From: Nanobdellota archaeon
Lineage (GTDB): Archaea > Nanobdellota > Nanobdellia > Woesearchaeales > DATDXC01
Assembly (NCBI GenBank): GCA_043818675.1
Contig: JBDRFR010000069.1
Location: forward strand, 14,877 to 78,876
Direction of reading: 5' to 3'
DNA length: 64,000 nucleotides
Below, piece after piece: positions 1 to 64,000 of the stretch; within the stretch, counting starts at the first letter, position 1; each line of letters opens with the position of its first letter. The position numbers and the translations under genes were made by a program. The notes under the pieces were generated by a model. That model was not told the origin of the DNA. It did no database searches and worked only from the letters and a program-made list of their open reading frames with translations.

Positions 1-1678
1 AAATAGGATAAAGCTACTCTGGACATGAATTTATCTAAGTAGTTGTAAGCAAAAGAGGGGGCAAAAGTCTCACAGATTCCGTAAGTTATCGCTCCCATAA
101 AAAAACCTGCAAATCCAAGACCAGCTCCACCTAGTATTGTAGCCACATATGCAGACTCTTCAACCTTTTCTTTATCAAAATCTTTAAGTTTTGGGATTTT
201 GCTAAATATTGTAGATATTAATTTCCCATAACACTTATCGACCGCGCTGTAGACTGCTCTAATCCTTAATATAGGTTCAAATGACCTGAACCTTTGACTG
301 CTGAACTGGTCTATTTTTGTAAAATTATTTGCTATCCATGTTTCGTTCAATGAACCATCTTTATTGAATAACGTTGACTTGATAAATTCCCTATAATCTG
401 TAATTCTTGATTCAAGCGAGAAGGTTTTAAGGTCAGGTGATCTGCCTTGTGAAAGTAACCTGCTTTTATGCTCTGCATACATCAACACATATTTTAAAAC
501 TGGATCGTCAGTTACAATGTCCCTGCTAAGAATTGTATCAAGTTCATTGCAGTTTATTGCACCTTTATAACCAATACTCTTAACAGACTTTAGCCGGATC
601 CGGTGAGAAAGCAAATCAAGCCTGCCGTAATCCGCCTTTGTCAGATAACCTTCAACTTTTTCTTCCTTAAAACACACTGTATCAGGGATTTCAGGGTTCA
701 ATGGCTTGTTGATTTTTTCTGTCCGGGCGCCGTCCAAATGCAGATAGATTGGTGTTTCAACATAACAACAGTCCTCTTTTAAAATTCTTACAACCCTGTC
801 AAAATCCACTTCAGAATCAGCTGAAAGGTTAATCTCGGTTGTAGTACCTGGTACGGTTCTCTGCGAGGCTGTAAAACCCTCTCTGTAAAGGTTTTTGTCG
901 ACGCTTGTCCTACCACCCAACCCATCTTCAGTCAGGCTGTCAAGTGTGACTGATTCATGGCCTAATGCGTAGCAGCTGCCTACACCTGCTCCGAATTTAC
1001 CTGCTGCATGAGCCAAAAACCGATTTAGCGACTCACCAAAATTAAAATATACCTTTTCCATCACTTCCGGAGTCATACCGCATCCGTTATCGGCAACTCT
1101 AATGATCCTATTTTCTCTGTCCAGGTAAACATCAATCCTATGCTTAGCAGGGTCTGATGCAGCTGCTGCAGAATTTTGTATCAATTCCCGTATGAAGTAT
1201 TCAATATGTTCAAATTGACCGGTTATTATCCTTTTAATGAATTCCAAAAGCTGAACTGTATCTGAAACACCATCTGCATTAAATGTTTCAGCCAGTTGAG
1301 AAAGTCTTGACTGATTATCAAACCTTCTTACTGATTCCTGCTCAATTGCTGCTTCTAAGTTTCTTAGTTGTGTTTCATATCTGCTCTTAAAACCATTGCT
1401 TGCATAAATATGAGCCAGTGCGTTTCCAAGTTTTTTCCCAGGTAAAATATATCCTTCAATTTGTTCTCCATCAATCTGAAACTTACCATAAGAATAATAT
1501 CTTTTAAGAACATCCGGAAGATGGGCCACTAATAATTGCGTTTGCGGATATCTTTCTTTTAAATCTTCAGCAACTTCAAGATTCTTAACTACAGCTAAAG
1601 AAGGAAGGTCAATATTATGAAGTACTTCTTTTCCTCTAAATTCATTCTTCAAAATAGTATACAGCCTTGAAAGTACCA
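1..1678 (-). CDS. GHKL/Bergerat-fold ATPase (HATPase_c-like), partial; the C-terminal end runs off the left edge
   Basis: Absent from the ORF track because it has no in-window stop. My own reverse-strand translation from ATG (1678-1676) stays open to position 1: MVLSRLYTILKNEFRGKEVL... It has an N-box YFIRELIQNSAAAA (approx 1160-1200) and a G1 box IIRVADNGCGMTPEVMEKVYFNFGES (approx 1040-1110). A Gly-rich hydrophobic segment ATILGGAGLGFAGFFMGAITYG lies at approx 65-145. Confidence 0.6.
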
Positions 1679-1808
1679 TATTATGTTAAGATAAAAGGTA
1701 CTATTTATAAATCTTTCGATTTTGTTACCACCTCATAATGATTACAAAATAGGACATTATCAGACAAACTAATCTAATTTAAATATGATAAATTAATTCC
1801 TGATTATA

Positions 1809-2078
1809 ATGAGCCAATGGTATAGAATAACCTCAAATTATAGCGGGCCAGTAAATGGCGATGCAGGATTTAGACTAATCTATGAACAAAATCCGCTTGA
1901 AGCAATAGCTAAAGCTAGAAAGCTGCATATTGTACATCAGCATGAAAATAGAAAGGTAGGTGCACATCCGTTGACTGCATCAGAAGCAGCCAGTTTAGAG
2001 TGCCTGATCAAAATATCTGGCTATTCTATCAGAAAAGCACGACAAAGTGGATATACCATTAATCCGATTAAAAGATAA
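1809..2078 (+). CDS. hypothetical small protein (89 aa)
   Basis: ORF-track ORF in an otherwise ORF-free interval, divergent from the GHKL gene. No motif recognised. Confidence 0.35.
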   Translation: MSQWYRITSNYSGPVNGDAGFRLIYEQNPLEAIAKARKLHIVHQHENRKVGAHPLTASEAASLECLIKISGYSIRKARQSGYTINPIKR

Positions 2079-2481
2079 TAATTGATTATTTTTACAATAA
2101 CTTTGAACCAGGGATTATTTTAAGTCTCAAGCTCAAGTTAGGGGTTAAAAATTCGATTGATTAACATTCGTTCTGAAATATTGATAATTCCATTAAAGAT
2201 ACAAGAGTGTTTGTTTGCCTAAAGATAACTCAGGAATTGAAAGTTTCTAGTGAAATTTCCAATAAAAAAGATTCCATACTATCCCTTAAAAAATTTCCAA
2301 CTAAGTGAGGATGAATTAACCCACTAAATTTCTTTTAAGATATGCAATAACCAAATACTATCCATTTCTCAGAATTACCTTTAAAAAACCAAAAACTTTA
2401 TAAATAAGTAGAATAATTTATACTAGTAATAATAACAATATAAATAATATTAACAATATAAGTTATTTAGGTTATATTTAT

Positions 2482-2700
2482 ATGTTAACAGAAAAGGAAA
2501 TAGAAGTATTAAAACTTAGAAAAAAGGGTTTAAAGCAGACAGATATAGCCAAAAGCCTCTCGATTTCTCAGCCTGCTGTCTCTGCTTTTGAGCGCAGTAT
2601 TTCACGCAAGATAAAGTCTTCAATAAGAATCATCTATTTTCTAAAAGAGGAAAAAATCGATCCGGTAAAATATTCTAAACGAGTCAAAAATGTTTACTGA
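2482..2700 (+). CDS. small Tfx/LuxR-type HTH DNA-binding protein (72 aa)
   Basis: LTEKEIEVLKLRKKGLKQTDIAKSLSISQPAVSAFERSISRKI matches the archaeal Tfx N-terminal / sigma-70 region-4-like HTH pattern. It is a tandem paralogue of the next gene. Confidence 0.7.
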   Translation: MLTEKEIEVLKLRKKGLKQTDIAKSLSISQPAVSAFERSISRKIKSSIRIIYFLKEEKIDPVKYSKRVKNVY

Positions 2701-2881
2701 TAAAGAGATACAAGTGCTAAAGCTAAGAAAAAAAGGGTTAAAACAGATAGAGATAGCAAAAGCGCTGAATATTTCCCAGCCTGCTATATCATCTTTTGAA
2801 CAAAACATTGCCCGCAAGATAAGATCTTCAGTTGAGGTATTAGGATTAGTCAAAGAGCTGGGCATTGATATTGAAAAATGA
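2690..2881 (+). CDS. small Tfx/LuxR-type HTH DNA-binding protein (63 aa), tandem paralogue
   Basis: FTDKEIQVLKLRKKGLKQIEIAKALNISQPAISSFEQNIARKI. It overlaps the upstream paralogue by 11 nt, and its stop overlaps the next start (ATGA at 2878-2881). Confidence 0.7.
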   Translation: MFTDKEIQVLKLRKKGLKQIEIAKALNISQPAISSFEQNIARKIRSSVEVLGLVKELGIDIEK

Positions 2882-5133
2882 ATAAACCTAGAAAACACAA
2901 AAGCGATGTAATATTTCTGCTAATTGCACTAATAGCTTTGATTGTCATAGGCCTGTATATAGGCCCTGCTTATACAGGCTATGTTACATCAGTCAAGACT
3001 TTCACTTATACAGACTCGCTTGGTATTGAAACAAACAAAAGCATTGACAGGTTATGGATCGTCAATAACGCAACTGAAATGAATTCAGTTAGTCTAAGCG
3101 GCAGTGTTTCACTAGAAGGCACTGCTAAAGTATATATTGAATCAGACAGCATATCTTATCTGATTTTTGACTCTGAACTGGTAAAAGAAACCCAGGGCTT
3201 ATCAGCTATTACAACCATTATACCTTTTGAATCAAGCAATGTAAATCTAGAGTACTGTCCTGGCTCTGTATACGATTCAGACAATGACGGTGTTGAAAAT
3301 ACAAACGCGATTATTGACTTCACAGTAAACCAAAGCGGCTTTTCACTAAATAGAAATAATCTATGCACCAGATGGTCTGTCTTAAGCTTAGACAACGGCA
3401 CAAAAACAACTGTTTGTTACGGCGACAGGCTGTGCTGCAATTTCATCGGTCTTGTTCCTTCTGCAGCATCATGGGATAATGTATTCTACCTGAATTATGG
3501 CGCATATAGTTCAACTTACAATAATATTGTAAGTGCCCAGATAATCTCTGTCGACTACAATTTAAGTTTAGATAACCCTTATACAAACATTAGTTATTCA
3601 GATTCTGAAAATTTGTCAGCATCATTTATCCCTGCCAGCGTATCTTTTAACGATATTTGCATAGAAACCTGCTCAGTGAATTTCAACGGATCTATGTATA
3701 ATCTGATTATTGAAGCAGACGGAGCCAGTATAAATCTTGATACAATAAGTTATACCTCCTTAAAAGAGATACCCAACACTGCCCCTGTCTTTGACCATAT
3801 CCCATCATTTAAGATTGATAAAGAGCTAAAGATCAATTTATCCGATTACGCGTCTGACCTGGACAACGACACATTAGATTTTATTGCCTCTCCTGCTGAT
3901 AATCTGTCAATCCGCATTTCAGGGAGTATAGCATCCATTATGCCTGATACATCGTTTATCGGCAAGAGATATATCTACTTTGTAGCAAATGATACTATTG
4001 ATATTGCAGTTTCCAACACAATTGAGATTAACGTTGGAAGGGATGTAGTTGTCAACAAGTCAGAATCAATTAAGCAAGGTGTAGCTGTTATCGGTAAGCC
4101 AGTAAGATGGGTAAAAAGCATCAAGCTTAACGATTCAGTCTATAATATCAGCGTCAACATATCTGATGATGCTATTAATTTTTCTGTTAAGAACGTAAGG
4201 TATGGCTTATCTGAGAGTATTAACTCAAGCAGCATAAAAGTCATCGATAATGGAAAAGAAAAGAACGTAACAGAATACATTAACGATAAAAAAGTAGAGA
4301 TCCTTGAAAAAAAGATCCAGAAATTAGAAGACGCAAAAAAATACAAAACCAAAAAAGAACTTACAGAGATAAACCAAAGATTAACCGACTATAAAAATGA
4401 AAAGAATAAGATAACTGGATATGCAGTCAGTCAACAATATGAAGGTATATTAACCAGGTTATATGATTGGATTTTTAATGTTGGCATAACAGGCAATGTT
4501 GTATTCGAACAAAACCAATCTTCAGCAAACAATACCCAGCTGATCATTGGCGAAGTGGTTGAAGAGTTAGAGATCGAATACTATACAGAAGGTCCGATCG
4601 CAACAGAAATCAATATTTCGCCTGATAAGAAACAGATCATTGTAAGTTCTGATATACACTATGAAAATATCCTGACTTATACCTACCTGCAGCCAGAAGC
4701 AGAAAGAAACGCATTAAAACTCTTCTGGCTTGTAAATGACACTAAAAAACAGGTTAACTTTTCAGCATTTGATACAGACTCAGACGGCTTAATTGACTAT
4801 ATACAATGGATAACGCCAAGCCTTTCTAACCAGACTTATGAATTAGAGATAACAGTATTAAACGTTCAGTCGTATCCGACAGTCGGCGGGAACTGGACTG
4901 TAGAGTTTGAAACTTCTGGCAGCGCAAATCTGACCATTAGTGCTTATTCACAAACAACATTTGCAGAAATTTATGATAATTCATCAACAGAAGATGACCT
5001 GGAATTTTTAGAAGTGAAATGTAATTCTACAATTTTGAATGCTTCTGTTGTTCTAGAAGATGGTACTGTTGTTCCATATGAAGTTTATCTGAAAATTAAA
5101 AGGATCAAAGAGATTGATGAGGTGCTTAGATGA
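2878..5133 (+). CDS. membrane-anchored/secreted surface protein (751 aa), paralogous at its N-domain to the 1342-aa protein
   Basis: N-terminal anchor KSDVIFLLIALIALIVIGLYIG. A Cys-rich conserved domain is shared with 58418-62446. A cadherin/Ig-like segment is present (NTAPVFDHIPSFKIDKELKINLSDYASDLDNDTLDF), plus a coiled-coil stretch KKVEILEKKIQKLEDAKKYKTKKELTEINQRL. Many N-x-S/T sequons. Confidence 0.75.
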   Translation: MNKPRKHKSDVIFLLIALIALIVIGLYIGPAYTGYVTSVKTFTYTDSLGIETNKSIDRLWIVNNATEMNSVSLSGSVSLEGTAKVYIESDSISYLIFDSELVKETQGLSAITTIIPFESSNVNLEYCPGSVYDSDNDGVENTNAIIDFTVNQSGFSLNRNNLCTRWSVLSLDNGTKTTVCYGDRLCCNFIGLVPSAASWDNVFYLNYGAYSSTYNNIVSAQIISVDYNLSLDNPYTNISYSDSENLSASFIPASVSFNDICIETCSVNFNGSMYNLIIEADGASINLDTISYTSLKEIPNTAPVFDHIPSFKIDKELKINLSDYASDLDNDTLDFIASPADNLSIRISGSIASIMPDTSFIGKRYIYFVANDTIDIAVSNTIEINVGRDVVVNKSESIKQGVAVIGKPVRWVKSIKLNDSVYNISVNISDDAINFSVKNVRYGLSESINSSSIKVIDNGKEKNVTEYINDKKVEILEKKIQKLEDAKKYKTKKELTEINQRLTDYKNEKNKITGYAVSQQYEGILTRLYDWIFNVGITGNVVFEQNQSSANNTQLIIGEVVEELEIEYYTEGPIATEINISPDKKQIIVSSDIHYENILTYTYLQPEAERNALKLFWLVNDTKKQVNFSAFDTDSDGLIDYIQWITPSLSNQTYELEITVLNVQSYPTVGGNWTVEFETSGSANLTISAYSQTTFAEIYDNSSTEDDLEFLEVKCNSTILNASVVLEDGTVVPYEVYLKIKRIKEIDEVLR
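3253..3630 (+). other. conserved Cys-rich domain (copy 1 of 2 in window)
   Basis: DSDNDGVENTNAIIDFTV...LCTRWSVLSLDNGTKTTVCYGDRLCCNFIGLVPSAASWDNVFYLNYGAYSSTYNNIVSAQIISVDY aligns by eye with DNNSDGVEGDKSVIDFTV...LCTRWEILSVDTNKMTTVCYGNNVCCNFIGLTATKNKWNDIFYLNYGQYDASVNNKVSARVLYVDY of the 1342-aa protein. Confidence 0.7.
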
Positions 5134-5200
5134 GGCAAATACATATAAATTACAATATACAACTTAGTATGTACATATATACAACTATAGGTGAGAGGAT

Positions 5201-5704
5201 ATGATACCCAAAGGAAAAGATGCTCTTGAAAAGGAATATAGCAGGTGTTTAAATAAAAAAACATTTGTAAAAATCAGTAATGCAAGTTATATAGATTATC
5301 TAGATGAAGCATACTTTGATTTAAATTCTGCAGAGAAGGATACAGATGAAAAATGGGCTATAACTAAAGCATATCAAGCTTTGTTTTTGACTTGTAACGC
5401 ATTATTAGTCCGAAAGCTTGGATACTATTCAAAGGATCATAGTTGCGTTATTATTTCTTTAATGAGAAATAATATTATTTCTGAAAATACCCTTGAAAAA
5501 ATTAAGGATATGCTAAATGAAAAAAGAAAATTATTTTCAGAACTGCAAAGTAAAAATAATTTATTTGATGAAATATCAAATATTAGGATTACAAGGAATA
5601 AATATCTGTACCTTCCAAAGACTCAGAGAAGGTTAAAGAGTTCTGTAAAAGGAATAATTGAGGAAGTAAAGGAATTGATCAAAATTCTGGGTGATATAGA
5701 ATGA
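5201..5704 (+). CDS. HEPN-domain protein (167 aa)
   Basis: HEPN-like helices YIDYLDEAYFDLNSAEKDTDEKWAITKAYQALFLTCNALLVRKLGYYSKDHSCVI and an R-N-x-x-x-Y motif (IRITRNKYLY). SD GGTGAGAGG lies upstream. The stop overlaps the start of the adjacent nucleotidyltransferase gene (ATGA 5701-5704). Confidence 0.55.
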   Translation: MIPKGKDALEKEYSRCLNKKTFVKISNASYIDYLDEAYFDLNSAEKDTDEKWAITKAYQALFLTCNALLVRKLGYYSKDHSCVIISLMRNNIISENTLEKIKDMLNEKRKLFSELQSKNNLFDEISNIRITRNKYLYLPKTQRRLKSSVKGIIEEVKELIKILGDIE

Positions 5705-6303
5705 TCAGTGAAATACTGCCGCTTACCAAAAATAAACTTGAGATTTTTAAATATATTTACGAGAAAAAAGGGTCTCATCTTTTGGATATATCAAAAAATC
5801 TAAAAATACACCCTTATAGTGTTCAAAAGACCTTAAAGTCTATTAAGAAATTGTTTGTCGAGAAAAAAGCAGGAAGGACAATTATTTTGTCACTTGATAA
5901 GAACCTTCCAGGTTATTTTGAACTTCTTTATCTAATTGAGGACTATAAGCTTACAATTGATAGTAAAGATTTGAAAATACTGATAAGAAATCTGAAAGAA
6001 TTCTTCTCCAAAGATAAAAATGTGCTAAGTTGTGTTTTGTTTGGGTCATTTGCGCGGAATGTTTCTGGTGAAGATATTGATTTACTATTTTTGGTTAAGA
6101 AGAGATCAGATTATGTTATTGAAAAATGTTCCCAGCTTTCAACATTATTTGGAAAAGAAGTATCTCCTTTAGTCATGTTAGAAAAGGAGTTCAAGTCTGC
6201 TTTACAAAGTAAAGAGCCAACTATTATATCGATATTGGAGCCTTCTCAGCGGCTTTTGGTTGTCGGAAAAGAATACTTTTTGAGGTTTAGTTATGATGGA
6301 TAA
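5701..6303 (+). CDS. wHTH + minimal nucleotidyltransferase (MNT-like) protein (200 aa)
   Basis: NTase signature VLFGSFARNVSGEDIDLLFLV (GS...D-x-D) preceded by a winged-helix-like N-terminus (LEIFKYIYEKKGSHLLDISKNLKIHPYSVQKTLKSI). It is paired with the HEPN gene. Confidence 0.65.
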   Translation: MISEILPLTKNKLEIFKYIYEKKGSHLLDISKNLKIHPYSVQKTLKSIKKLFVEKKAGRTIILSLDKNLPGYFELLYLIEDYKLTIDSKDLKILIRNLKEFFSKDKNVLSCVLFGSFARNVSGEDIDLLFLVKKRSDYVIEKCSQLSTLFGKEVSPLVMLEKEFKSALQSKEPTIISILEPSQRLLVVGKEYFLRFSYDG

Positions 6304-7225
6304 GATAAACTGTAAATGTTGTGCAGGCGAAAATATTGTAAAGAGAGGATTAAGAAGGTTAAAAAAGAGTACTAAGCAGGTTTATTTCTGCAAAGATTGT
6401 AATCATAGATTCTCCTTAGGGCTAAGTAAGAAAAAATTTGATATTAAGGTAATTTTGACTGCAGTTTCTGCTTATGCTCAAGGATATAACTATTCTGAAG
6501 TTTATGACTTGATATCAAGAAAAAGTAAAGTTATTGTTTCAAAAAGTTCTGTTGAGAGGTGGGTCAAAGAGTTTGATCTGGGTTATTTTGCTATTAGAGA
6601 GAGGATTGTTAAAAAGTATGGTTCAGATTTATTTATCCAAAAGATGTTTAAGCATTCTGGTTTAGTTTATAATTTCAAATTTCATAAAGGAAAATTAAAT
6701 GAGTTTGGCAAATTTGATGGGCTGAAAAAGTTTATTGTTTCTGTTGGGAAAGGAATTGATGATAAATTGTTTAATTCTTCTGCCAATAGATGTTCTCAGA
6801 CTAAAACAGATGTTTCTGTTGATGTTAAGGTTTATGTGAGTAAATTGAATAAAGTTGTTGGAGATGCTTTAAAAGTTGTTAGAAGTAATAAACAAAGGCA
6901 TTCTGTTGTTGAAAAGCTGATGCTGCATTGTGATAGAGATACTGTTGCAGTTGAAGTTCCTGTTTGGTACTGGGATAAGAAAAAAAATATTTCTGTTTGT
7001 GGACATATTGATATTTTACAGGTTAAGTTTGGGAAGGTTTGGATTTTTGATTATAAGCCAAATGCTGGATCTGAGAATTATGATTCTGTTGTTTCGCAGT
7101 TGTTTAATTATGCTCTTGGAATTTCGTTTAGGTCAGGTGTTAAGTTATCGGAAATCAAATGCGGTTGGTTTGATGAAGTTAAGATGTACGTTTTTGATTC
7201 AGATAAGGTGAGGATTCATGGTTAA
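6293..7225 (+). CDS. Zn-ribbon + PD-(D/E)xK (RecB/Cas4-like fold) nuclease (310 aa)
   Basis: N-terminal CKCC...CKDC zinc ribbon. C-terminal nuclease motifs appear in the canonical order: VEVPV (E), CGHIDIL (D), IFDYKP (D-x-K), SQLFNYALG (Q-x-x-x-Y). Confidence 0.55.
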   Translation: MMDKINCKCCAGENIVKRGLRRLKKSTKQVYFCKDCNHRFSLGLSKKKFDIKVILTAVSAYAQGYNYSEVYDLISRKSKVIVSKSSVERWVKEFDLGYFAIRERIVKKYGSDLFIQKMFKHSGLVYNFKFHKGKLNEFGKFDGLKKFIVSVGKGIDDKLFNSSANRCSQTKTDVSVDVKVYVSKLNKVVGDALKVVRSNKQRHSVVEKLMLHCDRDTVAVEVPVWYWDKKKNISVCGHIDILQVKFGKVWIFDYKPNAGSENYDSVVSQLFNYALGISFRSGVKLSEIKCGWFDEVKMYVFDSDKVRIHG

Positions 7226-7518
7226 GGAAATTAAAATGAGTAGTAGGCCCGTCTATCCTACTGACCGTATCAAAGGCACGGGGTTCGTCAGGACCTGTTC
7301 CTCAATGAGTAATAAGATTATGGGGCATATAAAATTTTTGGAAAAAATGGATGGATTTAATGTAAACTGTTTAAAGAAAATTATGCCACGATTCTGGGAA
7401 AAAAATGTCTCTATGATGGGAACTAAAATAGGTCTCGATATTGGGAAAAGTTTTGGATTTTTTGAATTGGTTTTAGAGTTTATTAAGGTTGGATTAAGTT
7501 TATTTTGCATAAAAGAGG

Positions 7519-10500
7519 TTGATTATGGCTGCTAGTTGGTTGAATAAAGCAGGGAAAAGTAAGGTTTTGGTAGCTTTAGCTTTGTTTTGCTTACTGTTAG
7601 GGATGTTTGGCGTAGGGTTATATAATGTAGGAGCCAGTCAAGACGAACTACTAATTGAAAGAGAGAACTTGATTAATGAGTTAGGGAATTATTCATATTT
7701 ACTAAACACATCACTTAAGATTGATCATATATTTGTTGAGAATTATTCTTGTTCTTCAGTTGGATATCATACTGTTAAGGTTTTGACAGAAGGAGTGCAT
7801 GATCAATTATTTAAGTTTGGTGATGTTAATGCGTCAGCGCATAATCTGGCAACGTATTCATCCAGTATAACCAATAACACGATAATATGGTATCATTTCA
7901 ATAATGATTCTTCTGTATATGAGAATTATGGAACTGAAGAGTTAACTGCAGAAGATAGTATGGTTTTATTATTCCACTTTAACAATGATTCTAGTGTTGG
8001 TGAGAATGATACGCATGTTTATGATTTTTCAGGGAATGGGAATAATGGAACTGTGACAGGTGCTGTTTATAATTCTAGTGGGAAGTTGAATGGAGCGTTT
8101 GAGTTTGATGGTGATGGGGATTATGTTGGAACAAATTTTAATACAGATATCCAGAACTTTACTGTTTCTGTTTGGGCTAAAAGTCTGTCTGCTCCAACAA
8201 CAGGGGGTGTATATACAGCGGTTCTAGGAAGGGAGGAGAATTTTATTATTTACTGGGATGCTACAAGTGGCACATTTGATGCTACTGTTGCTTATAGGAA
8301 TTCAGCGGTTGGATGGACAGCTTCTGATTTTGGTCCTGTAAGTGCGAATGTATGGTATCATATTGTTGGGACTTACAATGGAACTACTTTGATTACTTAT
8401 AGAGATGGTGTTGAAATAGACACTTCTACATTTGGAGTTCCTCAGAGTACTTCTGATATGTTAGCAATAGGGGATTCTAGGGTTGGAGCAGGAAATTATT
8501 TCAACGGCTCAATAGACGAAGTAGCAATCTGGAACAGAAGCTTATCCGCAGCAGAAATAAAAGGCATTTACATGAGAGGGCTACCTGCACATGTTTATGA
8601 TTACTCACAATATAATAATCATATAAAAGCCAACAAAACTGATCCGTTTGAGCCAACCTTTACAGCAGCAGGTAAATATAATGGAGCGTTGGAGTTCTCA
8701 AAAGATGATTATCTAATTAAGGACAATTTCACATTAGTCGGCGGAAACGGAACAATATCATTCTGGTTCAAGCTCAAAAATAATTATGATTCAGCCAAAG
8801 ATAAACATATGATACCTTGGGAATACAGGGAAGATGATACCCCAAATAAAATGGTCATCAGGTTTGACGCAGGGACTGGCCAGTTAAGGCTTATAACATA
8901 TCCAGGTTCAGATGTACTGACAGATTCAGATGCAACTTCTTGGACAGCAGGTGTCTGGCATCATGTTGCATGGGTACATAACACTACCCATACTGTGATG
9001 TATGTAGATAATGTGTTACAGTCTGATGTTGACACAGCAACAGTTTGGTGGAATGACTTTGCAACAGAAAATAGTACGCTGTATATTGGAGCCGAATATT
9101 ATAGTGGAAAAATACAAAGTTACTTCAACGGAACAATAGACGAATTTATGTTATTTAACAGAAGCTTATCAGCAGCTGAAATATCAGACCTTTATGGTGG
9201 AAAAGCAATAACAGGATTGACTATATGGGATGATTCTGATAACAAGAAAGTATACGCAAATTACACTAAATTCTATGCAGACTATAATGACTCAAGCGCT
9301 AAGACAGCCATATACGGCGGCGGAAGATGGTGCGAGTTTGCGTTTAATAAGACAAACCTAGACTGGAGCATATATACCTACATCAATATGACCTTTAACC
9401 CCAACACATTAAGATATGAATTGATAGCCGATGGCGGTTATTTCAATAACCAGACAGAAAAACACATAGATGGTATGCCAGCTGGACAGTATTATTATAA
9501 TATATCCTGCTATGATGAGACTGGAGTTTATCAGAATGTTTCAGTTGTTGATTTTGTTAATGTTTCTGAATATGATACAGGTTTAGGTATTACGACAAGT
9601 GTTACTGCGCCTGATGTTAACCAAAATGTTATTTTTTATGCAAACTATTCAAGAAATGATGTTTGGGATGTTGATAATTGGGTTTACGGTAATGAGATTG
9701 GGAGGGTTGTGTGGAATAGTAGTTCTATAGGTAATGAAAGATATTATGATGCTATCCCGGCAGTGTTTGTTGATTTTGACAACGATGGTAAAAAAGATGA
9801 ATTTGTTATCTCTGATGGTAACTCAGGGACAATATATCCTTTTTATTCAAACGGTTCACAAATGGAATGGACAAACACACAACAAGGATATGACTCTGCA
9901 GAAATATCTGTTGGAGATTTGGATAGGGATGGTTATGAAAATGAGATAGCAGTTGGAGATTGGCTGAGCGGAACAAGTGATGTGATAATAATTAATGAGA
10001 CAGGTGCAACAGTCTGGTCAGCTGTGAGTAATGGACAGCCAATATATGCTATTGAAATTGATGATTTAGAAAATGACGGATCTCCAGAAGTTGTATTCGC
10101 TAAGACTACAGTCTTAAGCGTCTATAATATGACTGGCTCAGAAATTTGGAATTATACTCTGCCAAATTATGCTTTGGAAATAAGAATGGCGGATGTTGTG
10201 GGGAATGAAAATAAAGAGATTATTGTAGCTACTGCTTATGGGGATAAATTGATGGTATTTAATTCCTCCGGTACTAATTTATGGAACTATACTAATGGAA
10301 ATGATCCGATTTCGATTGCATTCGCAGATATTGACCATGATGGTGTTGATAACATTATTACAGGGATGAGGACCGGAAACCAAGTATATGCAATGAATGG
10401 TTCAGGATCTATGCTTTGGGGAGGGAGTAGTCTTAGCGGAGTTGCCGGACAGATAAATGAGCTTGCCACTATGGATTTGGATGGGGATGGGTATGAAGAT

Positions 10501-13500
10501 GACATTGTGGTCGGAGACCAAGCTGCTGTTAAAGGATATGATAACGATTCAACCAATCTATGGAATTTTAATTTACCCTCGGATGATATATCCTCAATCT
10601 CCGTAGGAGACATCGATAGCGATGGTGATAAGGAGATTATTGCAGGGGGCCTTACAGACGGTACAGTATGGGTACTTAATAGAACTGGCAGCTTAGAATT
10701 TAGCTATAAAATTGGAACCGGCCATATTGGAAATACCTTCTATGCAAGCTCTCCATCAACTGATATTTCTGATGTTAATAATGATGGAATAAATGATATA
10801 GGTGTTGGTATCTATCTAACTAGTGATGATAGTTATGGATATATCTTCCAGGACGTCTCCTGCACAATAAAATTCAACGATTCTGCAACTATTTATAACA
10901 TGACATGGGATTACGTTACTGACAAATGGAATTACTCAAGAACGTTTTCGAATAATGTTGTCTATGCATATAATGTAACCTGCAGTAAAGGTGGCTATGT
11001 AACTCAAATCCAGGAATCAACAGTTGATTTAACACAGACCTTAATAATATGGGACGACTCTAACTCAAAAGTAACATATGCAAATTACACCAAATTTTAT
11101 GCAAATTACACCAAATCAAACGGAACCCCATTGACAGGCAGCGGTGAATGGTGCGAGTTTGCATTCAATAAAACAGGCCTTAACTGGAGCTTTTATACCG
11201 CCTATAACATGAGCTATAATCCAACTACAAAATTATACGAGATAATTGCTGATGGCGGCTATATTAAAAATAACACAGAATCGCATATTGGCGGGATGCC
11301 TGTTGGCAATTATAGCTTTAATATTTCCTGCTATGGCGGCAAAAACTTAACAGCAACAGACACAGTAAATGTTGCTAAGTATGATACAGGTTTATCTTTA
11401 ACACAGTCAAATGTTCATGCTGATATTAACACAGATGTTGAGTTCTTTGCTAATTACACAAGAGATACTGTATGGAATGTGGACAACTGGTTCAGAGATT
11501 CAGGAGAAATTGGCAGAGTTATATGGAATAGCAGTGATGTTGGAAACAGTCTTGTTGCACTAAGACCAGCTGACTTATCTAATGACGGATATCTGTCTGA
11601 TATAGTTACAGTAAATGACTACAAGATTATTGCACACTATCAAAACGGATCAGTAAGGTGGACTTTTTCAACTGGAGTTATCCAACAGGCAGGATCCTTA
11701 AACATTGTCAATCTGGATAACGACGGATTTAAAGATGATATAATTACAAAATTCTCTTATAACATATTTGTCCTTAATAAGACTGGTGATCAACTAAACA
11801 AAACAACTGTTGCAGACGGCGGTTGGGGAATTGGAGTTGCTGGTGATGCAAATAATGACGGAATAGAAGATGAGTTAGTAGTATCAGGCGTAAATTCTAA
11901 TCCGGCAATATTATACAATATATCTAACAGCGGACTTTCTGTTGTTAAACAATGGAATTTTTCAGTACCAGATGATATGAGGGAAGTAATATTCGGAGAT
12001 TTTGACTCAGACGGTTTGGATGATGATTTTGCAATTAGTGGAGTTGATTCAGGAAAAGGAACTTATGTTTATAAATGGAACGGGACAAATTTATTTAATG
12101 TAACTTATGGTGGACTTGCTATTGCCAAAGCTGATATTGACCATGATGGTTTTGAAGATGATATAGTGATTGCAGAAAACGGCAATTATCTTGTTTATTC
12201 TTTTAATGGAAGCTATAATACAAAATACACAAGCACAGATGAAGCAATGGTATACAATACAGATCCAATATCAGTATCCGCAGAGATGATTGTACTGGAT
12301 TTGGATTCAGACGGATTTAATGATGACATCATACTGGGAGATAGAGGCGGAGCAGCTGGACCTGGAATTGTCTGGGCATTTGACAACAATAGTATTGGAT
12401 TGTGGAATATCACATTACCTGCAAACGGAGATGATGATTACATCTATTCCATGGTCGTTGATGATTTTAATAACGATGGTAAACAAGAATTGATCTTTTC
12501 CAGTGAAGAGTTTGATAAAGTTTATGTTGCCAATCTGTCAGGATATGTACTTTGGGACCAGATCATTGGACAAGGAGATATCTCAGTGATTAAAGGAAAA
12601 TCTCCTGGCATCATAAGTATTGACATAAATAAAGATGGAATTTCTGATTTTGCGACCGCTTCCGCAAATGGTTTTGTCCATGTTCTGCAGGACGTATCCT
12701 GCACAATCCAATATGAATCAGAAGGTGGAGAGATTAACAGGACTGGTCAGAATTGGGAAAATGGTTTAGTTGCTCTATATCATTTTAATAATGAGTCTGC
12801 ATATGGCGAAACAACTGTTGGAGTTAATAATGTAACGTATGACTTTGCACCAGGTCACTGTTATGATAACGAAACAGAAATACTAACTAATGAAGGCTGG
12901 AAATTATTTTCAAAATTAAATAAAACTGAGCAAGTAGCAACATTAAATCAGGAAACAAAAGAATTGGAATGGCAGCATCCAATGGAATATCAAGAGTTTG
13001 ATTATGACAATGATATGTATAAGATTATATTGGAGGATGGATCAGATTTACTTGTTTCAGAAAAACATAGGGTTTATGGAAAATCAGTAAGCATCATCGT
13101 GATGAGTGAAATCTTCAAAGATGATCTTATTTTCTCTGACCTGGAAAGTCAGGACAAAATGCCCCACATGAACTCTTTTGAGATGGCTCAAATCCCCTTT
13201 GAGGTTCTTAAGGTGATTGATGGTGACAATATCCATTTCAGAAATTTGGATAATTTTTCTACTCAAAGCTTTGAAGAGAACAGGGTCTTTTCTCTTAATC
13301 TTGATCAGAGCCTTATCAATCTTGGAAATGTCAATATTCATAATTCATCCAGCCACTTTTTTAGTTCTTCGGGAGTCATTGCCTTGCCTTTAGCTGGGTC
13401 TTTAGATATTTTCTTTAACTTTTCTATGAACTCAGGCTTCATAGGAAATTCATCTAATGGATGCCAGTCAATAGATTCACAAAACTGCTCATCTTCCCTA

Positions 13501-16500
13501 GTTAGTTTCCTTGATACACGAAATTCTTCAAATATTCTTCGCTTGTTCAATTCCTCTCTAGCTGCTTCAGACCAGTTTATCCATGGAAATGCTTCAATTC
13601 TTGCCTTAAAGGATTTGTCTACAGGATATATTATACTAGCCATTTATAATTCACCCCTTGCCCTTAATTTTTCTAATGCTTCTAATTTCTTAAGCACACC
13701 CTGTTTTGCAACTTCAGACCAATTAATGTCAGGATGCTTGTCTAACTTTGCCTTAAAATCATCAGGTACTGATATAGTAAACCTTTCCATTTTTGATGCC
13801 TCCTGGATGATACAAGATAATAAAATTTTGGGTTCATCCAACAATTGTATTACTAAACACAATTGTGTTTATAAATCTTTTGATAATTTCAAGTTGATGC
13901 CTATAACTGATGCGTATGGGCTAATCAATTCAGGAAAACAGGTTTATTTCCTGGATGGTTTTAATAATGAGGTTAAAGTTAAGTCGATTGTTAAAGAAAA
14001 GTACAATGGCAGAATATATGATGTCGATGTAAAAAATGATGTTGTTTTGGTAAGAAGGATTGATAGGAATAATCGCACAAATAATTATGATAAAAAAGCC
14101 ACGCAAGCAGGAAAAAATTCATGCCACAATTCTGGGAAATATTGTTATGATAAAAGGACTAAGGAAAACTTCTTTTCTGAAAATGAGGATGGTTTGGGTA
14201 TATTGAGTGAGAGGGGTTATGAAACTAATTATTATGGTATATGGTCTGGGAATAGCAATAACGGAACTATTTATGGTGCTACAGTTGATATGACTGGTGG
14301 GAAGTGGAATGGGAGTTTGGAGTTTGATGGGGCGGGGGATTATGTTGATGCTGGAGATACATTTGATATGGGAACAAATGATCTGTCATTATCTGTATGG
14401 TTTAAAACATCTGATAGTGGTTCAAAAATTAAAACAATTATTTCAAAATCTTATGCATGGGATACAGGTGCATATAATTTGATTATTACTGCTGGTAATA
14501 ATCTAAGACTTCATGCTGAGAATAATACTGGTCAGGGTGAAGTAGATATAATAAGTCCTCTAACTTATACTGATGGACAATGGCATCATGCAGTAGGTAT
14601 TTTTGATAGAGATAAAAATGCAATATTATATGTTGATGGATCTGAAGTTGGTTCAACAACAATGGCAAATATTCTTAATCAGGATCTGGATACTACCTAT
14701 TCATTTAGAATTGGAATGTCACATTGGAATAGTTGGCCCAGACCTTTCAACGGCTCAATAGACGAAGTTGCAATTTGGAACAGAAGTCTTTCTGAATCTG
14801 AAGTCTGGGACTTGTACATGTCGTCAGCACCAAAATATAACATGACATGGGACTATACAAGAAAGAAATGGAACCATACAAAACAGTTCACTTCATACGG
14901 TAATTATACTTACGGAATAACATGCGAAAAAGGCGGCTACACAACCCAAAGAAGCTCAAGTTATGTTGATCTAACCCAATCATTAACAATATGGGATGAT
15001 TCTGATTCAAAAACAGCCTATGCAAATTACACCAAATTTTATGCAAATTACATAAGATCAAACGGAACAGCAATGAACGGAAACTATTGGTGCGAGTTTA
15101 AGTTCAATAAGACAGGCAGATGGACAAAACCAGTCAATATGAGCTTTAATCCAGTAAGCTTACAATATGAAATAATTGCTGATGGCGGATATATTCAGAA
15201 TTCAACTGAAACGCATATTGACGGGATGCCTACTGGAAATTACAGTTACAATATCTCCTGTTATGGTGGTGAATATAAATCACTAACAGATACTGTAAAT
15301 ATAGCAAAATATGATACTGCACTTGCTTTAACCCAAACAAACATCCATCCAAATACCTATTCAGATGTTGAGTTCTTTGCTAATTACACAAGGGCTACTG
15401 TATGGGATGTAGACAACTGGTGGTGGGATACAACTGAGATTGGGAGGGTGGTTTGGAATACAAGTGCTCTTGGAGGGAGTTCACATACTGTTGATTTCTT
15501 TGATTGTTTGAATAGTGGAAAGAAAAATTGCCTTGCGACCACAGAATATTCTGATATCTGGATGTTTTATCCAAATGGAACACAGATTACAGCATCTGGA
15601 ACTGCCTCAAATCCAGGAGGAGATTTATTAGATGCTAATGTTTTTGACGGAGATGGAGATGGTTATGAAAATGAGGTTCTTATTGTTGGAGATAATAATC
15701 AGGTTTTAGTTGTTAACGAGACAAGAAATACTGTGTATACCTATACTGCTGGAGGAGATATTTTTTCTGTTGTTGGAGCTGATTTAGATAACGATGGAGT
15801 CAAAGATGATTTTGTTATTGGTGCTTATACTGGGTCTGTTTATCAGGTCATGGCATTTAATACTTCTGATGGAGTTAATTGGGTGAATTTTTGGAACGGA
15901 ACTGTTGGAGGAGTTATTCAGGAAATGGTTATTGGTGACTTTGATAGAGATGGAAGGGAGATTGATGTTGCTGCTACAGGGACTTCGAATGGAAATGTTA
16001 CTGTTTTTGTTGGGGATAATGGAACATTGATATTTAGTACTGTTGACCTTGGGGCATTATCTTCACTTACAGTGTCTGATTTGAATCATGATAATTACAA
16101 TGATGAGATAATCGTGGGGGAGACGGGTGCCACTAGGGTTCTTGCGTTTAGGTGGAATGGGACATGGGGAGCAGAAATGCAAGATACAGACAATGATACT
16201 AATGGTTGGCTTTGGTCAAACACTCTTCCAACATACAGTATTACTGAAATTGATACTTTTGATGCAGATTTAGATGGTTACAAAGATGAGATTATTTTTG
16301 AAGATGGAGGCAGTTCATCAAACTCAAAAATTTGGGCAGTGGATGAAGAGGGCAACTACTTGTGGAATTTTACATGGGGGAACACAATTGATGTTTCATA
16401 TAGTCTTAATGTTGCTGATGTGAATAACGATGGAAAGGATGAGATAATTTTTGGACCTAGGAATGCTGCTACATTGTATGTTTTGAATATCTCTGGAGAT

Positions 16501-19500
16501 TTATTGTGGAGTTATCCTCTTAATCAGGGTTGGATTGGTAATGCTTATGGAACTTCTCCAGGGATAGATATTTCAGATTTGAATAATGATGGTATAAATG
16601 ATATTGTAGTTTCAACTAATACTGTGGGTTATAAATATATTTTCCAAGACGCTAAATGCTCAATCCAATACGAATCAGAAGGCGGGGAGATTAACAGAAC
16701 AGGTCAGAATTGGGAAAATGGTTTAGTTGCTTTATTTCATTTTAATAATGAAAGTGCATATGGCGAAAACAGCAGCTATATTTATGATTTCTCAGGTAAT
16801 GATAACAATGGAAGTTGTACAGGTACAACATGCCCAACCTTTGATACAACTAGTGGAAAGTGGAATGGTAGTTTTGAGTTTGATGGCGTGGATGATTATG
16901 TTGCAATGTCTCAGGATGATAGTCTAAATTTTTCAGGAGATAGTGAGATTACCATTTCCTTTTGGGCTAAACTTGTATCAGCAGATAATAGGCATGCTGT
17001 TATTGGGGCGTGGGATGGTGAGTCTGGTTCTACTTCTGCTTATCTCTATATGGACAATTCTGGAGCTAATGGAATTATTATCAAGAATACAATAGGAGGT
17101 GATACTGGAATTAGAACATCAAGCACATCTTTTAATTTAAACACTTGGTACCACATAGTTTATACTTTTAATGGTGTCTTAGAGACAGTCTATCAAGATG
17201 GCACTCAAATTGATACAAATGATATAAGTGGAACCATGCGTAATAATGGTGAGACAGGTCCTTGGGTAGGTCATGCAATGAATGATGGAACAACTCCAGT
17301 ATATTTCAACGGCTCAATCGATGAAATCGCAATCTGGAACAGATCATTATCCGCATCAGAAGTTTGGGATTTGTATATGTCATCAGCACCAAAATATAAC
17401 ATGACATGGGACTATACAAGAAAGAAATGGAACCATACAAAACAGTTCACTTCATACGGTAATTATACTTACGGAATAACTTGCGAGAAAGGCGGATATA
17501 CAACTCAAAGAAGCTCAAGCTATGTTGATCTGACTCAGTCATTAACTATATGGGATGATTCCGATTCAAAAACAGTCTACGCAAATTACACCAAATTTTA
17601 TGCAAATTACAAAAGATCAAACGGAACCGCATTGAACGGTAATTATTGGTGCGAGTTTAAGTTCAATAAAACAGGTATATGGACAAAACCAATCAACATG
17701 AGCTTTAATCCGGTTTCCCTACAGTATGAGGTAATAGCAGATGGTGGATATATCCAAAACTCAACTGAATATCACATTGACGGTATGCCAAACGGTTATT
17801 ATGGGTATAATATAACATGTTACGGTGGTGATTATAAATCATTAACAGATATGGTCAATGTTTCTTTATATAATACAACTTTGGGAGTCAGCAGGAATAA
17901 TCTTGCGCCAGAGGTGAACGTTGTTACAACATTTTATGCAAACTATACAAGAAATGATGTATGGGATGTTGATAACTGGAAATTGGGACATGAGATTGGG
18001 AGGGTTGTTTGGAATACTAGTTGTCCAACATGCGGCAGTGTTTCTGCTATACCTGAATTTGTAGACTTCAATGAAGACGGTAAGAAAAGTGAATTATTCA
18101 TTCTTGCTGATGGTTTCCCTTATGCTATTTCAAGTAATGGTTCTAAGATCTGGACAAGTTCAACAGAGAGATATGTTCCTAGCCAAGCAGTAGCTTTTGA
18201 TGGAAATGGAGATGGATATGATAATTATGTTGTTGCAGTTGAGGATGTAAATTCTGGTTCAGGTATACGTGTGTATAACAGTACAGGGAATATCATTTGG
18301 GAATGCGGCTTTCCCGGAGACTTTATGTCTGTTGTTGCAACTGACTTAGATAATGATGGAAAGAAAGATGATTTTGTTGTAATTGATACATATACTCCTG
18401 TGGGTAATGTTTCCGCATATACTACTACTAACGGGCAAACATGGGTGATTAATTGGAGCCATATATTTCCAGCGACTAATACCGCAGATGGATCTATTAA
18501 GATAGGAGATTTAGACAACGATGGAAAAAAAGATGATTTTGCAATTGCAGGTGTGGAATATACGATTGCCCTAAATGAAACTGGAGGCGTTATATGGAAC
18601 ACAACTGACTTAGTTGATAGAGTAAATGGTGTTGGAATTGGAGATTTTGACCATGATGGTTATGAAGATGATGTGATTGTAGGGAATAGGGGATATTTAT
18701 ACATCTTCACTTTTAATGGAACTTATGGAGTTACATATACTACAAATGATGCAATTGCATCTTCTTCCTACCCTAACAGTGGAACACAATCAACTGTTAC
18801 TAGTATAGTTGTATTTGATTTGAATAATAATGGATTTAAAGATTCATTTGCTTTATCAGACATAACATATGATTCCATAGGTGTTTTTGACAACAATACT
18901 AATAATGTTTGGTTCCACAATACAAATGATTTTGGTGATGGAAGCATAGATGTAAATACTGTACGGGCAAGTGATTTTAATAATGATGGCAAAGATGAAC
19001 TGATGTTTGGTGCAGATAACGGGCTTATATATATTTTTAACAGCACAGGTTCTCTTTTGTGGAAATATGTTTTGATAGATCACGTGGGGGAGTCTTCTAG
19101 AGAGGATGCCGTTAAATCAGGCGACATCAATAATGATGGAATCTCTGATTTTGTAGCTGTCACTGTGAATTCTTACACTTACATATTCCAAGACGTATCC
19201 TGTTTCATAAGATTCAACGATTCAACATCAGTCTACAACATGACCTGGAACATAACTTTAGACAAATGGCAGTACCAAAGGACATTTCCTGACGTATCAA
19301 GATATAAATACAACATCACCTGCTCAAAAGGCGGATACATTACACAGTTTACAAACACTTCTTTTGCAACAGAAGACGGAAACCCAAGATGGAGTTCAAA
19401 TAAGACTAACCTAACAAGAAATTCACCATATTTAGCAGATGTCCATTTCAACATTACATTAAATGACATCAATCCAGCATCATACATATTCAGCTGGTAT

Positions 19501-22500
19501 AATGGGACTGCATGGGAGAATAATTCCCCTGTAAGTTATGATGATAATACAGAAATCTCTGTTACAAAAACATTAAACATAAGAAACGAATCTGCTGCTA
19601 TCAGCTGGACATTCTACTTTAATGATACTGTTGGAAATAATAATCAAACAGATGTATGGAGCATTACAGTTGATAATATACTGCCAAGGATAGATTATTC
19701 AGGTGGAACTAACGCAGATGGCGAAAACATAGCTAAAAATTATATTTATGTCAATGTATCAGTTACAGAAGAAAATGTTGATAAGGTATGGTTTAACCTG
19801 TACAATGATGATTATTCTTTGAACAAAAGCATGATACATGGTGAGTTACCAAATTATAGACCTGAGACTTATATTAATATGACCGGCAATGTACTTTTAA
19901 TGCATTTTAATAATGACAGTTCTGTTAGAGAGAATTCAACACATGTTTATGATTGGTCAGGTATGGGGAATAACGGGACTGTTTATTTTAATTCATATCC
20001 AAACCTAACAAACCCTAAGCTTGGTTTAGGAGCATTTTCATTTGACGGAACTGATGACTTTATCAATATATCTGACGTTCCATCATTAAGGTTAACTTCG
20101 ACAGGTACAATATCTATGTGGATCAAACAAAGCGGTGCAGACCAAGATCCATACGCTACATATGTAGGAAAAACCAGGGGTGGTGTGACAGCTACAATTG
20201 CATATATTCTTTACCATAGAGATTCAGAAGGTACAATTAGGGGAACTATCTGTAATGATGCTAACTGTGACTTGATCCAAACACAGGAATTTGCTCAATC
20301 AGATGTTGATTGGCATCATCTGGCATTTACATGGGACAGCGTAAACTTATCTTTATATAAAGACGGCATTTTGTTTAATAAGACCCCTCAAACCCGAAGC
20401 GTAGATAATGATGCAGGAGATCATCTCAAGATTGGCGGATATGGTTTCAATGATGTGGGAAGTGATGATTTCAGCGGTTTAATGGATGAGGTTGCAATCT
20501 GGAACAGAAGCTTAAGCGCAGATGAAATAAGAGACATATACGAGATCCAGAAATCTGCATATTACCATAACTTTACAGTATCAGACGGAACATATCATTA
20601 CAATGTTACAGTCAATGATACTTCTGGTAATCAAAATGTTACAGCAACAAGAAGTGTTTCACTGGATCCAACTTATCCTAAAGTTTCATTTGTCTCTCCA
20701 ACTTATAGTGATGGTAAGTTTACTAAGAATACTTCTATTCCAATAAATGTAACAATAACAGAAGCTAATCTTGACAGGATAATATATGAATGGGATGGTG
20801 TTAATGAAACAGACTTCAAGCTGGATGCGCCAATAACTGAAGTAAACTTTACAGTCTCAAGCTTAGAAACTTTAACTGTAAGTAACGGTTCCCATAAGAT
20901 TGATCTGTTTAATGATAGTTCTCTTGTGTTGGCTATGAGTTTTGATAATTTGTCTGCTCTTGGAGAGAATGATACTCATGTGTTTGATTGGAGTGGGGGT
21001 GGGAATAATGGGGCTGTTTATGGAGGAACTGACGCTGATTCTGGTTTCACAACGAGCGGGAAATATTCAGGAGGACAGATGTTTGATGGGGAGTGGGATT
21101 ATGTTTTTGTTAATGATTCAGATGTATTCAGTGGAAATTTGGCGATATCTTTATGGATAAATGCAAAACAATGGAGTACAGATGGAACACTGGTAAGAAA
21201 ACTAGATGAGTGGCAATTAGATATTAATGATGGTACTGTGGTTAGATTTTGTGATACTGCGGCATGTAGCGATATTGCTACTTCTGAATTGAGTTTAGGT
21301 AAATGGTATCATGTTGTGGGAATTAGAAATAGTTCTGGAGTAGAGTTATTTGTAGATGGGATAAGTCAAGGATATGTTGCAGACCCAATTGCTTCAAGAA
21401 CAACTAGTCATGTTTATATTGGTGCAGAGGAAGGAGCGTTTGACTTTTTCAACGGCTCAATAGACGAAGTAAGAATCTACAATCGTTCTCTTTCTGCCTC
21501 AGAAGTTGCAATGCTTTACAAATCTAATCTAAGAAAATACGACGTAAACAAATATAATTTATTTTTCAACCAATCAGGAAATTTCAGTTTAACCTACAAC
21601 ATTAATCAAAACACAACAATCAACCTAAGAAAAAACAGCACCAGAAACTACTGGCTGGATATCAATAAGCAAAGTTTAGCTGATGATTCCTACGCTTACA
21701 GAGTATTTACAAAAGACGACATGCAAAACTGGAACAGCACAGAGCAAAGAACAGTAAATGTTGACCTGGAAAGCAGGATTGTATTAGGCGATGACTCAAA
21801 CAACAAAAAAGTTTATGCTAACTACACAAGATTCTATGCAAACTTTACAGATGTTGAAAACAATACAATAAACGGTTCAGGGTATTATTGTGAGTTTGCT
21901 TATAATAAAACAAACCTGGCATGGAACAGATATACAGTAACAAACATGAGCTATAATCCAATTACAACACAGTATGAAATCATAGCAGATGGTGGATATA
22001 TACAAAATGCAACAGAGAGTCACATTGATGGAATACCTGTAGGACTTTATTATTATAATATAACATGCAAAGACTCAAGCGGGGGCTACACAGCAATCTC
22101 AACTGTTGACCTTGTTAATGTTTCTGAATATGACACAAACATAGCAGTAACCCAATCAAACATCCATCCAGATACAAACGCAAATATCGAATTCTTTGCA
22201 AACTATACAAGGGATACTATGTGGGATGTGGATAACTGGTGGTGGGATACTAAAGAAATCGGAAGGATTGTGTGGAATAGTAGTGAATATGGTGCGCTTT
22301 CAGATACTGTGTATTTTGTTAAGGCTATGGACTTAGATAATGATGGAGAAATGGATGAAATTGTTATAGGGGGTATACCCACCATGGAAGCTTTTAGTTC
22401 AAATGGAAGCTGGATTTGGTCAAAAGCCGTTCATAATTATGATACACATTTTGAAGTATGGGATCTAGATAACGATGGCTATAAAAATGAAATCTTAACA

Positions 22501-25500
22501 GGAACAAATGGGGGCGATGTAAAAATTATTAATGAATCTAGTGCAAATGTTGCAGTATGGAATAGTTATAGTTATGGGAGTAATGGGGGGACTATGATAT
22601 TAGGAGATCTAGATAATGATGGATTTAAAGATGATTTTGTAGCTGTAATAGATACAGGCAGCGTTAGAAAAATTCTTGCTTGGAATACCTCAGATTATGT
22701 AACCTGGGTCAATTTTTGGAATTATAGCCTTCCTCATGACATTTATATAGATCAATTAATAGTATCTGACTTGGATGGTGATGGGGATGATGATATCGCA
22801 GGCTCGGTCACTGCAAATGATCCAAGATCGTATACGTTTGCCTTAGTAGGACACAATGGATCCGTACTTTGGAATACCACATCCAATTATGACCAACTTT
22901 GTTATTCATTGATTGCTTTAGATATGGATCATGATGGACTTAAAGATGATATAATTACCGGTTGCACAGGAGATATACATAATTTTAGTTTAAATGGAAC
23001 TTATGGAGCAACATATACTCCTTCGTTATTTAATAATTCACCAACTGGAAATATTTTAGAAATAGCAGCGATTGATTTGGACAATGATGGATATGAAGAT
23101 GAGATTATTGTAGGTGATACAGGAGTTTATAACACTGGTCCAGGATATGTAAGAGCTTTTAATAAAAATGGAATTGAAGAATGGAATTTTGAATTGCCTC
23201 CCACAGGTATTGCTGATGGGGACGATATTGCATCGCTGGTTGTGGGAGATGTGAATAGTGATGGGAAAAAAGAAATAGTGTTTGGTAATGAACAGCTTGA
23301 TACAATTTATGTTTTAAACAAATCAGGATCATTATTGTGGGAATATAAAATTGGATTAGGTAATATCGGATCATCAAGCGATGAATCACCAGGTATTGAT
23401 CTGACTGATATCAACAACGATGGTATTCTTGATATTGTAGCTAGTTCACTAACAGGTTATGCACACGTTCTTCAAGATACAACATGTACAATTCAATACG
23501 AATCAGAAGGCGGAGAGATAAATAAAACAGGAACTAATTGGGATGATGGACTTGTAATGTTAATGCACTTTAATAATGAATCAGCATACGGTGAAACAAC
23601 AGCCGGAATTAATAATGTAACATATGACTTTTCAGGTAATGGCAATAACGGAACAATATATGGTGCAACGTTTAATGCAACCGGTGGTAAATGGAACGGA
23701 AGCTTTGAGTTTGATGGGATTGATGATTATATTGAATTAACAGATATGAACATTAATGATGAATTCACAGTTTCAATGTGGTTCAAAGCTAAAAAGTTAC
23801 AAGACGGCGCTACTTTAATTGGTGATTTGGACAATATTGGAGGTAATGAGGGTTGGTCCATAAGATACTTAACTTCACTAGGTAATGAATTGCACTTCAG
23901 TTTTGATGGAACTACATGTGGATGGACCAATTACGACCTTACTGGGATTAATCCGGATAATGACAACACTTGGCATTTTATTTCTGTTGTCTTTACAAAC
24001 AATACTGTCTCTTGGTTTTATGATGGAACTACTGAAGTTGATAGTCACAGTCAGCAATGTGTAGTTGAAGATTCTAATGAGAATATCAAAATTGGCGTCG
24101 CTTCCAGAGATACTTTCCCAATAAGTGCAAGCGGACACTTCAACGGCACAATCGATGAAGTAGCAATCTGGAACAGATCATTATCAGCTGCAGAAGTTTG
24201 GGACTTATACATGTCATCAGCACCCAAATACAACATGACATGGGACTATACAAGAAAGAAATGGAACCAAACAAAACAGATAACGACATACGGCAACTGG
24301 ACTTATGGCATAACATGCGAGAAAGGTGGATATGTAACCCAAAGAAGCTCAGGTTATATTGACATGACTCAATATTTGACAATATGGGATGATTCTGATT
24401 CAAAAACAGTTTATGCTAATTACACTAAGTTTTATGCTAACTACACAAGATCGAATGGAACTGCATTGAACGGTAACTATTGGTGTGAATTTAACTTTAA
24501 TAAAACTGGAATTTGGACAAATCCAGTCAATATGAGCTTTAATCCAACAACAACACAGTATGAAATAATCGCTGACGGCGGATACATACAGAATTCAACA
24601 AAAACGCATATTGACGGGATGCCGGTTGGAAATTACAGTTATAATATAACATGTTATGGTGGGGATTATAAGTCTCTAACTGACACAGTTAATATTGCTG
24701 AGTATGACACAGTTTTATCAATACTTAATGATACAGATAAAACTGTTGGAGAAAAGATAAAATTCTATGCTAACTATTCAAGAGTTGACCCATACAAAGT
24801 AACTAACTGGAAATTAGGTAAAGAGATTGGGAGGATTGTTTGGACTGATAATTTAACAACTGACACAGAATTGATATCTATTACGTCTTATGATATGGAT
24901 AAAGATGGAAAAAGAGATGAACTTGCAGCTGCGGTAAGGGATCAAAATACCGGAGAATTAGCCTATTTTTATCCAAACGGTACATATAAATGGATCTATT
25001 CAGTTTCCTGGGATTTTACAGAGAGCATATTTGCAGGAGATTTAAACGATGATGGTTACTATAACGAGATATATTATCCAATGGTGGGTGAACCCGCAAT
25101 ATTTAATGAATCAGGAGACCAGGTGTGGACAGGCAGCATCACTTACCCGGCAATGCAGTTTGAGGGAGCCTTACTTCTGGATATTGACGGAGACGGACAA
25201 AAAGATGATCTGGTTGTGGTAAATGCTACTGGTGTGTTTGCATATAATACATCTGATGGGATTACCTGGCATAATTTATGGAACTATTCTCACCCAATCA
25301 GTCTTGGCTTAAACAATCTGTGGGATGCTGCTTCAGGAGATCTGGATAATGATGGTAGAGATGATATTCTGTTGGGAACATATCTCCCTCCCAATTTATA
25401 TGTGATCAATTCCACCGGTAGTCAAATGTGGAATTATTCCTACATACAATACGGACTGGCAGTTGAATTGATAGATCTTGACAGTGACGGCAAAAAAGAT

Positions 25501-28500
25501 GAAGTTATCCTGGGTAGTCTATATCAAATTATCCATGGTATAAATGGGTCTGGCGGACATCTGTGGAACATATCTGGCGGAAATCTCAGGCATTATGAAC
25601 TTAATGTTCTTGACCTGGATGATGACGGATTTGAAAATGATTTTGTTGTAGGTGATGCCAATGGAAATGTCACAGCATATAATGCTTCTCTGACAAACCA
25701 TGACATGATGTGGTCAATTGATCTAAACGGGGTAGGGGCTAATGATATCTATTCAGTTTCAAATGCAGATATAAATAATGATGGAATAAAAGAAATTCTA
25801 GTGGGTGGAGAAGATGCAATTTTATGGGTTTTAGATAAGTCAGACGGAAGTGTCCTGTGGGATTATACTGTCGGAACAGGAGACATTGGATCAGGGGCTG
25901 GAAAATCCAGAATAACAACCACAGATATAAACAATGATGGAATAAACGAGATTATTGTGGCATCACGAACAAACGCACAAATCCACACCTTCCAGGATGT
26001 AAACTGCATCATAGAAATCAGCGACGGAACATCAGCTGACATGAATTATAACTCAACCTCCAGAAAATGGGAATACAATAAAACATTCATTATTGCAGCT
26101 GACTACGAATATAATGTAACCTGCACAAAGGGAGGATATACTGAACAGGTACAAAGCTCTACTTTATCAGTTGCAAGCTTAAGGACATATCATCAGCCGT
26201 CAGCTGTTTATTCAAACTATACAAGGTTTGTCGCTAATTTCACTGAAGGCACTGGCAAATGCAGGATGAAATACAATAAGACAGGCATATGGAGCAGCTG
26301 GCATAACATGAGCTGGAATGGGACGATAAACGCGTTTGAGCTTGAAGCTGACAATGGGTATAGAAGAGGGCATATGCGCTCAATGCCGGCCGGAACTTAT
26401 GACTATTATATTGACTGCAATAACTCTTTAGGCCAGGCTGTAAATGCAACAGATTCGATAACTGTAAATGATTATGATACAAACCTATCAATATCAAACA
26501 CTAATAATAATCCAGTTATCGACCAACCTATCATTTTCTATGCTAACTATTCAAGAGTTGATCCATACAAAGTAGATAACTGGAAATTAGGAAATGAGAT
26601 TGGACAGGTTGTATGGAATACAAGTGATATTGGCACAAATGCAAATGCGATCGCAGCCATTGACCTGAACAATGATGGAAAGAAAAATGAGTTAATAATA
26701 GTAATGGACAGTGATATTACTGGCTTGTATGCAAATGGCAGTGAGAAGTTCAGCCAGACTTCTGGCATAGGTAATTCAATCTTAGATATAGCTGTTGGTG
26801 ATTTTGACAATGATGGTTATGAAAATGATTTTGCAATTGTAAGAGGCGCAAGCACCCTCGAGGTGTTTAATGAAACAGGCCAGGAAGTATGGGAAAGCGG
26901 CGATTACGGATCTACGCCTGCAATACCGGCTATAGGAGACTTTGATGGAGATGGCATCAAGAATGATTTCTTTATGATGGATGGCGGAAGTGTTTTTGTT
27001 TTTAACTCAACAGAAGGAAAGGTTTGGAGCGAGAGATGCAGCATTACGCATGGTGCCAACGTTTATGCTGGATATGATGCTATAACAACTAGAATTTATG
27101 ATTCATCTAAAGATGATATAGTTTTTGTTTCCAGTGAGAATAGTGCAACACCTGGCATTTGGGCGATTAATACATCATCTATTGGAACATGCAAACAATA
27201 TTATAATGGTTCAGGGAATTTATTTAGATCACTTGATGTTCTGGATATTGACCATGATGGAATTGAAAATGAATTTGTTGTAGGTGAAAATGGAGATGTA
27301 CTTGTATTTAATTTAAGCTTAGATATAATCCTTAGTGATTCTACACCTGATGATAATATTTGGGAGATCAGAAAAATTGACCTGGATAATGATGGATTTA
27401 AGGATGATTTTGTCGCTTCAGAAGATAATCCTCCAAGAATCAGGGCGTATGATAATAATTCTGATTTGAACTGGACATTTAATACTGGCGAATCTGCAGG
27501 AGTGTCTATCTTTTCGATGGAAATAGCTGATGTTAATAATGATGGAATAGAGGATATTTTATTTGGAACAAGCACTGGTATTGTTTATGCTGTTAATATT
27601 AGTGGAAACTTAATGTATAAATATGATATTCAATTAGGAACAATCGGAAATGACAACTCAAGAGCTTCATCAACAGACATCTCAGACATAAACAACGACG
27701 GAATAAATGATGTAGCAGTTGCATCCTTTGATGGCTACGCACACATCCTTCAGGATTCATCCTGCACTATAAAATTCACAGACGGATCATCATACAACAT
27801 GACCTGGAACATAAGTAAAGACAAATGGCAGGCAAACAAATCATTCAGATTAGCAGGGACATACAGCTACAATATTACATGTAATAAAGGCGGATACATA
27901 TCACAAAACCTAACTGCAAGCATTACAGCTGCAAAACAAGGTTCATTCTGCGATTGGGGAAGCTTAGCTACAACATGCCATATTAATACAAGCATAACTG
28001 TAAAGAATAACTACCAATTAAACGCATCCAACATAATAATCCATGAGCTTGGAAACCTATACAATAATTCAGGCATAAGCTTCATAATAAATCTAACCGG
28101 AAACCTAACAATAAAAAGCAGCGGAACAATCAATTTATCCGCAGCAAACTGCGCAAGCGGAACTTGCACAAACGGCGGAAACCTGACAATTATTGCATCC
28201 ACATTCAACCTAAGCAGGGGTTCATTTATTTATTCCAATGGCGGCTCTTTAACATCTGATGGAACCAAGGGTGGTAGTGGAGGAATAATAAATATCACAG
28301 CCAGATCATTCTATTTTGACGGAAATATAACATTAGATGGTGGAGATAATGCAGGAACATACAGTACTGGAGATGGAGGCATAGGTGGCACCATGGTTAT
28401 AGATGTTAATACCAACCTTAACATAGGTGGTAATCTGCTTGGAAAAGGCGGAACCGGAAGATCAAACATCTGCGCTGCAAATAGCGGCAGCAGGGGTAAT

Positions 28501-31500
28501 GGTGGTAAACTGATAATTAATGAAAACAATCTTAACCTGACAGTAAACGGAATTATTGACTTGCCTCCTGGAGAAAGAGGATATTGTGCAAATGGCACAT
28601 TTGGTGCAACTGACCTAAACATAAATACCTTAACTGTAAGCCAAAATGGGCAGCTTAAGATTGGAGGAACAATCAACTCATCAACTATAACCATAAGCGG
28701 TATTTTAGGACCAAAAGAAAGTTTGGGCGGAGACGGCAGGGTAAGCAGAAATAACGCTAGTGAACTGACAATCCTAAGCAATGTTTTAAATTTAACTTCA
28801 GGTGGAATAATTACAGGCAAAGGCCAAAGTGAAACAAACAACCTTGACTATTATTCAGGAACAGGTGCCACAATAAACATTTCAGTTGCAACCTTCTATT
28901 TTGATGGAAATATATCGATCGAAGGCGGAGAAGACTCAAGCGGAAATACTAACGGCGGAGGAGATGCAGGAATTTTGTATTTGGATGTGAATAGTAATTT
29001 GATTGTTAATGGAAACATTTTAGCAGATGGCGGAGTTGGAAGACCAAATGTCTGCGACAGTACAACTACAGGACATAGGGGGAGTGGTGGAACAGTCATC
29101 ATTAATGAGCCAAACCATAACATTAGTTTAGTAGGTCAGATTATTTCAAATAGGGGCACTACTGGACTTTGCGATGACGGCTCCGGCGGAACAATAAATA
29201 TCACAGCATCAGTATTAAACATAACAAACAACATTGAAGCAAAAGGAAACATCTCAGGAAATATTAACCTAAAAGCAGTCAGATTATACATTAACTCAAC
29301 ATTAAACGTAACCTCGGAAACAAATGACCAAAACGGAACAATAAGGATAACTTTCAAAGACAACTTCAACGCAACATATTCAAAGATTGAACCGGTTACA
29401 TACTTAGAAAGAAACACAACAGATGGAATGGTTTCTTTCTTACAATCATTTAACAGAAGATTAAACTCTACAATCCCGTATGAAAACGCAATAACTATAG
29501 CTTACAACAAAATAAACATTAACTCCACGAAATACAAAGACTTAAACAAGTCTGCCGATATAAAACTCTACAGCGCATTCGTCGGCGATATCAGGTTATT
29601 AAAAGACGGATTATTATGCACCTCCTGCAATCTAAAGGATTACTCGTTAGGCACTGCATACTTCAACGTAACATCGTTTACCAACTATTCGATAATCGGC
29701 AACACTACTTTAGTCTTATTTGATTCAGAGTATGATGTTCACCCGTTAAGCAATAACCCGATTATTTTCCAAAATGAAGTGGCCATATTCTACGCAAACT
29801 ATACAAGAAACAACGATAGTATTATTCTAACCGATGCAACTTGCGTTATTTACTTTAACGACACACAATCATGGACAGCTATGAGTTATAAGCCTGATAA
29901 ACAGTTGTTCTCGTATAACAGGACCTTTACAGCTGGCGGCAACTACACATGGAACACCAGCTGCGGCAGATCAGACTATTTAACCCAGTCAACAGAAGAT
30001 AACATATCAATCTCCGCTAACACCCCTCCTGTAATAAACTCTGTAAATATTACTATCAACAACAGTCTTTCAACTTTAGCCTATACTAACTCAACCTTAA
30101 ACTGCATGTTTAATATTACCGATATGGACGAAGGAGAACTTGTAAGAGCGAATATCACCTGGTTTCGGAATTTAGGTGATGGTTATATCCCCTGGACAAT
30201 GGACAACGAAGACGAGATTACCATAACACACAATATCTCGATGAACACAACATCAGGCGACATTGAGCCAGGCAAAACCAACCACAGCGACAGCTGGATC
30301 TGCCAGGTTACAGCATACGACTTATATAACGGCACCTCAATAACAAACTCCTCACCGTTGACAATCCAAAACTACAGCACTGTTTTAGTAATCTTTGACG
30401 AAGAAACAGACATTGAACAGCACAGGCGCTCAAACACAAGCACAATCTACAAGTTCCAGAACACCTCATTTTATGCTAATTACACCTTAAACCATCAGAT
30501 CATAAATCCTGCAATCTGCAGTATCTATTTCAACGATTCAGTAAGCATCAACATGACATACAAAGACACCCTATATTATTATAACAGAACTTTTACAAAA
30601 GGCGGCAATTTCACATTCAATATTACGTGTAAACGGTTCAATTACACAACAAAGACCAACTTTAGCTGGCTATGGATAACCTACAACTCATCACTAAGCA
30701 TCTTTGACCAGGAATCAGACGAAGAGACCAACCTATTAAGCAATAATGAGATCTACCAAAACGAAAACAGCTTTTTCTACGCAAATTATACAAGGGACGA
30801 TGATAACGCAACGATTACACAAGGCAATTGCACTATCTCTTTTGATGACAAAAAAGCCAACATGAGCTACAACACAAGTTTGCAGCTATTCACATACAAT
30901 AGGAGTTTTGCAGTCAGGGGCACTTATACTTGGTCAATAAATTGCACGACTAAAGGCTACGAGCAGGAGAACAAAACTTCCAGTATAACGGTTCTCTCTG
31001 CCGAGTTTGAGCATATTTATATTACACCCGAGATAGCATACAGCTCTGACAATCTGACTTGCATAAACACTACTGTAACGAATCAGGGCTCGGAAAATTA
31101 TACATTGGTCTATGAGTGGTTTAATGACGACGTTAGGATTGCAATTCTGGATTTAGCTTCCGATGGATCGGTAACACGTAACAACCAGGGCCAGGGAGCT
31201 GCATCTAATGCAATCGACAACAACCTGGCAACAGTTTGGCAGACAGACGAATTATCACTTGGCTGGATAAAGTTCACATTAGATAATACAAGAACCATCG
31301 GCAAATTAGACTATACGTTTAACGGTTCTGGCAATAGGGATAATTTCAACATATCATATTCAACTGACGATTCCACCTACATTACATTATACAGTTCACT
31401 GTCCGACCCAGGAAACGAGGTTACAATAACAAAAACCTTCGACCCTGTAAACATGAGGTATATCAGAATTGATTTCAGGAGCGGCTCGACCCAGGAATTT

Positions 31501-34500
31501 GGCGGATTGGCAGAATTCAATGTCTACCCGACAAACATACTATACAGCTCTTACACAACAAAAGGCGACAGTATCCATTGTACGATAACAGCCATGTTAG
31601 ACGATATTAATGCAACCACGTACACAACAAAATCCAGGTACAGGATTTTTACTAATCAAAGCGATTTCATAGGCGGAACATTAGTTAACACCTCTATTAC
31701 TCACCAGCCCGGCAATATCACGCTATACCCTAACTCAACAGGCAACTATTCAAACACAACAGGATACTACATTTCACCTTCCATTGATTTCCAAAGATTA
31801 TCACCCTCCATCTCGACGATAAGCTGGAACGGTTCAGATACAGGCATCAGTATCCAGACAAGGGTTTCAGCTGACAACAGCACCTGGTCAGAATGGCAAG
31901 GGCCGCAATTGACAAACAGCCCAAATATTTTGGCGCTTATGCATTTCAATGACGCTAACACCACAGTGAACAACGACCTGCCATTGTCAGGCAATTTCAG
32001 TTATAAACAGGCCAAATGGAACAATGGATTATTGATAAATCACACAAGCTATATTAGTTACAATACAAGCTTGTTGAACTATTCAACAGGCACGATCGCT
32101 TTCTGGCTAAAGCCTCTTGCCAATTTACAAGAAGGTTACCTGTTCGACACAGCATACAATGTAAGCATCAACCGAATCTCCTTATACCTTGAAAACTCTG
32201 TTTTATTCTTTAGGATCAGGGACAGTAATGACCGCGACCATATTGTTAACACTACGGTTGACTTCCAGGAAAATGTATGGCAGCATTTAGCAGTAACCTG
32301 GAACTTAACTAACATGTCAATTTACGTAAACAATACTTTGTTCACATCAAACATCAGGTCAAATGAGATCAAAAATGATAGTAACACTCTTCTTTTAGAA
32401 AGATTTGAAGCAGGATCAAAAATACAGAATAATGGCGGCATTTTACAGGGCAGCCTGGTTGATGGTAAATACAGTAATGGGTTTTTATCAGCAAATACAG
32501 GAGACGTTATCAATTATTCCACAACAAACCTTAACATCACAAAAGGCACTATTGAATTCTGGCTGAAACTTCAAAACTCTTTAGACTCAAAAACTTACTA
32601 TTTGTTTGACACTGCGTATAATGACAGTATTGACAGGTTATCAATCTATTTAGAAAATTCAAAACTTAATTTCCTGATAAGGGATAAAGATGACCGCGAC
32701 CATTTGATTAACGCAAGCGTTAATTTCCAGGATGACATTTGGTATTCAATAGCTGCTGCATGGAACCAAACTAATATGAGCTTATACATCAATAATAGTT
32801 ATCAGGCAGGTGATTATAGAAGCACTGAAGTAGCTAACGATTCTGATACCTTACTGATAGAAAGGTTTGAATCAATCAATAAGATAGACACTAACGGCGG
32901 CAGTTTTAAAGGCAGCCTTACCGATGGCAAACATGATAAAGGCTTCTTATCAGCTATAAGCGGAGACGTAATCAATTATTCCACAACAAACCTTAACATC
33001 ACAAAAGGCACTATTGAGTTCTGGCTAAAACTTCAAAACACCTTAGATTCAAAAACTTACTATTTATTTGATACTGCTTATAATGACAGTATTGAAAGGC
33101 TGTCAATCTACCTGGAAAACTCAAAACTTAATTTCCTGATAAGGGACAAGGACGACCGTGACCATTTGATCAACGTAAGTGCAGATTTCCAGGCAGGTGT
33201 TTGGTATTCAATAGCTGCTGCATGGAACCAGACAAACATGAGCTTATACATAAATAACAGCTATCAGGCAGGCGATTATAAAAGTACTGAGATAAAAAAT
33301 GACACAAGCACATTGCTCTTAGAAAGGTTTGAATCAATAGCTAAAATAACAGCTAATAACGGTTATGTTTCAAGCGGCGTAAATCTCACCCAGGGCAGGC
33401 ACAGTAAAGGAATGATCACCGACAGACCAGGCGAATTTGTAAATTATTCTAGTGATTATTTCAACCGCACCAAAGGCACTATCGAATTCTGGATTAAACC
33501 TGTTTGGCCAGGAACTGCTGATAAAACTGATTATTTCTTTGACCAGGGCAGCGGTTCACAAGCAAACAGGATGTTTATTTCAAAAGGCAGTGATCCGGCA
33601 AGCGAATTAAGCATATCAAACTCAAGCATAGTATTTGCCATTTTTGACGGTGCAGGAACATCTCATTATGTAAGTTCTGATATTAGTTCATGGCAATCTT
33701 CGGAATGGCACTCAGTTGCAGCAGTTTACAATTTCACTGGATCATCTTCCTACATGGCTTTATATGTTGACAACGTTTTGCAGGACAACACCCCGACAAA
33801 TCCAGGCGCCTTCACACTCAGCGCAAAATCCATTTTATACATTGGTTCAAACAGGCTAAAGGATCATTATTCAAATGCCACAATTGACTCTTTAAGGATT
33901 TCAAACAACCCAAGGTCAAACTTCAGCTATATTTACGCTGACGATACTATTCCGATTAGTAATAAAGCAGCCTTACAGCATATTGGCAATAGTTATAATT
34001 TAAGTTATCCAGCTAATGCAACAATTGACTCCTTTAGAATATCAAACATACAAAGAACAGGCTTTAGCTATATCTACGCAGATACAATACCATTGCTTAA
34101 CAAAGCAGCCTTATTGCATATTGGCAATAGTTACAATCTAAGTTATCCAGCTAATGCAACTATTGACTCTTTAAGGATATCAAACACACAAAGAACAGAC
34201 TTTAGCTATATTTACCCAGGTGACACACTTCCGATGTCTTCCAAAGCAAAAGAGTTTTTCATAGGCACAAACTACACAAAACACCAGCAGATAAACTCCA
34301 CTATTGATGAGTTTGTAATATACAACAGTATTCAAGATATAGGCGACATTTATCAGACATCGCATACAGCTTTCCAGGGCACTGTTCCCACGCCGCACCT
34401 TAGGTTTTTACAGTACAAGATTAACTTCCAAACAAACTTCACTAACCAAACACCAATCCTTGAAAAGCTGACTATTCAGCAGGATGATTTCCCTATCATT

Positions 34501-37500
34501 ATCAAAAACAAGGCTCCGACAGCCCCTTCCTTATTAACCCCTGCTGATAATAATTGGCTTACGACAGCCACACCTCTGCTAAACTGGACAGAAAGTATCG
34601 ACGTTGACAACGATATTGTTTATTATAATTTATTGATTGACGATGATAGTGATTTCTTAACACCCTATATTGAAAAGGCCAATCCCGGCTTTAATTTAAC
34701 TGACAGTAATTATACAATTAACAGCTCAGAAGCACTCGAGCAATCAACCTATTATTGGAAAGTTAGGGCATTTGATTTGGACAACGCTGATCAGCCCGGC
34801 GAATCAAACGCATCGTCGTTTTCCCAGACTTTCACACTAAGCGTTGATTCTGTTTATCCTAAGATATTCAATGAATCCAAAAGTCCTGATGGCTTTATCT
34901 ATGAGATTTACAACGTAACATTTTTCGTTAACGTATCAGAGTCAAACATTTTGAACGTGACATTAGAAGCTAACTGGTCAAGTGCAATGGTTAATTATAC
35001 AGTCAATAATTATACTGGCACAGGTTCTAACAGGAGGTATAATTATACTGTAAGTAGCACAGAGCTTAGTGCACTTGAGCTTGTCATGTGGCGGTTCTAT
35101 GTAACAGACTCTTCCGGCTCGGTCAATAGAACCCCTCAGCATAACTTCACTGTCCAGCCGGCTGTTGATCTGAACTTATCAGGCATAACACCGCCTGATA
35201 TTATCTATTCCAATCTGACCAGGTTTAATGTTACAATTTTTAACCAAGGCGACGGTGCCGCATCGAATATTAATGTAAGCTGCTATGTTAATGATACGTT
35301 CATTGACAGTTACATTATATCAACAATTGACGGCTTATCCCAAAACAGTTCATATTGCAGCTATACAGCTGTTTTTGGCACAAGTTTCATTCTCGATGCA
35401 ACTGTTGACCCAGCTAACACTATCCCTGAATCAAACGAACTTAATAATGATGGCAACATATCATTTAGTGTCCTGCAAAAAACAGGCATGTCTGCTTATG
35501 ACCAGGAAGACGACGATGAAGATAACGCAGGATGGTTATCTGAGCACGAGACTGCCCCGCTGCAGATGACCTACTACTTTGTAAATTATACAAGCGATCT
35601 GGACAACTCTGCCATTTCTGACGGCATTTGCACAATCTACCTGAACAATTCCGCGATACAGATGACTTATAATTCCAGCGCAGGGTTATATTATTACAAC
35701 CGTTCCTGGGCATTTGCCGGAAGCAACGACTGGAACATAACCTGCAAAAAACCCTTGTATGAAAACAAGACCTATATTTCAGAGACCTATGTCAGGATCT
35801 TATTAAGAAACGCATCAGCTATCGGTTTAACTACACTAACAAGGCACCTAAACCCAGCCGATCCTGTTAATATAACAGTTACTGTCCCAAATCAGAACAT
35901 TCTCTTAAACCTTAGCAGTGTCTGGACAGAGATCATAAAGCCTGACGGGTATAAAGAAAACCTATCGATGAGTGGCGAGCCTTCTGGTGGAATTTACAAT
36001 TTAACATTCAGGAACACTTCCCTGGTCGGAACATACACTGCTAAGTTCTTTGCCAATTTAACTGACGGGTTCAAAGGTGTTGAAACAGCTCGGACTAATT
36101 TCTCTGTTGAAAATATAAGTATGCCGATCTATCTGAACAAATCCAGGATTAATGTTAGCGAACATGTAAAGATATACGGAAAAGCAAGAAGATTTAACAA
36201 CAGCAACTATTTCAATATAACAGGCACAAACCTGTCAATCTGGCAGGATGGTATATTTAACGCAACTGTTATAACTAATTCCACTGCTGATTTTAATAAG
36301 ACAATCATATTTAAGATAGCAGGCACAAGGACTATCAAAGTTAACATTACATCAGCTGAAGGCATATACGGCAATAACCAAACTTCATTAATTGTCAATA
36401 TTCCCCTGCGAAACATTTCAGCAAGAGGTATTACAACAAACACCCGATATGTTAATTATAATGAGACTGTAAATTTATCTATCACTATTCCCACTGAAAA
36501 CATTGGCTCTGCAGATCTTAGCAGTGTTTGGGCAGAAATTACAAAACCCGATTCAAGAAAAGTCAACATAAGCTTATCAGGATCTAGTCAAGGTGGTGTT
36601 TGGAATACCACATTTACTAATAATACATTGCTTGGTACATATACTGTCAGGTATTATGCAAACTTATCAGACGGATTCCGGTACGTAGAACAGGCTATAA
36701 CAAACTATTCGGTGGAGAATATCTCGTTATCGATATATCTTAACAAATCCGTAATCAACAACACTGAAACTATAAAAGTTTACGGAAAAGCCAGACGGCA
36801 CAACGGTTCCAGCTACTTCAATATAACCGGAACAACAATATATATTTGGCAGGATAATGTTTCAAACGGTTCCATAATTACGAATACATCTGGAGATTAT
36901 AACACCACAATTTCCTCATATGTTGCAGGCATAAGGCACCTAAAAGTCAATATTACAACACAAGAAGGATTATACAGTTACAATCTAACAACTTTAAATA
37001 TTAGCATACCGCTTCGTAATAAACAGGCATTAGGTCTTACTACTGATACTAACATGATCCATTACGATGAAGAAGTCAACATCTCAATCAATATACCCTT
37101 GGAATACATAGGAAACGATGAATTAGATAGTATCTGGGCAGAAATTACAAAACCTGACTCCAGAAAAATTAACATAAGCTTTTCAGGATTGAGCACTGGC
37201 GGTATTTGGAACGCATCATTTGATAACACCACGGTTTTAGGCAGATATACTATAAGATATTATGCTAATTTATCGAGTGGTTTTTCTATAACTGAAACAT
37301 CGATTACAAATTTCACCGCAGCTAACATTTCTATTTCGCTTGTGCTAAGCAGGTCAATCCTAAACACAACAAACAACTTAACAGTCAGTGGTAAAGCAAT
37401 AATCTTCAATGGGTCAGTGGCTCAAAATGTAACAGACAGAAACGTTACAGTATTTTTGGGAGGTATACTAGTATCTAACGCAACAACTGACTCTTATGGC

Positions 37501-40500
37501 AATTATAATACAACTTTTTCAGTGCCTACGACAAACCTGGGTGCTGTAATTATAAAAGTTAACATCACTTCAGCTGACAACCTCTATGCATCAAACCAGT
37601 CCGCAGTCACTTTATGGGCTGAAACCATTTTAAATTACACAGCGTCTGCTGATTATTCTGGCACTGTAACAAACTTCACTGTTACAGCCAATTTTGTGCG
37701 TACAGATACAAACACATCTGTCCCCGGAACCTTCAATATTACTATACACAATAACAGCCTAAGATATTACAGGGACTGTAACGGAACTTTATGTATTAAT
37801 TCATTCCTTGTGCCTGGCAGCGTTATCTGGGGTAATTACAGCTTTAATATAACAGCGACTAACATATCTGGTTATTATCATAATGCTTCTGTAAATTTTA
37901 CAGCAATGTTAGAATATAAGAGCACCACTGCTTCGGTCCTTAACTCTAAAAACAAGACTATCATTGATTTTGCAACAGGTTCAACTTATGTATACTATCA
38001 TAACATTACAATTGTCAATTTAGGCAATGCAACAATGAACAATGCTTACGCTCTTGCTGACTTATCCGATCTGGATTTTGATTCTATTGTTAACACCTCA
38101 AGCTGCGGCAATATTCCCCCTAAAAGCAGCTGCAACCAGTCGTTTGCCTTAACTCTTAATTCAAACTCCGAACCTGACGTAAAACTTATCATTTGGAGGG
38201 TAAACCACACCAATAACGACGGCTCGTACTCAAAATCTTCAAATTCTGTCAGGATGACCACCACAATTGTTGGCGCAGTCATAATGGACACATCCACTGG
38301 TTTGATTGACCAGGACATAGAACATGGCCAGTCAGTTAGTTCAGGTTTTGCAATTCAAAGTAATGGTAATCTGGTCCTAAGCAGTGTTGCTGTAGAGCTT
38401 ATAAACGACACTATGCCAAGCTCTTGGTTTAGCTTCACCGGTTCTACGAGTTTTGGCACGATCCCGGCAGGCCAGACAGGCACGGTTACATACTCAATTA
38501 CTATCCCAGAACATTACGCTCCTGGCACATATAATGCAACCATAAACGTAACTGCATCAAACCATAATGAAACATACATTAAGGTCAACATTACCGTTCC
38601 TCTAAATGGCACATGGATTATCAGCGGGGATATCGGTAAGACCACAAATTTCACCCAGAATCTTAATGGCACTGTTGGCAATCTTACGCTCAGCAATCTG
38701 GGCAATATTGAGATGAATTTCAGCATATCCTACTTGCCTGGCGGAAGCAGGCTATACACTGATTTTGGCAGTGATTTATTCCAGGAAAACCAAGCTGGGT
38801 ACAATCCCACCTGGCTGAATATACCAAAAAATACAAGCAGGAATCTCAGCATTTTCCAGAAAAGCTGGTCAAGCAGCTTATCAGATGTTGGCATTAACAT
38901 TTCCATCATTAATTTAAGCGGCACCCCTACAAACAGGAGCATCTATATGGTGTTTAATATTAAAGATGATCCACCTGTTGTTGAAGCCATGTTTTACCTT
39001 GTAAACAATTCCGTCCAGAATTACACTGAATTTAACAAGTCTATTACCATAAAAGCAACTGTAACTGACGACATTGATATTGAACATACCACAAGCAACT
39101 CATATTTCAATGTTAGCTACTATGGAGATTATACAGTTATCAACGCTTCATTTACCGAGTACAGGTACGATAGCGGTTATAAGGAGATAAATTTCACAGC
39201 TAACTTCACACCCACAACGATAGGAGCCCACAATGTCACATTAACTGTCAAAGACAGCGCTTCCCAGATTACAAGATATTCAGGCTACAATTTCACCTCA
39301 ATCGGCAACACTTCCGTCAATATTACATTTAATCTATCAGTCGCCCAAATAACCCAAATAACCCAAAGATTAAGCAAGAATATTACAGTTAATATCACAA
39401 TCAAAAATACTGGATTTGTAAAAGCATATTATAACAATTTAACATGGATTTTACCTTCGGGGTGGTCGATTTATCCAACATTTGACTATTTATCAAGCAT
39501 ATCTTCCGGTGCATCAAAATCAAAGCTTTTCAACTTATCAATCCCTATAGCTACCAGTCCAGGATTATATACAATAACGGCAATCACTAACTGGACAAAT
39601 CCGATAAAAACAAGAAATAGCACTACTGAAACCTTCAGGATAAATGTAACATCCAATAAAATCCTGAATTTAACCATTAACAATAAGACAATAACAATAA
39701 ATCATAGCTCTCAGCGGTCGTATGTGTTTGGTGTGAATGCTACAGGAAATGATAATTTGACCAATGTAAATATAAGTTGTATATCCGGTGAGGTATGCAA
39801 TTTCACAATATCCTATAATAATTCCTTATTTAACGTTAGTGCTGGTTCAGTTATTTATGTAAACACTACAATTACTGTCCCGGAATATCAGGCTCCGGCC
39901 AACTACACCGGAATCTTCAATGTTTCCACAAACAGCTCAAACTCAAAGACTATAAATTTAACAGTGGAAGTGCCTGCTGACGAAACATGGAATATTAGCA
40001 TAGCCACTATTTCAAAAAGTGTCGGCGCTTTAAACTCAGGTATTGTCAGCAAATTCAACATAACAAACAATGGCAACATTATGATAGGTTTCAAGCTTAA
40101 CACCACGAACAACACTATTATTAGTCTTAACGCAACCAGTATAACCGTCCAAAAAAACAGTACAAGTGAAGTATTGATAAGTTACAGCTCACCACAACAG
40201 GCAGCTGATTATATAATCGTTATTATGATCACTAATAATTCTCTGTCGCAAAGGCAGCGCAATTTAACAATTAATCTAACTGTACTTCAGTTCCAGGTAA
40301 ACATAACTTATCCATTAAATATATCTCCGTTAACTAACATTACAGCAAACCAAAACATAACAATAAACGCCACAGCCTATTATATCAATGAAAGCTTGTC
40401 TGAAAATGTGACATGGGCTGTTAAATTTAATGATAGTGTATGCAATGTTTACAATTATACGTACATTAACAGCGTATGGCAGGTCAGGTGCACAACCCCT

Positions 40501-43500
40501 GACATAGACGACGGCAAATACTATTATCTTAAGCTCACTGCTAATTATACAACCTTAAACAATGCATTGACTGACACTGAACCCAACGCTATTTTATACC
40601 GTGACGTCACCGCTCCAACCATCATTTCAAAGAATAAGAAGAACATTGCGCCAGGTAGTGACGTGAACCTAACATTAAACATTACTGACAATGTTAATGT
40701 TTCAACTGTCATTGCTCAGCTGACCTATCCAAATATCACAGGCAATATATCCACCATAATTAATTATACAGCCTCCTATACAAACGGATTATATATTATC
40801 AGCTTATATGATTTGGTCCATATAGGCGATTATGATATTACATACTATATTAATGATACAACAGGCAATTCCCTAACCGACACAGACAATTTCGAGGTTT
40901 ATTTGATAAAACCCAGATTTTCCGGAACCATATCTGACTATCAGGGTAATGGTGTGCCATCTTTTTGGGAATTTTATAGGTCAAACACCTCTACCCTTCT
41001 CACGAATATAACGACTAACTCAACAGGAAGATACAATAGCGGAGATATTCATAACCGGACTTATGACCTTAGAATTAGCGCTCTTGGCCATAAAATAATC
41101 ATTAAAAATCTGAACTTCACAACAATTAAAAATGACGCAATAGACCTTGATTTGATTATTGGCACTGACATTGACACAATTATTACTAACTACAGGCCGT
41201 TAAAAGGTATCGGTGTTAATACAACCTTTAATGTAAGCTATGTCAACTTCACGATTAATTATAGCGGCACAAGTCCTGTATCAGAAACAGGCATAAAGAT
41301 TTTTAGATGTTCAAACTGGTCTTATAAGGTCAGAATTTGCGATAACACCTGGACAGAATTAAACAGCACTGTTTATGTTAGCAGGGATATAGTAATCGCT
41401 TCTTCTTCAGGATTTTCTGCATATATAGCTGCCGAGCTAAAATGCGGCAACGGCATATGCGAAGAGATATACGGTGAAACTTCAGCAAACTGCGCAGCTG
41501 ACTGCATAACAGCCCAGGGTCCAGCTTCAATTTCTGTTAGCAGCGGTGGTGGCGGTGGTGGCGGTGGCGGAGGCAGCGGACTGTCAAAAGAAGACTTAAG
41601 AGCTGAATTAGAAGCATTAAACTTGCTAAACATTACTGATAAGATTGAAGATATTGTCAAAGCCACAAAAAAACTGGCAGGTGTAGAAATGGCGACCACC
41701 TCGATATATAAGGAGCTTTTCCCAAAAGAAGACGCCTCAGCAAGGATTAGGATGCGAAACACTCTCGATACCAACATCAGATTAAACACCAAAGTTGAAG
41801 GCGCTGTAAAAGATTTTGTATTCTTTGAAAATTATGCAGTAACTCTTTCAGGCGGTGAAGAAAAAGACATTATAGTAAGAATAACCATCCCGCAGTTTAC
41901 AAAACCTGGATCATACGATGGTGACATTATTTTAATGCGTGACAATGAAGAGGTCAGGATCCCGACGACCATTAGAGTTTTACAGGAAGAAGGAAAACTT
42001 TTAGACGTCAAAATCCAGCCGTTAGTAGACTCAATCTCGCCTGGCGAAACTCTGCTTCTTCGAACAGACTTGATAAACCTTGGTAAGACTAAACGTGTGG
42101 ATGTCCAGTTTAAGCTGCAATTAACCGACCCCAGGACAGGTGAAATACTAAAAGAAACAGAAGAGGCATTTGCAATCGAGACATCACTAACAACAACAAA
42201 AGAACTTGAGATTCCAAAAGAGATCAAATTAGGCAAATATTTAGTTCAGGGCACTGCATATTATAGCAGTCTTGAAGACCGTAATCAGGAAGCAGTATCT
42301 ATTGCAACCATAAACATCCAGCAGCCATTTTTAGAAAGGGAATTTTTAGGCATTAAGAATGAAAGTTATATGTTCGGATTTATTATAGCTTTAGCATTGA
42401 TTGCACTGTTTATTTTCTACACATATAAGCAGAAAAAGAAGAAACGGTACATTAAGGTAATAGATCTTAAAACTTTGCCAAAACCCGGAAAGAATTCTGG
42501 ATTTATCGGTAAGATAGCAGAAACAGGCATTAGGACTTTCATTGACATTAACAAGCTTCAGACACATACACTTATAGCTGGCGCAACAGGCAGCGGTAAA
42601 ACAATAGCTATCCAGGACATTATCGAAGAGTCTCTTTTAAAAGGCATCAGTGTGATAGTCTTTGATCCTACTGCTCAATGGACCGGCTTTTTAAGAAAGT
42701 GTAAACAGCCGTCTATGTTAAAACGCTACAGTTATTTTGACATGAAGCCAAAAGACGCAAAAGCTTTCAAAGGCAACATCAGGACCATTACAAATCCGCG
42801 TGAGATTATTGAAATTAAGCAATTCATGGCTTCAGGTGAGATCACAATCTTTAACACAAGCAATCTCGAGCCAAAAGAGATGGACATTGTAGTAGCATCG
42901 ACTGTCCAGCAAATATTCAAGGCAAACCTAGAGGAAAGCCCTGACCTAAAAACTCTGATAGTCTATGACGAAGTTCACCGGCTGCTTCCAAAATTCGGCG
43001 GCAGCGGCAAAGGCTTTATACAGGTTGAAAGAGGCGTTAGAGAATTCAGGAAATGGGGTGTTGGCATTGTATTGATAAGCCAGGTGCTCAGCGACTTCAT
43101 CGGTGAGATCAAAGCTAATATAGGCACAGAGATCCAGTTAAGGACCCGTTACGAAAACGATCTCGAAAGGATCAGCATGAAATACGGTGAAGATATTCAA
43201 AAATCTATTGTAAAGGCCGCTGTAGGAACAGGTATGATCGTCAATGCTGAATATAACCATGGCCGCCCATATTTCGTCAGTTTCCGGCCAATACTTCATT
43301 CAATAACAAAAATAAATGACAAAGACCTTGCTAGTTATACACAATACGCAAAACGCACAGAGGATATTACTTACCAGCTTGAACAATTAAAACTTTTAAA
43401 TGTTGACATATTTGATTTAGAATTAGAGCTGAAGTTGTCCGATAGTAAAATTCGTTCCGGCCAGTTTGAAATGGTCGAGATTTACCTAAAATCTCTTGAG

Positions 43501-43815: not shown

Positions 43816-43857
43816 TTTTCATAAAATATTTAAAGAGCAAAAACCCATTAATGTCAA

Positions 43858-44919
43858 ATGAAACAAAACATGGTCCCGCCGGATATTGAACAGTCCTCAG
43901 ATGAGGAAGTAATTGAAGAAGAGTCTGTTGAAGAAAGGGCCGATATATCAAAAGAAGTAGCATTTGAAAAATTAAAAACCCAGCTTGAATCATTAAACCA
44001 GGTAAGGGAAACCAATAATGAGCGATTTTCAAGGATTAGTGAGCAAATAGGTGAAATTCGCAGCATGGTTATTGAAAACGAGAAGAATATGCGTGATGTT
44101 AGTATTAAAGCCACAATGGCCTCTGATTCTGTTAAAGAAGTAAAACCAGAAATTTTAGGGACCCAGGTAAGAAAAATCGACATGAAGGTTGAAACATTAA
44201 AACAAAAAATTGAGGCTAAAAACGTAATGGACAATATGATCATGCAGGAGCTTAAAGAACTGAGAGCAAAAATTAACCTTTTCAAAGGAACTGACGCAGT
44301 TTTAAGCCTTAACGAAGAAGTAAAAAATGAACTAATCAATATCTCCAAAATTAAAAATTCTGTTGAGATTCATGCAGACAAGGTTGAACAGGTTTTCGTC
44401 CATATTCAAAAGAACTTTGTAGAATTCGAAAAATTAAAAAGCCAGAATGAAAATATGCTGGCTGTAAGTTCAGCATTGCAAAAACAAGTAAATGGCCTTC
44501 AGACTCAATTAAAAACCATATCTACAAAAGATGATTTAAGCAGGTTTCGCAAAACCATAAACGATAACCTTAGCTCTATTAATAAATTCTCAAAAAATTT
44601 AAGAAAAAATAAGCAGCTGATAACTTTGCTAAAAAAGATAGAATTTCGTCTTCAAAGCATGGTTTTTGATAATAAAAAAAAGATCGGCGAATTAAAAGAG
44701 GAAGACGGAACAATAAAAAGCAGCATAGCAGAAATTGACTGTCATCTTAGCACTTTGTCAAAAAAAATAAAAAGCGCTACTCCAAAAAATCATATTAAGC
44801 ATGTCAAAAAACACTTCATGCTCCATAAGAAAAAATCAGGGATCATATTAAAAACTCTTGAAAAAATTGAAAATAAATTTTTTAGATGGTCAAAAAAATG
44901 TCAAAAGAAGAAGTTATAA
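43858..44919 (+). CDS. coiled-coil protein (353 aa)
   Basis: An acidic N-terminus is followed by long heptad-like K/E/L/I/N-rich sequence (LKTQLESLNQVRETNNERFSRISEQIGEIRSMVIENEKNM...). The gene starts 42 nt after the giant gene stop. Confidence 0.6.
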   Translation: MKQNMVPPDIEQSSDEEVIEEESVEERADISKEVAFEKLKTQLESLNQVRETNNERFSRISEQIGEIRSMVIENEKNMRDVSIKATMASDSVKEVKPEILGTQVRKIDMKVETLKQKIEAKNVMDNMIMQELKELRAKINLFKGTDAVLSLNEEVKNELINISKIKNSVEIHADKVEQVFVHIQKNFVEFEKLKSQNENMLAVSSALQKQVNGLQTQLKTISTKDDLSRFRKTINDNLSSINKFSKNLRKNKQLITLLKKIEFRLQSMVFDNKKKIGELKEEDGTIKSSIAEIDCHLSTLSKKIKSATPKNHIKHVKKHFMLHKKKSGIILKTLEKIENKFFRWSKKCQKKKL

Positions 44920-45770
44920 AAAACGCTGTTGAGAAGTTAAACAAAGACTACGAAAAAGCCAGAATAGAAGAAAATAAGGCACAAGCCATGCTTGCAAACT
45001 ACAAAAAACTGCACGATGCAGAAAAAGCTATATTAAAAAGCAAAAATGACCAGCTTCAGGCTGTAAAGCTTAAAGCTGACAAAATCAGAGAAGAGCTGAA
45101 AATCGCAGAAGAAGACTTCGAAGAAGAAAAACTGCGCTTAATAGATATTGAAAATGCAGAGCAAAAAGCAGGCCAGGATATTAAAACAAAAAATAAGCAG
45201 ACACTGGAGATTGCAGAGCATATAAAAGACATTATTGAGGAAGAAAATAGCGTTAAGGCTGCAAAAAATAAATATAATAAGATCCGGCAATTATATGACA
45301 ATGCAAAAATGGAGCTTGAAAACGCAAAAAATAAAGCAGAAGCAGAGATTAAGAAAACACTTAAAAGCGAAGGCGTGCAAAGGGTTACTAAAGCTCATTT
45401 AGAAAAAGCCAAAACATTTATTGACCAAAATTATATATCTAAAGATTTAGAACAGGAAATAAAAACTGACGAAATGATCAGAAAAGACCTTGAAAAAGAA
45501 GAGCTTCTCGATAAAGAGATCCAGGTTGACGAAAAAATAATTGAAGAAGATACCAATTTAGAAGACCTTCAAAAACTGAACAAGGATTTAGAGCAGGAAA
45601 TAAAAGAAAAAAAGAAAGAAGAGAAGGTTATCGACAAAGACCTGAACCAAAAAAAGGAAGAAGGATCTTTAGCCAAAAAATTTCTTGGCAAGCTAAAACA
45701 AAAAGTCCTGCCCAGTAAAGAAGACGATTTAGAAGATCTTGAAAAAAGGTTTAAGGATTTGGATGATTAA
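44886..45770 (+). CDS. K/E-rich coiled-coil protein (294 aa)
   Basis: Charged heptad-like repeats run throughout. It overlaps the upstream gene by 34 nt and converges on rfcL with a 20-nt overlap. Confidence 0.55.
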   Translation: MVKKMSKEEVIKNAVEKLNKDYEKARIEENKAQAMLANYKKLHDAEKAILKSKNDQLQAVKLKADKIREELKIAEEDFEEEKLRLIDIENAEQKAGQDIKTKNKQTLEIAEHIKDIIEEENSVKAAKNKYNKIRQLYDNAKMELENAKNKAEAEIKKTLKSEGVQRVTKAHLEKAKTFIDQNYISKDLEQEIKTDEMIRKDLEKEELLDKEIQVDEKIIEEDTNLEDLQKLNKDLEQEIKEKKKEEKVIDKDLNQKKEEGSLAKKFLGKLKQKVLPSKEDDLEDLEKRFKDLDD

Positions 45771-46971
45771 ATTTCATAAGCCATGCTACTTCTTCCTTAT
45801 CAAGGTCTGCATATCGGGTTATTGCATCTCGCATATTTTTGTTTTTAAACATTATTTTATAAAATTCGATATCTTTAACTATATCTTTGCTTGAACAATG
45901 AGTTTTAGCAGCTATTTTTTGTGCAATGGCTTTTTTTTTCATGCTTTTTTGCTTTGCCCACCATAATTTTAGCAGCCTGCCAGTAGGTTTATATGATACA
46001 AATTTTTTATATTTTTCATCTTTGGATACAGCAATACCTGCAGTTAATAATGCATTAACATAGACTAAAAACCGCCAATACTGCCATCTTTTGATTCTTC
46101 TTTTGAAGATATCTGCCTTTGAAAGCTTATCATACGCCCTATAAAGATCATTTGGTTTGATATATTCCAATGGAAGATTTTTATCAATCCAAAGGAACTG
46201 CTGGTCAATATCTTCTTTAACATTATCAAACGCTGTGATTGCAAGTTTTGGGTCTGTGGATTTAAACACTTTCAAAAGCGCATTCAGTATAGACTCTTCT
46301 TTATTTCTATCAGCAAGTTGGTCTAAATTTTTTTTTGTCAGCTGATGGGTAGTTTCGGATAATGTCTGCAGATCGTTTATTGCAGCTCTCGCATCGCCTC
46401 CGGCTCTTCTTGCAAGCATTTTCAGCGCACCTGTATCGTAGCATATTTTTTCTGTTTCGCAGATAAACCTAAGAATAGTGGCAATTTCAATATAGTTTAA
46501 CGGCTTAAGTTCCACTGTTATGCTCCTTTTTCTTAGGCTGTTAAATTTTAAATCCCATGGATTTTGTGCTGTAAGGATTATTGGAAAAGTAGTTTTATCT
46601 ATTAGCTTAGCAATCGTAGCAATCCCACCCCTATCTTTATTGCCGGAAAGGCCTTCAATTTCATCAACAAGGATAATTTTGCTTTTTGAAAAAAGGCTGT
46701 ACTGGTTTATTGCAGACCCCACTTTTTGCAGTATCTGATCTTTATTTCGGTAATCACTTGCATTGACTTCAATTATCTCAGTTTCAAAGTCGCTTGCAAG
46801 CGCATGCACAAGACTGGTTTTGCCTGTCCCGGAAAATCCATGCAATAACAGCGCCTTCTTTTTCTGTATTGAAAAATTCTTGACAAAATCTGAGACTTGC
46901 GATACTGCTTCTGGTTGGCCAATAACTTCTGCAAGCTTTGTTGGACAGTATTTTTTTGTAAACGGTGTCAT
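45751..46971 (-). CDS. rfcL: replication factor C large subunit
   Basis: KKYCPTKLAEVIGQPEAVSQVSDFV...ALLLHGFSGTGKTSLVHALA...IIEVNASDYRNKDQI...ILVDEIEGLSG..DRGG...AGGDARAAINDLQ are archaeal RFC-L box motifs. Confidence 0.9.
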   Translation of the reverse strand: MTPFTKKYCPTKLAEVIGQPEAVSQVSDFVKNFSIQKKKALLLHGFSGTGKTSLVHALASDFETEIIEVNASDYRNKDQILQKVGSAINQYSLFSKSKIILVDEIEGLSGNKDRGGIATIAKLIDKTTFPIILTAQNPWDLKFNSLRKRSITVELKPLNYIEIATILRFICETEKICYDTGALKMLARRAGGDARAAINDLQTLSETTHQLTKKNLDQLADRNKEESILNALLKVFKSTDPKLAITAFDNVKEDIDQQFLWIDKNLPLEYIKPNDLYRAYDKLSKADIFKRRIKRWQYWRFLVYVNALLTAGIAVSKDEKYKKFVSYKPTGRLLKLWWAKQKSMKKKAIAQKIAAKTHCSSKDIVKDIEFYKIMFKNKNMRDAITRYADLDKEEVAWLMKFNHPNP

Positions 46972-46986
46972 ACATTTGCAAAGCCA

Positions 46987-47022
46987 TATTTATTTAATAA
47001 TTTTATGGTAAGGTTTATAAAA
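46987..47022. promoter_or_regulatory. divergent TATA-like boxes for rfcL (-) and aRF1 (+), consistent with near-leaderless transcripts
   Basis: TTTATAAAA at 47014-47022 is centred about 27 nt upstream of the aRF1 ATG (47045). TTATTAAATAAATA (reverse of 46987-47000) is centred about 23 nt upstream of the rfcL ATG (46971). Confidence 0.35.
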
Positions 47023-47044
47023 GGGTTTATACTCAGATGTTATC

Positions 47045-48142
47045 ATGTCACTAACAAGCATCCAAAAGATGAAAATAAAGAAGTTCATCAAAGAATTAGG
47101 TGGTTATAAAGGCAGGCATACAGAACTTGTTTCTGTTTATATTCCAAAAGGCTACGATATTATCAAAATTATCCAGCACCTTGATCAGGAAAAAGGCACA
47201 GCAACTAACATTAAATCCACTGCTACAAGAAAAAACGTTATTGCTTCTTTGGAAAAGATGACCCAGCATCTAAGATTATACAAAAAAACACCTGAAAATG
47301 GCCTTGCTGTTTTCTCGGGCAATGTATCAGAAAGAATAGGCCAGGAAGATTACAAGGTATGGAGCATTGAGCCTCCGCTTCCGATTAACACAAGAATCTA
47401 TAGATGTGACAAGGATTTTGTAATAGATATATTAGAAGACATGCTGGAAACAAAAGAAGTTTACGGCCTTGTAGTAATGGACAGAAGAGACGCAAACGTT
47501 GCCTACCTTAAAGGAAAAACTATCGTGCCTCTGTTAAAAACTCATTCTGAAGTTCCAGGCAAGTTTAAAGCAGGCGGCCAGAGTGCGGCCCGTTTTGCGC
47601 GGCTAAGGGAAGGCGCAGCAAAGGATCATTACAAAAAAGTGGCAGAACATGTAAAAAATAAATTTCTTGGAAATGAAAACCTTAAAGGTATAATTGTTGG
47701 CGGCCCGGGCCCTACTAAGTATGACTTTGTGGAAGGCAATTATATAACTTCTGAAGTAAAAAAAAAAATTATAGGTATAAAGGATTTAAGCTACACAGGC
47801 GATTTTGGTCTGCAGGAACTTGTCGATAAAAGCCAGGACATTCTGGCTCAGGAAGAAATTGCAGGCGAAAAAGCTATTATGGCTAAATTTTTTAATATGC
47901 TCGCAAAAAAGCCTGGGATGGTAAGTTACGGTGAAAAAGAAGTAATGACAAATTTAAAATCCGGCACTGTTAATATTCTGCTTCTTTCAGAGGATTTAGA
48001 TGATGAGACAATTGAAAATTTTGAAAAAGAAGCTGAAGTTGTTGGGTCGTCTGTTAACATAATTTCCACTGAAACCCGTGAAGGGGTTCAGTTAAAAGAT
48101 ATTGGCAAAGTCGCAGCAATTTTAAGGTATGAAGTTCAATAA
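47045..48142 (+). CDS. prf1: peptide chain release factor aRF1
   Basis: NIKS motif (GTATNIKS) and GGQ motif (FKAGGQSAARFARLRE). Confidence 0.92.
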   Translation: MSLTSIQKMKIKKFIKELGGYKGRHTELVSVYIPKGYDIIKIIQHLDQEKGTATNIKSTATRKNVIASLEKMTQHLRLYKKTPENGLAVFSGNVSERIGQEDYKVWSIEPPLPINTRIYRCDKDFVIDILEDMLETKEVYGLVVMDRRDANVAYLKGKTIVPLLKTHSEVPGKFKAGGQSAARFARLREGAAKDHYKKVAEHVKNKFLGNENLKGIIVGGPGPTKYDFVEGNYITSEVKKKIIGIKDLSYTGDFGLQELVDKSQDILAQEEIAGEKAIMAKFFNMLAKKPGMVSYGEKEVMTNLKSGTVNILLLSEDLDDETIENFEKEAEVVGSSVNIISTETREGVQLKDIGKVAAILRYEVQ

Positions 48143-48174
48143 ACTTTATTAACAAGGTATTAATTTCTTTTCTC

Positions 48175-48831
48175 ATGTTAAATGAAGCGACCACTGAACT
48201 ATACAATGATTTCCCATACGACATTGCTATAAAATATTCAGGGAAATTTAAGCCATACCGTGCAAATGTAAGGTTATCTAGTGACATAATCCAGTTTAAC
48301 CTGTCAAAATCCTGGAAATCCATATCAAAAGAAATTCAGATAGGTTTAATCCAGGAATTATTATTAAAAATCTTAAAAAAGAGACTAACACCTTTAAAAA
48401 CAACCAGCCAAAACATTGAACTTTATAATATTTTTATCAAAAAGCTTCATTTGGGCATACCAAAAACCAAAATTGATCCTATATTAGAAAAAAGTTTTGA
48501 ACGCATCAATGATAAATATTTCCACGGGTTAATAGAAAAAACCAATTTCACATGGTCAGATTCAGTTAATAAGTTAGGAAGCTACGAATATGGTACTGAT
48601 ACTATAACTATTAGTAAAATCCTGATGGAAGATACAGATTTGCTGGACTATGTAATGTACCATGAAATGCTCCATAAAAAGCATAAGTACCATTCAAAAA
48701 AAGGCAGGCACTACCACCATACTACAGAATTTCGTAATAAAGAAAGTGAATTTAAGGACAGCAAAATGCTTGAAAGAAAGATTAATTCACTTGTAAGAAA
48801 GAAAAGAAAACATTTTTTCAGCCTTTTCTAA
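48175..48831 (+). CDS. HExxH zinc-metallopeptidase-like protein (DUF45/SprT-like)
   Basis: LLDYVMYHEMLHKKHKYHSKKGRHYHHTTEFRNKE has HExxH plus downstream His and an (E)F, as in YgjP/SprT-like proteins. Confidence 0.5.
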   Translation: MLNEATTELYNDFPYDIAIKYSGKFKPYRANVRLSSDIIQFNLSKSWKSISKEIQIGLIQELLLKILKKRLTPLKTTSQNIELYNIFIKKLHLGIPKTKIDPILEKSFERINDKYFHGLIEKTNFTWSDSVNKLGSYEYGTDTITISKILMEDTDLLDYVMYHEMLHKKHKYHSKKGRHYHHTTEFRNKESEFKDSKMLERKINSLVRKKRKHFFSLF

Positions 48832-48885
48832 ACAATAACTTTAAATACCCCCTCTTTTTCCAAAATAACCAAAAGGGTGGTTTAC

Positions 48886-49095
48886 ATGAATGATAGACTA
48901 TTACCATTAGCCGCTATGGAAAAAATAATGAAAAATTGCGGCGGCGAACGCATATCTGACAAAGCAAAAGTTGCTTTAAAAGAAGTTATTGAAGAACGGG
49001 CAGGCGAAATTGCTGCAAGGGCGGTAAAGCTTGCTATTCATGCCGGCAGAAAAACTGTAAAAGCTAGAGACATCAAACTGGCATCTAAAGAATAA
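48886..49095 (+). CDS. archaeal histone (HMf-type histone fold)
   Basis: LPLAAMEKIMKNCGGERISDKAKVALKEVIEERAGEIAARAVKLAIHAGRKTVKARDIKLA. The ATG at 48886 has GGGTGG 6 nt upstream. The track start is GTG 48877. Confidence 0.9.
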   Translation: MNDRLLPLAAMEKIMKNCGGERISDKAKVALKEVIEERAGEIAARAVKLAIHAGRKTVKARDIKLASKE

Positions 49096-49120
49096 TAATC
49101 ATTAATAAAGAGGGATAACA

Positions 49121-49516
49121 ATGAGTACAAAACCAGTATCAATAGGGACATTGCAAAAAGGCAATTATGTAGTAATTGAAGGTGTCGCCTGCAAAGTCAC
49201 AAACACTCAAACCTCGCGGCCAGGAAAACACGGCCATGCAAAAGTCCGCATGGAAGCAGTAGGCCTGATTGACGATAAAAAGCGTGTTATTGTAGGCCCC
49301 GGCCATGATAATATAGACACACCGATTGTCGGCAAAAAAAATGCGCAGGTTTTATCAATCAGTGGCGATTCTGCAAATGTTATGGACTCTGAGACTTTTG
49401 AAACTTTTGACTTAAAAATTCCTGATGAATTAAAAAATGACGTTGTCGAAGGATGCAATATTGTTTATTGGACAATCCTAAAAGACAAAGTCTTAAAACA
49501 GATTAAGAGTGGTTAA
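49121..49516 (+). CDS. eif5a: translation initiation factor 5A (aIF5A)
   Basis: Hypusine-loop motif TSRPGKHGHAKVR. SD GAGGG lies upstream. Confidence 0.92.
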   Translation: MSTKPVSIGTLQKGNYVVIEGVACKVTNTQTSRPGKHGHAKVRMEAVGLIDDKKRVIVGPGHDNIDTPIVGKKNAQVLSISGDSANVMDSETFETFDLKIPDELKNDVVEGCNIVYWTILKDKVLKQIKSG

Positions 49517-49518
49517 TA

Positions 49519-49680
49519 ATGGCAAAATTTCCAGAAGCAGAAGCAAGACTTTTTAAGCGTGTTTTTGTGTGCAAAAAGTGCAAAACAAAAATCAGGGCTC
49601 CAAATCTTAAGATTTTGGCCGGTAAGATTAACTGCAAAAAATGCAGCAGCAGTGCTTTTCGACCGGTAAGAAAGAAATAG
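49519..49680 (+). CDS. rpl40e: 50S ribosomal protein L40e (53 aa)
   Basis: Below the ORF-track size cutoff. My own translation is MAKFPEAEARLFKRVFVCKKCKTKIRAPNLKILAGKINCKKCSSSAFRPVRKK, with a CxxC...CxxC zinc ribbon and the typical L40e N-terminus FPEAEARLF. It starts 2 nt after the aIF5A stop. Confidence 0.85.
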   Translation: MAKFPEAEARLFKRVFVCKKCKTKIRAPNLKILAGKINCKKCSSSAFRPVRKK

Positions 49681-49729
49681 TTCTGTATTTCCAAAAGTTT
49701 TAAAAACAATTGATTTTAGTTAATTAAAA

Positions 49730-50911
49730 ATGGATTTACAATTAATATCAGCAATAATTTTTTCAGTATGTTTGGCTTTTTTTCTTGTATGGAAAAGAAA
49801 AAATTTAGCTGTTCAAAAAATTTTTTTCCCGGTTTTATATTTTGTCATGTATCGCACAAAAATCGGCCTTAAATTAATGGATACTATCTCTAAAAAGTAT
49901 GGAAAATTACTAAAATATTTAGGATATATTGGCATTTTTATTGGATTTTGTGGAATGGTCTTCTTATGTTTTACTTTATCAAAAAATCTGGTGATTTTAT
50001 TAACAAAACCAGAGGCAGCATCTGCTGTTGGCTTGGTTCTTCCTTTCAAGGTCAAAGGAGCATTCTTTGTGCCTTTTTTTTACTGGATAATCTCAATTTT
50101 TGTGCTTGCCGTAGTGCACGAATTTTCACATGGTGTCGTAGCCAGGTATTACGGCTTAAAAATCAAATCAAGCGGTCTTGCATTTTTATGCTTAGTCCTT
50201 CCTGTAATTCCGGCGGCGTTTGTTGAGCCCGACGAAAAAAAAATGGCAAAGCTTTCCACAAAAAAGCAGTTAAGCATTTTTGCAGCTGGCCCATTTTCAA
50301 ACATTATTCTTGCATTTATTGTATTACTATTGTTTAACTTCACACTAGCGCCATTTCTTCAGTCAATGATGTACGAAGACGGTATCAAAATTACCGGTTA
50401 TATTGAAGACAAAACTTATCCTGCGCAGGAAGCAGGCATTGAAATTGGTGAAGTAATAAAAGAAATTAATGGAGCAGAATTCAAAACACTAGACGATTTT
50501 TCAGCATTAATCCAAAATGAAAAGCCAGGTGATCAAATCCAGTTAACAACCAATATCAAAACTTATGATATTACTCTAACAGAAAATCCTGAAGATGAAA
50601 AAAAGGCATATTTGGGTGTTTATTTAATACAAAACTATGAAAAAAAAGACTGGGCAAGAAAAGGTATAGCGTTTTATATTAGTGTATTGACTACCTGGCT
50701 GGGCGGGCTTTTTTATTGGCTTTTTGTTTTAAACCTTGGAATCGGGTTATTCAATCTTATCCCTATTGGTCCGATTGACGGAGGCAGGATGCTGCATGCT
50801 GTATTGTTAAAATATTTCTCTAAGGACAGGGCCCAAAAAATCTGGAAATATACAGGGACTTTCTTTTTCCTTTTAGTTCTTACAAATGTTATGTTTGGTT
50901 TTATTCGATAA
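49730..50911 (+). CDS. site-2 protease (peptidase M50) with PDZ domain
   Basis: HEFSHGVVARYYG (HExxH in a TM helix), a PDZ-like AQEAGIEIGEVIKEINGAEFKTLDDF, and NLIPIGPIDGGRML (NxxPxxxxDG). Confidence 0.85.
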   Translation: MDLQLISAIIFSVCLAFFLVWKRKNLAVQKIFFPVLYFVMYRTKIGLKLMDTISKKYGKLLKYLGYIGIFIGFCGMVFLCFTLSKNLVILLTKPEAASAVGLVLPFKVKGAFFVPFFYWIISIFVLAVVHEFSHGVVARYYGLKIKSSGLAFLCLVLPVIPAAFVEPDEKKMAKLSTKKQLSIFAAGPFSNIILAFIVLLLFNFTLAPFLQSMMYEDGIKITGYIEDKTYPAQEAGIEIGEVIKEINGAEFKTLDDFSALIQNEKPGDQIQLTTNIKTYDITLTENPEDEKKAYLGVYLIQNYEKKDWARKGIAFYISVLTTWLGGLFYWLFVLNLGIGLFNLIPIGPIDGGRMLHAVLLKYFSKDRAQKIWKYTGTFFFLLVLTNVMFGFIR

Positions 50912-50922
50912 GGTTTTAGGAT

Positions 50923-51762
50923 ATGCAAAACATCAAGTCCGAATCAAAAATTGCATGGAAATTATTTAAAGACATTTTGATGCTTCCCGTTAATCTTCTT
51001 CTTCTGGTGTTTGGTAAAAAAAGCATATCAGATGTTTTAAGGCCAGTATCCGACATTTTCAGATTTATATTTGAAGCAAAGGTTACCATTTGGCTGGTCA
51101 TATTAAATATTATTATATATTTTGGAGTTACTTTCCTGTTAATCACTGGCATTATTGAAGAGTCTTTTATCGATTTGTATTTTATTGGGACAACCAGGGG
51201 TTTTTTGAACCTGGATTTCCCGCCTTTAATTGGTTCTTGGTTTTTCCACGCATCAGTCTTTCATTTGTTTGGAAATATGTTATTTTTGTTTATATTAGGA
51301 AGGGTTGTTGAAAAAGAGCTGGGCGGGCCTAAAACTCTGCTTATTTATTTTGGTGCGGCTATTATTTCCACGGTTGCAGACAATTTGGTCCATATTTTCA
51401 TCATACCTATTAAAGATTATGCAGTAGTCGGCGCATCTGGCGCTATTTCAGGTTTAGGCGGTGCAGCATTACTGCTTAGCCCTTTTTACTTAACTTATCT
51501 TGTTGTTGGAATACCATTGCCTATTATTTTTGTGGTTTTGCTTCAGATATACACTGATATTACAGGTGTTTTAAATCCAACATCAAACATTGGCCATATT
51601 GCACATCTAACAGGCTATTTATCTGTTGCAATTACTATGTTTCTTCTTAGCAAAAATGATAGAAATAAAATGAAAAAAGGACTGTTTATATGTATAATTA
51701 CTGTTATAGCGTCTATCTTAGTATTTATATTTGCAAATAGATTTATTGGCCTGCAGATTTAA
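50923..51762 (+). CDS. rhomboid-family intramembrane serine protease
   Basis: FFHASVFHLFGNMLFLFILG, the catalytic GASGAISGL, and IAHLTGYL. Confidence 0.8.
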   Translation: MQNIKSESKIAWKLFKDILMLPVNLLLLVFGKKSISDVLRPVSDIFRFIFEAKVTIWLVILNIIIYFGVTFLLITGIIEESFIDLYFIGTTRGFLNLDFPPLIGSWFFHASVFHLFGNMLFLFILGRVVEKELGGPKTLLIYFGAAIISTVADNLVHIFIIPIKDYAVVGASGAISGLGGAALLLSPFYLTYLVVGIPLPIIFVVLLQIYTDITGVLNPTSNIGHIAHLTGYLSVAITMFLLSKNDRNKMKKGLFICIITVIASILVFIFANRFIGLQI

Positions 51763-51785
51763 TCCTTAATAAATCATGCAATTTT

Positions 51786-52526
51786 CTACGTTAATTCTAC
51801 ATAAAAGTAATAAACAGTTGACGCATCATCATCTCCGTTATCTGCAACCAGCATCTGAAAATCCCATATATTTCCGTCAAACCCTACTGTATTTTGGCTG
51901 ACTTCTGTTGCATATATCACTGTATTCTGATTATATTCTGTAAGTATTGTTTCATTAAAATAACTGGTCTGCGCCCCATTATTATCATACGTATTTGTTG
52001 AACGGCAGTTTAGGAGCTCCCTTGTACCGATTGTAATATTGCTGTATCCTCTGAAAGTCTCATCTATTCCGTCACTATCAGAGCTCGCCATGCCGTACAT
52101 TGACTCAAGCGTTGTATGATTGATTCCCTGTGTTCCAATAGAGCCATTGCCGCTAAAGTTTACACAATTAACATTGCCCCAATCTACTACCGTATTGTTT
52201 GCAGCATATATTTCACCGACCGGAGAAAAGCTTGAACCACCTGTCCAATCAAACATTGTATTGCCGCTTGCATCACCAAGGACAACTTTTCCGGAGATAT
52301 TACCATAGTATCCCTGCCATCTTTTTGTAACAATTGTAGTATTAATTGTAAGTTGCGTTACATTGCCTGCCTGTGCTCCAAGAGCCTGCGGATCCCCTGT
52401 TATATTAGTTCTGCTCGTAGTAACATTTTCAATAGAAGTAGGGCCATATGGATTGGCTAGAGTGATAGGTATTAAAATCGCTGCCACTAATAAAATTATT
52501 GCAATTCTTTTCATTGTTGTTTTCAT
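51786..52526 (-). CDS. secreted N-glycosylation-sequon-rich protein, paralogue 1 of 4 (246 aa)
   Basis: Signal peptide MKTTMKRIAIILLVAAILIPITLA. The conserved body is PYGPTSIENVTT...WQGY(Y/F)GNISG.VVLGD..GNTM.DWT..SSFSP.GEIYAAN...VDW..V.C.N..GNGS...GIN...LESM.GM...D.DGIDETF...YYFYVEL. Confidence 0.8.
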   Translation of the reverse strand: MKTTMKRIAIILLVAAILIPITLANPYGPTSIENVTTSRTNITGDPQALGAQAGNVTQLTINTTIVTKRWQGYYGNISGKVVLGDASGNTMFDWTGGSSFSPVGEIYAANNTVVDWGNVNCVNFSGNGSIGTQGINHTTLESMYGMASSDSDGIDETFRGYSNITIGTRELLNCRSTNTYDNNGAQTSYFNETILTEYNQNTVIYATEVSQNTVGFDGNIWDFQMLVADNGDDDASTVYYFYVELT

Positions 52527-52722
52527 TATAGCAAAGGACGTATTTTTACGAATAGCTGCATATCCTCAACAAAAGTGCATTATGTCCGCTATCATATCTG
52601 AAAACAATCACGCTTTCGTTTACATTCACATTTAATTACGTTTACGTTCACAATCCAAAGTAAGCATGAAGGATCTAAGGCAGTTGCCAAAATGTTTTAG
52701 ACACACCCTTAGTCCGTTGAAT

Positions 52723-53460
52723 TTATGCAAGTTCAACATAAAAGTAATATGCTGTCGCAAGTCCGTCACTGCCGTCATCAGCGACGATCATTTGAAAATC
52801 ATAGCTATTGCCATCAAAACCAGTTGCATCCTGGTCAACTTCTGTTGCAAAAATTACAGTCCCTTGAGATCTTTCTGTTAAAAGAGTCTCATTAAAGTAA
52901 GTGCTTTGAGCGCCATTATTATCGTATGTATTTGTTGCATGGCAATTCTGAAGCAGTGTTCCGGCTATTGTAATGTTATTCAAAGTACTAAACGTTTCAT
53001 CAATACCATCATTATCAGAACTTACCATACCAAACATAGATTCAAGTGCTGTTTGATTGATTCCTTGTGTTCCCACAGAACCGTTTCCGCTAAAATTAAC
53101 ACAGATAACATCACCCCAGTCCACAATTGTGTTGTTTGCAGCATAAATTTCTCCAATTGGTGAAAAGCTTGAATCAGCAGTCCAATCATACATTGTATTG
53201 CCGCTTGCATCACCTAAGACCACTCTTCCAGAAATATTACCAAAATAACCTTGCCAATTGCCGGTTGCTTGTGAGATATTAATCTCAAGTTTAGTATTAT
53301 TCCCTCCGTACGCGCCCAGACCCTGCGGAGCTCCCGCACTCGTATTGGTTTTATAAGTAGTTACATTTTCAATGGTTGTTGGCCCCCACGGTGCTGCTGT
53401 TACAACTGAACATAATACACTAATCACTAATAATCCTATGAGTAATATTCTCGTTGTCAT
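52723..53460 (-). CDS. secreted sequon-rich protein, paralogue 2 of 4 (245 aa)
   Basis: Same family. SD GGAGGAA lies directly upstream of the ATG (53460). Confidence 0.8.
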   Translation of the reverse strand: MTTRILLIGLLVISVLCSVVTAAPWGPTTIENVTTYKTNTSAGAPQGLGAYGGNNTKLEINISQATGNWQGYFGNISGRVVLGDASGNTMYDWTADSSFSPIGEIYAANNTIVDWGDVICVNFSGNGSVGTQGINQTALESMFGMVSSDNDGIDETFSTLNNITIAGTLLQNCHATNTYDNNGAQSTYFNETLLTERSQGTVIFATEVDQDATGFDGNSYDFQMIVADDGSDGLATAYYFYVELA

Positions 53461-53497
53461 TTTATTCCTCCATAATTACGCTTTCATTTACATTTGC

Positions 53498-53530
53498 GCA
53501 TAACAAAAATTATGCATGTTCAGCATAAAA
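53498..53530 (-). pseudogene. 33-nt relic of a paralogue 3' end/junction
   Basis: gcataacaaaaattatgcatgttcagcataaaa matches the stop-codon junction gcataacaaaaattatgcaagctcaacataaaa (53577-53609) at 30/33 positions, then diverges. Confidence 0.5.
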
Positions 53531-53588
53531 CTATATTCTTGTCTTCGTTTTTACCCTCATCAATTAAGTTGTGTAGGCATAACAAAAA

Positions 53589-54332
53589 TTATGCAAGCTC
53601 AACATAAAAGTAATAAGCTGTCGCAACTCCATCGCTGCCATCATCAGCAACAATCATCTGAAAGTCCCACTTGTTACCATCATATCCGGTAGCATCCTGG
53701 TCAACTTCTGTTGCAAAAATCACAGTCCCCTGCGATCTTTCTGTCAAAAGTGTTTCATTAAAATAAGTGCTCTGAATGCCGTTATTATCATACGTATTTG
53801 TGGCCCGGCAGTTCTCAACCATTGTTCCGGCTATTGTAATATTATTTATGCCAGTAAACGTTTCATCAATTCCATCTGTGTCTGTCGCACCCATACCATA
53901 CATAGATTCAAGTGTTGTATGATTAATTCCTTGCGATCCAATAGAGCCATTACCGCTAAAATTGACACAGATAACATCACTCCAGTCCACAATTGTTGCA
54001 TTAGCTGCATAAATTTCACCTATTGGTGAAAAGCTTGAACCAGCTGTCCAGTCATACATAGTATTGCCGTTTACATCACCCAAGACAACTTTTCCGGAAA
54101 TGTTACCAAAATAACCCTGCCAATTGCCCGTTGCTTGTGAGATATTAATTTCAAGCTGAGTATTATTCCCTCCATGTGCGCCAAGCGCCTGTGGAGTGCC
54201 GATACTCGTATTAGTTTTATAAGTAGTTACATTTTCAATGGATGTTGGCCCCCATGGTGCAGCCATCACAACCGAACATAATACAGTTATTACAAACAAC
54301 CCCAAAATCATTATTCTGATCTTCATTTTCAT
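53589..54332 (-). CDS. secreted sequon-rich protein, paralogue 3 of 4 (247 aa)
   Basis: Same family. SD GGAGGAA lies upstream. Only 35 nt separate it from paralogue 4. The 5' and 3' ends are nt-identical to paralogue 4 over 53 and 93 nt. Confidence 0.85.
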   Translation of the reverse strand: MKMKIRIMILGLFVITVLCSVVMAAPWGPTSIENVTTYKTNTSIGTPQALGAHGGNNTQLEINISQATGNWQGYFGNISGKVVLGDVNGNTMYDWTAGSSFSPIGEIYAANATIVDWSDVICVNFSGNGSIGSQGINHTTLESMYGMGATDTDGIDETFTGINNITIAGTMVENCRATNTYDNNGIQSTYFNETLLTERSQGTVIFATEVDQDATGYDGNKWDFQMIVADDGSDGVATAYYFYVELA

Positions 54333-54367
54333 TTCCTCCTTTTTATAATTTCAATTCATAACAAAAA

Positions 54368-55120
54368 TTATGCAAGCTCAACATAAAAGTAATAAGCTGT
54401 CGCAACTCCATCGCTGCCATCATCAGCAACAATCATCTGAAAGTCCCACCTGTTACCATCATAACCAACAGTATCCTGGTCAACTTGCGTTGCATAAATT
54501 ACTGTGCCTTGCGTCTTTTCTGTCAAAAGTGTCTCATTAAATTTGGTGGTTTGAACACCATTACTATCATATGTATTGGTCGCCCAACAGTTATCAATCA
54601 ATGTTCCAGCTATTGTAATGTTATTAATGCTGTTAAACGTTTCATCAATTCCATCAGTATCTGCTGCAAGCATACCATACATGGATTCAAGTATTGAATT
54701 GTTAATACCTGGAGGATTTGATCCATCAATAGAGCCGTTTCCAGTCAAGTTAAGACAAATAACGTCACCCCAGTCCACAATTGTTGCATTAGCTGCATAA
54801 ATTTCACCTATTGGTGAAAAGCTTGAACCAGCTGTCCAGTCATACATAGTATTGCCGTTTACATCACCCAGGACAACTTTTCCAGAAATGTTACCAAAAT
54901 AACCCTGCCAGTTACCCGTTGCTTGTGAGATATTGATTTCAAGCTGTGTATTATTTCCCCCGTGTGCGCCCAGCGCCTGTGGAGTGCCGACACTCGTATT
55001 AGTTTTATACGTAGTTACATTTTCAATGGATGTTGGCCCATACGGCGCAGCCATCACAACCGAACATAATACAGTTATTACAAACAACCCCAAAATCATC
55101 ATTCTTATCTTCATTTTCAT
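54368..55120 (-). CDS. secreted sequon-rich protein, paralogue 4 of 4 (250 aa)
   Basis: Same family. I place the start at ATG 55120 (MKMKIRMMILG) with GGAGGAA at 55121-55127. The track ORF extends 36 codons further (to 55228) with no support. Confidence 0.8.
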   Translation of the reverse strand: MKMKIRMMILGLFVITVLCSVVMAAPYGPTSIENVTTYKTNTSVGTPQALGAHGGNNTQLEINISQATGNWQGYFGNISGKVVLGDVNGNTMYDWTAGSSFSPIGEIYAANATIVDWGDVICLNLTGNGSIDGSNPPGINNSILESMYGMLAADTDGIDETFNSINNITIAGTLIDNCWATNTYDSNGVQTTKFNETLLTEKTQGTVIYATQVDQDTVGYDGNRWDFQMIVADDGSDGVATAYYFYVELA

Positions 55121-55248
55121 TTCCTCCTTTTTTAAATTTTTAATAATGTGTAAGCAAAAAAAAAGGGATTCAAGGCAGAAATCAAAAAGACGTGCGAGGT
55201 GTTTTAGATGTTCCCCTTGTTCTCCCAATTAATATAATACTCTAAATT

Positions 55249-55881
55249 TTAGTTATCACCCCTATCCTGGAATATACCTTTAATATCATATAATATTTGA
55301 AAAGAAGACATCTGCCCTTTTTTGATACCTTTTTCAATTTCTTCCGGGGTTATAATTTCCACCCTAAAATTCTTCAATCCCTGGTTTTGTTTTTTTATTG
55401 ATACGTCTTTAATCTTTTTCTCCAGTTCTTTTGGGAATACTGTCCCAATCATAACATCTACGTTATCGCCGCCTGGTCTAATTGCTATTATTTCAATTTT
55501 GGATAAATAATCTTCAATGCCCCAGACAAATTTTTCAATGTAATATTGGAATTCTTGATCAGGCAGAAACATAATCTTAAACAAAATTTTATGCATACCA
55601 TCAACTTTTACTAGTTTTTTATCGGCAAACCCGTTCATTATAGAAATAACATAAGCATAATCCTCAGGGATATAAAATAGTGTTCTTGGCTTTCCTTTAT
55701 CTCTGTTTGGTATTTTCTTTTTTTTGACCATGTTTGAAAATTCCAGAAGTCTTAATTGTTGGCTGATATTTGCCATTGTAGTGCTTGACTTTTCTGCAAG
55801 CTGCAAAGGAGAAAATTTACCTTTTGCAAGTTCTCTTAGAATATTCCACTTCTGTTCTGTGAATAATGTTACAAGGTCCAT
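55249..55881 (-). CDS. winged-helix (ArsR-like) transcriptional regulator with a C-terminal domain (210 aa)
   Basis: QKWNILRELAKGKFSPLQLAEKSSTTMANISQQLRLLEFSNMVKKKK is an ArsR/HTH_20-like pattern. It lies directly upstream of, and co-oriented with, the four-gene array. Confidence 0.6.
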   Translation of the reverse strand: MDLVTLFTEQKWNILRELAKGKFSPLQLAEKSSTTMANISQQLRLLEFSNMVKKKKIPNRDKGKPRTLFYIPEDYAYVISIMNGFADKKLVKVDGMHKILFKIMFLPDQEFQYYIEKFVWGIEDYLSKIEIIAIRPGGDNVDVMIGTVFPKELEKKIKDVSIKKQNQGLKNFRVEIITPEEIEKGIKKGQMSSFQILYDIKGIFQDRGDN

Positions 55882-56077
55882 CTTTTATCCCACTAATAGC
55901 CAAATAGCTGAATTGGTATACTAGTCTATATCTAAGACAACTTATATATAAATGTTTCGATTATTAGTTAAGTAGTGTATTATTGTACTTTTTATAAAAA
56001 AAGAATTAAAGTAATTATGTAATTAATTAAATACTAAATTAGTATACAATTTATAGTCGATAACCTACTAAAATAAT

Positions 56078-56085
56078 AAAAAAAA
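56078..56085 (-). terminator. oligo-T (T8) run after the ATPase operon
   Basis: On the minus strand the sequence reads TAA TTAATCTTCTA TTTTTTTT ATTATTTT, starting 12 nt after the stop at 56097. Archaeal terminators are typically T-runs. Confidence 0.35.
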
Positions 56086-56096
56086 TAGAAGATTAA

Positions 56097-58421
56097 TTAT
56101 TTATACAGGCTATCTTCAATAACTGCGATTGTATCTTCTTTTGTTTTTGCTGCTCGGAGTTTTTCTGCTGTCTCTTTATCTGACCCCATGATCCAGTCTG
56201 CAAAAATATTTTCAGATTCAGATGCATGCGCTGCATACGTTCCTTCATCCATAGTATTGATTTCATCAATCAATTCCTGCGGCGATGATACGGTAACTCC
56301 GTTCTTAAGCTTCAATGGTGGCAGCTTTTTTTGTTCTTTTTTCTTTTCTTGTTTTGCAGCTGCTTTTTTTGCCTCTTCTGGATGTTCTTTTTCGAATTTT
56401 TCCCTTTCTTTTTTAGCCTTTTCAAATTCTTCCTGCAATTCTTTTTCAGAAACAAGCTTCAGTTTTCTCTTCTTAGCTTGTTTGCCAATTTTATCCCATG
56501 CAGTGTCAAGCCTAGGTTTTAAGCCTTCCAGATAAATATCAACCATGTTAAAACTGCCAGACTTAACTTTATCAAGCGCCATCTTAAGTTCCAGTTTTAG
56601 ATCAAAAATATCAACCTCTTCCTCTCTAAGCTGTTCAATCTGATCATCCAGATCGTCTATTATATCATTATACTTATTGTAATTATCAAGTTCTTCGTCT
56701 GTTAATCTTGCATGTTCATGTAAAAGAGGCCTAAAACTTACAAAATAAGGATTGCCTCTGTTATATGCAGAATTTGAAATCATCCCTGTGCCTGTTGCAG
56801 ACTTCAGTAGAGATTGCAGCATGTAAGACCCATATTTATCTTTTATCCTGTTCAAATCGCCTTCATCACGTGTACGCATTTGAATTTCTGTATTAATATT
56901 TGCTTTTGTTTCACCTATAAAATCTGTCAGAACCTGGCTGATCAACACAAGGCCGACCCCCCATTTTCTAAATTCTCTTGCGCCTCTTTCAATTTGGATA
57001 AAACCCTGTCCGGTTCCGCCGAATTTTGGCAGCAGTCTGTGAACCTCGTCAAAAATTACAATAAGCCTTAATTGCGGGCTTTCTGGCAGGTCGGCGTGAA
57101 ATACTTCTCTGATTGTATTGGCTACAAGTATATCACTGTCTTTGGGATCAAGTTTATTGATAGCAAAAACGTGAATTTCACCAGGAATTAAGTATTTTTT
57201 TATATCAATGATCTGGCGAGCATCCATAATCTGGTGCACATTCCCGTTAAATGCTCTTGCATCCGTTTTCTTGAGTCCGTAACTAGGATACAAAGCTATC
57301 ATTTTTTTATTCGTGCATTTTCTAAGAAAGCCTGTCCACTGCGCTGTTGGGTCAAACACTATAATCGCAACTCCTTTTAACAGCGCTTCTTCTACAAGAA
57401 CTTCCGCAGAAACTGTCTTTCCACCGCCTGTTGAACCGGCAATTAGGCTGTGAATTGTCAGCTGATCCATATCAAAATACGCTTTAACTTTTGATTCAGC
57501 AATTTTTCCGATAAGAATCGACCGCTCGCCAGGTTTTGGCAGCAATTTAAAGTCAATTTTACCTTTATATCTTTTCTTTTTAGCAAGCCTTTTGCGTATT
57601 ATTAAAAATACTAATGCAGCTATTGCAAGAAAAGATAGTGTTAATAACAGCCATCTCACAGGCATTATCCCAAAAATCAGATAATCCCATATCGGTTCAC
57701 TTACTAAGAATCTCGCGCTTGCAGTTGATGATATCCCCAGATAATCCACGCGAGCTGTAATTACATACTCACCCGGTCTGATAAATTCAGGTACTTCAAA
57801 AAATTTTATAAGAGTTGTTGACTTATTAAGTCTTAAGTTCTCAGTTTCTTCCAGAAAAGTTTTGTTGACCAGATAAGTTTTTTTATCTGCCATGCTGTCA
57901 ATCGAATAATGCAAAGTAATATTAAATCCATCTTTCAATAAAAGATTATGAATATTAATCTTATACCTTAAAGTATCCTTAAGATATACTCTTTCTGATA
58001 ATGGCTCAACTTTGATAGAAATTGCGCTAATAGGAACTCCGCTAATATCCCCTACTGTTAGCATTGCAGGTATTCTTTCATTGACATTTCCGGATAAGAC
58101 TAATGTTCCGTTAAAAAAACCCATGTTATCAGCAAAAAATAAAATTTTGGCATCTGCACTTGATTTTGCCTCAAGATTAATAGTCGTCACATCAGGCACC
58201 ATATAACTGCTGATGTTGCCCTCTGATGAAAACATTACCGTTATTGGATTATCGCCTTTATTTTCAATGGTAAGCACATGCTCTTCGAATTTGCCTATTT
58301 TAACATTTTTAATTATTATATCATCCGATATTCGATAATTGCTATTTTCAATTTGTGCAGCAACATTTATAGACATTAATATTACTATTATTACTATCGC
58401 AAAACCTCTATTTTTTATCAT
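56097..58421 (-). CDS. ectodomain-TM-FtsK/HerA-type ATPase (774 aa), stand-alone paralogue of the giant protein C-terminus
   Basis: Signal/anchor MIKNRGFAIVIIVILMSINVAA, a ~240-aa ectodomain, and TM LLLTLSFLAIAALVFLII followed by RKRLAKKKRYK. Walker A AGSTGGGKT lies at 57414-57440. Also present: FDPTAQWTGFLRKC, Walker B IVIFDEVHRLLP, REFRKWGVGLVLISQ, and a K/E-rich coiled-coil tail. Confidence 0.85.
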   Translation of the reverse strand: MIKNRGFAIVIIVILMSINVAAQIENSNYRISDDIIIKNVKIGKFEEHVLTIENKGDNPITVMFSSEGNISSYMVPDVTTINLEAKSSADAKILFFADNMGFFNGTLVLSGNVNERIPAMLTVGDISGVPISAISIKVEPLSERVYLKDTLRYKINIHNLLLKDGFNITLHYSIDSMADKKTYLVNKTFLEETENLRLNKSTTLIKFFEVPEFIRPGEYVITARVDYLGISSTASARFLVSEPIWDYLIFGIMPVRWLLLTLSFLAIAALVFLIIRKRLAKKKRYKGKIDFKLLPKPGERSILIGKIAESKVKAYFDMDQLTIHSLIAGSTGGGKTVSAEVLVEEALLKGVAIIVFDPTAQWTGFLRKCTNKKMIALYPSYGLKKTDARAFNGNVHQIMDARQIIDIKKYLIPGEIHVFAINKLDPKDSDILVANTIREVFHADLPESPQLRLIVIFDEVHRLLPKFGGTGQGFIQIERGAREFRKWGVGLVLISQVLTDFIGETKANINTEIQMRTRDEGDLNRIKDKYGSYMLQSLLKSATGTGMISNSAYNRGNPYFVSFRPLLHEHARLTDEELDNYNKYNDIIDDLDDQIEQLREEEVDIFDLKLELKMALDKVKSGSFNMVDIYLEGLKPRLDTAWDKIGKQAKKRKLKLVSEKELQEEFEKAKKEREKFEKEHPEEAKKAAAKQEKKKEQKKLPPLKLKNGVTVSSPQELIDEINTMDEGTYAAHASESENIFADWIMGSDKETAEKLRAAKTKEDTIAVIEDSLYK

Positions 58422-61400
58422 TTTGACAGTTTCTCTCTCAACTCACCGCATTTCTTAATAACTTCTGATTTATACTCCGGAACAATTTTTTTGTAAATCT
58501 CATTGACTTTGTGATAAATTTCAACTGCTTCAGTTCGCTTATTATTTTCCAATTTGGATATGGCTTTGTCAATAAGGCTCTTGATATGAAACACATCCAG
58601 TTTATATGATAATGCCACAACACTTTGATAGACTTCTTTTCTCATCTCCTTTGGAAGTTTAGAATATGAACTCTGTGAATCCAGATATAGCGATTTGGCC
58701 CGATCATATTTCCCGTCATTAAGCTCTTTTTTAGCATTTTCAATGTTATTTTTTATACTGTCAACATTCTTTAAAGATGCCCGATCCAGAATATGATATT
58801 TAATATTAGTTCCTTTTAGAGTATAACCAAGGTACAAAAGTACAAGAATAATTATAACAAAAACCTCAATAACAATCCGTCTATCGCTTGTCGTAACGAA
58901 TTTTGACTTAAGATTATCGATTACTGCAAACCCGGTAATTGGCGAGAGTTCTGGTTTTTGGCCAGGATCCATAATCACAGAAACTGTAGTTTGTATTTTT
59001 TCCAGCTCAATTTCATCTTGAACGTAATAAGCAATACTTTCCGCTTCTTCTAAGCTAAGCTCAATAATGGGATCTTCTTCAATTACACTGTATTCAAACA
59101 TAAATTCAATATCATTAACGCTTTCTGCTATTTCTTTTGGGATATATTCAATCATAATATATCCATTCGAATCCAAGTCCAGGCTAAAAGCTTTTTCAAC
59201 CAGTGTATATCTCTCTTTATCATTGGATAAATATTCCAACTCAACCACAAAAGCTTTGGTTGTGACTGTCAGAAGTGATTGAAGTTTAGAATTTTGCTCA
59301 ACTACATTATTAATTTCCCTTTTTGTATATTTCTTATTTTTTTTATTCAAATACGCTAATGTTAGATTCCTGATCTCTTCTGCCTTAGGATACACAACAA
59401 ACTCCTTTGAGTCCAGAACTTTCAGGTCGGTGGGTATTGCATCCCGGATATTTGCGATTTCTGCATATATTGCATTTTCTTCCTTTTCATACTCAGTATC
59501 ATTCAGTTTTCTCCATATTAGATTGTTTAAGTCTCTTTTATATCGTGTAAGTTTAACTTTTGATTTGTCAAGTTTGACAAAAATCCCAAGAATATCCATA
59601 ACCTCTTTTTCAGTTTTGCCCTTTTTTTGAAATTCCTGATAAATTTGGTCAATTTTTGAGATCAGCGGATCAATCTCTGTGTTATCCTTATTTAACGTTT
59701 TCCCGAATAAATAAACAATAAATGTCCTTGTAGAGCTTATCTCAGAATTTCCGTGTTCATCTGTGCATTTAATTCTATACTCATAGCTTCCATTCTGAAG
59801 AGAAGTTATGCTAAATTTGTTCTCAGAGCCTTTTAAAACATTGCTTTGGCTCTCCTTTTCTATCCACCAGCTGCTATGTTCATTGATATTAAGCGCGCAA
59901 TCCACATTAGACTGATCTTCCACTCGATACAATATTTCAACACTGGTTCCTTCAATTCGCTGTTGGTCTGGTGGATTTAACAATGTTACAACAGGCCCTT
60001 TTTTGTCATTTGTATCAATTGACAAATTCACATAAAGAGTTGTATCCGCAAAAACTCTTACACTATCGTTTATATAAGTATTATAGCCGTCATGTTTCAC
60101 TTTTAATTTATACGTGCCGTAATACACCAAAAAACTGGTTTTGCCTTCCGATGTTGTATTCTTGATAACAGTATCAAACTCTACATCAGCATTTCCCACA
60201 TTTTGTTTAGAGACATTATTAACAATGATTGTAACATTGAACCTTTTTTTGACAATGATTGTTTCAATATCTGATGCCTTTTGCGCGCTGTCTGTTACAG
60301 TTAGGTTTACTTTATAAGTTCCATTTGTTGCATATGTTTTTACAAGTTCAGATGAATAGCTGTCAATAGACTTATCATTTGAAATATCCCATTGATAGGT
60401 AAGTGATCCTGTATGCCCGCTTACTATCGGAACAAATTTAACAGTTTCCCCTTCATTTATTGTGGTTTTATTGGCGCTGATCTGCACGCTGAGCGTTGAT
60501 GTGGGTGGATAAACAATAAAGCTTACTATTTTACTTTCACTATTTCCTTTGTAATACGATGTTGCATTCAGGGTATATGTGCTAGGCGAATTAATATTAT
60601 CAAGAATAGTTGTTACGTATATTGGATAATCCGAAGAATAGCCGGTTATTGACTTCCTGCTTACAACAGATCCGCCTGTTTTAACAGTCATATTGACTAT
60701 AGAATTCGCTCTTGATATGATTGTTGCTGCGATATCTTCACCTAATTCATAATTACTTTTATCCAGACTAATTGAAAAGCCTACACAATTGCCGCATTGT
60801 CCGCCGCAATCAATGCCTGTTTCACCACCGTTTTTAATACCGTCTAAACACGTTGCAGAATAACTAAAACTAAAAGAATAGCTGTATAGTTGATTATTGC
60901 CCTGCATATCAGTAGCATTTATTAAAAGAATATTTGCACCTGTCTTTAATTCCAATGTGATTGATTTTTCTTTGCCAAAATATGCCTCAGTGCTGTACTG
61001 TCCATTATTCAACTTATATGAGATAAACGCATATTCATTTGGCCGCAGCTTTAGATTGGTAATATTGCTGGAATTAGTTACTACACTATTATTCACAGGA
61101 ATGCTATTATAAGTTAGGTTTATTTTAGGAGCCGCATCATCATTAACGCTAAAACTATAATTGTATGTCAATATATTGGAATTATTATCATTAAGGCTGA
61201 TTGTTACAATATGTGCACCATTTTCAATCACGCCATTAGAAAAGCTGCCATTAAGTAGCACTGAAAAAGTTTTTGACTCAGGCAATGCTGCATATCTCTG
61301 ATTTTTAAACGATATATTTGCATATACAGGGATATCAGTTGAAAAGTTCAGATAAACATTTTCCCCGCATTTCAAAGGGCTGACGGGTGAATTGATTGTC

Positions 61401-62446
61401 AAATTTAGTTCAGACATATTAAGCGCCACAATTATTGATGAAAAGTGTGAAACATATACTTCCAGCTTATCTCCATTTTTGTGATAGCATCCTTGCGCTC
61501 CAAAATCACATTCAGGCAGTTTAACACATTCAAACGAGTCTGAACAATGCAGAACTTGGTTATAGATAATTCCCGTTATATTAAATTCCACGCGTCCCTG
61601 GTATCCTTCCTCAAGTATAACTTTCTCGATACCGCTAACTTCTATCGACTTTCGGACTATTGATCCCAAATTTTCAATATGATTTCTTAAATTCTCATCT
61701 TCTTTACTGATAGTTATTTTATCCAACTCTTCAAATTGAATATTATTGCTCTTAAAATTTTCAATACTGACAATATCACCTCCGTGGTACATATCCAGCC
61801 TCAGGTTTTGATTATGAAAATCTGATACAGCCGAACCCCCCTTTAAGTCTGTAAGTGAGATTTTACTAAGCTTATTATTTTTCTTCAGCCTCTCCAGTTT
61901 TTCAATCACAGAAAATTCTTTACTCGAAGGCTGCTTTCCATTAAAATAATCTTCATCAAGAAATACCGCATATAGATAATCATAATTACTGTAATATATT
62001 TCTGAATAGGGGTTTTCTGAGCTTACCGAATAATCAACATATAATACTCGCGCGCTCACCTTATTATTAACCGACGCATCATATTGCCCGTAATTAAGAT
62101 AAAAAATATCATTCCATTTATTCTTAGTTGCAGTAAGTCCAATAAAATTACAGCAAACATTGTTCCCATAACAAACTGTTGTCATTTTGTTTGTATCAAC
62201 GGACAATATTTCCCATCTTGTGCACAGCTTATTTTTGTTAAGATCCCAGTTGAACTCTGTATCTTCAACAGTAAAGTCAATTACACTTTTATCACCTTCA
62301 ACCCCGTCAGAATTATTGTCATAATATTTATCATTCTGATATTTAAGATTAATCTGAATTTTTTCAGATTCTGCGCAAATTACAGAAAGATTAAGCGCTA
62401 TCATTAGTAAGATTAGACAGCCCAAAATCTTAGAGTATTTCTTCAT
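58418..62446 (-). CDS. large surface protein (1342 aa): signal, Cys-rich conserved domain, Ig/PKD-like modules, C-terminal TM and helical cytoplasmic tail
   Basis: Signal MKKYSKILGCLILLMIALNLSVICA. The Cys-rich domain is shared with the 751-aa protein. A CLDGIKNGGETGIDCGGQCGNC motif lies at approx 60785-60852. A PKD-like module is present. The TM RIVIEVFVIIILVLLYLGY is followed by a ~150-aa helical tail. ATGA overlaps occur at both ends (62443-62446 and 58418-58421). Confidence 0.85.
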   Translation of the reverse strand: MKKYSKILGCLILLMIALNLSVICAESEKIQINLKYQNDKYYDNNSDGVEGDKSVIDFTVEDTEFNWDLNKNKLCTRWEILSVDTNKMTTVCYGNNVCCNFIGLTATKNKWNDIFYLNYGQYDASVNNKVSARVLYVDYSVSSENPYSEIYYSNYDYLYAVFLDEDYFNGKQPSSKEFSVIEKLERLKKNNKLSKISLTDLKGGSAVSDFHNQNLRLDMYHGGDIVSIENFKSNNIQFEELDKITISKEDENLRNHIENLGSIVRKSIEVSGIEKVILEEGYQGRVEFNITGIIYNQVLHCSDSFECVKLPECDFGAQGCYHKNGDKLEVYVSHFSSIIVALNMSELNLTINSPVSPLKCGENVYLNFSTDIPVYANISFKNQRYAALPESKTFSVLLNGSFSNGVIENGAHIVTISLNDNNSNILTYNYSFSVNDDAAPKINLTYNSIPVNNSVVTNSSNITNLKLRPNEYAFISYKLNNGQYSTEAYFGKEKSITLELKTGANILLINATDMQGNNQLYSYSFSFSYSATCLDGIKNGGETGIDCGGQCGNCVGFSISLDKSNYELGEDIAATIISRANSIVNMTVKTGGSVVSRKSITGYSSDYPIYVTTILDNINSPSTYTLNATSYYKGNSESKIVSFIVYPPTSTLSVQISANKTTINEGETVKFVPIVSGHTGSLTYQWDISNDKSIDSYSSELVKTYATNGTYKVNLTVTDSAQKASDIETIIVKKRFNVTIIVNNVSKQNVGNADVEFDTVIKNTTSEGKTSFLVYYGTYKLKVKHDGYNTYINDSVRVFADTTLYVNLSIDTNDKKGPVVTLLNPPDQQRIEGTSVEILYRVEDQSNVDCALNINEHSSWWIEKESQSNVLKGSENKFSITSLQNGSYEYRIKCTDEHGNSEISSTRTFIVYLFGKTLNKDNTEIDPLISKIDQIYQEFQKKGKTEKEVMDILGIFVKLDKSKVKLTRYKRDLNNLIWRKLNDTEYEKEENAIYAEIANIRDAIPTDLKVLDSKEFVVYPKAEEIRNLTLAYLNKKNKKYTKREINNVVEQNSKLQSLLTVTTKAFVVELEYLSNDKERYTLVEKAFSLDLDSNGYIMIEYIPKEIAESVNDIEFMFEYSVIEEDPIIELSLEEAESIAYYVQDEIELEKIQTTVSVIMDPGQKPELSPITGFAVIDNLKSKFVTTSDRRIVIEVFVIIILVLLYLGYTLKGTNIKYHILDRASLKNVDSIKNNIENAKKELNDGKYDRAKSLYLDSQSSYSKLPKEMRKEVYQSVVALSYKLDVFHIKSLIDKAISKLENNKRTEAVEIYHKVNEIYKKIVPEYKSEVIKKCGELREKLSK
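60245..60485 (-). other. PKD-like domain in the 1342-aa protein
   Basis: INEGETVKFVPIVSGHTGSLTYQWDISNDKSIDSYSSELVKTYATNGTYKVNLTVTDSAQKASDIETIIV. Confidence 0.65.
61960..62330 (-). other. conserved Cys-rich domain (copy 2 of 2 in window)
   Basis: See 3253-3630. The shared strings are LCTRW, TVCYG, CCNFIGL and FYLNYG. Confidence 0.7.
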
Positions 62447-62748
62447 TTACTAGCCTCAATCTTAAGTTGATTTTTGATCTCATTTAATTCACTGACCACT
62501 TTCTTAGTGACTTCTTTTTCACTCTTTTTTCTAATTTCATCCATGATATCCTTTCTTAATCTTGCAACCTCTGCAAGTTCTGGATACATCGATTTTAGCC
62601 AATTTTTTCTGGTAATGCTCCTAATCTTTTCACTAACGTCCATATAGTGCTCTTTTTCAGCGAGCTCTTTAAGTTTAGACAATAATGATTCAGGCATCCT
62701 TACAGAAACCAGGACATCACTCAAACAAATCACCCTTATCACAAACAC
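62443..62748 (-). CDS. RHH (CopG-like) DNA-binding protein
   Basis: VLVSVRMPESLLSKLKELAEKEHYMDVSEKIRSITRKNW has a strand followed by two helices. The real start is probably TTG 62724 or ATG 62697 rather than the track GTG 62748. The stop overlaps the 1342-aa gene start. Confidence 0.55.
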   Translation of the reverse strand: MFVIRVICLSDVLVSVRMPESLLSKLKELAEKEHYMDVSEKIRSITRKNWLKSMYPELAEVARLRKDIMDEIRKKSEKEVTKKVVSELNEIKNQLKIEASK

Positions 62749-62869
62749 TGTCTCTGGAAAATTCCCTGATAGCTTCAGCTCTGCTTTTATATACCCCTTT
62801 AGAAACCATATAATCCAGCCATTCCACTATTTCTTTTGACAATCTTATGTTAAAAATAGCCACTTTCAT
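62717..62869 (-). CDS. RHH/CopG-family DNA-binding protein (50 aa)
   Basis: Below the ORF-track cutoff. My own translation is MKVAIFNIRLSKEIVEWLDYMVSKGVYKSRAEAIREFSRDSVCDKGDLFE, which matches the classic CopG pattern (.v.v.L..e....LD.lv..g.y.SRSEaIRea). Confidence 0.65.
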   Translation of the reverse strand: MKVAIFNIRLSKEIVEWLDYMVSKGVYKSRAEAIREFSRDSVCDKGDLFE

Positions 62870-63196
62870 TTTGTATTCACAATGATATTTATTGTATGCC
62901 CCTTGTATTTTAATTAATCATTTAAATATTTTTCGGTATTATTACAAACGATTAGTTAAATTAAGAGATAATTTGTAATTGAAATAATACTTATATGTAT
63001 GTTATATGTAATTCAAATAAAGATTATATAAACCTTTTGATTTTAGATAAATTCCAACATATTAATCAAATTATTAATCAAATAAATAAATTAAGTAATT
63101 AATAAATCAGTTAATTATAATAAAAATTTTTCATATGAATATTGAAATTCATCAAATATACATAATTTTAAATATTAGATAACCCTAACAAGCTTA

Positions 63197-63532
63197 ATGA
63201 GCTTATCAACACGCGAACTGGAAGAAGACGAAACCAGGATTGATAATTTACTGCATAAAGTATTAAGCGCATCCCAGGCAATCGAAGATATAAATAGGCA
63301 GATAATCTCTTCAGAAGATTCCGGCAATTTTGATAAAGATTATGTCCTGGAACGAGCCAAAAAAACTGACATTTTAATTAAGACTGTAATTAACATCGTA
63401 ACTCTGGCAGATGATATTGACATAACCGATGAAACTCTAACTGAAGGGCTAAGAACAGAAACAAAAGAAAAGCTTAATCAGGCAATTAGGCTTATTTTAG
63501 ATGCAAAAAAATTTTTAGGCAAAGAGGAATAA
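63197..63532 (+). CDS. hypothetical acidic helical protein (111 aa)
   Basis: ORF-track ORF preceded by a long AT-rich intergenic region. No motif recognised. Confidence 0.4.
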   Translation: MSLSTRELEEDETRIDNLLHKVLSASQAIEDINRQIISSEDSGNFDKDYVLERAKKTDILIKTVINIVTLADDIDITDETLTEGLRTETKEKLNQAIRLILDAKKFLGKEE

Positions 63533-63584
63533 AAACATTTATATAGTACTATATCCAAAATAATTTTAAAGGGGGTGAAATAAT

Positions 63585-64000
63585 TTGAAGAAATTACAGT
63601 TAATTTTTGTTATGATTATTATTATGACAGCTGCAGTTCTTGCGCAGCCTGCAAAAATTAAAATTACTTCAAATCTGCATCCCAAATACATTATTGAAGA
63701 GATATGGAAAAAGCCCTACATTCTTTATTTTAACGTTGGCAAATTCTATTATAATGCTCAAGATTGGAACAAAGCCGAATGGATGTTTAAAAAAGCTATA
63801 GAACATAATCCGGATTTTGTTCCAGCATATCACAATTTAGGTACTGTTTATTATGAAAAAGGCAATTATGAACAGGCAGCTATTCAATTCAAGAAGGCAA
63901 CAGAAATTGACCCGGAATATTTAAAAGCATACTACTCAGCCGGCATTTTACATTTTAAAAATGGCAATTTTGATAAAGCAATCGATAATTTTCTGACTGT
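63585..64000 (+). CDS. secreted TPR-repeat protein, partial (runs off the right edge)
   Basis: Not in the track because it has no in-window stop. SD AAAGGGGGTGA lies upstream of TTG 63585, with an in-frame ATG at 63612. The hydrophobic N-terminus is LQLIFVMIIIMTAAVLAQPA. TPR units include AEWMFKKAIEHNPDFVPAYHNLGTVYYEKGNYEQAAIQFKKATEIDPEYLKAYYSAGILHFKNGNFDKAIDNF. Confidence 0.75.
   Translation, partial: MKKLQLIFVMIIIMTAAVLAQPAKIKITSNLHPKYIIEEIWKKPYILYFNVGKFYYNAQDWNKAEWMFKKAIEHNPDFVPAYHNLGTVYYEKGNYEQAAIQFKKATEIDPEYLKAYYSAGILHFKNGNFDKAIDNFLT

Follow-up and report, generated by a model that had tools for sequence, protein, structure and literature searches.

Inteins normally house a homing endonuclease in a loop that, at the locus described here, holds a toxin-antitoxin (TA) operon encoded on the opposite strand. 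We found no earlier description of an intein-borne antisense TA operon. The operon lies in a 64,000-nucleotide stretch of contig JBDRFR010000069.1 from a Nanobdellota archaeon (the window), and dozens of other giant genes from archaea share this layout.

The intein and its giant host gene

The product of the host ORF is a giant surface protein that combines LamG and FG-GAP-like repeats with a HerA-like ATPase domain at its C terminus; the C-terminal part matches DUF87 (E value of 1.4e-11), and Pfam Laminin_G_3 is present in loci related to the window. Within one of the LamG domains, the intein occupies the N-terminal loop. An earlier note on this DNA had flagged the interval 13084 to 13880; this interval is real, and we refined the boundaries of the element to a whole intein, which has an additional insertion between its blocks F and G:

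7519 to 43815, plus strand: giant host ORF, 12,098 codons, unbroken.
12859 to 14253, plus strand: intein, 465 aa, from Cys1 (TGT, 12859 to 12861) to the terminal Asn (14251 to 14253), with Ser+1 at 14254 to 14256.
12859 to 13083, plus strand: N-terminal splicing region, 75 aa, with block A CYDNETEILT and block B LLVSEKHRVYGK.
13881 to 14058, plus strand: C-terminal part as far as block F, FKLMPITDAY...GRIYDVDVKNDVVLVRR, ending in VRR at 14058; C1 HMM E value of 9e-28.
14059 to 14235, plus strand: insertion in the F-G loop, 59 aa, between block F (VRR, 14058) and block G.
14236 to 14256, plus strand: block G GIWSGN (14236 to 14253) and the C-extein Ser+1.

Judged by sequence, the operon is flanked by the two parts of a real intein. 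The window intein matches the family models intein_Nterm (E value of 2.5e-4) and Intein_splicing (E value of 0.0019, spanning both halves), with scores below the curated Pfam and NCBIfam cutoffs, as is also true of the scores of the window toxin and antitoxins; Pfam Intein_splicing matches 6 of 10 members of this intein family. In a PDB profile search, the three best and most of the 12 best matches are inteins. Cys1 is present in all 13 full N-terminal parts of the family, in which the block B His is invariant, and alignment A2 of the N-terminal parts likewise has invariant Cys1 and His70. At the other end, WSGN followed by Ser is found after 20 of the 23 C-terminal parts, while the exteins downstream differ between loci.

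Removal of the intein in silico regains the LamG motif of the paralogous repeats: the spliced sequence reads YDFAPGH/SNNGT, compared to YDFS-GNGNNGT in two intein-less repeats of the same protein. At another locus (L166), the motif is regained at exact length at two junctions, and excision from Cys1 to Asn thus restores the host motif to within 0 to 1 residue at three independent sites.

The window intein also departs from canonical inteins, with a Ser in place of the block B Thr and a Gly in place of the His that precedes the terminal Asn, and its 59-aa F-G loop is long compared to the 5 to 11 aa of most relatives. This insertion contains an exact 11-nt copy (14143 to 14153) of the first 11 nt of the intein and an internal 28-nt duplication; at locus L115, a TA cassette is located in the F-G loop. 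The insertion might impair splicing. Together with the non-canonical blocks, it would also fit a Hint domain that does not splice, being either autoproteolytic (BIL- or Hedgehog-like) or inactive, so that the sequence translated across the operon would stay in the protein as a tolerated linker or on a fragment. Weak matches to Hint_2 and PT-HINT and the tolerance of similar cassettes in non-intein linkers (L019, L125, and L055) point the same way, but we consider this reading unlikely, since the terminal Asn and Ser+1 are conserved next to differing exteins, the host motif is restored at three sites, and the top PDB and Pfam matches are splicing inteins. For a mini-intein relative, AF2 gave a poor model (mean pLDDT of 53), whose Foldseek matches to Npu DnaE inteins have low TM scores. 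With Cys1, the block B His, the terminal Asn, and Ser+1 conserved, it is plausible that the sequence translated across the operon would be discarded when the intein splices.

An antisense operon in the endonuclease slot

The interior of the intein carries three coupled minus-strand genes (48, 101, and 85 aa), a GGAGG, and an ATGA overlap, all of which the earlier note had described correctly:

13084 to 13880, plus strand: host-frame filler, 265 codons without a stop, mirroring the operon and promoter of the minus strand.
13084 to 13341, minus strand: toxin gene, 85 aa, RelE/ParE superfamily (YafQ/RelE-like).
13338 to 13643, minus strand: antitoxin-like gene, 101 aa, with an RHH_12-like N terminus and a DUF2683-like C terminus.
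13644 to 13790, minus strand: leader RHH gene, 48 aa, ribbon-helix-helix of the RHH_12 type.
13799 to 13803, minus strand: Shine-Dalgarno sequence GGAGG (CCTCC on the plus strand), located 8 nt before the start codon ATG of the RHH gene, read from the sequence.
13841 to 13868, no strand assigned: palindromic repeats ACAATTGT (13841 to 13848) and ACACAATTGTGT (13857 to 13868), putative RHH-repressor operators.
13868 to 13875, minus strand: archaeal TATA-box-like TTTATAAA, preceded by AAAAGA on the minus strand, putative promoter.

The end of the 101-aa gene and the start of the toxin gene share the 4-nt ATGA at 13338 to 13341. Both GC and AT skew are flipped over 13100 to 13850, which fits real minus-strand coding. 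The TATA-like element is read as V-Y-K in the host frame; AAAAGATTTATAWA is conserved across cassettes, and the order TATA, palindrome, palindrome, Shine-Dalgarno sequence, ATG is kept upstream of RHH_12 leader genes at other loci. From this arrangement, the element at 13868 to 13875 probably acts as the operon promoter and the palindromes as operators for the RHH repressor.

The 85-aa protein has 20 or more homologues with 50 to 71% identity and matches TIGR00053 below its cutoff (E value of 3.4e-9); a profile search also matches Methanocaldococcus jannaschii RelE3 (3bpq_B; E value of 4.4e-5). Its AF2 model has a pLDDT of 92.4, and the top 50 Foldseek matches in the PDB are all YafQ, YoeB, RelE, HigB, or ParE. 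On the basis of this model, we are confident that the predicted protein has a RelE/ParE fold; toxicity itself is predicted. The 101-aa protein matches DUF2683 (E value of 2.5e-4) and the 48-aa protein matches RHH_1 (E values of 0.006 to 0.02) and VapB_Sulfo (E value of 4.9e-5), all below cutoffs. A locally built RHH_12-type HMM matched both proteins (E values of 2e-21 for the 48-aa and 2e-16 for the 101-aa protein), in agreement with the paralogy that had been proposed from their common INWSE(V/A)A motif, and the segment common to the two genes is a 28-nt direct repeat. Locus L001 has an identical 48-, 101-, and 85-aa cassette, in which the homologues of the 48-aa and 101-aa proteins carry PF26688 RHH_12 (weak in the 101-aa homologue). 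The profile searches suggested in the earlier note thus gave TA-family matches, while the window proteins all score below curated cutoffs.

Among the best 141 of 3,166 library proteins matching the intein N-terminal part, 165 intein copies have K/R/E-rich inserts and 35 have Ser-rich filler, the latter all (35/35) with an S-x-x-H block B as in the window. Two of the K/R/E-rich inserts, from more distant inteins, were checked, and both match Pfam LAGLIDADG_3. These LAGLIDADG inserts occupy the same slot in distant inteins and thereby identify the TA slot as the endonuclease slot; together with the RelE/ParE fold, the intein flanks, and the empty-site fit, they bear out the claim that a TA module sits there.

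Codon constraint on the toxin gene

An independent gene in the sense direction would terminate the host ORF, hence the antisense placement; on this layout, a toxin gene without TTA, CTA, and TCA leaves the host frame open. The 265-codon filler is indeed free of stops and rich in Ser, Asn, and Leu (18.1, 10.9, and 10.6%, respectively), as originally described. Toxin codons are exactly in register with host codons over the whole gene, whereas the two upstream genes are shifted by one base, so that for them the dicodons NNY-TAN and NNT-CAN are forbidden as well. For its eight Leu residues, the toxin gene uses CTT (1), CTC (3), CTG (2), and TTG (2) but neither TTA nor CTA, and its four Ser codons do not include TCA; in the other window genes, 38% of Leu codons are TTA or CTA and 2% are CTC. 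The register and the missing Leu codons had both been noticed before and are accurate.

Synonymous resampling, with a null that uses the codon usage of the window, gave a probability of an open antisense frame of 0.006 for the toxin gene, while the 101-aa gene has a value of 0.29 and the RHH gene one of 0.70; multiplied together, these give about 1.2e-3, which makes chance improbable in the shuffle that the earlier note had proposed. In ordinary window genes, every 100 codons contain 5.8, 4.1, and 7.4 stops in the three antisense frames, respectively. At these rates the cassette genes together should have about 11 stops, compared to 0 observed, and the roughly 19,000 codons examined elsewhere have no open antisense run longer than 178 codons. 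The null probability in the window therefore ranges from about 1e-3 (synonymous resampling) to about 1e-5 (ordinary-gene rate).

Across 152 toxin homologues, the number of codon-aligned antisense stops is bimodal, being 0 in 84 and 1 to 12 in the rest, and stop-free antisense spans reach more than 4,372 aa. In 78 stop-free operons, the toxin has 0 TTA or CTA among 620 Leu codons and 0 TCA among 343 Ser codons; in the adjacent, frame-shifted antitoxin, the values are 301 of 619 (49%) and 112 of 550 (20%). Toxins with stops in the antisense frame (n = 63) use TTA and CTA for 40% of Leu and TCA for 20% of Ser codons. At every conserved Leu column the four allowed codons are mixed, and at identical 4- or 6-fold degenerate positions the codons are identical in only 41%; such turnover without any stop requires continued selection along most lineages. 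These codon statistics show that purifying selection kept stop avoidance through synonymous turnover across the whole cassette clade, and the earlier proposal that codon selection keeps the host ORF open is upheld by frame-specific avoidance in 78 diverged operons, with the antitoxin as an internal control.

The stop-free state is phylogenetically clustered, with 82% nearest-neighbor concordance, and for 35 of the 78 stop-free cassettes the open span is short and ends in a stop on either side, with no long host ORF and mostly without a detectable intein. Thus, the state needs no intact host ORF either to persist or to exist, and, being inherited clade-wide, it is not necessarily maintained in situ in the window genome. 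Taken further, and with the remnant copy of the intein start in the F-G insertion, these data might describe a preadapted passenger whose open frame is neutral here, in an intein or giant gene that may be decaying. We regard this as quite improbable: the 36-kb frame is unbroken to either side of the cassette, no catalytic position of the intein has been lost, and the extensive synonymous turnover never produced a stop. In addition, where long ORFs flank short-span cassettes, 41 of 55 run in the same direction as the open frame, compared to 42 of 85 for ordinary cassettes, which suggests recently fragmented hosts rather than a long free life.

Other cargo, other harbors, and a model

The intein subfamily of the window also bears antisense PIN_2 and DUF433/DUF5615 pairs. 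Locus L166, retrieved without reference to the toxin, has fillers with antisense PIN_2 (E value of 2e-20) and DUF433/DUF5615 (E values of 4e-18 and 6e-12), all above Pfam cutoffs. A second, classical intein family (CVAEDS ... NTTxxHPYL ... VYDLAIEGTHNFIANDIVAHN/T) bears the same RelE cassette. At L019, L125, and L055, the same cassettes lie antisense in giant ORFs outside inteins, where the filler is unspliceable, and tolerance thus does not depend on splicing; the intein is a favored harbor of the cassettes, not an obligatory one. The search for free-standing cassettes that had been suggested found many toxin homologues that are called genes with antisense-frame stops, and these are therefore ordinary, free-standing genes.

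The geometry imposes head-on transcription through 0.8 kb of the 36-kb gene, from a conserved autonomous promoter that faces it, and the operon might thus serve mainly to throttle the giant gene by convergent transcription or antisense RNA, with the TA proteins secondary. However, three unrelated TA families occupy the slot, which points to selection for TA function and not for a particular antisense RNA, and closed-frame cassettes occur as ordinary free-standing TA operons; we therefore think a mainly regulatory role very unlikely, and the idea that convergent transcription gates the distal 30 kb is speculation.

It is more improbable still that the minus-strand ORFs are spurious and the plus strand encodes a disordered linker, as might be read from the subcutoff scores of the window TA proteins and from a filler sequon (N-x-S/T) density close to that of the rest of the host protein (4.2 versus 4.9 per 100 aa), given that toxin homologues are called genes, many of them free-standing, that the toxin has a confident fold and the skew is inverted, that promoter, palindromes, Shine-Dalgarno sequence, and coupled ATGA junctions are conserved, and that PIN_2 and DUF433/DUF5615 pairs in other slots exceed Pfam cutoffs. 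A chance or composition effect (GC content, codon bias, or TA amino acid composition) has next to nothing left to it, for although the amino acid sequences of the two upstream genes leave few places for a stop in the relevant frame and stop-free toxins are slightly more GC-rich (0.379 versus 0.316), the low probability for the toxin alone, the lack of the roughly 11 expected stops, the bimodal homologues, and the mixed Leu codons speak against it, and the adjacent antitoxin refutes it inside single operons, with TTA, CTA, and TCA making up 0 of 963 Leu and Ser codons in toxins compared to 413 of 1,169 in antitoxins.

We consider it probable that the locus is a composite selfish element, an intein in a LamG loop with an autonomous, codon-constrained antisense type II TA operon replacing the endonuclease. 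The ribosome would read through the 265-aa filler, and the intein would then splice out itself and the filler, restoring the LamG domain. By analogy with other TA systems, we infer an addiction role for the window module: loss of the intein, or of a nearby part of the recombination-prone repeat gene, would remove the labile antitoxin and poison the cell, so that the TA module would act as the persistence device of the element in place of an endonuclease. The cassettes would be interchangeable cargo, with RelE, PIN_2, and DUF433/DUF5615 pairs in one intein subfamily, and the RelE cassette is present in two intein families as well as in plain linkers of giant ORFs.

The antisense operon in the intein loop

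The intein endonuclease loop holds an autonomous antisense toxin-antitoxin (TA) operon. The earlier note had described three coupled minus-strand genes in the interval 13084-13880, and we found all three there, with the GGAGG and the ATGA overlap in place, in a region where both the GC and AT skews flip (13100-13850).

Features of the minus-strand cassette
13868-13875, minus strand: TATA box TTTATAAA, upstream of the RHH gene
13857-13868: palindrome ACACAATTGTGT, between the TATA box and the SD
13841-13848: palindrome ACAATTGT, between the TATA box and the SD
13644-13790, minus strand: leader RHH gene, 48 aa, with GGAGG 8 nt 5' of the ATG
13338-13643, minus strand: antitoxin gene, 101 aa, with an ATGA stop/start overlap with the toxin gene at 13338-13341
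13084-13341, minus strand: toxin gene, 85 aa, RelE/ParE fold

The toxin matched the NCBIfam YafQ model TIGR00053 with an E value of 3.4e-9 and 37.2 bits (cutoff, 87.25) and Pfam ParE_toxin with an E value of 0.03 and 15.3 bits (cutoff, 23); it is a member of the superfamily and not a YafQ equivalog. Twenty homologues with 50 to 71% identity are present in the protein collection, some of them annotated at source as RelE or YafQ, and the closest solved sequence relative, found with the family profile, is M. jannaschii RelE3 (3bpq_B; E value, 4.4e-5). Single-sequence phmmer searches against PDB sequences, with either the toxin or a concatenated mini-intein, returned nothing meaningful, so profile searches were needed to find PDB relatives. 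An AF2 model of the toxin built from the family alignment had a mean pLDDT of 92.4 and a pTM of 0.80, and its top 50 Foldseek matches in the PDB were all RelE/ParE-superfamily proteins (YafQ, YoeB, RelE, HigB, and ParE; TM, 0.51 to 0.80). The 48-aa protein matched RHH_1 (E value, 0.006 to 0.02) and VapB_Sulfo (E value, 4.9e-5), both under the cutoffs. Homologues of the 48-aa and 101-aa proteins in a related locus, L001, carry Pfam PF26688 RHH_12, and a local RHH_12-type HMM matched both upstream proteins of the window. Thus, the RelE/ParE and RHH assignments made in the earlier note were upheld by family matches and by the RelE/ParE fold but not by the curated profiles, with all scores below the cutoffs.

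The same cassette occurs elsewhere, in an identical 48+101+85-aa form in L001. The exact window toxin sequence was not on record in the assembly index, and the toxin family had no relatives among the viral contigs scanned, which gives no evidence for a viral vector. The order of TATA box, palindrome, palindrome, SD, and ATG is kept 5' of RHH_12 leader genes in other loci. We infer that the operon has an autonomous, autoregulated archaeal promoter, with the palindromes as putative operators at the sequence level. Judged by sequence and modeled fold, the minus-strand genes are a genuine TA operon, with a predicted toxin action. Other minus-strand ORFs of at least 100 aa within the giant gene had no family matches and look spurious.

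Directly 3' of the toxin stop, at 13060-13083, the block B codons GAAAAACAT...GGAAAA correspond to minus-strand runs of TTTTCC and TGTTTTTC. These T runs could be an oligo-T archaeal terminator of the cassette transcript, and block B might be under double constraint through this candidate terminator.

The surrounding intein and its endonuclease slot

The giant sense frame, which had been reported to stay open over the cassette, runs unbroken from 7519 to 43815 on the plus strand, with 12,098 codons and no stop in the ORF reading of the window. Within this frame, the sequences on both sides of the cassette have the parts of an intein.

Intein features in the host frame (a slash marks the predicted splice junction)
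12859-13083, plus strand: intein N part, 75 aa, beginning with Cys (CYDNETEILT) and ending with block B LLVSEKHRVYGK
12859-12861, plus strand: Cys1 codon, at the block A nucleophile position
13881-14058, plus strand: intein C part to block F, ending ...GRIYDVDVKNDVVLVRR
14059-14235, plus strand: F-G loop insertion, 59 aa, between blocks F and G
14236-14256, plus strand: block G GIWSGN and Ser+1 (GIWSGN/S)

In related loci, all 13 distinct full-length N parts start with Cys, and Cys1 is invariant in alignment A2; a few database relatives have Ser as the first residue. Block B of the window intein is S-E-K-H, of which the His is invariant in the subfamily and the Ser nearly so, and the Ser for Thr is a conservative variant. 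Of 23 distinct C parts, 20 are followed by the motif W[ST]GN[STC] (W-S-G-N-S), beyond which the sequence varies between loci. The penultimate His of block G is absent, with a Gly before the terminal Asn in both the window and its relatives. Some active inteins also have no penultimate block G His, so that its absence weakens the case for an intein but is compatible with membership.

Deleting Cys1 through Asn from the window sequence gave ...NVTYDFAPGH/SNNGTIYGAT, an empty-site product that aligns, with one extra residue, to both of the protein's paralogous repeats that have no intein (...NVTYDFS-GNGNNGTIYGAT). The giant protein has three long paralogous repeats that open with IQYESEGGEIN (aa 1729, 3048, and 5324, or nt about 12703, 16660, and 23488), and since the intein is in the first only, the protein contains its own empty-site controls. 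In L166, a locus with two such inteins, the LamG motif was back to its exact length at two junctions once the intein was removed, and in the related loci L020 and L049, removal of Cys1 through Asn likewise gave the LamG start motif at exact length.

In profile searches, the window intein scored an E value of 2.5e-4 and 22.0 bits against TIGR01445 (intein_Nterm; cutoff, 24.5) and an E value of 0.0019, under the cutoff, against Pfam Intein_splicing, which matched 6 of 10 family members (best E value, 4.9e-6). In a PDB search with the family profile, the three best and most of the 12 best matches were inteins (best E value, 7.5e-4). Weak Hint_2 and PT-HINT matches were also present in the window and family profile scans. 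A natural mini-intein relative, P0021, gave a poor AF2 model (pLDDT, 53) from the compromise alignment A7; the top four Foldseek matches of this low-confidence model were Npu DnaE inteins, with a TM of only 0.2 to 0.36. The profile evidence agrees with an intein but is modest. MAFFT repeatedly placed C-half fragments of the intein on the N half (alignments A3 to A6) because the two HINT halves resemble each other. This pseudo-twofold symmetry can be read in the sequence (TLNxETGExEWQ...Y.I.LEDGS.LLVS.xH versus YFLDxxNxxVKV...YDVDV.ND.VLVRR).

The flanks of the cassette are, on sequence grounds, an intein. The rival reading of the same domain is that it is a Hint domain that cleaves without splicing, as the Ser in block B, the Gly before the terminal Asn, and the 59-aa F-G insertion in the window would allow; the conserved terminal Asn and Ser+1 and the restored host motif point instead to splicing, which is the reading that we carry forward.

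An exhaustive search, with the 75-aa N part as query, returned 3,166 proteins, of which we analyzed the best 141.

Content of the loop in the best 141 of 3,166 proteins
K/R/E-rich insert: 165 intein copies in 91 proteins, mostly with a canonical T-x-x-H block B
Ser-rich filler: 35 copies in 31 proteins, 35 of 35 with the window-type S-x-x-H block B
Mini-intein: 11 copies

Both of the two K/R/E-rich inserts checked with Pfam, from more distant inteins, matched LAGLIDADG_3. All intein homing-endonuclease (HEN) domains lie at a single conserved insertion site (PMC6801210). The census thus identifies the flagged interval as the homologue of the homing-endonuclease slot and agrees with the earlier claim that the cassette occupies it. 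A Pfam scan of the filler translation found no match, and no LAGLIDADG or HNH domain is encoded in the sense frame between blocks B and F. In a collection of 5.8 billion proteins, the intein profile recovered only fragments of 74 to 250 aa (P0021 to P0063), while intact giant host products are on record outside it. The host ORF is evidently broken by gene callers at the cassettes, and these caller-made fragments may be the reason that the arrangement escaped notice.

The F-G insertion contains an exact 11-nt copy of the first 11 nt of the intein (TGTTATGATAA, coding for C-Y-D-K) at 14143-14153, as well as an internal 28-nt duplication within 14068-14155, and may be what is left of an intein copy that was once nested or in tandem. 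A whole TA cassette is found in the F-G loop of two related loci, L075 and L115. At its C terminus (40000-43815), the giant LamG protein has a HerA/FtsK-like P-loop ATPase (DUF87, E value 1.4e-11; HerA_C, E value 2e-9). A separate HerA-like gene lies near the giant ORF (56097-58421, minus strand), and a LamG protein of L166 (1-1989) also has DUF87/HerA_C. The fusion, which joins an ATPase of cytoplasmic type to a huge extracellular protein, is recurrent.

Purifying selection against host-frame stops

The plus-strand filler over the slot is 265 aa long, with 18% Ser, 11% Asn, and 11% Leu and no stop. The toxin gene is read in register with the host codons, whereas both upstream genes are shifted by one base. 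In the toxin gene, we found no TTA, CTA, or TCA, the codons opposite host-frame stops, among 8 Leu and 4 Ser codons, which matches the earlier count of 0 of 8 for Leu and extends it to Ser (0 of 4). CTC makes up 3 of the 8 Leu codons, compared with 2% of Leu codons in neighboring genes, where TTA and CTA together account for 38%. When the genes were resampled synonymously with the codon usage of the window, the probability of an open host frame was 0.006 for the toxin gene, 0.29 for the 101-aa gene, and 0.70 for the RHH gene, with a product of about 1.2e-3; the shuffle proposed in the earlier note therefore makes a chance opening unlikely. Per 100 codons, ordinary genes in the window have 5.8, 4.1, and 7.4 stops in the three antisense frames, rates that predict about 11 stops over the three cassette genes, where we observed 0. 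The longest other open antisense run is 178 codons, in about 19,000 codons.

The same pattern was seen across the toxin family. We fetched 165 loci with this family, which gave 152 distinct toxin genes. The number of stops in the codon-aligned antisense frame was bimodal, with zero in 84 of the 152 and 1 to 12 in the other 68, and the two remaining antisense frames had means of 4.9 and 9.1 stops. Around the stop-free toxins, the open antisense spans range from 136 to >4,372 aa, many of them running past contig ends.

Leu and Ser codon use in the fetched operons
Toxins of 78 stop-free operons: TTA+CTA, 0/620 Leu; TCA, 0/343 Ser
Antitoxins of the same 78 operons (frame shifted by the ATGA overlap): TTA+CTA, 301/619 Leu (49%); TCA, 112/550 Ser (20%)
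Toxins of 63 operons with antisense-frame stops: TTA+CTA, 40% of Leu; TCA, 20% of Ser

These data show purifying selection against host-frame stops, and the proposal that codon selection keeps the host ORF open is borne out by the difference between the toxins (0 of 620 Leu and 0 of 343 Ser) and the adjacent antitoxins (49% and 20%). This within-operon control rules out GC content or general codon bias as the cause. In the stop-free toxins, CTT, CTC, CTG, and TTG are mixed at every conserved Leu column, and random pairs of these genes have 41% codon identity at identical 4- or 6-fold-degenerate positions. Synonymous turnover has thus taken place without any host-frame stop arising, and codons frozen by recent common ancestry are ruled out. 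An alternative genetic code is unlikely, since the minus-strand genes stop at standard codons, and it is also disfavored by the full-length three-domain aRF1 encoded in the window.

We also found that 43 of the 78 stop-free cassettes are in long or contig-truncated frames, 27 of these 43 with an intein signature, and that the other 35 are in short spans shut at both ends. Long ORFs beside these 35 point the same way as the open frame in 41 of 55 cases, compared with 42 of 85 at ordinary cassettes, which suggests fragmented hosts or recent moves. The stop-free state is shown by these cassettes to be a lineage property that can outlive the host frame.

The antitoxins of stop-free operons also differ in their Ser codons, with AGT/AGC at 6.7% compared to 23% in operons with antisense stops and with TCT enriched. 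This skew is not explained by stop avoidance and may reflect selection on host-frame residues (TCN, Asp/Glu; AGY, Leu) or shared ancestry.

Cassette range, known systems, and consequences for the host genes

RelE cassettes fill the slot in most of the fetched loci of the window's intein subfamily, these loci having been retrieved via the toxin. PIN_2 toxins with small antitoxins are found in the slot in L049, L115, and L166, and DUF433/DUF5615 pairs are found in L055 and L166, all above the Pfam cutoffs. Cassettes of all three kinds are antisense, and the host frame is open throughout. The L166 locus, which encodes a 3,575-aa LamG protein, was retrieved via the intein and not the toxin. A second, textbook intein family (CVAEDS..., NTTxxHPYL, VYDLAIEGTHNFIANDIVAHN/T) has RelE cassettes in L096, L097, L118, and L137, and in L009 and L111, RelE cassettes are in an N-terminal loop of the second-family intein. 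Cassettes also occur in plain linkers of giant ORFs (L019, L125, and L055). By these comparisons, the cargo appears to be interchangeable. In L006 (identical to L022; 1104-6728, minus strand), a 1,875-codon frame runs through about five antisense cassettes, in which RHH_12 leaders accompany PIN_2 and RelE genes and small genes of unknown kind. Between the cassettes there are truncated fragments of the N and C intein parts, after which come a C part in complete form and a LamG protein. This locus looks like an array produced by repeated recombination inside one intein. The hosts are mostly DPANN, with ANME-1, Altiarchaeota, and Thermoplasmatota MAGs also represented.

In the L055 host protein, two antisense cassettes are located outside any intein (aa 3300-3830), and each has beside it a host segment that is repeated, about 25 aa long, and reads FLSDFIPxATSKEKEYxSFxDITNKV. 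These repeats suggest either insertion with duplication or unequal crossing-over.

The explanation that we favor is that the filler is translated and would then leave with the intein when the protein splices. As an addiction module, the TA pair would put a cost on losing the intein, or the part of the recombination-prone repeat gene around it, so that addiction would replace homing as the means by which the element persists, and cassettes would shift between inteins and linkers through recombination. We also weighed chance, spurious ORFs, an inherited neutral passenger, and antisense regulation as explanations. There is, in our estimate, an even chance that these loci define a new class of ORF-dwelling autonomous type II TA operons (RelE, PIN_2, and DUF433/DUF5615) that lie antisense in giant archaeal surface-protein genes, prefer intein endonuclease loops, are kept stop-free by codon selection, have replaced the endonuclease in one intein subfamily and thereby turned a homing element into an addictive one, maybe guard huge recombination-prone genes from deletion in small genomes, and are exchanged like integron cassettes.

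Inteins with a LAGLIDADG endonuclease have in common with the window intein, itself a probable HINT domain, Cys1, the block B His, the terminal Asn, and the +1 nucleophile, and the insertion is in the same loop, between block B and block F. In contrast, the LAGLIDADG endonuclease is translated from the sense frame within the intein polypeptide and brings about homing, whereas the window intein has as its cargo three genes in an operon on the opposite strand, under a predicted promoter of their own. The sense translation of this cargo is filler, and the cargo would serve retention instead of invasion. The window operon shares with RelBE, DinJ-YafQ, and YefM-YoeB a RelE/ParE-fold toxin, an upstream antitoxin with an RHH-type N terminus, a stop/start overlap, and promoter palindromes. 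It differs from these type II operons in its third gene, the 48-aa RHH leader, in scoring below the curated YafQ and ParE_toxin cutoffs, and in being antisense inside an ORF with TTA, CTA, and TCA strictly barred from the toxin gene.

TA cassettes stabilize integron arrays, genomic islands, and plasmids via post-segregational killing. The role proposed here is alike, with addiction guarding dispensable or deletion-prone DNA, and the tandem of about five cassettes in L006 recalls integron cassette arrays; however, the cassettes of integrons, islands, and plasmids are located between genes, and we know of no such stabilizing TA cassette that is nested in a coding sequence and bound to leave the other strand translatable. 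Large secreted proteins also contain autoprocessing Hint domains, among them the bacterial intein-like (BIL) ones. The window intein is similar to these in being a probable Hint domain in a very large, variable surface protein and in its weak Hint_2/PT-HINT matches, but it differs in keeping the terminal Asn and Ser+1 and in that its removal restores the host motif. In the fractured genes of Dassa et al. (2009, PMC2677866), split inteins flank an endonuclease gene that stands free, and, as in the window, the intein halves in a host gene enclose an independent gene that has control elements of its own. Fractured hosts, however, are present as two ORFs whose intein halves must trans-splice, and the cargo is a GIY-YIG or Vsr-like endonuclease (PMC2677866), whereas the window has a continuous host ORF, with relatives continuous to >4,372 aa, and an antisense TA operon. 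In our literature search, no antisense TA operon carried by an intein or embedded in an ORF had been described. The arrangement is a variant on known kinds, an intein with nested selfish cargo and a type II TA system, and its organizing principle is, as far as we can tell, unprecedented.

Inteins are thought to persist by homing endonucleases or by decay into mini-inteins. An intein subfamily that carries an addiction module would, if true, represent a third way to persist and would connect two classes of selfish elements in a new manner. The cassettes also present a coding constraint on two strands with a built-in control, the frame-shifted neighbor gene, and so provide a useful test case for overlapping-gene theory and for gene-finding software, which often splits these genes. 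If the inteins splice, they tolerate unstructured inserts of 200 to 500 aa, a natural precedent for intein engineering. For the archaea themselves, mostly small-genome DPANN, the finding bears on the upkeep of surface-protein genes of 10 to 36 kb.

Follow-up and report, generated by a model that had tools for sequence, protein, structure and literature searches.

The window, a 64,000-nt stretch of Nanobdellota archaeon DNA (GCA_043818675.1 JBDRFR010000069.1:14877-78876), contains three minus-strand genes that resemble a toxin–antitoxin (TA) operon and lie between the two halves of an intein, inside a giant plus-strand gene. The locus raises two questions: how can the giant gene remain open across a complete antisense operon, and why does the operon occupy the intein's endonuclease slot? 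Literature searches found no prior description of an intein-borne antisense TA operon.

The giant gene and its intein

The sequence-only reading had proposed that the host frame stays open across the cassette, and translation yielded 12,098 codons without a stop (Table 1). Pfam domains are recognizable along the whole 36-kb frame; they include at least 11 Laminin_G_3 domains, FG-GAP propellers, CARDB and NPCBM_assoc, with a membrane anchor at the N-terminus and a HerA/FtsK-like ATPase at the C-terminus. GC and AT skew change sign over 13150–13900. As a Sec-type surface protein, the host belongs to a class in which canonical inteins are rare, and this was counted against an intein at this position.

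Table 1. Features of the locus, in window coordinates.
Feature	Position	Strand	Evidence or remark
Giant host gene	7519–43815	+	12,098 aa; ORF list, stop-free translation, Pfam
Intein (HINT domain), 465 aa	12859–14253	+	motif mapping, alignment, AF2 model and fold search, empty paralogous site
Cys1 of intein	12859–12861	+	motif mapping
N-terminal lobe (blocks A and B)	12859–13083	+	pLDDT 80–88, residues 1–76
Block B, VSEKHRVY	13054–13077	+	S-E-K-H at 13057–13068
Toxin gene, 85 aa, predicted RelE/YoeB/YafQ fold	13084–13341	-	ORF, profiles, predicted fold, codon analysis
Antitoxin gene, 101 aa	13338–13643	-	DUF2683 match below cut-off, complex model
Small RHH gene, 48 aa, first in operon	13644–13790	-	RHH_1 and VapB matches below cut-off
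Shine-Dalgarno GGAGG	13799–13803	-	8 nt upstream of RHH start codon; sequence
Palindromes ACAATTGT and ACACAATTGTGT	13841–13848 and 13857–13868		between TATA-like box and start codon; candidate operators
Archaeal TATA-like box AAAGATTTATA	13870–13880	-	position conserved among cassettes
C-terminal lobe including block F	13885–14067	+	pLDDT 71–88, residues 343–403
Block F, IYDVDVKNDVVLVRR	14014–14058	+	motif mapping, alignment
Extra low-confidence loop, ~54 aa, block F to block G	14068–14229	+	alignment, AF2 model
Block G, last strand, ends WSGN	14230–14253	+	pLDDT 78; Ser after junction
C-terminal Gly-Asn	14248–14253	+	then +1 Ser, 14254–14256

The segment 12859–14253 is an intein inserted in the giant surface-protein gene. 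In the AF2 model both lobes together build the HINT fold (lobe pLDDT 71–88), and a fold search with VIA-align matched about 30 solved inteins (Z 14–17.5, rmsd 1.7–2.7), with 123–140 aligned residues spanning model residues 1–465. The sequence-only reading had block B ending at 13083 and a block F-like region from about 13881; the intein does not stop near the latter position, its last residue being the Asn at 14251–14253, followed by Ser. The 266 residues between the lobes are an unstructured read-through of the three minus-strand genes (pLDDT 24–34), a tether that might impede folding. Intein profiles matched below their cut-offs: Intein_splicing reached 18.0 bits against 35.8, the match being split by the 266-aa insert, TIGR01445 intein_Nterm 21.6 against 24.5 (E 3e-4) and Hint_2 17.3 against 28.4 (E 0.0065).

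Splicing itself is suggested by residue conservation and by an uninterrupted paralogous site. Alignment of the window intein with seven homologues revealed C1, S67, H70, D388 and WSGN as invariant, so that the catalytic positions (Cys1, S-x-x-H, block F Asp, terminal Asn, +1 Ser) are retained in all eight copies at 41–49% identity; WSGN followed by Ser occurs in 8 of 8 and also in further loci. In the same protein, at giant aa 5370, the repeat is uninterrupted: NNVTYDFSGNGNNGTIYGAT compares with NNVTYDFAPGH, 465 aa, SNNGTIYGAT, and splicing as predicted would give a product colinear with it.

An unlikely alternative, though one to be taken seriously, is that the Hint domain has lost splicing, or retains cleavage alone in the manner of bacterial intein-like (BIL) domains. 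The mature giant protein would then keep the read-through as a flexible linker or would be cut in two at this place, and the TA cassette would simply have entered a site that tolerates insertion. All type-2 intein copies have Gly rather than the usual His at the penultimate position, as opposed to the canonical His-Asn followed by Thr in type-1 inteins of the same genome, and an additional loop precedes block G, found among the eight aligned inteins only in the window copy and L051. The top structural match is a BIL domain (2lwy, Z 17.5), tied, however, with true inteins. Like those of BIL domains, the insertion sites are found in variable secreted proteins and are not the same from one genome to another. 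Three further embedded cassettes (L019, L059 and L085) have an open host frame with a Hint domain that is unrecognizable or only vestigial, and therefore an intact intein is not strictly required for tolerating the insert. Against this reading stand the invariant catalytic positions, the colinear uninterrupted repeat and the composition of BIL domains, each type of which lacks either the +1 nucleophile or the Asn. Some active inteins also lack the penultimate His, which is not strictly defining.

The minus-strand operon

The architecture described in the sequence-only reading was recovered in full: three coupled ORFs of 85, 101 and 48 aa, GGAGG ahead of the 48-aa ribbon-helix-helix (RHH) gene, an ATGA at 13338–13341 in which the antitoxin 3' end overlaps the toxin start, and an INWSE(V/A)A motif common to the 48-aa and 101-aa proteins. 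Homologous cassettes have GAGGT or GGAGG at the equivalent place, and in 10 cassettes, embedded and free, a TATA-like box lies about 60–75 nt upstream of the RHH start. In the host frame the TATA-like sequence encodes the conserved IYKSF, which forms the YKSF column of the intein alignment, and the toxin stop TGA is read as Ser (TCA). The paired palindromes are comparable in embedded and free-standing homologues and may serve as operators; the 48-aa RHH protein is likely the operon repressor.

The assignment of the proteins to RelE/ParE and RHH families was examined with profile searches, which returned matches, although all three proteins scored below the curated cut-offs. The toxin matched TIGR00053 YafQ (E 3.4e-9, 37.2 bits; cut-off 87.25) and ParE_toxin (E 0.03, 15.3 bits; cut-off 23), and a search of its profile against the PDB returned YafQ (E 0.011), RelG and RelE3. 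Its model has a pLDDT of 91, and all listed Foldseek matches are type II TA toxins, nearly all of the RelE/ParE superfamily, including YafQ (8.5e-4), YoeB (TM 0.77, the highest), RelE, HigB and ParE. The C-terminal HHD.AY motif is conserved. These matches point to a toxin of RelE-type alpha/beta fold; the activity associated with the superfamily, ribosome-dependent mRNA cleavage and growth arrest, may apply to it.

For the 48-aa protein, RHH_1 (E 0.006, 16.9 bits against 20.5) and the VapB family TA_anti_VapB_Sulfo (E 1.9e-5, 25.2 bits against 60) were obtained. The 101-aa protein is RHH-like in its N-terminal part, and only its C-terminal part, predicted to wrap the toxin, matched DUF2683 (E 2.5e-4, 21.7 bits against a cut-off of 27). 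A modeled complex of the toxin with the 101-aa protein scored 0.82, compared with 0.01 for the best of 3 controls; runs agreed in at least 94% of contacts, with a partner pLDDT of at least 87. Antitoxin residues 52–101 touch the toxin in this model, including the toxin C-terminus. Of the reference pairs, 58 of 80 solved complexes but only 2 of 110 mismatched ones score as high as the mark applied; these counts hold only roughly here, the alignments having been built for this analysis. Solved RelE-type complexes exist, and the pass may partly reflect likeness to them. With an antitoxin gene upstream, translationally coupled, and a product predicted to bind the toxin, the cassette has the layout of a type II TA operon.

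Codon constraint and recurrence

The toxin gene shares its codon register with the host frame, from which the two other genes are offset by 2. The absence of TTA and CTA from the toxin Leu codons, remarked on in the sequence-only reading, extends to the third forbidden codon, with 0 TTA, 0 CTA and 0 TCA among 8 Leu and 4 Ser. In this genome TTA and CTA make up 33% and 10% of Leu and TCA 28% of Ser. Synonymous resampling of the toxin gene, drawn from the codon usage of this genome, gave a mean of 4.6 sense stops and P(open) = 0.0027, and for each of 5 paralogous toxin genes P(open) was 0.0017–0.0087.

We regard it as highly implausible that the sense frame is open by coincidence, or that the giant ORF is dead, with the cassette an ordinary insertion that happens to be stop-free. 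The two offset genes carry little information, with P(open) of 0.34 and 0.71 in the same resampling, and taken alone would be compatible with chance. The toxin gene and its 5 paralogues repeat an improbable pattern, however, and any antisense frame was open in only 8 of 2,103 (0.4%) 798-nt windows from ordinary genes of this genome. The host frame itself runs through 36 kb without a stop, and recognizable domains occur along its length. Further, 19 toxin genes from several archaeal phyla, picked by their Hint flanks, have not one forbidden codon among their 146 Leu and 97 Ser positions, as opposed to 131 of 390 Leu (34%) and 58 of 267 Ser (22%) in 50 free-standing homologues.

Ribosomes would thus be able to cross the reverse complement of the operon because the toxin gene is in codon register and lacks TTA, CTA and TCA; the other cassette genes would be tolerated because their offset is the only one in which stops seldom arise. 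Since the codon constraint is kept in diverged copies across genomes, these comparisons of coding sequence support selection on toxin-gene codon choice that keeps the host frame open.

The arrangement recurs. This genome has six intein loci, and the antisense TA modules in them, of RelE or VapBC type, number eight; all six loci have a codon-aligned toxin gene free of TTA, CTA and TCA, and they coincide exactly with the purine-skew islands in the genome's 26 giant ORFs. The paralogous loci are only 65–68% identical in DNA, which speaks against their being duplicates created by assembly. In other archaeal genomes, at least 16 Hint-flanked loci have the same arrangement, all stop-free. The cargo of C162 is VapC-type (PIN_2, 5.6e-14), and one C8 intein holds three TA modules plus two partial Hint-N duplications. 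Among one-per-species genomes 203 relatives were found and 80 loci were examined. Free-standing forms, whose existence elsewhere the sequence-only reading had suggested looking for, account for 49 of the 80, and in these every antisense frame is interrupted by stops. Toxin clades A and B, which separate with 99% support, are both found in both intein types, and strongly supported branches force at least 8–9 switches between the embedded and free states. No mechanism of cassette insertion was found in this analysis.

A further possibility, which we consider quite improbable, is that the cassette was domesticated as a regulator: antisense transcription under antitoxin control would hit or silence the distal 30 kb, and stress-induced decay of the antitoxin would turn the surface protein off or truncate it. 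Such a role would suit the complete promoter, operator and Shine-Dalgarno unit facing the host gene, and the antisense orientation of every embedded copy found. The promoter layout, however, is also present in free-standing copies, so it is no adaptation to embedding, and in sense orientation the cassette's three stops would truncate the host, which explains the antisense orientation anyway. The type (RelE or VapBC), number and position of the cargo vary freely, and selfish cargo fits this better.

Probable replacement of the endonuclease and comparison with known systems

In the same phylum, the Hint homologues of housekeeping genes (carbamoyltransferase, NrdD and MCM) carry LAGLIDADG_3 between blocks B and F; in the window copy and every other one found in a giant surface-protein gene, this slot is filled by an antisense TA operon. 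The presence of LAGLIDADG in the slot of homologous inteins therefore argues that TA operons replaced the endonuclease as cargo. The corresponding proposal of the sequence-only reading, a TA module in the endonuclease slot with selection on its codons, is supported by the predicted fold, the LAGLIDADG homologues, the recurrence and the uninterrupted site. Taken as a whole, the reading that a TA operon replaced the endonuclease as intein cargo and that selection keeps the host ORF open appears probable to us.

Under this explanation, the 266-residue Ser/Asn/Leu-rich read-through would act as a disordered tether, the two Hint lobes would associate despite it, and splicing would excise the 465-residue element and join ...YDFAPGH to SNNGTIYG..., colinear with the uninterrupted repeats. 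The window intein has no endonuclease and therefore no evident homing. Giant, fast-evolving surface proteins would lack a conserved homing site, and the TA operon may therefore substitute for homing as a persistence strategy. TA modules stabilize plasmids, integron arrays and genomic islands; by analogy, loss of the intein allele would remove the source of the labile antitoxin, so that addiction is a plausible role for the cargo. The intein in return would give the cassette an intragenic site where an insert costs the host little. The cassettes may represent a lineage pre-adapted to life inside ORFs, with one stop-free antisense frame, exchanged repeatedly between inteins.

Inteins with a LAGLIDADG-type endonuclease, among them PI-PfuI and those of NrdD, MCM and carbamoyltransferase, share the HINT fold, the B–F cargo slot and the motifs of blocks A, B, F and G (CYD..TEILT..GWK, ..H.., VY.V.VPNH..VRR and ..GN followed by S/T). 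Their cargo belongs to the intein polypeptide as a domain, whereas here it is a self-standing operon of three genes on the opposite strand, and what the host frame reads there is meaningless. The host here is also one of the variable surface proteins, not a conserved enzyme, and the penultimate residue is Gly. BIL domains have in common the Hint fold, large, variable, repeat-rich extracellular hosts and non-conserved sites. The A type lacks the +1 nucleophile and the B type the C-terminal Asn, whereas the window domain keeps both, invariantly, and so matches neither type. BIL domains occur in bacteria and, to our knowledge, none of them has cargo.

Fractured genes, reportedly described by Dassa et al. 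in 2009, are said to combine the two halves of a split intein with an endonuclease gene that stands by itself between them. As here, the N- and C-terminal intein parts are separated by a gene that has expression signals of its own; there, however, the host is broken into two ORFs and trans-spliced, whereas here codon choice keeps the frame continuous and the cargo is an antisense TA operon. RelBE, YefM-YoeB, DinJ-YafQ and VapBC have in common a RelE-superfamily fold, an upstream antitoxin, a stop/start overlap, an RHH DNA-binding part, promoter palindromes and many free-standing archaeal homologues. The present module differs from known type II systems in having three genes, with an extra small RHH, and in lying wholly inside another coding sequence whose frame shapes its codon usage. 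A parallel comes from synthetic sequence entanglement, for example in PMC12455656, which places a toxin or containment gene on the same DNA as another gene so that mutations in one are constrained by the other. That design is engineered, whereas the arrangement reported here is natural and antisense and involves a whole operon, and its read-through product is presumably discarded by protein splicing.

Intein and antisense cassette in the giant gene

The plus-strand frame of the giant gene runs for 12,098 codons without a stop in the translation of the window. Its product is a surface protein with a membrane anchor, at least 11 Laminin_G_3 domains, FG-GAP propellers, CARDB and NPCBM-associated domains, and a C-terminal HerA/FtsK-like ATPase. 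The latter, a P-loop enzyme within the last ~440 residues (DUF87, 2e-11; HerA_C, 7e-9), forms an odd combination with an extracellular adhesin-like LamG/FG-GAP protein. A second ATPase gene, HerA/CedD/TraD-like, overlaps the end of a 1,342-aa PKD/Big_13 gene, and this pair may constitute a DNA- or protein-translocation module tied to surface proteins. The host is identified as an archaeon by the neighbouring genes for the RFC large subunit and aRF1; its order comprises many small genomes (0.6–2 Mb), and the named relatives found were mostly Nanoarchaeota or Woesearchaeota MAGs. The source genome, like every genome used here, is a MAG (2.06 Mb, 63% complete, at least 13 ORFs above 2,500 aa). 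Contigs C8, C9 and C124 of this genome each form one open frame throughout, which shows that the assembly breaks at giant repeat genes. In two DNA metagenomes (groundwater and biofilm), Logan contigs match positions 12605-13063, 13151-13348, 13354-13507 and 13549-13748 with zero differences; these contigs are short and fragmentary, do not span the intein and may include the source sample. Among the runs listed as carrying the sequence, none is an RNA data set.

Features of the window, of the source genome and of compared loci
Feature	Position	Strand	Remarks
Giant host gene	7519-43815	+	12,098-aa LamG/FG-GAP surface protein
Intein	12859-14253	+	465 aa, HINT domain
Toxin ORF, 85 aa	13084-13341	-	ORF listing
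Antitoxin ORF, 101 aa	13338-13643	-	ATGA overlap with toxin start
Small RHH ORF, 48 aa	13644-13790	-	GGAGG upstream
Two palindromes	13841-13848, 13857-13868		Between TATA-like box and first cassette gene; sequence
TATA-like box AAAGATTTATA	13870-13880	-	Upstream of first cassette gene
Loop between blocks F and G	14068-14229	+	~54 aa
HerA/FtsK-like ATPase	42505-42984	+	In the giant protein
HerA/CedD/TraD-like ATPase	56097-58421	-	Overlaps end of PKD/Big_13 gene
PKD/Big_13 gene	58418-62446	-	1,342 aa
Type-1 inteins, source genome	C8 5438-6886, C124 5256-6614, C162 3857-5341		Antisense cargo: RelE-type or PIN_2 + RHH
Free-standing RelE-like pair, source genome	C155 221-789		84-aa antitoxin, 96-aa toxin
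Cassette array	L024 1522-4655		VapBC, RelE-type, VapBC
Cassette in 1,234-aa open frame	L085 3-3704		Hint stub

The intein begins with Cys1 at 12859 (GH followed by CYDNETEILT...), carries block B VSEKHRVY and block F IYDVDVKNDVVLVRR, and ends in WSGN before Ser at 14254, limits that were set by homologues in other genomes. An initial reading of this type-2 element as lacking a proper block G (VLVKRN...) was ruled out by the cross-genome comparison, which gives WSGN and the following Ser as the true end. None of the eight aligned copies, which are only 41–49% identical, deviates at Cys1, S-x-x-H, the block F Asp, WSGN or the +1 Ser. In an AlphaFold model of the full 465 residues, the N and C lobes reached pLDDT 71–88, and the 266 residues read from the reverse complement of the cassette reached 24–34. 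With low-confidence parts removed, the model aligned at Z 14–17.5, over 123–140 residues, with about 30 solved structures of inteins, BIL domains and Hedgehog Hint domains, and these include full-length inteins with the endonuclease in the same slot. An uninterrupted repeat of the giant protein at aa 5370 (...NNVTYDFSGNGNNGTIYGAT...) is colinear with the predicted junction, ...NNVTYDFAPGH + SNNGTIYGAT.... The invariant motifs, the HINT fold and this colinear empty site together identify the element as a discrete insertion.

Judged by its motifs, the element bears every sequence hallmark of an intein that splices, save that Gly stands in place of the penultimate His. The Gly-Asn end, the secreted host protein and three embedded loci without a good Hint favour a rival reading, a non-splicing or merely cleaving BIL-like domain; the remaining hallmarks fit the splicing intein that we prefer. 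The loop between blocks F and G, rich in Asn, Lys and Cys and modelled with low confidence, is common only to the window copy and locus L051 among the eight aligned inteins, and the ORF listing gave no ORF of note on the opposite strand.

The sequence-only reading had described three coupled minus-strand ORFs here, and their sizes, the ATGA overlap and the upstream GGAGG all proved correct. The layout of TATA-like box, palindromes and Shine–Dalgarno motif is also present in free-standing homologues. GC and AT skew change sign across 13150-13900, the sole such island in the giant gene. The assignment to RelE/ParE and RHH families held for the toxin fold, and the profile scores of the cassette proteins stayed sub-threshold. 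The 85-aa toxin scored below curated cut-offs (YafQ family, 3.4e-9; ParE_toxin, 0.03), and a nine-member toxin profile matched YafQ, RelG and RelE3 in the PDB at E 0.01–0.04. As individual profile scores are this low, the identification of cassette and intein parts rests on folds, motifs and context. The AlphaFold model of the toxin (pLDDT 91) shows a predicted RelE-type fold: all Foldseek matches listed were type II toxins, nearly all of the RelE/ParE superfamily, including YafQ, YoeB (TM 0.77), RelE, HigB and ParE.

The 101-aa protein has an RHH-like N-terminus, which shares the INWSE motif with the 48-aa protein, and a conserved C-terminal half; a profile search of this protein against the PDB gave no meaningful match. 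In the predicted complex, this C-terminal half wraps the toxin, including its conserved C-terminal HHD.AY motif. The pair scored 0.82, whereas none of three controls exceeded 0.01; the runs shared at least 94% of contacts, with partner pLDDT of at least 87. Of 80 solved complexes, 58 attain the mark used for this score, as do 2 of 110 mismatched pairs; these counts hold only roughly with our own alignments as input, and a pass may partly reflect likeness, since solved RelE-type complexes exist. The models thus present the minus-strand cassette as a real toxin–antitoxin (TA) operon, similar to an ordinary type II operon except for its extra RHH gene.

Cargo of related inteins

A locus scan, with an alignment that left aside the divergent C8b copy and the C8a copy, identified 203 relatives in a one-genome-per-species collection, spread over Nanoarchaeota, Altiarchaeota, Thermoplasmatota, Nanohaloarchaeota and MAGs labelled Methanosarcinales. 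The 75-residue N lobe of the intein was searched in 401 genomes of the phylum and matched in 26. The weaker of these matches lie in carbamoyltransferase, anaerobic ribonucleotide reductase and MCM genes; they are inteins that share the block motifs and carry LAGLIDADG_3 in frame between blocks B and F. The stronger matches sit in LamG- or Ig-rich surface proteins, all with antisense TA cargo, which is RelE-type in three loci (L100, L102, L126), VapBC-type with a 137-aa PIN protein in L103 and limited to RHH genes in L101. By this comparison the slot is normally the place of an endonuclease, and the proposal that a TA module occupies it is supported by these relatives.

Six intein loci, belonging to two sequence types, were found in the source genome, all within giant ORFs (one in C69, the contig of the window, three in C8 and one each in C124 and C162). 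Each of the six has TA cargo on the antisense strand and a host frame free of stops; together they hold eight modules, five RelE-type and three VapBC-type, and the C162 PIN protein matches PIN_2 at 5.6e-14. The second type, type-1, is fully canonical (Cys1 ... TTGNHPY ... IIAHN, then T) and occupies a different site in the same kind of protein. One type-2 intein in C8 (L005, L007; aa 980-1927 of its giant protein) is ~950 aa long and bears three antisense modules (VapBC, RelE-type, VapBC) with two partial copies of the Hint N lobe between them, and its host frame is open for 2.8 kb. It looks like the product of unequal recombination between inteins that carried cargo.

A tree built from concatenated antitoxin and toxin sequences mixes embedded, vestigial and free cassettes, and its strongly supported branches require at least 8–9 changes between embedded and free state. 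The deepest split among the toxins has 99% support, and each of its two clades has members in both intein types. A shared frame layout was rejected as a sign of common descent: any tolerated insertion must use the sole stop-free antisense frame of the cassette, and a common layout therefore does not point to a single origin. The analysis found no transposase, integrase or nuclease to account for cassette insertion.

Two further loci have unusual arrangements. L024 holds an array of three antisense-open cassettes without an intact host gene, each with its own open antisense frame of 275–409 aa ending in the same IYKSFDFNENNL motif; the array may be a reservoir or a decayed compound intein. In L085, the cassette is flanked by a ~40-aa direct repeat of host sequence, and the read-through would remain in the protein because the Hint domain is reduced to a stub resembling block B.

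Codon constraint on embedded toxin genes

The toxin gene and the host share a codon register, so host stops would correspond to toxin TTA, CTA and TCA. None of these codons occurs in the toxin, in a genome where TTA and CTA make up 33% and 10% of Leu codons and TCA 28% of Ser codons. Synonymous resampling of the toxin gene under genome usage gave 4.6 stops on average, with P(open) = 0.0027. Both antitoxin genes are at offset 2, a frame in which their proteins permit few stops; with P(open) of 0.34 and 0.71 they add little evidence. Among 798-nt windows of ordinary genes, any antisense frame was open in only 8 of 2,103. The five toxin paralogues of the source genome, with 33–51% protein identity, contain no forbidden codon (P 0.0017–0.0087 each). 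A free-standing, distant RelE-like pair on C155 shows normal codon usage, and its antisense frames contain stops; it serves as an internal control within this genome.

Since grouping by antisense open length is partly circular with codon counts, 84 toxin genes were regrouped by Hint-lobe flanks, a criterion independent of codons. Fifty of them are free-standing homologues. In the 19 Hint-flanked genes, TTA/CTA account for 0 of 146 Leu codons and TCA for 0 of 97 Ser codons, as against 131 of 390 and 58 of 267 in the free-standing homologues, with the same combined Leu plus Ser content in both groups; related copies are not statistically independent, and synonymous sites are saturated at these distances. 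The third group, 15 stop-free genes without a Hint flank in the search, includes some that by eye adjoin block B vestiges or frameshifted pieces of large genes, and also the triple array of L024; we read it as decayed or transitional states. A host frame open by chance, with which the antitoxin genes alone would be compatible, is excluded by the toxin genes. Selection on cassette codons keeps the host frame open, as had been suggested.

Proposed mechanism and comparison with known systems

The mechanism that we propose starts from the anatomy, the slot homology, the toxin fold and the replicated codon constraint. Translation of the giant mRNA would turn the reverse complement of the operon into a disordered tether, whereupon the Hint lobes would associate and excise the whole element. 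The operon would be transcribed from its own promoter, towards that of the host. This convergent arrangement would also suit a domesticated antisense regulator of the giant gene, a less likely rival, as free-standing copies have the same promoter layout. Under the addiction reading, a homing endonuclease would gain little in a repeat protein that evolves fast and has no conserved target, and the TA operon would provide persistence through addiction in place of homing; the intein would in turn offer the cassette an in-gene site where an insert is nearly cost-free. TA modules stabilise plasmids, integron arrays and islands, and by this analogy a replacement of homing by addiction has about an even chance of being correct.

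Slightly below even stands our credence in a distinct class of composite selfish elements, the 'addiction intein', in which a HINT domain without homing persists through an antisense TA operon located where the endonuclease would be. Its partner would be a cassette lineage that keeps one stop-free antisense frame and is therefore able to colonise coding sequence; the pair would spread among giant surface-protein genes of DPANN and other archaea, missed by standard gene callers because the giant ORF alone gets reported. TA inventories of DPANN and related archaea are probably undercounted, and strand-skew islands inside giant ORFs offer a means of finding nested TA genes. Avoidance of the three codons, complete and replicated across phyla, is a visible signature of dual-strand selection, through which the long-standing question of intein persistence after homing loss becomes testable. 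The arrangement also provides a natural template for gene entanglement and containment designs.

Full-text literature, incompletely covered, yielded no account of an intein that harbours a TA module or any antisense gene, in agreement with the sequence-only reading. As intein cargo that is not an endonuclease and lies outside the intein polypeptide, the operon would be the first of its kind, and the arrangement would be the first natural case known to us of a whole operon antisense in a translated gene with its read-through removed by protein splicing. The element matches inteins by fold and motifs, belongs by sequence to the family of DPANN LAGLIDADG inteins and is similar to BIL domains in host context. 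'Fractured genes' have a free-standing endonuclease gene between split-intein halves; the element recalls them, but here the host frame stays whole. What is new is the combination: an operon that lies antisense to a translated gene, fills the endonuclease slot, has a codon usage moulded by the host frame and is conserved across phyla.

Follow-up and report, generated by a model that had tools for sequence, protein, structure and literature searches.

The central slot between blocks B and F of ordinary inteins houses a homing endonuclease, and inteins are generally held to persist by being gained and lost in cycles that homing endonucleases drive. Hint-type BIL domains reportedly occur in the variable parts of large bacterial surface proteins, and some of them are said to lack the canonical C-terminal Asn or the +1 nucleophile. 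Toxin-antitoxin (TA) modules stabilise mobile elements such as plasmids, genomic islands and integron cassettes. A combination of these elements was not found: the literature on inteins together with TA systems, and on antisense or overlapping genes in inteins, yielded no description of TA cargo, in line with a preliminary description of the DNA studied here, which knew of no intein-borne antisense TA module. The literature matches either combined inteins and TA toxins for biotechnology or were unrelated; a bioRxiv paper on giant proteins of Omnitrophota mentions TA only in passing and inteins not at all.

In this study, we analyzed a stretch of 64,000 nucleotides (the window) from an uncultivated Nanobdellota archaeon, in which a type II TA operon appears to have settled antisense in the central slot of an intein within a giant surface adhesin. 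Like inteins with a LAGLIDADG or HNH homing endonuclease, this intein would hold selfish cargo between blocks B and F in a segment removable by splicing, is inserted site-specifically within a host gene and must leave the host frame open. In contrast to these inteins, the cargo is an antisense TA operon with its own putative promoter, whose products therefore do not belong to the translated intein; the host frame has shaped its codons, and it is unable to home via DNA cleavage. With BIL domains, the inteins described below share the Hint insertion in giant surface proteins, and one type of them (type I) also resembles the noncanonical C-terminal ends, whereas they differ in being archaeal, in carrying antisense TA operons and in a second type (type II) that is canonical (Cys1, TxxH, AHN|T). 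The cassettes themselves resemble RelBE/YafQ-DinJ and VapBC modules, including archaeal aRelE/aRelB, by an upstream RHH antitoxin overlapping the toxin, a C-terminal HHDxxY motif, VapB + PIN VapC pairs and a putative promoter/operator upstream. They differ from them by the nested antisense position, the codon constraint imposed by the host, an extra small RHH protein and the repeated occupation of intein slots. As in TA-stabilised mobile elements, an addiction module on a dispensable element could render its loss lethal, but here the element would be an intein in a chromosomal adhesin gene with the module overprinted in antisense.

Anatomy of the intein and its antisense operon

The host gene is a giant surface-protein ORF on the plus strand (7519..43815; 12,098 aa) with Pfam FG-GAP and Laminin_G_3 domains and DxDxDG-rich repeats; its start codon, TTG, is uncertain. 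As previously described, this frame is open throughout, with no stop across 13084-13880. The N-terminal half of a type I Hint/intein, from Cys1 to block B, is located at 12859..13083 on the plus strand (Intein_splicing 0.0035, Hint_2 3e-4) and has homologous N-terminal halves in C8. Cys1 is encoded at 12859, block A reads CYDNETEILTNEG, and block B reads SEKHRV (13057-13074), with Ser replacing Thr of the TxxH motif in SEKH. The C-terminal half, at about 13900..14250 on the plus strand, comprises block F (RIYDVDV at 14011), CHN|S at 14122-14133 and ...YYGIW|SGNSNNG at about 14242-14247, a boundary that agrees with an empty paralogous site. The block limits proposed earlier need small corrections: block B ends at about 13074-13083, and block F, placed before from about 13881, is found further downstream, near 14011.

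Between blocks B and F, and thus in the endonuclease slot as had been proposed, the minus strand is predicted to encode a complete type II TA operon. The three coupled genes noticed before were recovered with the same coordinates, GGAGG motif and ATGA overlap. They would be read in the order RHH regulator, RHH_12 (RelB-like) antitoxin and RelE/YafQ-family mRNA-interferase toxin, while the adhesin gene would be read through the operon on the opposite strand. The first gene (13644..13790, minus strand) encodes a CopG/VapB-like small RHH protein of 48 aa (NCBIfam VapB antitoxin 1.9e-5; Pfam RHH_1 0.006), probably a regulator or second antitoxin extra to the core pair. The core antitoxin is the RHH_12-family, RelB-like protein p101 (101 aa; 13338..13643, minus strand; DUF2683 2.5e-4), whose relatives in free-standing homologue loci are called as RHH_12. 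The 48-aa RHH protein and p101 had been taken for paralogues; the INWSE(V/A)A motif is indeed common to both, but with p101 as core antitoxin and the small RHH as an extra they are not interchangeable.

The gene for p101 overlaps the start of the 85-aa toxin gene (13084..13341, minus strand) by ATGA at 13338-13341, and the toxin stop codon directly adjoins block B. Profile searches returned TA families for the toxin and the 48-aa RHH protein, which bears out the family assignments made before. The window toxin matches the TIGR00053 YafQ-family addiction toxin model (E=3.4e-9) without reaching the curated cut-off of that model, and also matches Pfam ParE (0.031); its paralogues exceed the Pfam ParE gathering threshold. 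Homologues 50-71% identical to it carry the name 'RelE of RelBE' from their sources, and the HHDxxY catalytic-motif region is kept in all embedded toxins. For the three cassette proteins, PADLOC matched no defence-system model.

The Shine-Dalgarno sequence GGAGG of the 48-aa RHH gene (13792..13796, minus strand) is located 6 nt before the ATG and is conserved in other cassettes. Further upstream, a TATA-like box and an operator-like palindrome that overlap each other (AAACACAATTGTGTTT; 13863..13880, minus strand) represent a putative archaeal promoter. All three signals are conserved upstream of embedded and free-standing cassettes alike. With its own putative promoter, operator and Shine-Dalgarno sequences, the operon should therefore be expressible from the minus strand. 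A sigma-70 promoter and terminator scan, based on a bacterial model unsuited to an archaeon, was uninformative, with 11 promoter-like sites versus about 6.6 expected and zero terminators. The putative promoter is situated inside the coding region of the host gene, pointing towards the RNA polymerase that transcribes this gene, and a host mRNA of 36 kb would offer an mRNA interferase ample length to attack. Both features would suit a regulatory device, in which antisense transcription, or cleavage of the long adhesin mRNA by the RelE toxin, sets adhesin expression, akin to the earlier proposal that convergent transcription could gate the distal 30 kb; this is improbable in our view, because the same cassettes exist free-standing, where such a role is impossible.

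Codon constraint and conservation of the two frames

The toxin gene is codon-aligned with the host frame, and recounting its codons gave the distribution reported before: the eight Leu codons are CTC (3), CTG (2), TTG (2) and CTT (1), with neither TTA nor CTA, and TCA is likewise missing among the four Ser codons. Genome-wide, TTA and CTA make up 43% of Leu codons and TCA 28% of Ser codons. TTA, CTA and TCA are the codons with stops as reverse complements, and they are avoided by the host-aligned toxin, while p101, whose register differs from that of the toxin, uses TTA and CTA freely; they are harmless there because p101 sits in its own register.

After synonymous recoding with the genome's codon usage, the host frame stayed open in 0.27% of cases for the toxin alone and in 0.09% for the three genes; with the codon usage of GC3-rich genes, the values were 2.1% and 0.48%, respectively. 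An open antisense frame is thus not expected by chance (0.09-2.1%). Across other genomes belonging to the same archaeal order, 29 homologues contain 0-8 stops (mean about 3.5) in the equivalent antisense register, and the cases with zero stops are only embedded copies or belong to one GC-rich genome; four early zero-stop loci regarded as free (L001-L004) proved to be embedded or relict. Free-standing relatives are hence not as stop-free as embedded toxins. Since they carry 1-8 host-frame stops, an open antisense frame intrinsic to the toxin family was set aside. An explanation of the absent TTA and CTA by GC-driven codon bias was also rejected, given that the GC3-rich null is still only 2% open and that free-standing relatives are without the bias. 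The recoding null, the missing TTA, CTA and TCA codons and the stops in free homologues together support the earlier proposal that selection on the codons of the cassette keeps the host ORF translatable. Purifying selection on the host would have removed all codons that read as stops on the opposite strand, leaving the cassette without a stop in the host frame.

All 21 pairs of embedded paralogues compared show greater amino-acid identity when read in the toxin frame than when read in the host frame. This per-frame comparison was used as the paralogues (30-58% amino-acid identity) are too diverged for dN/dS, and their high divergence makes it a rough test. In the host frame, the only trace of selection is stop avoidance, and in the toxin frame it is the stronger amino-acid conservation, suggesting that the toxin frame, rather than the host frame, is the main target of the selection that shapes the TA genes. 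The host-frame translation of the cassette region is low-complexity sequence of Ser, Asn, Leu and Phe, a typical shadow of a Lys/Glu-rich antisense gene. It would form an intein linker removable by splicing, and may be excised or, stops aside, unconstrained. A functional host frame with TA-like ORFs that are mere shadows or decaying passengers, stop-free by luck, would be consistent with a host frame open over 36 kb. It is very improbable and largely refuted by the greater conservation of the toxin frame, the conserved catalytic motif, the strong family matches and free-standing homologous operons, the conserved promoter motif and Shine-Dalgarno sequence, and the shadow-like host translation.

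Recurrence in adhesin inteins and free-standing relatives

A search for further copies returned both embedded and free-standing ones. In this genome, at least nine antisense cassettes of the RelBE or VapBC type, the latter with VapB + PIN VapC pairs, occupy the central slot of inteins; these inteins number at least six, belong to two distinct types and are spread over four giant genes, and 9/11 detected RelE/PIN toxins are located antisense within inteins of giant ORFs. C8 contains five TA modules distributed over three intein regions, some of them in tandem [HintN + TA] units. The relative genomes G027 (VapBC and RelBE) and G268 show the same architecture. Because more than one intein and more than one genome of the order show the arrangement, it can be regarded as a habit of these TA modules at the level of the lineage. 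Elsewhere in the genome, the intein of a Hel308-like helicase is conventional and carries a LAGLIDADG homing endonuclease; TA cargo is therefore specific to adhesin inteins.

The source genome is a MAG, 63% complete and in 187 contigs, which is the reason for considering an assembly artefact or chimera. That the same architecture is present on several contigs and in two other genomes, that groundwater metagenome contigs (reads of two metagenome runs) match cassette pieces exactly and that the codon constraint is internally consistent make this explanation scarcely credible. Among the short groundwater contigs, none spans the whole cassette, and no joint skipping the cassette was detected.

Cassettes are carried by type I inteins in the window, C8 and G027/G268 and by canonical type II inteins in C8, C124 and C162. 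Type II copies read L|CVAENSLI around Cys1, have TTGNHPYLV as block B and read ...IIAHN|T at the C-terminal junction, so that all canonical splicing residues are present. Type I copies in C8 read GH|CYDNKTQ around Cys1. The window copy has CHN|S, whereas the C8 and G027 copies are without HN, so that type I copies mostly do not have the terminal His-Asn. Compared with the empty paralogous site, type I copies, the window copy included, have their C-terminal boundary at ...W|S, and for both reasons they may only cleave, or not be processed. If type I were unprocessed, an antisense-shadow linker of about 300 aa would remain in the adhesin. Empty paralogous sites of both types are present in the same host ORF on the plus strand, namely at 23560..23680 for type I (...NNVTYDF|SGNGNNGTIYGATF) and at 19830..19910 for type II (...RPE|TYINMTGNVLLMHFNN, in comparison with the intein copies in C8, C124 and C162). 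The inteins are therefore site-specific insertions in repeat units.

Free-standing toxin homologues were found in 149/301 genomes of the order. The free-standing operons of RHH_12 gene and toxin gene share the ATGA overlap, and embedded and free toxins are interleaved by similarity. Being common in free form and interleaved with embedded copies, the cassette may thus be a mobile TA module tolerating intein linkers without any special partnership. Such modules would be passengers only, moving independently and residing in low-harm linkers as safe harbours, and would neither maintain the intein nor be moved by it. The arrays in C8, with several TA modules per intein region, resemble accumulation at a tolerant site and agree with this, while the restriction of TA cargo to adhesin inteins, with the endonuclease retained in the helicase intein, and the same cassette family in two unrelated intein types disagree with it; we consider passengers alone a possible but doubtful account.

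Possible maintenance of the inteins and biological meaning

The explanation that we favour, as a rather probable one, is that TA operons have come to occupy the slot of the endonuclease in adhesin inteins as antisense cargo without host-frame stops, are held there in safe harbours and perhaps maintain the inteins. Most likely, intein slots in giant genes essential for fitness act as safe harbours, because a deletion harms the host gene. In addition, TA modules may retain endonuclease-free inteins by post-segregational killing of cells losing the unit. Only tentatively do we extend this to a replacement of homing endonucleases by TA operons in intein maintenance, with intein and TA operon as a composite selfish element that needs no DNA cleavage to spread from one repeat unit or gene to another. 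Precise intein loss by gene conversion or unequal recombination with empty paralogous repeats would then be lethal or costly.

The TA genes are unannotated in the context of the host gene, a warning that gene callers overlook or wrongly call genes lying antisense within giant ORFs. The locus also provides a natural experiment in overlapping genes, in which a whole operon is overprinted in antisense at a cost that can be read from individual codons; eight or more independent-looking copies make the codon constraint measurable. For the inteins themselves, an antisense addiction module in the central slot would allow persistence free of an endonuclease, which bears on the long-standing question of how endonuclease-less inteins escape loss.

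A toxin-antitoxin operon antisense within a Hint domain

On the + strand of the window, an open frame at 7519-43815 corresponds to 12,098 aa and has the make-up of a giant surface adhesin, with FG-GAP, Laminin_G_3, and DxDxDG-rich repeats. TTG at 7519, the first start codon in frame behind a stop, was taken as the start of the ORF; this assignment is uncertain and the real N-terminus may differ. The source genome is an archaeal metagenome-assembled genome (2.06 Mb, 35% GC, 63% complete, 187 contigs) in which RNA_pol_N/Rpb10 was found; relatives of the same order have genome sizes of 0.6-2.1 Mb. Cumulative GC skew in the window has positive values between 4 and 28 kb, then turns negative around 28-30 kb and once more after ~50 kb; the probable cause is the orientation of genes along the long + ORF, or else a feature of replication.

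In this host frame, an intein-like Hint domain starts at 12859 (+) with block A (CYDNETEILTNEG) bearing Cys1, followed by block B (SEKHRV, 13057-13074, +), and the region matched the Pfam profiles Intein_splicing (0.0035) and Hint_2 (3e-4). The C-terminal half of the domain contains block F (RIYDVDV, 14011, +) and a CHN|S motif (14122-14133, +). Judged from a paralogous site of this ORF that is empty, the insertion ends at about ...YYGIW|SGNSNNG near 14245.

Between block B and the Hint C-terminal half, three genes are encoded on the minus strand. The preliminary description had assigned them as RHH, RHH-like, and RelE/ParE-like genes, and profile searches and homologous loci agree with this assignment. 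The 48-aa RHH protein (13644-13790) matched the NCBIfam VapB antitoxin (1.9e-5), and GGAGG is placed 6 nt ahead of its ATG. It is followed by the antitoxin p101 (101 aa, 13338-13643) with an RHH N-terminus, whose free-standing relatives are antitoxins of the RHH_12 family, and by the toxin (85 aa, 13084-13341), which matched TIGR00053 (YafQ-family addiction toxin, E=3.4e-9) and whose stop codon adjoins the end of block B. Toxin homologues with 50-71% identity carry the source name 'RelE of RelBE', paralogues of the toxin pass the Pfam ParE gathering threshold, and the C-terminal HHDxxY motif is kept in all copies.

Upstream of the RHH gene and inside host coding sequence, a putative TATA-like box (AGATTTATAAA, minus strand) is overlapped by a 16-bp palindrome (AAACACAATTGTGTTT, 13863-13878). 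An 18-nt palindrome (core CACAATTGTG) at 13849-13876, likewise overlapping the putative box, encodes KHNCV in the host frame and is a possible operator of the RHH autoregulator. Since TATA-like box, palindrome, and GGAGG Shine-Dalgarno motif are conserved upstream of both embedded cassettes (antisense inside giant-ORF inteins) and free-standing ones, the cassette seems equipped with a promoter, an operator, and ribosome-binding sites of its own, which all lie within host coding sequence. From these signals, it could be transcribed.

Codon constraint imposed by the host frame

Because the toxin gene is codon-aligned with the host frame, TTA, CTA, and TCA codons in the toxin would be stops in the host. 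As described before, its eight Leu codons (CTC 3, CTG 2, TTG 2, CTT 1) include neither TTA nor CTA, which together make up 43% of Leu codons genome-wide; TCA, accounting for 28% of Ser codons genome-wide, is likewise absent. In p101, TTA and CTA are harmless in the respective register and are used freely. With the synonymous shuffling proposed in the preliminary description, the host frame remained free of stops in 0.27% (toxin alone) and 0.09% (three genes) of recodings with genome codon usage, and in 2.1% and 0.48%, respectively, with the usage of GC3-rich genes; an open host frame across all three genes is thus rarely reached by chance.

For control, 29 toxin homologue loci were drawn from 301 genomes of the archaeal order to which the source genome belongs. 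Their codon-aligned antisense frames contain 0-8 stops (mean about 3.5), and among these loci only embedded copies in two related genomes (G027 and G268) and one copy from a GC-rich genome have none. Four loci considered as stop-free and free-standing were rejected: L001 is embedded in a Hint-containing giant ORF of 1875 codons, and L002-L004 lie within a 380-codon open stretch and are probably relict. In free homologues, the codon-aligned register has the fewest stops (mean about 3.5 vs about 6.1 and 5.0 for the two remaining registers), which is plausibly why it is used by all seven embedded toxins examined. The frame constraint is therefore real and host-imposed, free-standing toxin homologues as a group not being stop-free.

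For all 21 pairs of embedded paralogues, amino-acid identity in the toxin frame exceeds that in the host frame, so conservation lies with the TA protein frame. Stop avoidance seems to be the main constraint on the host segment over the cassette, which forms a low-complexity linker rich in Ser and Asn within the intein.

Recurrence in two intein types and several genomes

Further giant-ORF inteins were located by Intein_splicing matches, and their Hint halves and cassette genes were then mapped. In the source genome, at least six inteins, spread over four giant genes, have antisense TA cassettes in their central slot. The window (contig C69), C124 (RelE), and C162 (PIN) have one cassette each, while C8, a contig of 22,753 bp (loci L026/L027), is spanned by a minus-strand ORF of 7584 codons, open end to end, in which three intein regions together carry five TA modules. 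One region holds the three-gene RelE cassette, a second tandem HintN + TA units (VapBC, RelBE, VapBC; 19822→16973) followed by a single HintC, and a third another RelE cassette. VapBC cassettes were confirmed by PIN_2 (VapC) toxin matches. Nine of the 11 RelE/PIN toxins detected in this genome are embedded; the search for free-standing forms, also proposed earlier, yielded copies only in C155 and C18. At C61:47334-50000, weak Intein_splicing matches with an in-frame TGA possibly represent a decayed intein.

VapBC and RelE cassettes are also present in type I inteins of G027, which belongs to a different family of the order, and G268 has a RelE cassette of the same architecture. Within the order, 149 of 301 genomes encode a RelE/YafQ-family toxin, mostly in a free-standing three-gene RHH-RHH_12-RelE cassette. 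Groundwater metagenome contigs match parts of the cassette exactly, which speaks against an assembly artefact. In run X1 on window 12000-15000, one groundwater contig had a joint skipping 403 nt (14345→14749), and 14727-14827 showed high depth with many contigs, probably due to a repeat or another organism.

The cassettes are carried by two distinct intein types. Type I, the kind in the window, has Cys1, a weak Pfam match, and mostly no terminal Asn, and its splicing is uncertain. Type II is canonical (Cys1 ... TTGNHPYLV ... HVYDLEIENTHNF ... IIAHN|T), and the extein flanks of its copies in C8, C124, and C162 are identical; splicing of canonical copies is likely. Empty paralogous sites for both types are found in the window host ORF (+; type II at 19830-19910, type I at 23560-23680), which identifies the inteins as site-specific insertions into repeat units; from sequence comparison, these sites are evidence for intein presence or absence among the units. 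Of the inteins in this genome, one resides in a classic host protein, namely a Hel308-like archaeal helicase (Helicase_dom4_arc 2e-31; C112:38620-41736, +, locus L032). Unlike the adhesin inteins with their TA cargo, it carries a LAGLIDADG_3 homing endonuclease (5.3e-14).

Possible role of the cassette

Homing endonucleases are known cargo of inteins, and bacterial intein-like (BIL) domains are known from surface proteins. Literature searches turned up no account of a TA operon carried by an intein. In the inteins studied here, an antisense TA operon takes the place that the endonuclease has in homing-endonuclease inteins, and we rate this new class of intein cargo, a TA operon encoded antisense, as the novelty.

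By similarity, embedded and free-standing toxins are interleaved, which is consistent with repeated capture or escape and not with a single embedded clade. The main rival explanation, and the simpler one, is that mobile TA modules land harmlessly in intein linkers as passengers, without any partnership. As the most likely role, we infer that the intein slot serves as a safe harbour for the TA module. The only way to remove the cassette would then be to lose the intein precisely, and toxin released in that event could be lethal to the cell. Killing on loss would also hold endonuclease-free inteins in place.

Follow-up and report, generated by a model that had tools for sequence, protein, structure and literature searches.

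Does a toxin-antitoxin cassette that lies backwards inside the coding sequence of another gene carry its own promoter and operator with it, or are the palindromes at its upstream end incidental to the sequence in which it is embedded? The question arises at a locus of a Nanobdellota archaeon, within 64,000 nucleotides of contig JBDRFR010000069.1 (assembly GCA_043818675.1, positions 14,877 to 78,876; hereafter the window). The archaeal character of the window is borne out by the genes for RFC large subunit, aRF1 and aIF5A that are encoded nearby. An earlier reading of the letters alone (the sequence-only reading) had noticed a perfect 16-nt palindrome and an overlapping TATA-like string inside a giant coding sequence and had taken them for the autoregulatory operator of the cassette. 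We consider it probable that positions 13839-13882 are indeed an archaeal core promoter combined with an operator, serving a minus-strand RHH48-P101-RelE operon that is autorepressed, although the transcription start, the binding, the repression and the co-repression are inferred. The real support for the operator is its conservation in homologous cassettes and not the rarity of the palindrome.

Results

A three-gene cassette with two probable RHH-type proteins

The element reads as a toxin-antitoxin cassette by family assignment, and its description has to be amended: there are three genes, and both small proteins appear to have an RHH-type N-terminus (Table 1). The window's RHH48 matches Pfam RHH_1 (E 0.006) and the VapB-like NCBIfam model NF050799 (E 1.9e-5), both below the curated cut-offs, and Pfam RHH_12 (PF26688) is precomputed on RHH48 homologues, including one that is 85% identical. 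Its AF2 monomer model, built from a two-sequence alignment, predicts coil at residues 1-9 and helices at 10-17 and 24-45. The N-terminus of P101 is homologous, or paralogous, to RHH48, as indicated by an hhalign comparison with the RHH48 family (probability 97.4%, E 1.2e-11, residues 1-35), while its C-terminal part has only a weak match to DUF2683 (E 2.5e-4). The AF2 monomer models of P101 (pLDDT 74) and RHH48 share an extended segment at residues 1-9 that is followed by two helices. P101 is likely the antitoxin proper, its neutralisation of the toxin being inferred, and its gene overlaps the start of the toxin gene by 4 nt.

The toxin matches the YafQ family model TIGR00053 (E 3.4e-9) with 37 bits against a curated cut-off of 87, and its family profile matches M. 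jannaschii RelE3 in the PDB (3bpq_B, E 8.8e-4); a ribonuclease activity is only inferred. No Pfam match was obtained for the toxin, nothing significant came from PDB sequence searches with the RHH48 profile, the P101 profile or the single toxin sequence, Foldseek gave no meaningful match between the AF2 models of P101 or RHH48 and the PDB, and PADLOC recognised none of the three cassette proteins. Downstream of the toxin stop codon, T-rich tracts within the codons of intein block B are a possible archaeal terminator, as judged from their sequence.

The cassette occupies the insert of an intein

The sequence-only reading placed the site in the giant coding sequence. It does lie inside the giant ORF, but not in ordinary coding sequence: the cassette and its promoter fill an intein insert of 263 residues, between an N part (to about 13083) and a C part (from 13888). 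The motifs of this intein are Cys1 (12859), SEKH in block B, YDVDVKND in block F and a terminal IWSGN before Ser+1, the penultimate residue being Gly and not His; Cys1, SEKH and IWSGN before Ser+1 are conserved across two different exteins. Profile matches in the window are weak (Pfam Intein_splicing or Hint_2, and TIGR01445). Homologous mini-inteins match Intein_splicing at E 7.7e-8, and when the intein profile was compared with solved structures in the PDB, only inteins were matched, again weakly (E 0.009-0.06). Excision of 12859-14253 restores the paralogue motif YDF(S-GN/APGH)(G/S)NNGT, and what remains after removal of the intein can be aligned with paralogues that lack it, with an indel of 1 residue. 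The segment therefore meets the sequence criteria of a class 1 Hint intein, with splicing activity inferred from these motifs. Alternative intein ends at CHN before Ser (14121-14131) or at RRKN before Ser were rejected because it is IWSGN before Ser that is conserved across two exteins and restores the paralogue. One antisense frame is free of stops in 32 of 122 distinct cassettes, and only around these are intein halves present.

Table 1. Coordinates of the promoter-operator elements, the cassette genes and the surrounding coding features (window positions).
Feature	Coordinates	Strand	Description
Host ORF	7519-43815	+	12,098 aa; open through the antisense cassette, no stop
Intein (Hint domain) of the giant ORF	12859-14253	+	Motifs, weak profile matches, paralogue restoration
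T-rich tracts after toxin stop	13061-13083	-	TTTT 13083-13080, TTTTT 13065-13061; sequence only
RelE/YafQ-like toxin	13084-13341	-	85 aa; TIGR00053; family profile matches RelE3
P101	13338-13643	-	101 aa; RHH-type N-terminal 35 residues and helical C-terminal part
RHH48	13644-13790	-	48-aa ribbon-helix-helix protein, first cassette gene; weak Pfam/NCBIfam matches
Shine-Dalgarno-like GGAGG	13799-13803	-	8 nt upstream of the RHH48 ATG
Leader insertion, window-specific	13804-13842	-	39 nt (13 codons, in-frame); boundaries approximate, from comparison with L164 and L165
Box 2, operator	13839-13850		ATACAATTGTTG on the minus strand; core ACAATTGT at 13841-13848
Box 1, operator	13854-13871		Perfect 18-nt palindrome TAAACACAATTGTGTTTA; 12-nt core ACACAATTGTGT at 13857-13868
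TATA box TTTATAAA	13868-13875	-	7/8 matches to the family consensus TTTAWATA
BRE-like element CAAAAGA	13876-13882	-	Purine/A-rich, directly upstream of the TATA box; fits family consensus (C/A)(G/A)AAA-N2

Architecture of the promoter region

The palindrome AAACACAATTGTGTTT (13855-13870) is present as the sequence-only reading had described it and extends to the perfect 18-nt box 1, which overlaps the 3' edge of the TATA box. The second core had likewise been placed correctly: the copy of ACAATTGT in box 2 and the one at 13859-13866 start 18 nt apart, and the centres of the two boxes are also separated by 18 nt. Box 2 covers the predicted transcription start at about 13845, a position inferred in the absence of transcript data. 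The TATA box, too, stands where it had been reported, 78-85 nt upstream of the minus-strand ATG of the 48-aa ORF (13790). Since CAAAAGA-TTTATAAA agrees with the family consensus and the genome is archaeal, the region fits, at the level of sequence, an archaeal core promoter with an A/T-rich 8-bp TATA box behind a purine-rich BRE. A sigma-70 promoter scan (4 sites against 3.3 expected) is uninformative for an archaeon.

The Shine-Dalgarno-like element has counterparts (GAGGT or GGAGG) at the equivalent place in homologues. The TATA box starts 85 nt before the ATG, an atypical distance that is explained by the 39-nt in-frame leader insertion. Within this insertion lie a 7-bp inverted repeat (TGGATGA/TCATCCA) and a TATA-like TTTTATTA (13825-13818); the hairpin predicted for the insertion is not significant (z -0.6). 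The TTTTATTA string could drive unregulated, near-leaderless transcription, which counts against our main reading.

On its own, the palindrome is not significant, since the window holds 2 perfect palindromes of at least 16 nt when 1.8 +/- 1.3 are expected from dinucleotide shuffles. The core ACAATTGT occurs 8 times (2.7 +/- 1.8 expected). Two copies 18 nt apart are unlikely to arise by chance, about 0.03 pairs within 30 nt being expected by a rough hand estimate. The other six copies fall in repeated coding sequence.

Conservation in homologous cassettes

The cassette recurs at 160 archaeal loci, from which 128-130 distinct promoters were scored, depending on the test. The three-gene order is maintained at 139 of these loci. 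Cassettes are found in arrays and beside tRNA-Glu genes or fragments. Of 128 distinct promoters, 105 have a BRE-like (C/A)(G/A)AAA plus TTTAWATA 50-60 nt upstream of the ATG, the TATA box starting 55-56 nt before the ATG in most promoters, and the window agrees with the resulting family consensus, cgaAA.aTTTAaATA. Averaging the palindrome score by distance from the ATG gave a profile smeared by AT-rich runs, and a test of direct-repeat offsets was used in its place. In 64 of 129 distinct promoters, the strongest internal direct repeat has an offset of 18 nt, compared with 8 of 129 shuffles, and the window shows the same offset. When pairs of sites 17-19 nt apart are considered, the best pair reaches 9 or more of 12 palindromic pairs in 90 of 130 promoters, a count made without a shuffled control.

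The boxes fall into palindromic types that differ by clade (ATGCAnnTGCAT, ACACAnTTGTGT, ACGCAnTTGCGT, AAGTAATnACTT and ACTAAnTTTAGT), and nine promoters of the CACA type all have CA.TTGTG unchanged. The sequence-only reading would have been refuted had homologous cassettes lacked the palindrome, but the closest relatives keep both the boxes and their geometry. Loci L165 to L174, with an RHH protein 85% identical, have the identical 18-mer abutting ATTATAAA, whereas L164 has TACAATTGTG, then 8 nt, then CACAATTG, in the same geometry as the window. The relatives that match in 18-mer and geometry come from other metagenomes. One feature counts against a uniform arrangement: in most homologues, the TATA box and box 1 are 6 bp farther apart than in L164, L165 and the window. 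The exact 18-mer was also encountered in three viral contigs, which we rejected as chance matches, none of them encoding a cassette protein; no P101 relatives were found in the viral collection.

Free cassettes, with 5-13 antisense stops and no flanking intein, also have boxes and a TATA box upstream, and the boxes therefore serve the cassette and not the host protein. The region thus satisfies what is expected of the sequence of an operator, in that the site lies in the operon's own promoter, consists of dyad or repeated half-sites, and is conserved and co-varying, with the reservation that ancestry was left uncorrected. In this way, conservation supports the interpretation as an autoregulatory operator; binding, repression and start site are still inferred.

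P101 as the likelier reader of the boxes

The core of the box co-varies with residues 3, 5 and 7 of P101, whereas RHH48 retains R-T-S at residues 3, 5 and 7 across four box types. Because changes in the box follow the N-terminal strand of P101 more closely than they follow that of RHH48, P101 appears to be the likelier reader of the variable half-site, a preference that rests on co-variation with no binding data behind it. The co-variation is confounded by shared ancestry and presupposes which residues of the strand point towards the DNA. For RHH48, a role as second repressor or as partner is possible.

Discussion

How could such a region control the cassette? TBP and TFB would assemble on the TATA box and the BRE-like CAAAAGA, and transcription would begin about 24-27 nt downstream of the TATA box, near 13845. 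Dimers of the cassette's RHH-domain proteins would then bind the dyad boxes ACACAATTGTGT and ATACAATTGTTG, with the toxin probably acting as co-repressor, as in RelBE-type systems. Occupancy of the boxes would block the recruitment of TFB and RNA polymerase, resulting in negative autoregulation. As the cassette lies antisense inside the intein and has its own promoter, its transcription should be independent of the host gene.

It is conceivable, albeit improbable, that the boxes are real cis elements to which no RHH protein binds, either sites for a host regulator or recombination or insertion sites that delimit the mobile cassette. The boxes are at the extreme edge of the cassette and adjoin the C part of the intein, the arrays and tRNA-Glu neighbours suggest mobility, and there are no binding data for the boxes. 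However, the box changes with the cassette proteins across many host lineages, as expected of a cognate partner and not of a host factor. Moreover, the distance of the boxes from the TATA box and from the ATG is constant, as is usual for operators, and reading the sequence at the toxin end of the cassette reveals no matching repeat.

A role for the palindromes at the RNA level is less plausible still. Hairpins in the 5' leader of the cassette, or in the giant sense mRNA, could affect stability, translation or sense/antisense pairing, and the two boxes can indeed pair (minus-strand fold -10.2 kcal/mol, z -2.3; plus-strand fold -7.5 kcal/mol, z -1.8). Yet the z-scores are weak, the stems have few pairs and are rich in A and U, and repeated palindromes will pair with each other in any case. 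With a start about 25 nt past the TATA box, the minus-strand transcript would not include box 1, and the dyads of homologues are imperfect and vary at the centre, as is usual for sites of dimeric proteins.

We find it hard to credit that selection on the sense protein accounts for the conservation, for example through a Cys/His motif (NC..HNC) in the intein insert. The + frame of the giant ORF does read across the site, as NNCITKHNCVYKSF, just as the sequence-only reading had stated, with the BRE/TATA translated as V-Y-K-S-F and box 1 as H-N-C; all embedded copies give H-N-C or H-K-C for the boxes and [IV][YF]K[SP]F for the BRE/TATA. But the free cassettes retain boxes and TATA box where there is no sense protein to constrain them, and substitutions between relatives fall mostly at third positions of cassette codons (125 versus 72 and 48). 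Of the dual constraint that had been envisaged, what stands is that the site is read in the sense frame, while the constraint on the sense strand looks like little more than keeping that frame open. The least credible view, to which we give next to no weight, is that palindrome and TATA-like string are functionless chance features of AT-rich coding DNA: the palindrome count is close to that of shuffles and TTTATAAA-like strings are common at 36% G+C, but chance does not explain the identical 18-mer and geometry in relatives from other metagenomes, the recurrent 18-nt spacing, the conserved BRE/TATA or the co-variation of box and protein clade, and the free cassettes argue against the homologous promoters being misaligned coding sequence.

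An autoregulatory promoter-operator would place the cassette beside several known systems. In NgVapBC1, a haloarchaeal VapBC of Natrinema gari J7-2, EMSA and reporter assays identified a conserved pseudo-palindrome downstream of the TATA box as a negative cis element, and blocked recruitment of TFB and RNA polymerase was proposed as the mechanism (PMC13488343). By our reading, both are archaeal type II toxin-antitoxin operons with an RHH-type antitoxin and a palindrome or pseudo-palindrome just past the TATA box. However, NgVapBC1 has a VapC PIN toxin, two genes, an intergenic promoter and one pseudo-palindrome (7-N4-7), whereas the cassette of the window has a RelE-like toxin, three genes, a promoter inside coding sequence and two dyads 18 bp apart. 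In RelBE-type systems, the RHH antitoxin represses transcription of its own operon by way of repeated or palindromic promoter sites, and the toxin serves as co-repressor (PMC2812701). As far as the family assignments go, the cassette has an RHH antitoxin gene upstream of a RelE/YafQ-type toxin gene in common with E. coli RelBE, DinJ-YafQ and M. jannaschii RelBE3 (PDB 3bpq). The cassette differs from them by an extra stand-alone 48-aa RHH gene and a toxin below the curated YafQ cut-off, and its BRE/TATA is archaeal, whereas bacterial RelBE and DinJ-YafQ have sigma-70 promoters. Two adjacent promoter palindromes are bound by antitoxin dimers in YefM-YoeB (PMC1802561). This bacterial system has a Phd/YefM fold, whereas the cassette of the window has RHH proteins and an 18-bp spacing. 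The YefM-YoeB palindromes are reportedly held at a fixed centre-to-centre spacing of 12 bp. In three-component systems whose repressor is a separate protein, such as omega-epsilon-zeta, where Omega is an RHH protein, and PaaR-PaaA-ParE, a small stand-alone DNA-binding protein comes first, followed by antitoxin and toxin. The cassette departs from this pattern in its toxin family and in P101, the second protein, whose N-terminus is of the RHH type as well and paralogous to RHH48.

A selfish element appears to direct its own transcription from a position inside another one. A homing-endonuclease intein, too, has a foreign insert between its N- and C-terminal splicing blocks, selfish nested in selfish, but there the insert is an in-frame endonuclease domain, whereas here it is an opposite-strand three-gene operon with its own promoter and operator, the sense strand being merely stop-free. 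In the literature searched, we found no report of a complete, self-regulated operon antisense in an intein insert that is open for read-through. It is tempting to go further, and we do so only tentatively, with more doubt than conviction: the cassette may be self-sufficient in the homing-endonuclease position of a splicing-competent intein, in a lineage (the 32 of 122 distinct cassettes) that was purged of antisense stops for read-through, and, working as an addiction module, may make it costly to lose the intein or the giant gene. Tight autorepression would then limit head-on transcription and sense/antisense RNA pairing in the host gene; conversely, a repressor bound within the coding region might modulate expression of the giant gene. 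If true, the arrangement would give inteins a novel means of persisting in the absence of a homing endonuclease.

For bacteria, operators through which toxin-antitoxin operons regulate themselves are textbook knowledge. For archaea, the first experimental example of autoregulation mediated by a palindrome dates only from 2026 (PMC13488343). The more than 100 natural promoter variants of this family, with their fixed TATA/box geometry and co-varying protein and DNA partners, offer a data set for the recognition code of archaeal RHH proteins. In the window, a cassette that lies backwards inside the intein of a 12,098-residue protein appears to retain its own promoter and operator. If it is expressed, it would open testable questions on how inteins persist without an endonuclease, how promoters are tolerated in coding sequence and how selfish elements may stabilise one another.

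Results

The palindrome and its homologues

In the window sequence, every sequence named by the sequence-only reading lies at its coordinates, and the perfect palindrome extends to 18 nt (TAAACACAATTGTGTTTA, 13854-13871). A second copy of its ACAATTGT core starts 18 nt away (13841 and 13859), and the TATA-like TTTATAAA (13868-13875) overlaps the palindrome. The palindrome by itself is not significant, since the window contains two palindromes of at least 16 nt versus 1.8 +/- 1.3 in shuffles; the sole other perfect one, AGAAATAATATTATTTCT (5465-5482), lies within an ORF (5201-5704). ACAATTGT occurs eight times (2.7 expected), the six other copies being in repeated coding sequence. Four tandem paralogous minus-strand genes (51786-55228, about 245-286 aa each) carry it at the corresponding position (52330, 53123, 53989 and 54777), a product of paralogy that is unconnected with the operator.

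The minus strand holds three tightly packed genes, encoding a putative 48-aa ribbon-helix-helix protein (RHH48), a 101-aa protein with an RHH-type N-terminus (P101) and a putative toxin.

Features of the cassette and its surroundings
Feature	Position	Strand	Remarks
RHH48 start	13790	minus	preceded by GGAGG at 13803-13799
RHH48	13790-13644	minus	weak matches to RHH and VapB-like models
P101	13643-13338	minus	weak DUF2683 match
85-aa toxin	13341-13084	minus	YafQ family, E 3.4e-9, under curated cut-off
Hint domain/intein of giant ORF	Cys1 at 12859, end 14253	plus	block B SEKH, block F YDVDVKND, C-terminal IWSGN then Ser+1
Giant ORF (12,098 aa)	7519-43815	plus	translates as NNCITKHNCVYKSF across the site

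Homology between P101 and RHH48 spans the first 35 residues of P101 (hhalign probability 97.4%, E 1.2e-11). In AF2 models, both proteins begin with an extended segment and continue with two helices; Foldseek searches with the two models returned no match for either. The toxin family profile matches M. jannaschii RelE3 (E 8.8e-4). That the window is archaeal follows from the RFC large subunit, aRF1 and aIF5A encoded nearby. T-runs after the toxin stop codon (13061-13083, minus; TTTT, and TTTTT 20 nt further) may serve as an archaeal terminator; read in the sense direction, they are codons for part of intein block B (S-E-K-H).

P101 searches yielded 160 archaeal loci (DPANN groups, Methanosarcinales, Thermoplasmatota and Altiarchaeota), and 139 of them keep the complete three-gene order. 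Their upstream regions share one common architecture. Most promoters have a TATA box that begins 55-56 nt upstream of the ATG. Of 128 distinct promoters, 105 carry the motif cgaAA.aTTTAaATA, which the window's CAAAAGA-TTTATAAA fits, 50-60 nt upstream of the ATG. Downstream of the TATA box and ahead of the Shine-Dalgarno sequence come two dyad-symmetric boxes. Absence of the palindrome from homologous cassettes would have refuted the sequence-only reading. It is not absent: in 64/129 promoters (versus 8/129 shuffles) the best direct repeat within the promoter has an offset of exactly 18 nt, as in the window, and the identical 18-mer abuts the TATA box in the promoter ATTATAAACACAATTGTGTTTATCAACACACGAGGTG of P0012, a relative with 85% identity to RHH48 found on 21 contigs. 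From the usual archaeal spacing, and without start-site data, we infer that, counted from the start site, box 1 spans roughly -18 to -7 and box 2 roughly +1 to +12.

Nine CACA-type promoters, once aligned, show an invariant CA.TTGTG in box 1 and a variable spacer; in the window and the loci L164 (promoter TTTATAAATACAATTGTGTTTCTTCACACAATTGGAGGTG) and L165, box 1 is 6 bp nearer the TATA box than usual. In comparison with L164, the window carries 39 extra nucleotides (~13804-13842, minus) after box 2 and before the Shine-Dalgarno sequence. This insertion amounts to 13 in-frame codons on the sense strand and accounts for the unusual TATA-to-ATG distance of 85 nt. It contains a TATA-like TTTTATTA (13825-13818) and, just before the Shine-Dalgarno sequence, a weak 7-bp hairpin (inverted repeat TGGATGA/TCATCCA). 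An analogous insertion of ~40 nt at L014 (5780-5847) folds strongly (z -3.5).

Box sequence is clade-dependent (types ATGCAnnTGCAT, ACACAnTTGTGT, ACGCAnTTGCGT, AAGTAATnACTT and ACTAAnTTTAGT). In a set of 65 promoters with the standard geometry, R-T-S occupies RHH48 positions 3, 5 and 7 in the TGCA, CACA, AGTA and CGCA clades alike, whereas the P101 residues at these positions vary along with the box core: C-T-S with TGCA, S-I-P with CACA, S-T-P with CGCA, S-T-T with AGTA and S-T-S with CTAA. The window (S-I-P, CACA boxes) agrees with this pattern. Since its residues follow the box type and those of RHH48 are constant over four clades, P101 would more probably be the protein that reads the variable half-site, an inference qualified by shared ancestry, an assumed strand register and the lack of binding data.

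The intein and the sense strand

Within the intein, the cassette and its promoter separate the N splicing part from the C part, filling a position usually occupied by homing endonucleases. We place the intein end according to its C-terminus, IWSGN then Ser+1, which is kept across two different exteins. Intein family matches in the window itself are weak; homologous mini-inteins match Pfam Intein_splicing (E 7.7e-8), and their profile finds only solved inteins in the PDB (E 0.009-0.06). Once the intein is removed, the host sequence reads YDFAPGHSNNGT and aligns with LamG repeats of the same protein that have no intein (YDFSGNGNNGT). The same intein with its antisense cassette occurs in at least two different host proteins (window 12859-14253; L004 1780-3006; L087 1626-2900; L030 262-1551; L161; L164), one a LamG-type repeat (...YDFAPGH/C...IWSGN/SNNGT) and one unrelated (...QPYE/C...IWSGN/SNYDLQFLEIK), so that it appears from these sequences to be mobile even without an endonuclease domain. 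The window intein (14070-14235, plus) has about 50 extra residues (IDRNNRTNNYDKK...ERGYETNYY) after block F and ahead of the C-terminal IWSGN; they are absent in L161, L004, L087 and L030. The C-terminal part of the giant ORF (42600-43815, plus), read from translation only, has a hydrophobic segment and then a P-loop (GATGSGKT), resembling a HerA/FtsK-type ATPase.

One antisense frame is free of stops over the cassette's full length (~710 nt) in 32 of 122 distinct cassettes; the best frame has 1-4 stops in 13 and 5-13 in 77. Stop-free stretches reach up to 1,875 codons (window 13084-13862; L004, L087, L030, L029, L041, L023, L027 and others). Direct flanking by intein halves is confined to the stop-free class (6/35 versus 0/99), further intein-flanked cases being the window, L161 and L164. 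At L018, L023, L029, L083, L160 and L163, a single long open frame contains several antisense-open cassettes in tandem, and L163 has a second, different RHH-led cassette beside the first. The antisense-open cassette of L041 (2140-2846) lies in a 1,234-codon open frame without a recognisable Hint flank, bracketed by a duplicated host peptide (ITSAEVxPTKVIPGDTMTITARxED..GIETVTADM); its N-side flank includes YAPGH, which is like the window N-extein DFAPGH. Free cassettes, which lack a flanking intein, include members of the ATGCA-box clade that begin ~80-110 nt past a tRNA-Glu gene (L010 1022-1098, L114 766-842) or past a tRNA-3'-end-like ...ATCCCGACGGGAGCA with no tRNA called (upstream regions of L115, L118, L120, L122, L127, L131 and L152), an arrangement that would fit integration at tRNA genes.

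Discussion

The site is best explained as an archaeal BRE/TATA promoter whose operator consists of two dyads; the RHH proteins of the cassette would bind there, thereby blocking recruitment of TFB and RNA polymerase. Autoregulation, as originally proposed, is thus upheld as the best explanation by conservation in free cassettes, fixed geometry and box-protein co-variation, while binding, repression and the start site have not been shown. The same three observations disfavour each of four alternatives. An RNA hairpin draws only weak support from folding (z -1.8 to -2.3). Another is selection on the sense-strand protein. The region is also read in the sense frame of the giant ORF, where the dual constraint comes down mainly to an open frame. 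Since boxes and TATA box also precede free cassettes with many antisense stops, the sense peptides V-Y-K-S-F (BRE/TATA) and H-N-C (box) are by-products. Between relatives, 125 substitutions fall at third codon positions of the cassette, against 72 at first and 48 at second positions; for two of the three genes, the third positions of the cassette are also those of the sense frame. The same objections apply to a recombination site or an element recognised by a host factor, and to a palindrome arising by chance.

As an operator, the element is of a known kind. The closest tested precedent is haloarchaeal NgVapBC1, in which a conserved pseudo-palindrome, likewise downstream of the TATA box, is the negative element (PMC13488343); RelBE, YefM-YoeB and omega-epsilon-zeta are bacterial analogues. 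It is the setting that is unusual, an autonomous promoter-operator within intein coding sequence that serves a cassette of three antisense genes, two of them RHH paralogues, and we found no report of such an intein-nested promoter-operator in the searchable literature, subscription journals being outside its scope. The stop-free antisense frames suggest a lineage of cassettes adapted to residing within host ORFs.

Follow-up and report, generated by a model that had tools for sequence, protein, structure and literature searches.

DPANN archaea need physical contact with a host, and SPEARE-type proteins, which take up several percent of their tiny genomes, are the most conspicuous candidates for taking material from it. 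The SPEARE architecture was named in these archaea by Hamm 2019 (PMC6642349), and the supplement of that paper lists DUF87 and P-loop among the domains on the intracellular side. In a 2023 re-reading (PMC10266531) the layout consists of a signal peptide, a giant ectodomain, a transmembrane (TM) helix, a “VirB4/TraG-like ATPase” and a coiled coil; the same work argues that a serine protease is not a general SPEARE feature. Giants described from Nanohaloarchaeota and related DPANN include NAR1_1133 (5,998 aa), the protein of Nanopetramus SG9 (8,553 aa), SVXNc_0300 (9,409 aa) and a 12,127-aa protein of EX4484-52 KA27, reported in 2021 (PMC6642349, PMC10266531, PMC8470020). Neither the giant-gene survey of Omnitrophota nor the archaeal ‘dark matter’ paper mentions the family.

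The window (the whole 64,000-nucleotide stretch of DNA analysed here) encodes a large additional SPEARE member, with a layout that is already published; it is no new kind of system. Its features are collected in Table 1. Shared with the described proteins are the domain order, including LamG, Ig-like/NPCBM_assoc, one TM helix towards the C-terminal side, a DUF87/P-loop ATPase and a coiled-coil end, and the size range, short versions of 650-780 aa included. The giant thus displays the conserved P-loop/DUF87/‘ResIII’ intracellular portion together with laminin-G and other adhesion domains. It differs in lacking the serine protease (Pfam gave no peptidase family at E <= 0.001) and, in its cytoplasmic part, the restriction endonuclease. 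The gene downstream encodes a coiled-coil protein rather than the VirB4-family ATPase of cultured nanohaloarchaea (PMC10266531), and the host is a non-halophilic Nanoarchaeota/Woesearchaeota-type MAG, unlike the nanohaloarchaeal SPEARE hosts. A preliminary description, made from the DNA letters, knew of no earlier account of such a fusion. That claim falls with RLG14629.1 (the product of locus L020), which is listed as a SPEARE match (PMC6642349), shares 55% identity with the ATPase module of the window giant (64% for the core), and has the same coiled-coil partner downstream. The sequence link to SPEARE runs through this protein. Taken as a whole, the polypeptide is probably a SPEARE-type giant composed of a signal or anchor, an adhesin ectodomain, a TM helix, a HerA/VirB4-branch ATPase and a helical tail.

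Table 1. Positions of the giant gene, its parts and neighbouring genes in the window
Feature	Position	Strand	Basis or remark
Giant ORF, SPEARE-type surface protein	7519..43815	+	12,098 codons open; probable ATG start at 7525
N-terminal hydrophobic segment, aa 16-34 (signal peptide or signal anchor)	7564..7620	+	Kyte-Doolittle scan
Giant ectodomain, 11,582 aa	7621..42366	+	Pfam, chunk-vs-whole BLAST, sequon excess
Membrane-proximal conserved ‘stalk’, aa ~9,943-11,616	37345..42366	+	Collinear with other giants of the same clade, 35-55% identity
Cys motif CGNGICEEIYGETSANCAADC, then a run of 10 Gly	41443..41574	+	~270 aa before the TM helix; distance kept in the giant clade
Single TM helix YMFGFIIALALIALFIFYT (second TM of the giant), then KQKKKKR	42367..42423	+	Hydrophobicity scan, motif check
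P-loop ATPase core, HerA/VirB4 branch, predicted cytoplasmic, without HAS-barrel	42466..43320	+	Pfam, profile, Foldseek
Walker A, AGATGSGKT	42577..42603	+	G/K/T invariant in alignment A1
VIVFDPTAQW	42652..42681	+	Motif check
Walker B, LIVYDEVH	42955..42978	+	D218/E219 invariant; aligns to HerA IEEAH
REFRKWGVGIVLISQ, candidate arginine finger and sensor strand with Gln end	43039..43083	+	Alignment to HerA 4d2i
All-helical C-terminal domain and Lys/Glu-rich coiled-coil tail	43321..43812	+	AF2 secondary structure
Cytoplasmic coiled-coil protein, 353 aa, conserved partner	43858..44919	+	Starts 42 nt past the giant's stop codon
Second coiled-coil protein, 294 aa	44886..45770	+	Overlaps the 353-aa gene; not conserved elsewhere
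Short paralogue, 774 aa, MFH1642052.1	56097..58421	-	Signal, ~232-aa Ig-like ectodomain, TM, ATPase, helical domain, DUF5752-like end
PKD surface protein, 1,342 aa, signal peptide, C-terminal TM, cytoplasmic tail	58418..62446	-	Overlaps the 774-aa gene by 4 bp
Ribbon-helix-helix protein heading the short-paralogue operon	62443..62748	-	Pfam; kept in 19 loci

Most of the giant's length is extracytoplasmic; the TM helix lies towards the C-terminal end, and the region after it is cytoplasmic. A basic n-region precedes the N-terminal hydrophobic segment. The ectodomain is a glycosylated adhesin of 11.6k aa in which LamG/FG-GAP supermodules are carried on an Ig-like stalk: Pfam finds LamG, FG-GAP/beta-propeller, CARDB, NPCBM_assoc and other Ig-like domains, with Laminin_G_3 at 1e-92, 3e-59 and 4e-40 in the giant's three chunks. 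About eight copies of a supermodule of ~1,000 aa make up the first ~7,000 residues; these repeats became visible in chunk-vs-whole BLAST after cutting into 250-aa chunks, the uncut self-BLAST giving the identity match alone. Serine-protease and toxin-like domains were not found in the ectodomain (Pfam E <= 0.001). N-X-S/T sequons are in excess there (580 vs 224 expected), with only two in the tail, and the basic stretch after the TM helix fits the positive-inside rule. Both observations support a cytoplasmic ATPase, as the preliminary description had proposed. In the AF2 model the TM region of the module forms a long helix (15-42). Close to the membrane, the Cys motif and poly-Gly element is possibly a hinge or processing site.

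The fusion of ectodomain, TM helix and ATPase is real and old, and the covalent join claimed in the preliminary description stands. An artefact, whether an assembly chimera or a read-through that joins separate genes for adhesin and ATPase, has a negligible probability: the window giant is collinear with fused ORFs of more than 20 independent assemblies, in each of which a single HSP of ~2,100 aa spans stalk, TM helix and ATPase, and the module is C-terminal in many database proteins of 2,000-6,253 aa, dozens of which show a continuous junction. The 10-kb upstream flank is entirely open reading frame in at least 12 loci. The orthologous region of relative L002, which is broken into four ORFs and would favour an artefact, looks like frameshifts or in-frame stops in an otherwise collinear gene. 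Relatives of the module occur in at least 549 species-level genomes, in loci of three types, and the family extends far beyond the halophilic lineage where SPEARE was named. None of the best 80 loci has an acidic, salt-in type module. Ectodomain length varies within the family (~240 to >4,800 aa).

The family also includes the short paralogue, which has the layout of a 717-aa SPEARE version in the supplement of PMC6642349. The last ~700 residues of the giant were said to align with it along their whole length. The homology holds (44% identity over 566 aa, E = 2e-164, BLASTP) and both of the identical strings claimed are present in both proteins, but the alignment covers only ~600 residues (11464-12059 of the giant to 101-696 of the paralogue), and the first 100 and last 78 residues of the shorter protein fall outside it. 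The roughly 50-fold ratio of ectodomain lengths is correct, and the 774-aa protein is a paralogue. The giant did not, however, arise by expansion of its genome-mate: between ATPase cores, identity is 75.8% with the L005 giant but only 55.8% with the 774-aa protein, and the two window proteins sit in different clades. Upstream of the short and the ~1,300-aa members of the family, the 1,342-aa PKD protein is a conserved partner. BLAST finds the giant's membrane-proximal module neither in this protein nor in the ~1,155-aa convergent surface protein of giant loci.

The motifs and the second TM helix lie exactly where the preliminary description had placed them, and the FtsK-HerA set is present: Walker A, Walker B (DE), an Arg ~25 residues past Walker B, and a Gln ending the next strand. 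K95, D218/E219, R245 and Q256 are invariant in alignment A1 (60 sequences), and many further core residues are very strongly conserved. The Arg of FRKWG, also invariant, aligns to the Arg of GRKFG in S. solfataricus HerA (4d2i); R381 we take to be the arginine finger of HerA. DUF87 (46.2 bits vs a cut-off of 23.2) and HerA_C (38.9 vs 22) both match, so that the module clears the curated family threshold, and its fold is that of the HerA/VirB4 branch of the FtsK-HerA superfamily. HerA is the top match by every method, at 3e-9 in the PDB profile search (4d2i) and 1.6e-11 in Foldseek, where anti-phage HerAs, TcpA, FtsK and B204 follow. This agrees with the FtsK/HerA class assigned earlier.

Pfam ResIII also matches (4e-8, 33.8 bits vs a cut-off of 22.5), though only from Walker A to Walker B; ResIII is a helicase/ATPase subunit family with no nuclease. 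The same match gave SPEARE its ‘RE’ and speaks for the original interpretation, which reads the intracellular domain as a type III restriction endonuclease for degrading imported DNA (PMC6642349). This interpretation is effectively refuted and hardly credible. ResIII is outscored by DUF87/HerA and the fold is that of HerA; an endonuclease was not found by PMC10266531 either. The AF2 model shows helices at module residues 335 to 498 (mean pLDDT 89.9), in line with the coiled-coil tail described earlier, and the 463 cytoplasmic residues consist of the HerA-fold core and helices and nothing else, which leaves no space for a nuclease domain. By alignments and model, the module is a HerA-branch ATPase with no nuclease domain and with all catalytic residues intact.

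HerA, the translocase of archaeal HerA-NurA DNA-end resection, and the anti-phage HerAs are closest by sequence profile and fold. They have in common with the window ATPase both Walker motifs, the arginine-finger motif RE.RK.GVG and a strand that ends in SQ. In place of the HAS-barrel of HerA, a TM helix and ~50 residues precede the P-loop, and the window ATPase, unlike HerA, is membrane-anchored. None of the HerA partners NurA, Sir2 and DUF4297 accompanies it, and the NurA gene is absent from the window. With the NCBIfam equivalog models for HerA it reaches 18-26 bits, where the cut-offs are 800-970. With no HAS-barrel, no NurA partner and no equivalog-level score, HerA proper, the DSB-repair helicase, was rejected as an identity. 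A HerA-type anti-virus defence module mounted on a surface sensor is very improbable, as the window and related loci lack an effector partner (Sir2, DUF4297 or nuclease), PADLOC matches are superfamily-level only, and the family is conserved, often multi-copy in DPANN genomes, and adhesin-linked.

We know of no giant ectodomain in the systems of VirB4, CedB or CedD, the ATPases of conjugation and of DNA import in Crenarchaeota. CedD, which acts in intercellular DNA transfer, resembles the window giant in having a TM helix before a HerA/VirB4-like ATPase (PMC11868833). The analogy to the Ced system (CedB) drawn in the preliminary description nevertheless goes no deeper than the superfamily: the module reaches 34.8 bits with the NCBIfam CedD model, whose cut-off is 600, and with no polytopic CedA-like neighbour the Ced ATPases CedB/CedD were set aside. 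The membrane-anchored pumps FtsK/SpoIIIE, Streptomyces TraB, the coupling proteins TrwB/TcpA and the T7SS ATPases EccC/EssC are farther from the module than HerA/VirB4 in sequence and fold. These pumps span the membrane with 2-4 TM helices per subunit and carry no large ectodomain. The giant lacks the gamma domain, FHA domain and tandem ATPase domains of FtsK/TraB/EccC-type pumps, and FtsK/SpoIIIE itself was rejected, its defining set (an N-terminal anchor of several spans together with the FtsK alpha/beta motor and the gamma domain) not being present.

A type IV secretion-like apparatus has also been proposed, with the giant as a ‘straw’ and a VirB4/TraG-like ATPase powering effector injection into the host (PMC10266531). 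The VirB4-family gene downstream of the giant in cultured nanohaloarchaea (PMC10266531) and weak Pfam/NCBIfam matches to TrwB_AAD_bind, AAA_10, TraC, TraD and VirB4_plasma agree with this proposal. We consider it quite unlikely for the present family, however. AAA_10 reaches 23.6 bits, under its cut-off of 27.5, the TrwB match is limited to 46 residues around the P-loop, and HerA ranks first throughout. The VirB4 N-terminal domain (CagE_TrbE_VirB) is absent. The neighbours that are conserved across the window and 84 related loci encode coiled-coil, PKD surface, RHH and DUF5752-like proteins; VirB4, VirB6/CedA-like and pilin-like genes are not among them. VirB2, VirB4 and VirB6 genes occur neither in the window nor among the conserved neighbours, and no polytopic membrane partner is conserved near family loci. 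A VirB4/TraG type IV secretion ATPase was rejected accordingly, having no VirB4 N-terminal domain, a sub-threshold AAA_10 score and no T4SS partner genes.

By analogy with solved relatives, the ATPase would be ring-forming, probably as a hexamer. As the TM helix replaces HerA's N-terminal barrel, this ring would lie directly beneath the membrane, and several ectodomains could then be bundled at the contact with the host cell. The ring might spend ATP on moving a polymer across or along that contact, host-derived DNA being judged slightly likelier than protein, and it may work together with the coiled-coil protein encoded directly downstream. A homologue of this partner lies downstream on the same strand in 60 of 84 related loci; its AF2 model contains long helices only (pTM 0.26), and its profile retrieves only generic coiled-coil noise from PDB sequences. 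A ring translocase is plausible by this analogy but slightly short of an even chance, and DNA as its substrate is doubtful. With one TM helix per subunit there would be only six helices, few for a channel that passes DNA or protein; the conserved partner gene encodes a coiled coil and not a nuclease, channel or relaxase; and both the HAS-barrel of HerA and the VirB4 N-terminal domain are missing. In proteomics of SPEARE, the ectodomain and the part with TM helix and cytoplasmic domain came out in different size fractions (PMC6642349), so that the halves may part after synthesis, which would weaken a mechanism of covalent coupling.

The single TM helix would suit a scaffold or mechanical role, in which ATP-driven ring assembly clusters adhesins and ties them to a cytoplasmic coiled-coil lattice, giving integrin-like inside-out control with no transit through a pore. 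FG-GAP propellers and LamG occur in integrins and adhesins as they do in this ectodomain, and a long coiled coil is the sole widely conserved cytoplasmic partner. Such a role is nonetheless unlikely, since all characterised members of the FtsK-HerA superfamily translocate DNA or protein, to our knowledge, and the very strong conservation of catalytic and core residues is typical of a working motor. The fullest form of the translocase proposal, that SPEARE proteins across DPANN, with their coiled-coil partner, are self-contained adhesin-translocases whose HerA-like sub-membrane ring takes up or delivers host DNA or protein at the contact, with no T4SS or Ced components, is likewise improbable as a whole.

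Overall, the window shows that the conserved cytoplasmic part of the family is an intact HerA/VirB4-branch motor and no restriction enzyme. It adds a coiled-coil partner that is conserved and cytoplasmic, and T4SS genes prove to be no general feature of family loci. These results constrain the design of biochemical and cryo-ET tests without raising a new question. If true, the adhesin-translocase would represent an intercellular transport machine of a new class, and would supply the missing route to nucleotides for auxotrophic symbionts.

The giant gene is a single uninterrupted frame of 12,098 codons, and every motif that the preliminary description had quoted from it lies where it had been placed. 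Each of the two hydrophobic segments of the product has basic residues on its predicted cytoplasmic flank. Archaeal surface proteins are N-glycosylated, so the density of N-X-S/T sequons provides a cross-check on topology, with expected values taken from composition-preserving shuffles. The 11,582-aa ectodomain carries 580 sequons, a density of 5.0 per 100 aa, where 224 would be expected, and the 463-aa tail carries two, which is the chance level. The tail is rich in Lys and Glu, the ectodomain in Asn, Ser and Thr. Because the basic flanks, the sequon excess outside and the contrast in composition all point the same way, the ATPase is predicted to lie on the cytoplasmic side, as the preliminary description had it, and not outside the cell.

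Positions of the giant gene, its motifs and the surrounding features in the window
Feature	Position (nt)	Strand	Remarks
751-aa membrane-anchored protein	2878-5133	+	upstream of giant gene; carries ~135-aa domain
HEPN and nucleotidyltransferase genes	5201-6303	+	167 aa and 200 aa; overlapping, adjacent
310-aa protein	6293-7225	+
Type A locus	7519-45770
Giant ORF	7519-43815	+
First hydrophobic segment			residues 16-34
Cys motif and poly-Gly	41443-41574		~270 aa ahead of TM
Second hydrophobic segment (TM)	42367-42423	+	residues 11,617-11,635; KQKKKKR next
Walker A AGATGSGKT	42577-42603	+	in giant
VIVFDPTAQW	42652-42681	+	in giant
Walker B LIVYDEVH	42955-42978	+	in giant
REFRKWGVGIVLISQ	43039-43083	+	in giant
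Coiled-coil partner gene	43858-44919		begins 42 nt past giant's stop codon
Region between the two loci	45751-51762
Type C locus	51786-62748
Four ~245-aa paralogues	51786-55228	-	tandem
774-aa ATPase protein	56097-58421	-
DUF5752-like motif region	56100-56444	-	in 774-aa protein
1,342-aa PKD protein	58418-62446	-	second locus; ~135-aa domain at N-terminus

The ATPase module belongs to the HerA branch and has no nuclease domain. Pfam DUF87, the HerA central domain, matches it with 46.2 bits (cut-off 23.2) and HerA_C with 38.9 bits (cut-off 22); weaker matches local to the P-loop are seen for ResIII, TrwB_AAD_bind, FtsK_SpoIIIE and AAA_10; the NCBIfam models for CedD, HerA, TraC and TraD match only far below threshold. 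A profile of 60 module sequences has HerA (4d2i, 3e-9) as its top match among PDB sequences, and Foldseek with the AlphaFold2 model (mean pLDDT 89.9, pTM 0.81) also returns HerA as best (1.6e-11). The ATPase class first assigned from the motifs is thus borne out, and the module does not fall into the ABC, AAA+ or SRP-GTPase classes. All 60 aligned sequences keep its catalytic residues unchanged, namely Lys in Walker A, Asp-Glu in Walker B, the Arg of FRKWG and the Gln closing the following strand. In the alignment with S. solfataricus HerA, this Arg falls on that of GRKFG, the arginine finger R381. Unlike HerA, the module lacks a HAS-barrel. In the giant, the P-loop comes only ~50 residues after the TM, and therefore any ring would abut the membrane directly. 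The ATPase core is followed by ~165 helical residues.

The fusion of adhesin and ATPase is real, old and common. Among 5.8 billion proteins there are 571 relatives of the module (E <= 1e-5), typically 765-785 aa long, with source names Woese-, Pace-, Nano-, Aenigm- and Altiarchaeota. When each GTDB species was represented by a single genome, 549 relatives were found. Exhaustive HMMER searching of 1.84 billion cluster representatives gave 371 matches (E <= 1e-30), and the best 150 of these include dozens of proteins of 2,000-6,253 aa in which the module forms the very C-terminus. Ectodomain length in 141 complete-looking members has a mode of 240-265 aa and a maximum of 4,846 aa. The frame is open across the entire 10-kb upstream flank in at least 12 of the best 80 loci, and more than 20 such ORFs match the giant as single collinear HSPs (~2,100 aa, 35-55% identity) spanning stalk, TM and ATPase, which excludes an assembly chimera. 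An orthologous giant gene on a JGI metagenome contig (L002, 1-11638) is collinear with the last ~2,150 codons of that in the window but a frameshift and short gaps divide it into four ORFs (>3,037, 187, 332 and 545 aa); it is either a pseudogene or the product of sequencing errors.

Such a fusion had been thought undescribed, but the same architecture is on record. Hamm et al. (2019) gave the name SPEARE to proteins in Nanohaloarchaeota of up to 8,553 aa that lie mostly outside the cytoplasm. In these, one or more laminin-G domains are accompanied by further adhesion domains, and a TM close to the C-terminus is combined with an intracellular part that is conserved; this part was interpreted as a type III restriction enzyme, and the supplement gives DUF87 and P-loop matches for it (PMC6642349). 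Short versions (655 and 717 aa) and homologues in Woese-, Aenigm- and Micrarchaeota and Altiarchaeales were also reported (PMC6642349). A SPEARE protein of 12,127 aa, which has TM helices at its two termini, followed in 2021 (PMC8470020). Re-analysis in cultured nanohaloarchaea in 2023 described a signal peptide and a giant ectodomain, then the TM, and in the cytosol a ‘VirB4/TraG-like ATPase’ followed by a coiled coil; no endonuclease was seen, and a ‘straw’ resembling a T4SS was put forward (PMC10266531). The Pfam ResIII match behind the ‘RE’ of the name recurs in the window module. Judged by sequence, the giant is a very large SPEARE member, linked directly through GenBank RLG14629.1 rather than the Ca. 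Nha. antarcticus protein. RLG14629.1, a SPEARE match listed by Hamm et al. (PMC6642349), is exactly the ORF of the related locus L020; it shares 55% identity with the window module (64% in the core), is collinear with the giant over ~1,300 aa, and has the same coiled-coil gene downstream. Another related locus, L080, belongs to ‘Euryarchaeota archaeon SM23-78’, which the phylogeny table of PMC6642349 includes. Added here are the placement in the HerA branch without a nuclease domain, the wide distribution of the family, its three locus types, the conserved coiled-coil partner, and the absence of T4SS genes nearby.

The last ~700 residues of the giant had also been described as aligning over their full length with the 774-aa protein, and the giant as an inflated form of it. 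The alignment holds for ~600 residues (giant 11,464-12,059, paralogue 101-696; 44% identity over 566 residues, E = 2e-164). It begins in the Ig-like domains next to the membrane, takes in TM and ATPase and stops within the helical tail, so that both ends of the 774-aa protein stay unaligned. Recent inflation is contradicted by a neighbour-joining tree of the ATPase core, in which the giant falls in a clade of 26 sequences, each either very long or truncated at the edge of its contig, and the 774-aa protein in a separate one alongside other ~775-aa and ~1,300-aa members. Core identity is 75.8% between the giant and locus L005 and 55.8% between the giant and its genome-mate, which itself shares 83.9% with locus L083. 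These clades and identities point to an old duplication as the source of the two paralogues. The last ~70 residues of the 774-aa type contain a motif, F..HV...KN.FA.WI, that resembles DUF5752 (weak Pfam match, E = 0.033); in the ~1,300-aa locus type it opens a separate ~230-aa protein just downstream. The motif (cluster c3_233, 23 loci) would seem to mark one domain, fused to the ATPase protein in one locus type and encoded apart from it in the other. In L050, L051 and L060, ~775-aa and ~1,400-1,700-aa members stand in tandem in one locus, so that mixed rings of paralogous subunits are conceivable.

The domains that Pfam recognises in the giant ectodomain are binding-type modules only: ~11 Laminin_G_3 stretches, ~11 FG-GAP_3 stretches or beta-propellers, CARDB, NPCBM_assoc, MG2 and other Ig-like folds, with no protease, nuclease or glycosidase at E <= 0.001. 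A supermodule of ~1,000 aa in ~8 copies (30-80% identity) makes up the first ~7,000 residues, and a conserved stalk the final ~1,650. GC skew in the gene is strongly positive across 6-28 kb (+0.1 to +0.38) and negative across 30-42 kb (-0.04 to -0.17); the switch (~28000-44000) roughly coincides with the boundary between repeated LamG/FG-GAP supermodules and unique stalk domains, and is probably an effect of amino-acid composition rather than a replication feature. Within the giant clade a Cys motif, CGNG[ILVA]CE..YGET...C..DC, followed by 6-18 glycines, always lies ~330-350 aa before Walker A (L005, L008-L012, L016, L023, L029, L031-L034 and others). Proteomics placed the SPEARE ectodomain and the TM-plus-cytoplasmic part in different size fractions (PMC6642349), so the covalent link between ectodomain and ATPase may not persist; the Cys motif and poly-Gly could be a hinge or, given those fractions, a cut (processing) site.

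Clustering of ORFs from 84 loci and the window gave three locus types. Type A has the giant ATPase fusion, a coiled-coil protein and often a convergent ~1,155-aa surface protein. Type B runs from RHH through a PKD surface protein with a C-terminal TM, a ~1,300-aa ATPase protein, a DUF5752-like protein, a coiled-coil protein and a ~197-aa protein to another PKD-like protein. Type C consists of RHH, a PKD protein and a ~775-aa ATPase protein, ending in either KaiC-like ATPases or an HTH protein with secreted ~245-aa paralogues. Of the 84 loci, 60 have a homologue of the coiled-coil protein downstream and on the same strand; the partner in the window lacks a TM, belongs to no Pfam family and is modelled as long helices only. 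The conserved neighbours in the 84 loci and the window include no gene for VirB4, a VirB6/CedA-like protein, a pilin, a relaxase or a nuclease.

The four ~245-aa paralogues downstream of the short ATPase gene are 62-86% identical, each with a signal peptide and without a Pfam family, and homologues are similarly placed in L038, L082 and L083. The ~135-aa domain common to the 751-aa and 1,342-aa proteins (48% identity) occurs again upstream of ATPase genes in L036, L050, L060 and L068. Just upstream of the giant gene, the HEPN and nucleotidyltransferase genes form a typical HEPN/MNT toxin-antitoxin module. In the 310-aa protein, a Cys-rich segment at the N-terminus is reminiscent of a zinc ribbon, and GHIDIL...IFDYKP at the C-terminus resembles a PD-(D/E)xK nuclease motif; Pfam gives no match for the protein, and none of the 84 related loci encodes a homologue. 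Between the two loci are genes for an RFC-like AAA+ ATPase, aRF1, a YgjP-like metallopeptidase, aIF5A, an M50 site-2 protease with a PDZ domain, and a rhomboid protease. These housekeeping archaeal genes confirm that the region is archaeal chromosome rather than a mobile element.

Beyond the architecture, predicted topology, fold, intact catalytic site, family membership and conserved partner established here, a way of working can be proposed. By analogy with HerA, VirB4, TrwB and FtsK, the ATPase domain would form a ring and, since the TM takes the place of the HAS-barrel, this would lie beneath the membrane and bring several ectodomains together where the cell touches its host. Powered by ATP hydrolysis, a polymer would then pass through the ring. 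The weak point of translocation is that six TM helices make a poor channel and that no polytopic partner is among the conserved neighbours in the 84 loci and the window; the coiled-coil partner suits a scaffold or mechanical role equally well. If a polymer is moved, DNA would rank slightly above protein, as members of the HerA/VirB4 branch usually act on DNA and these symbionts need nucleotides.
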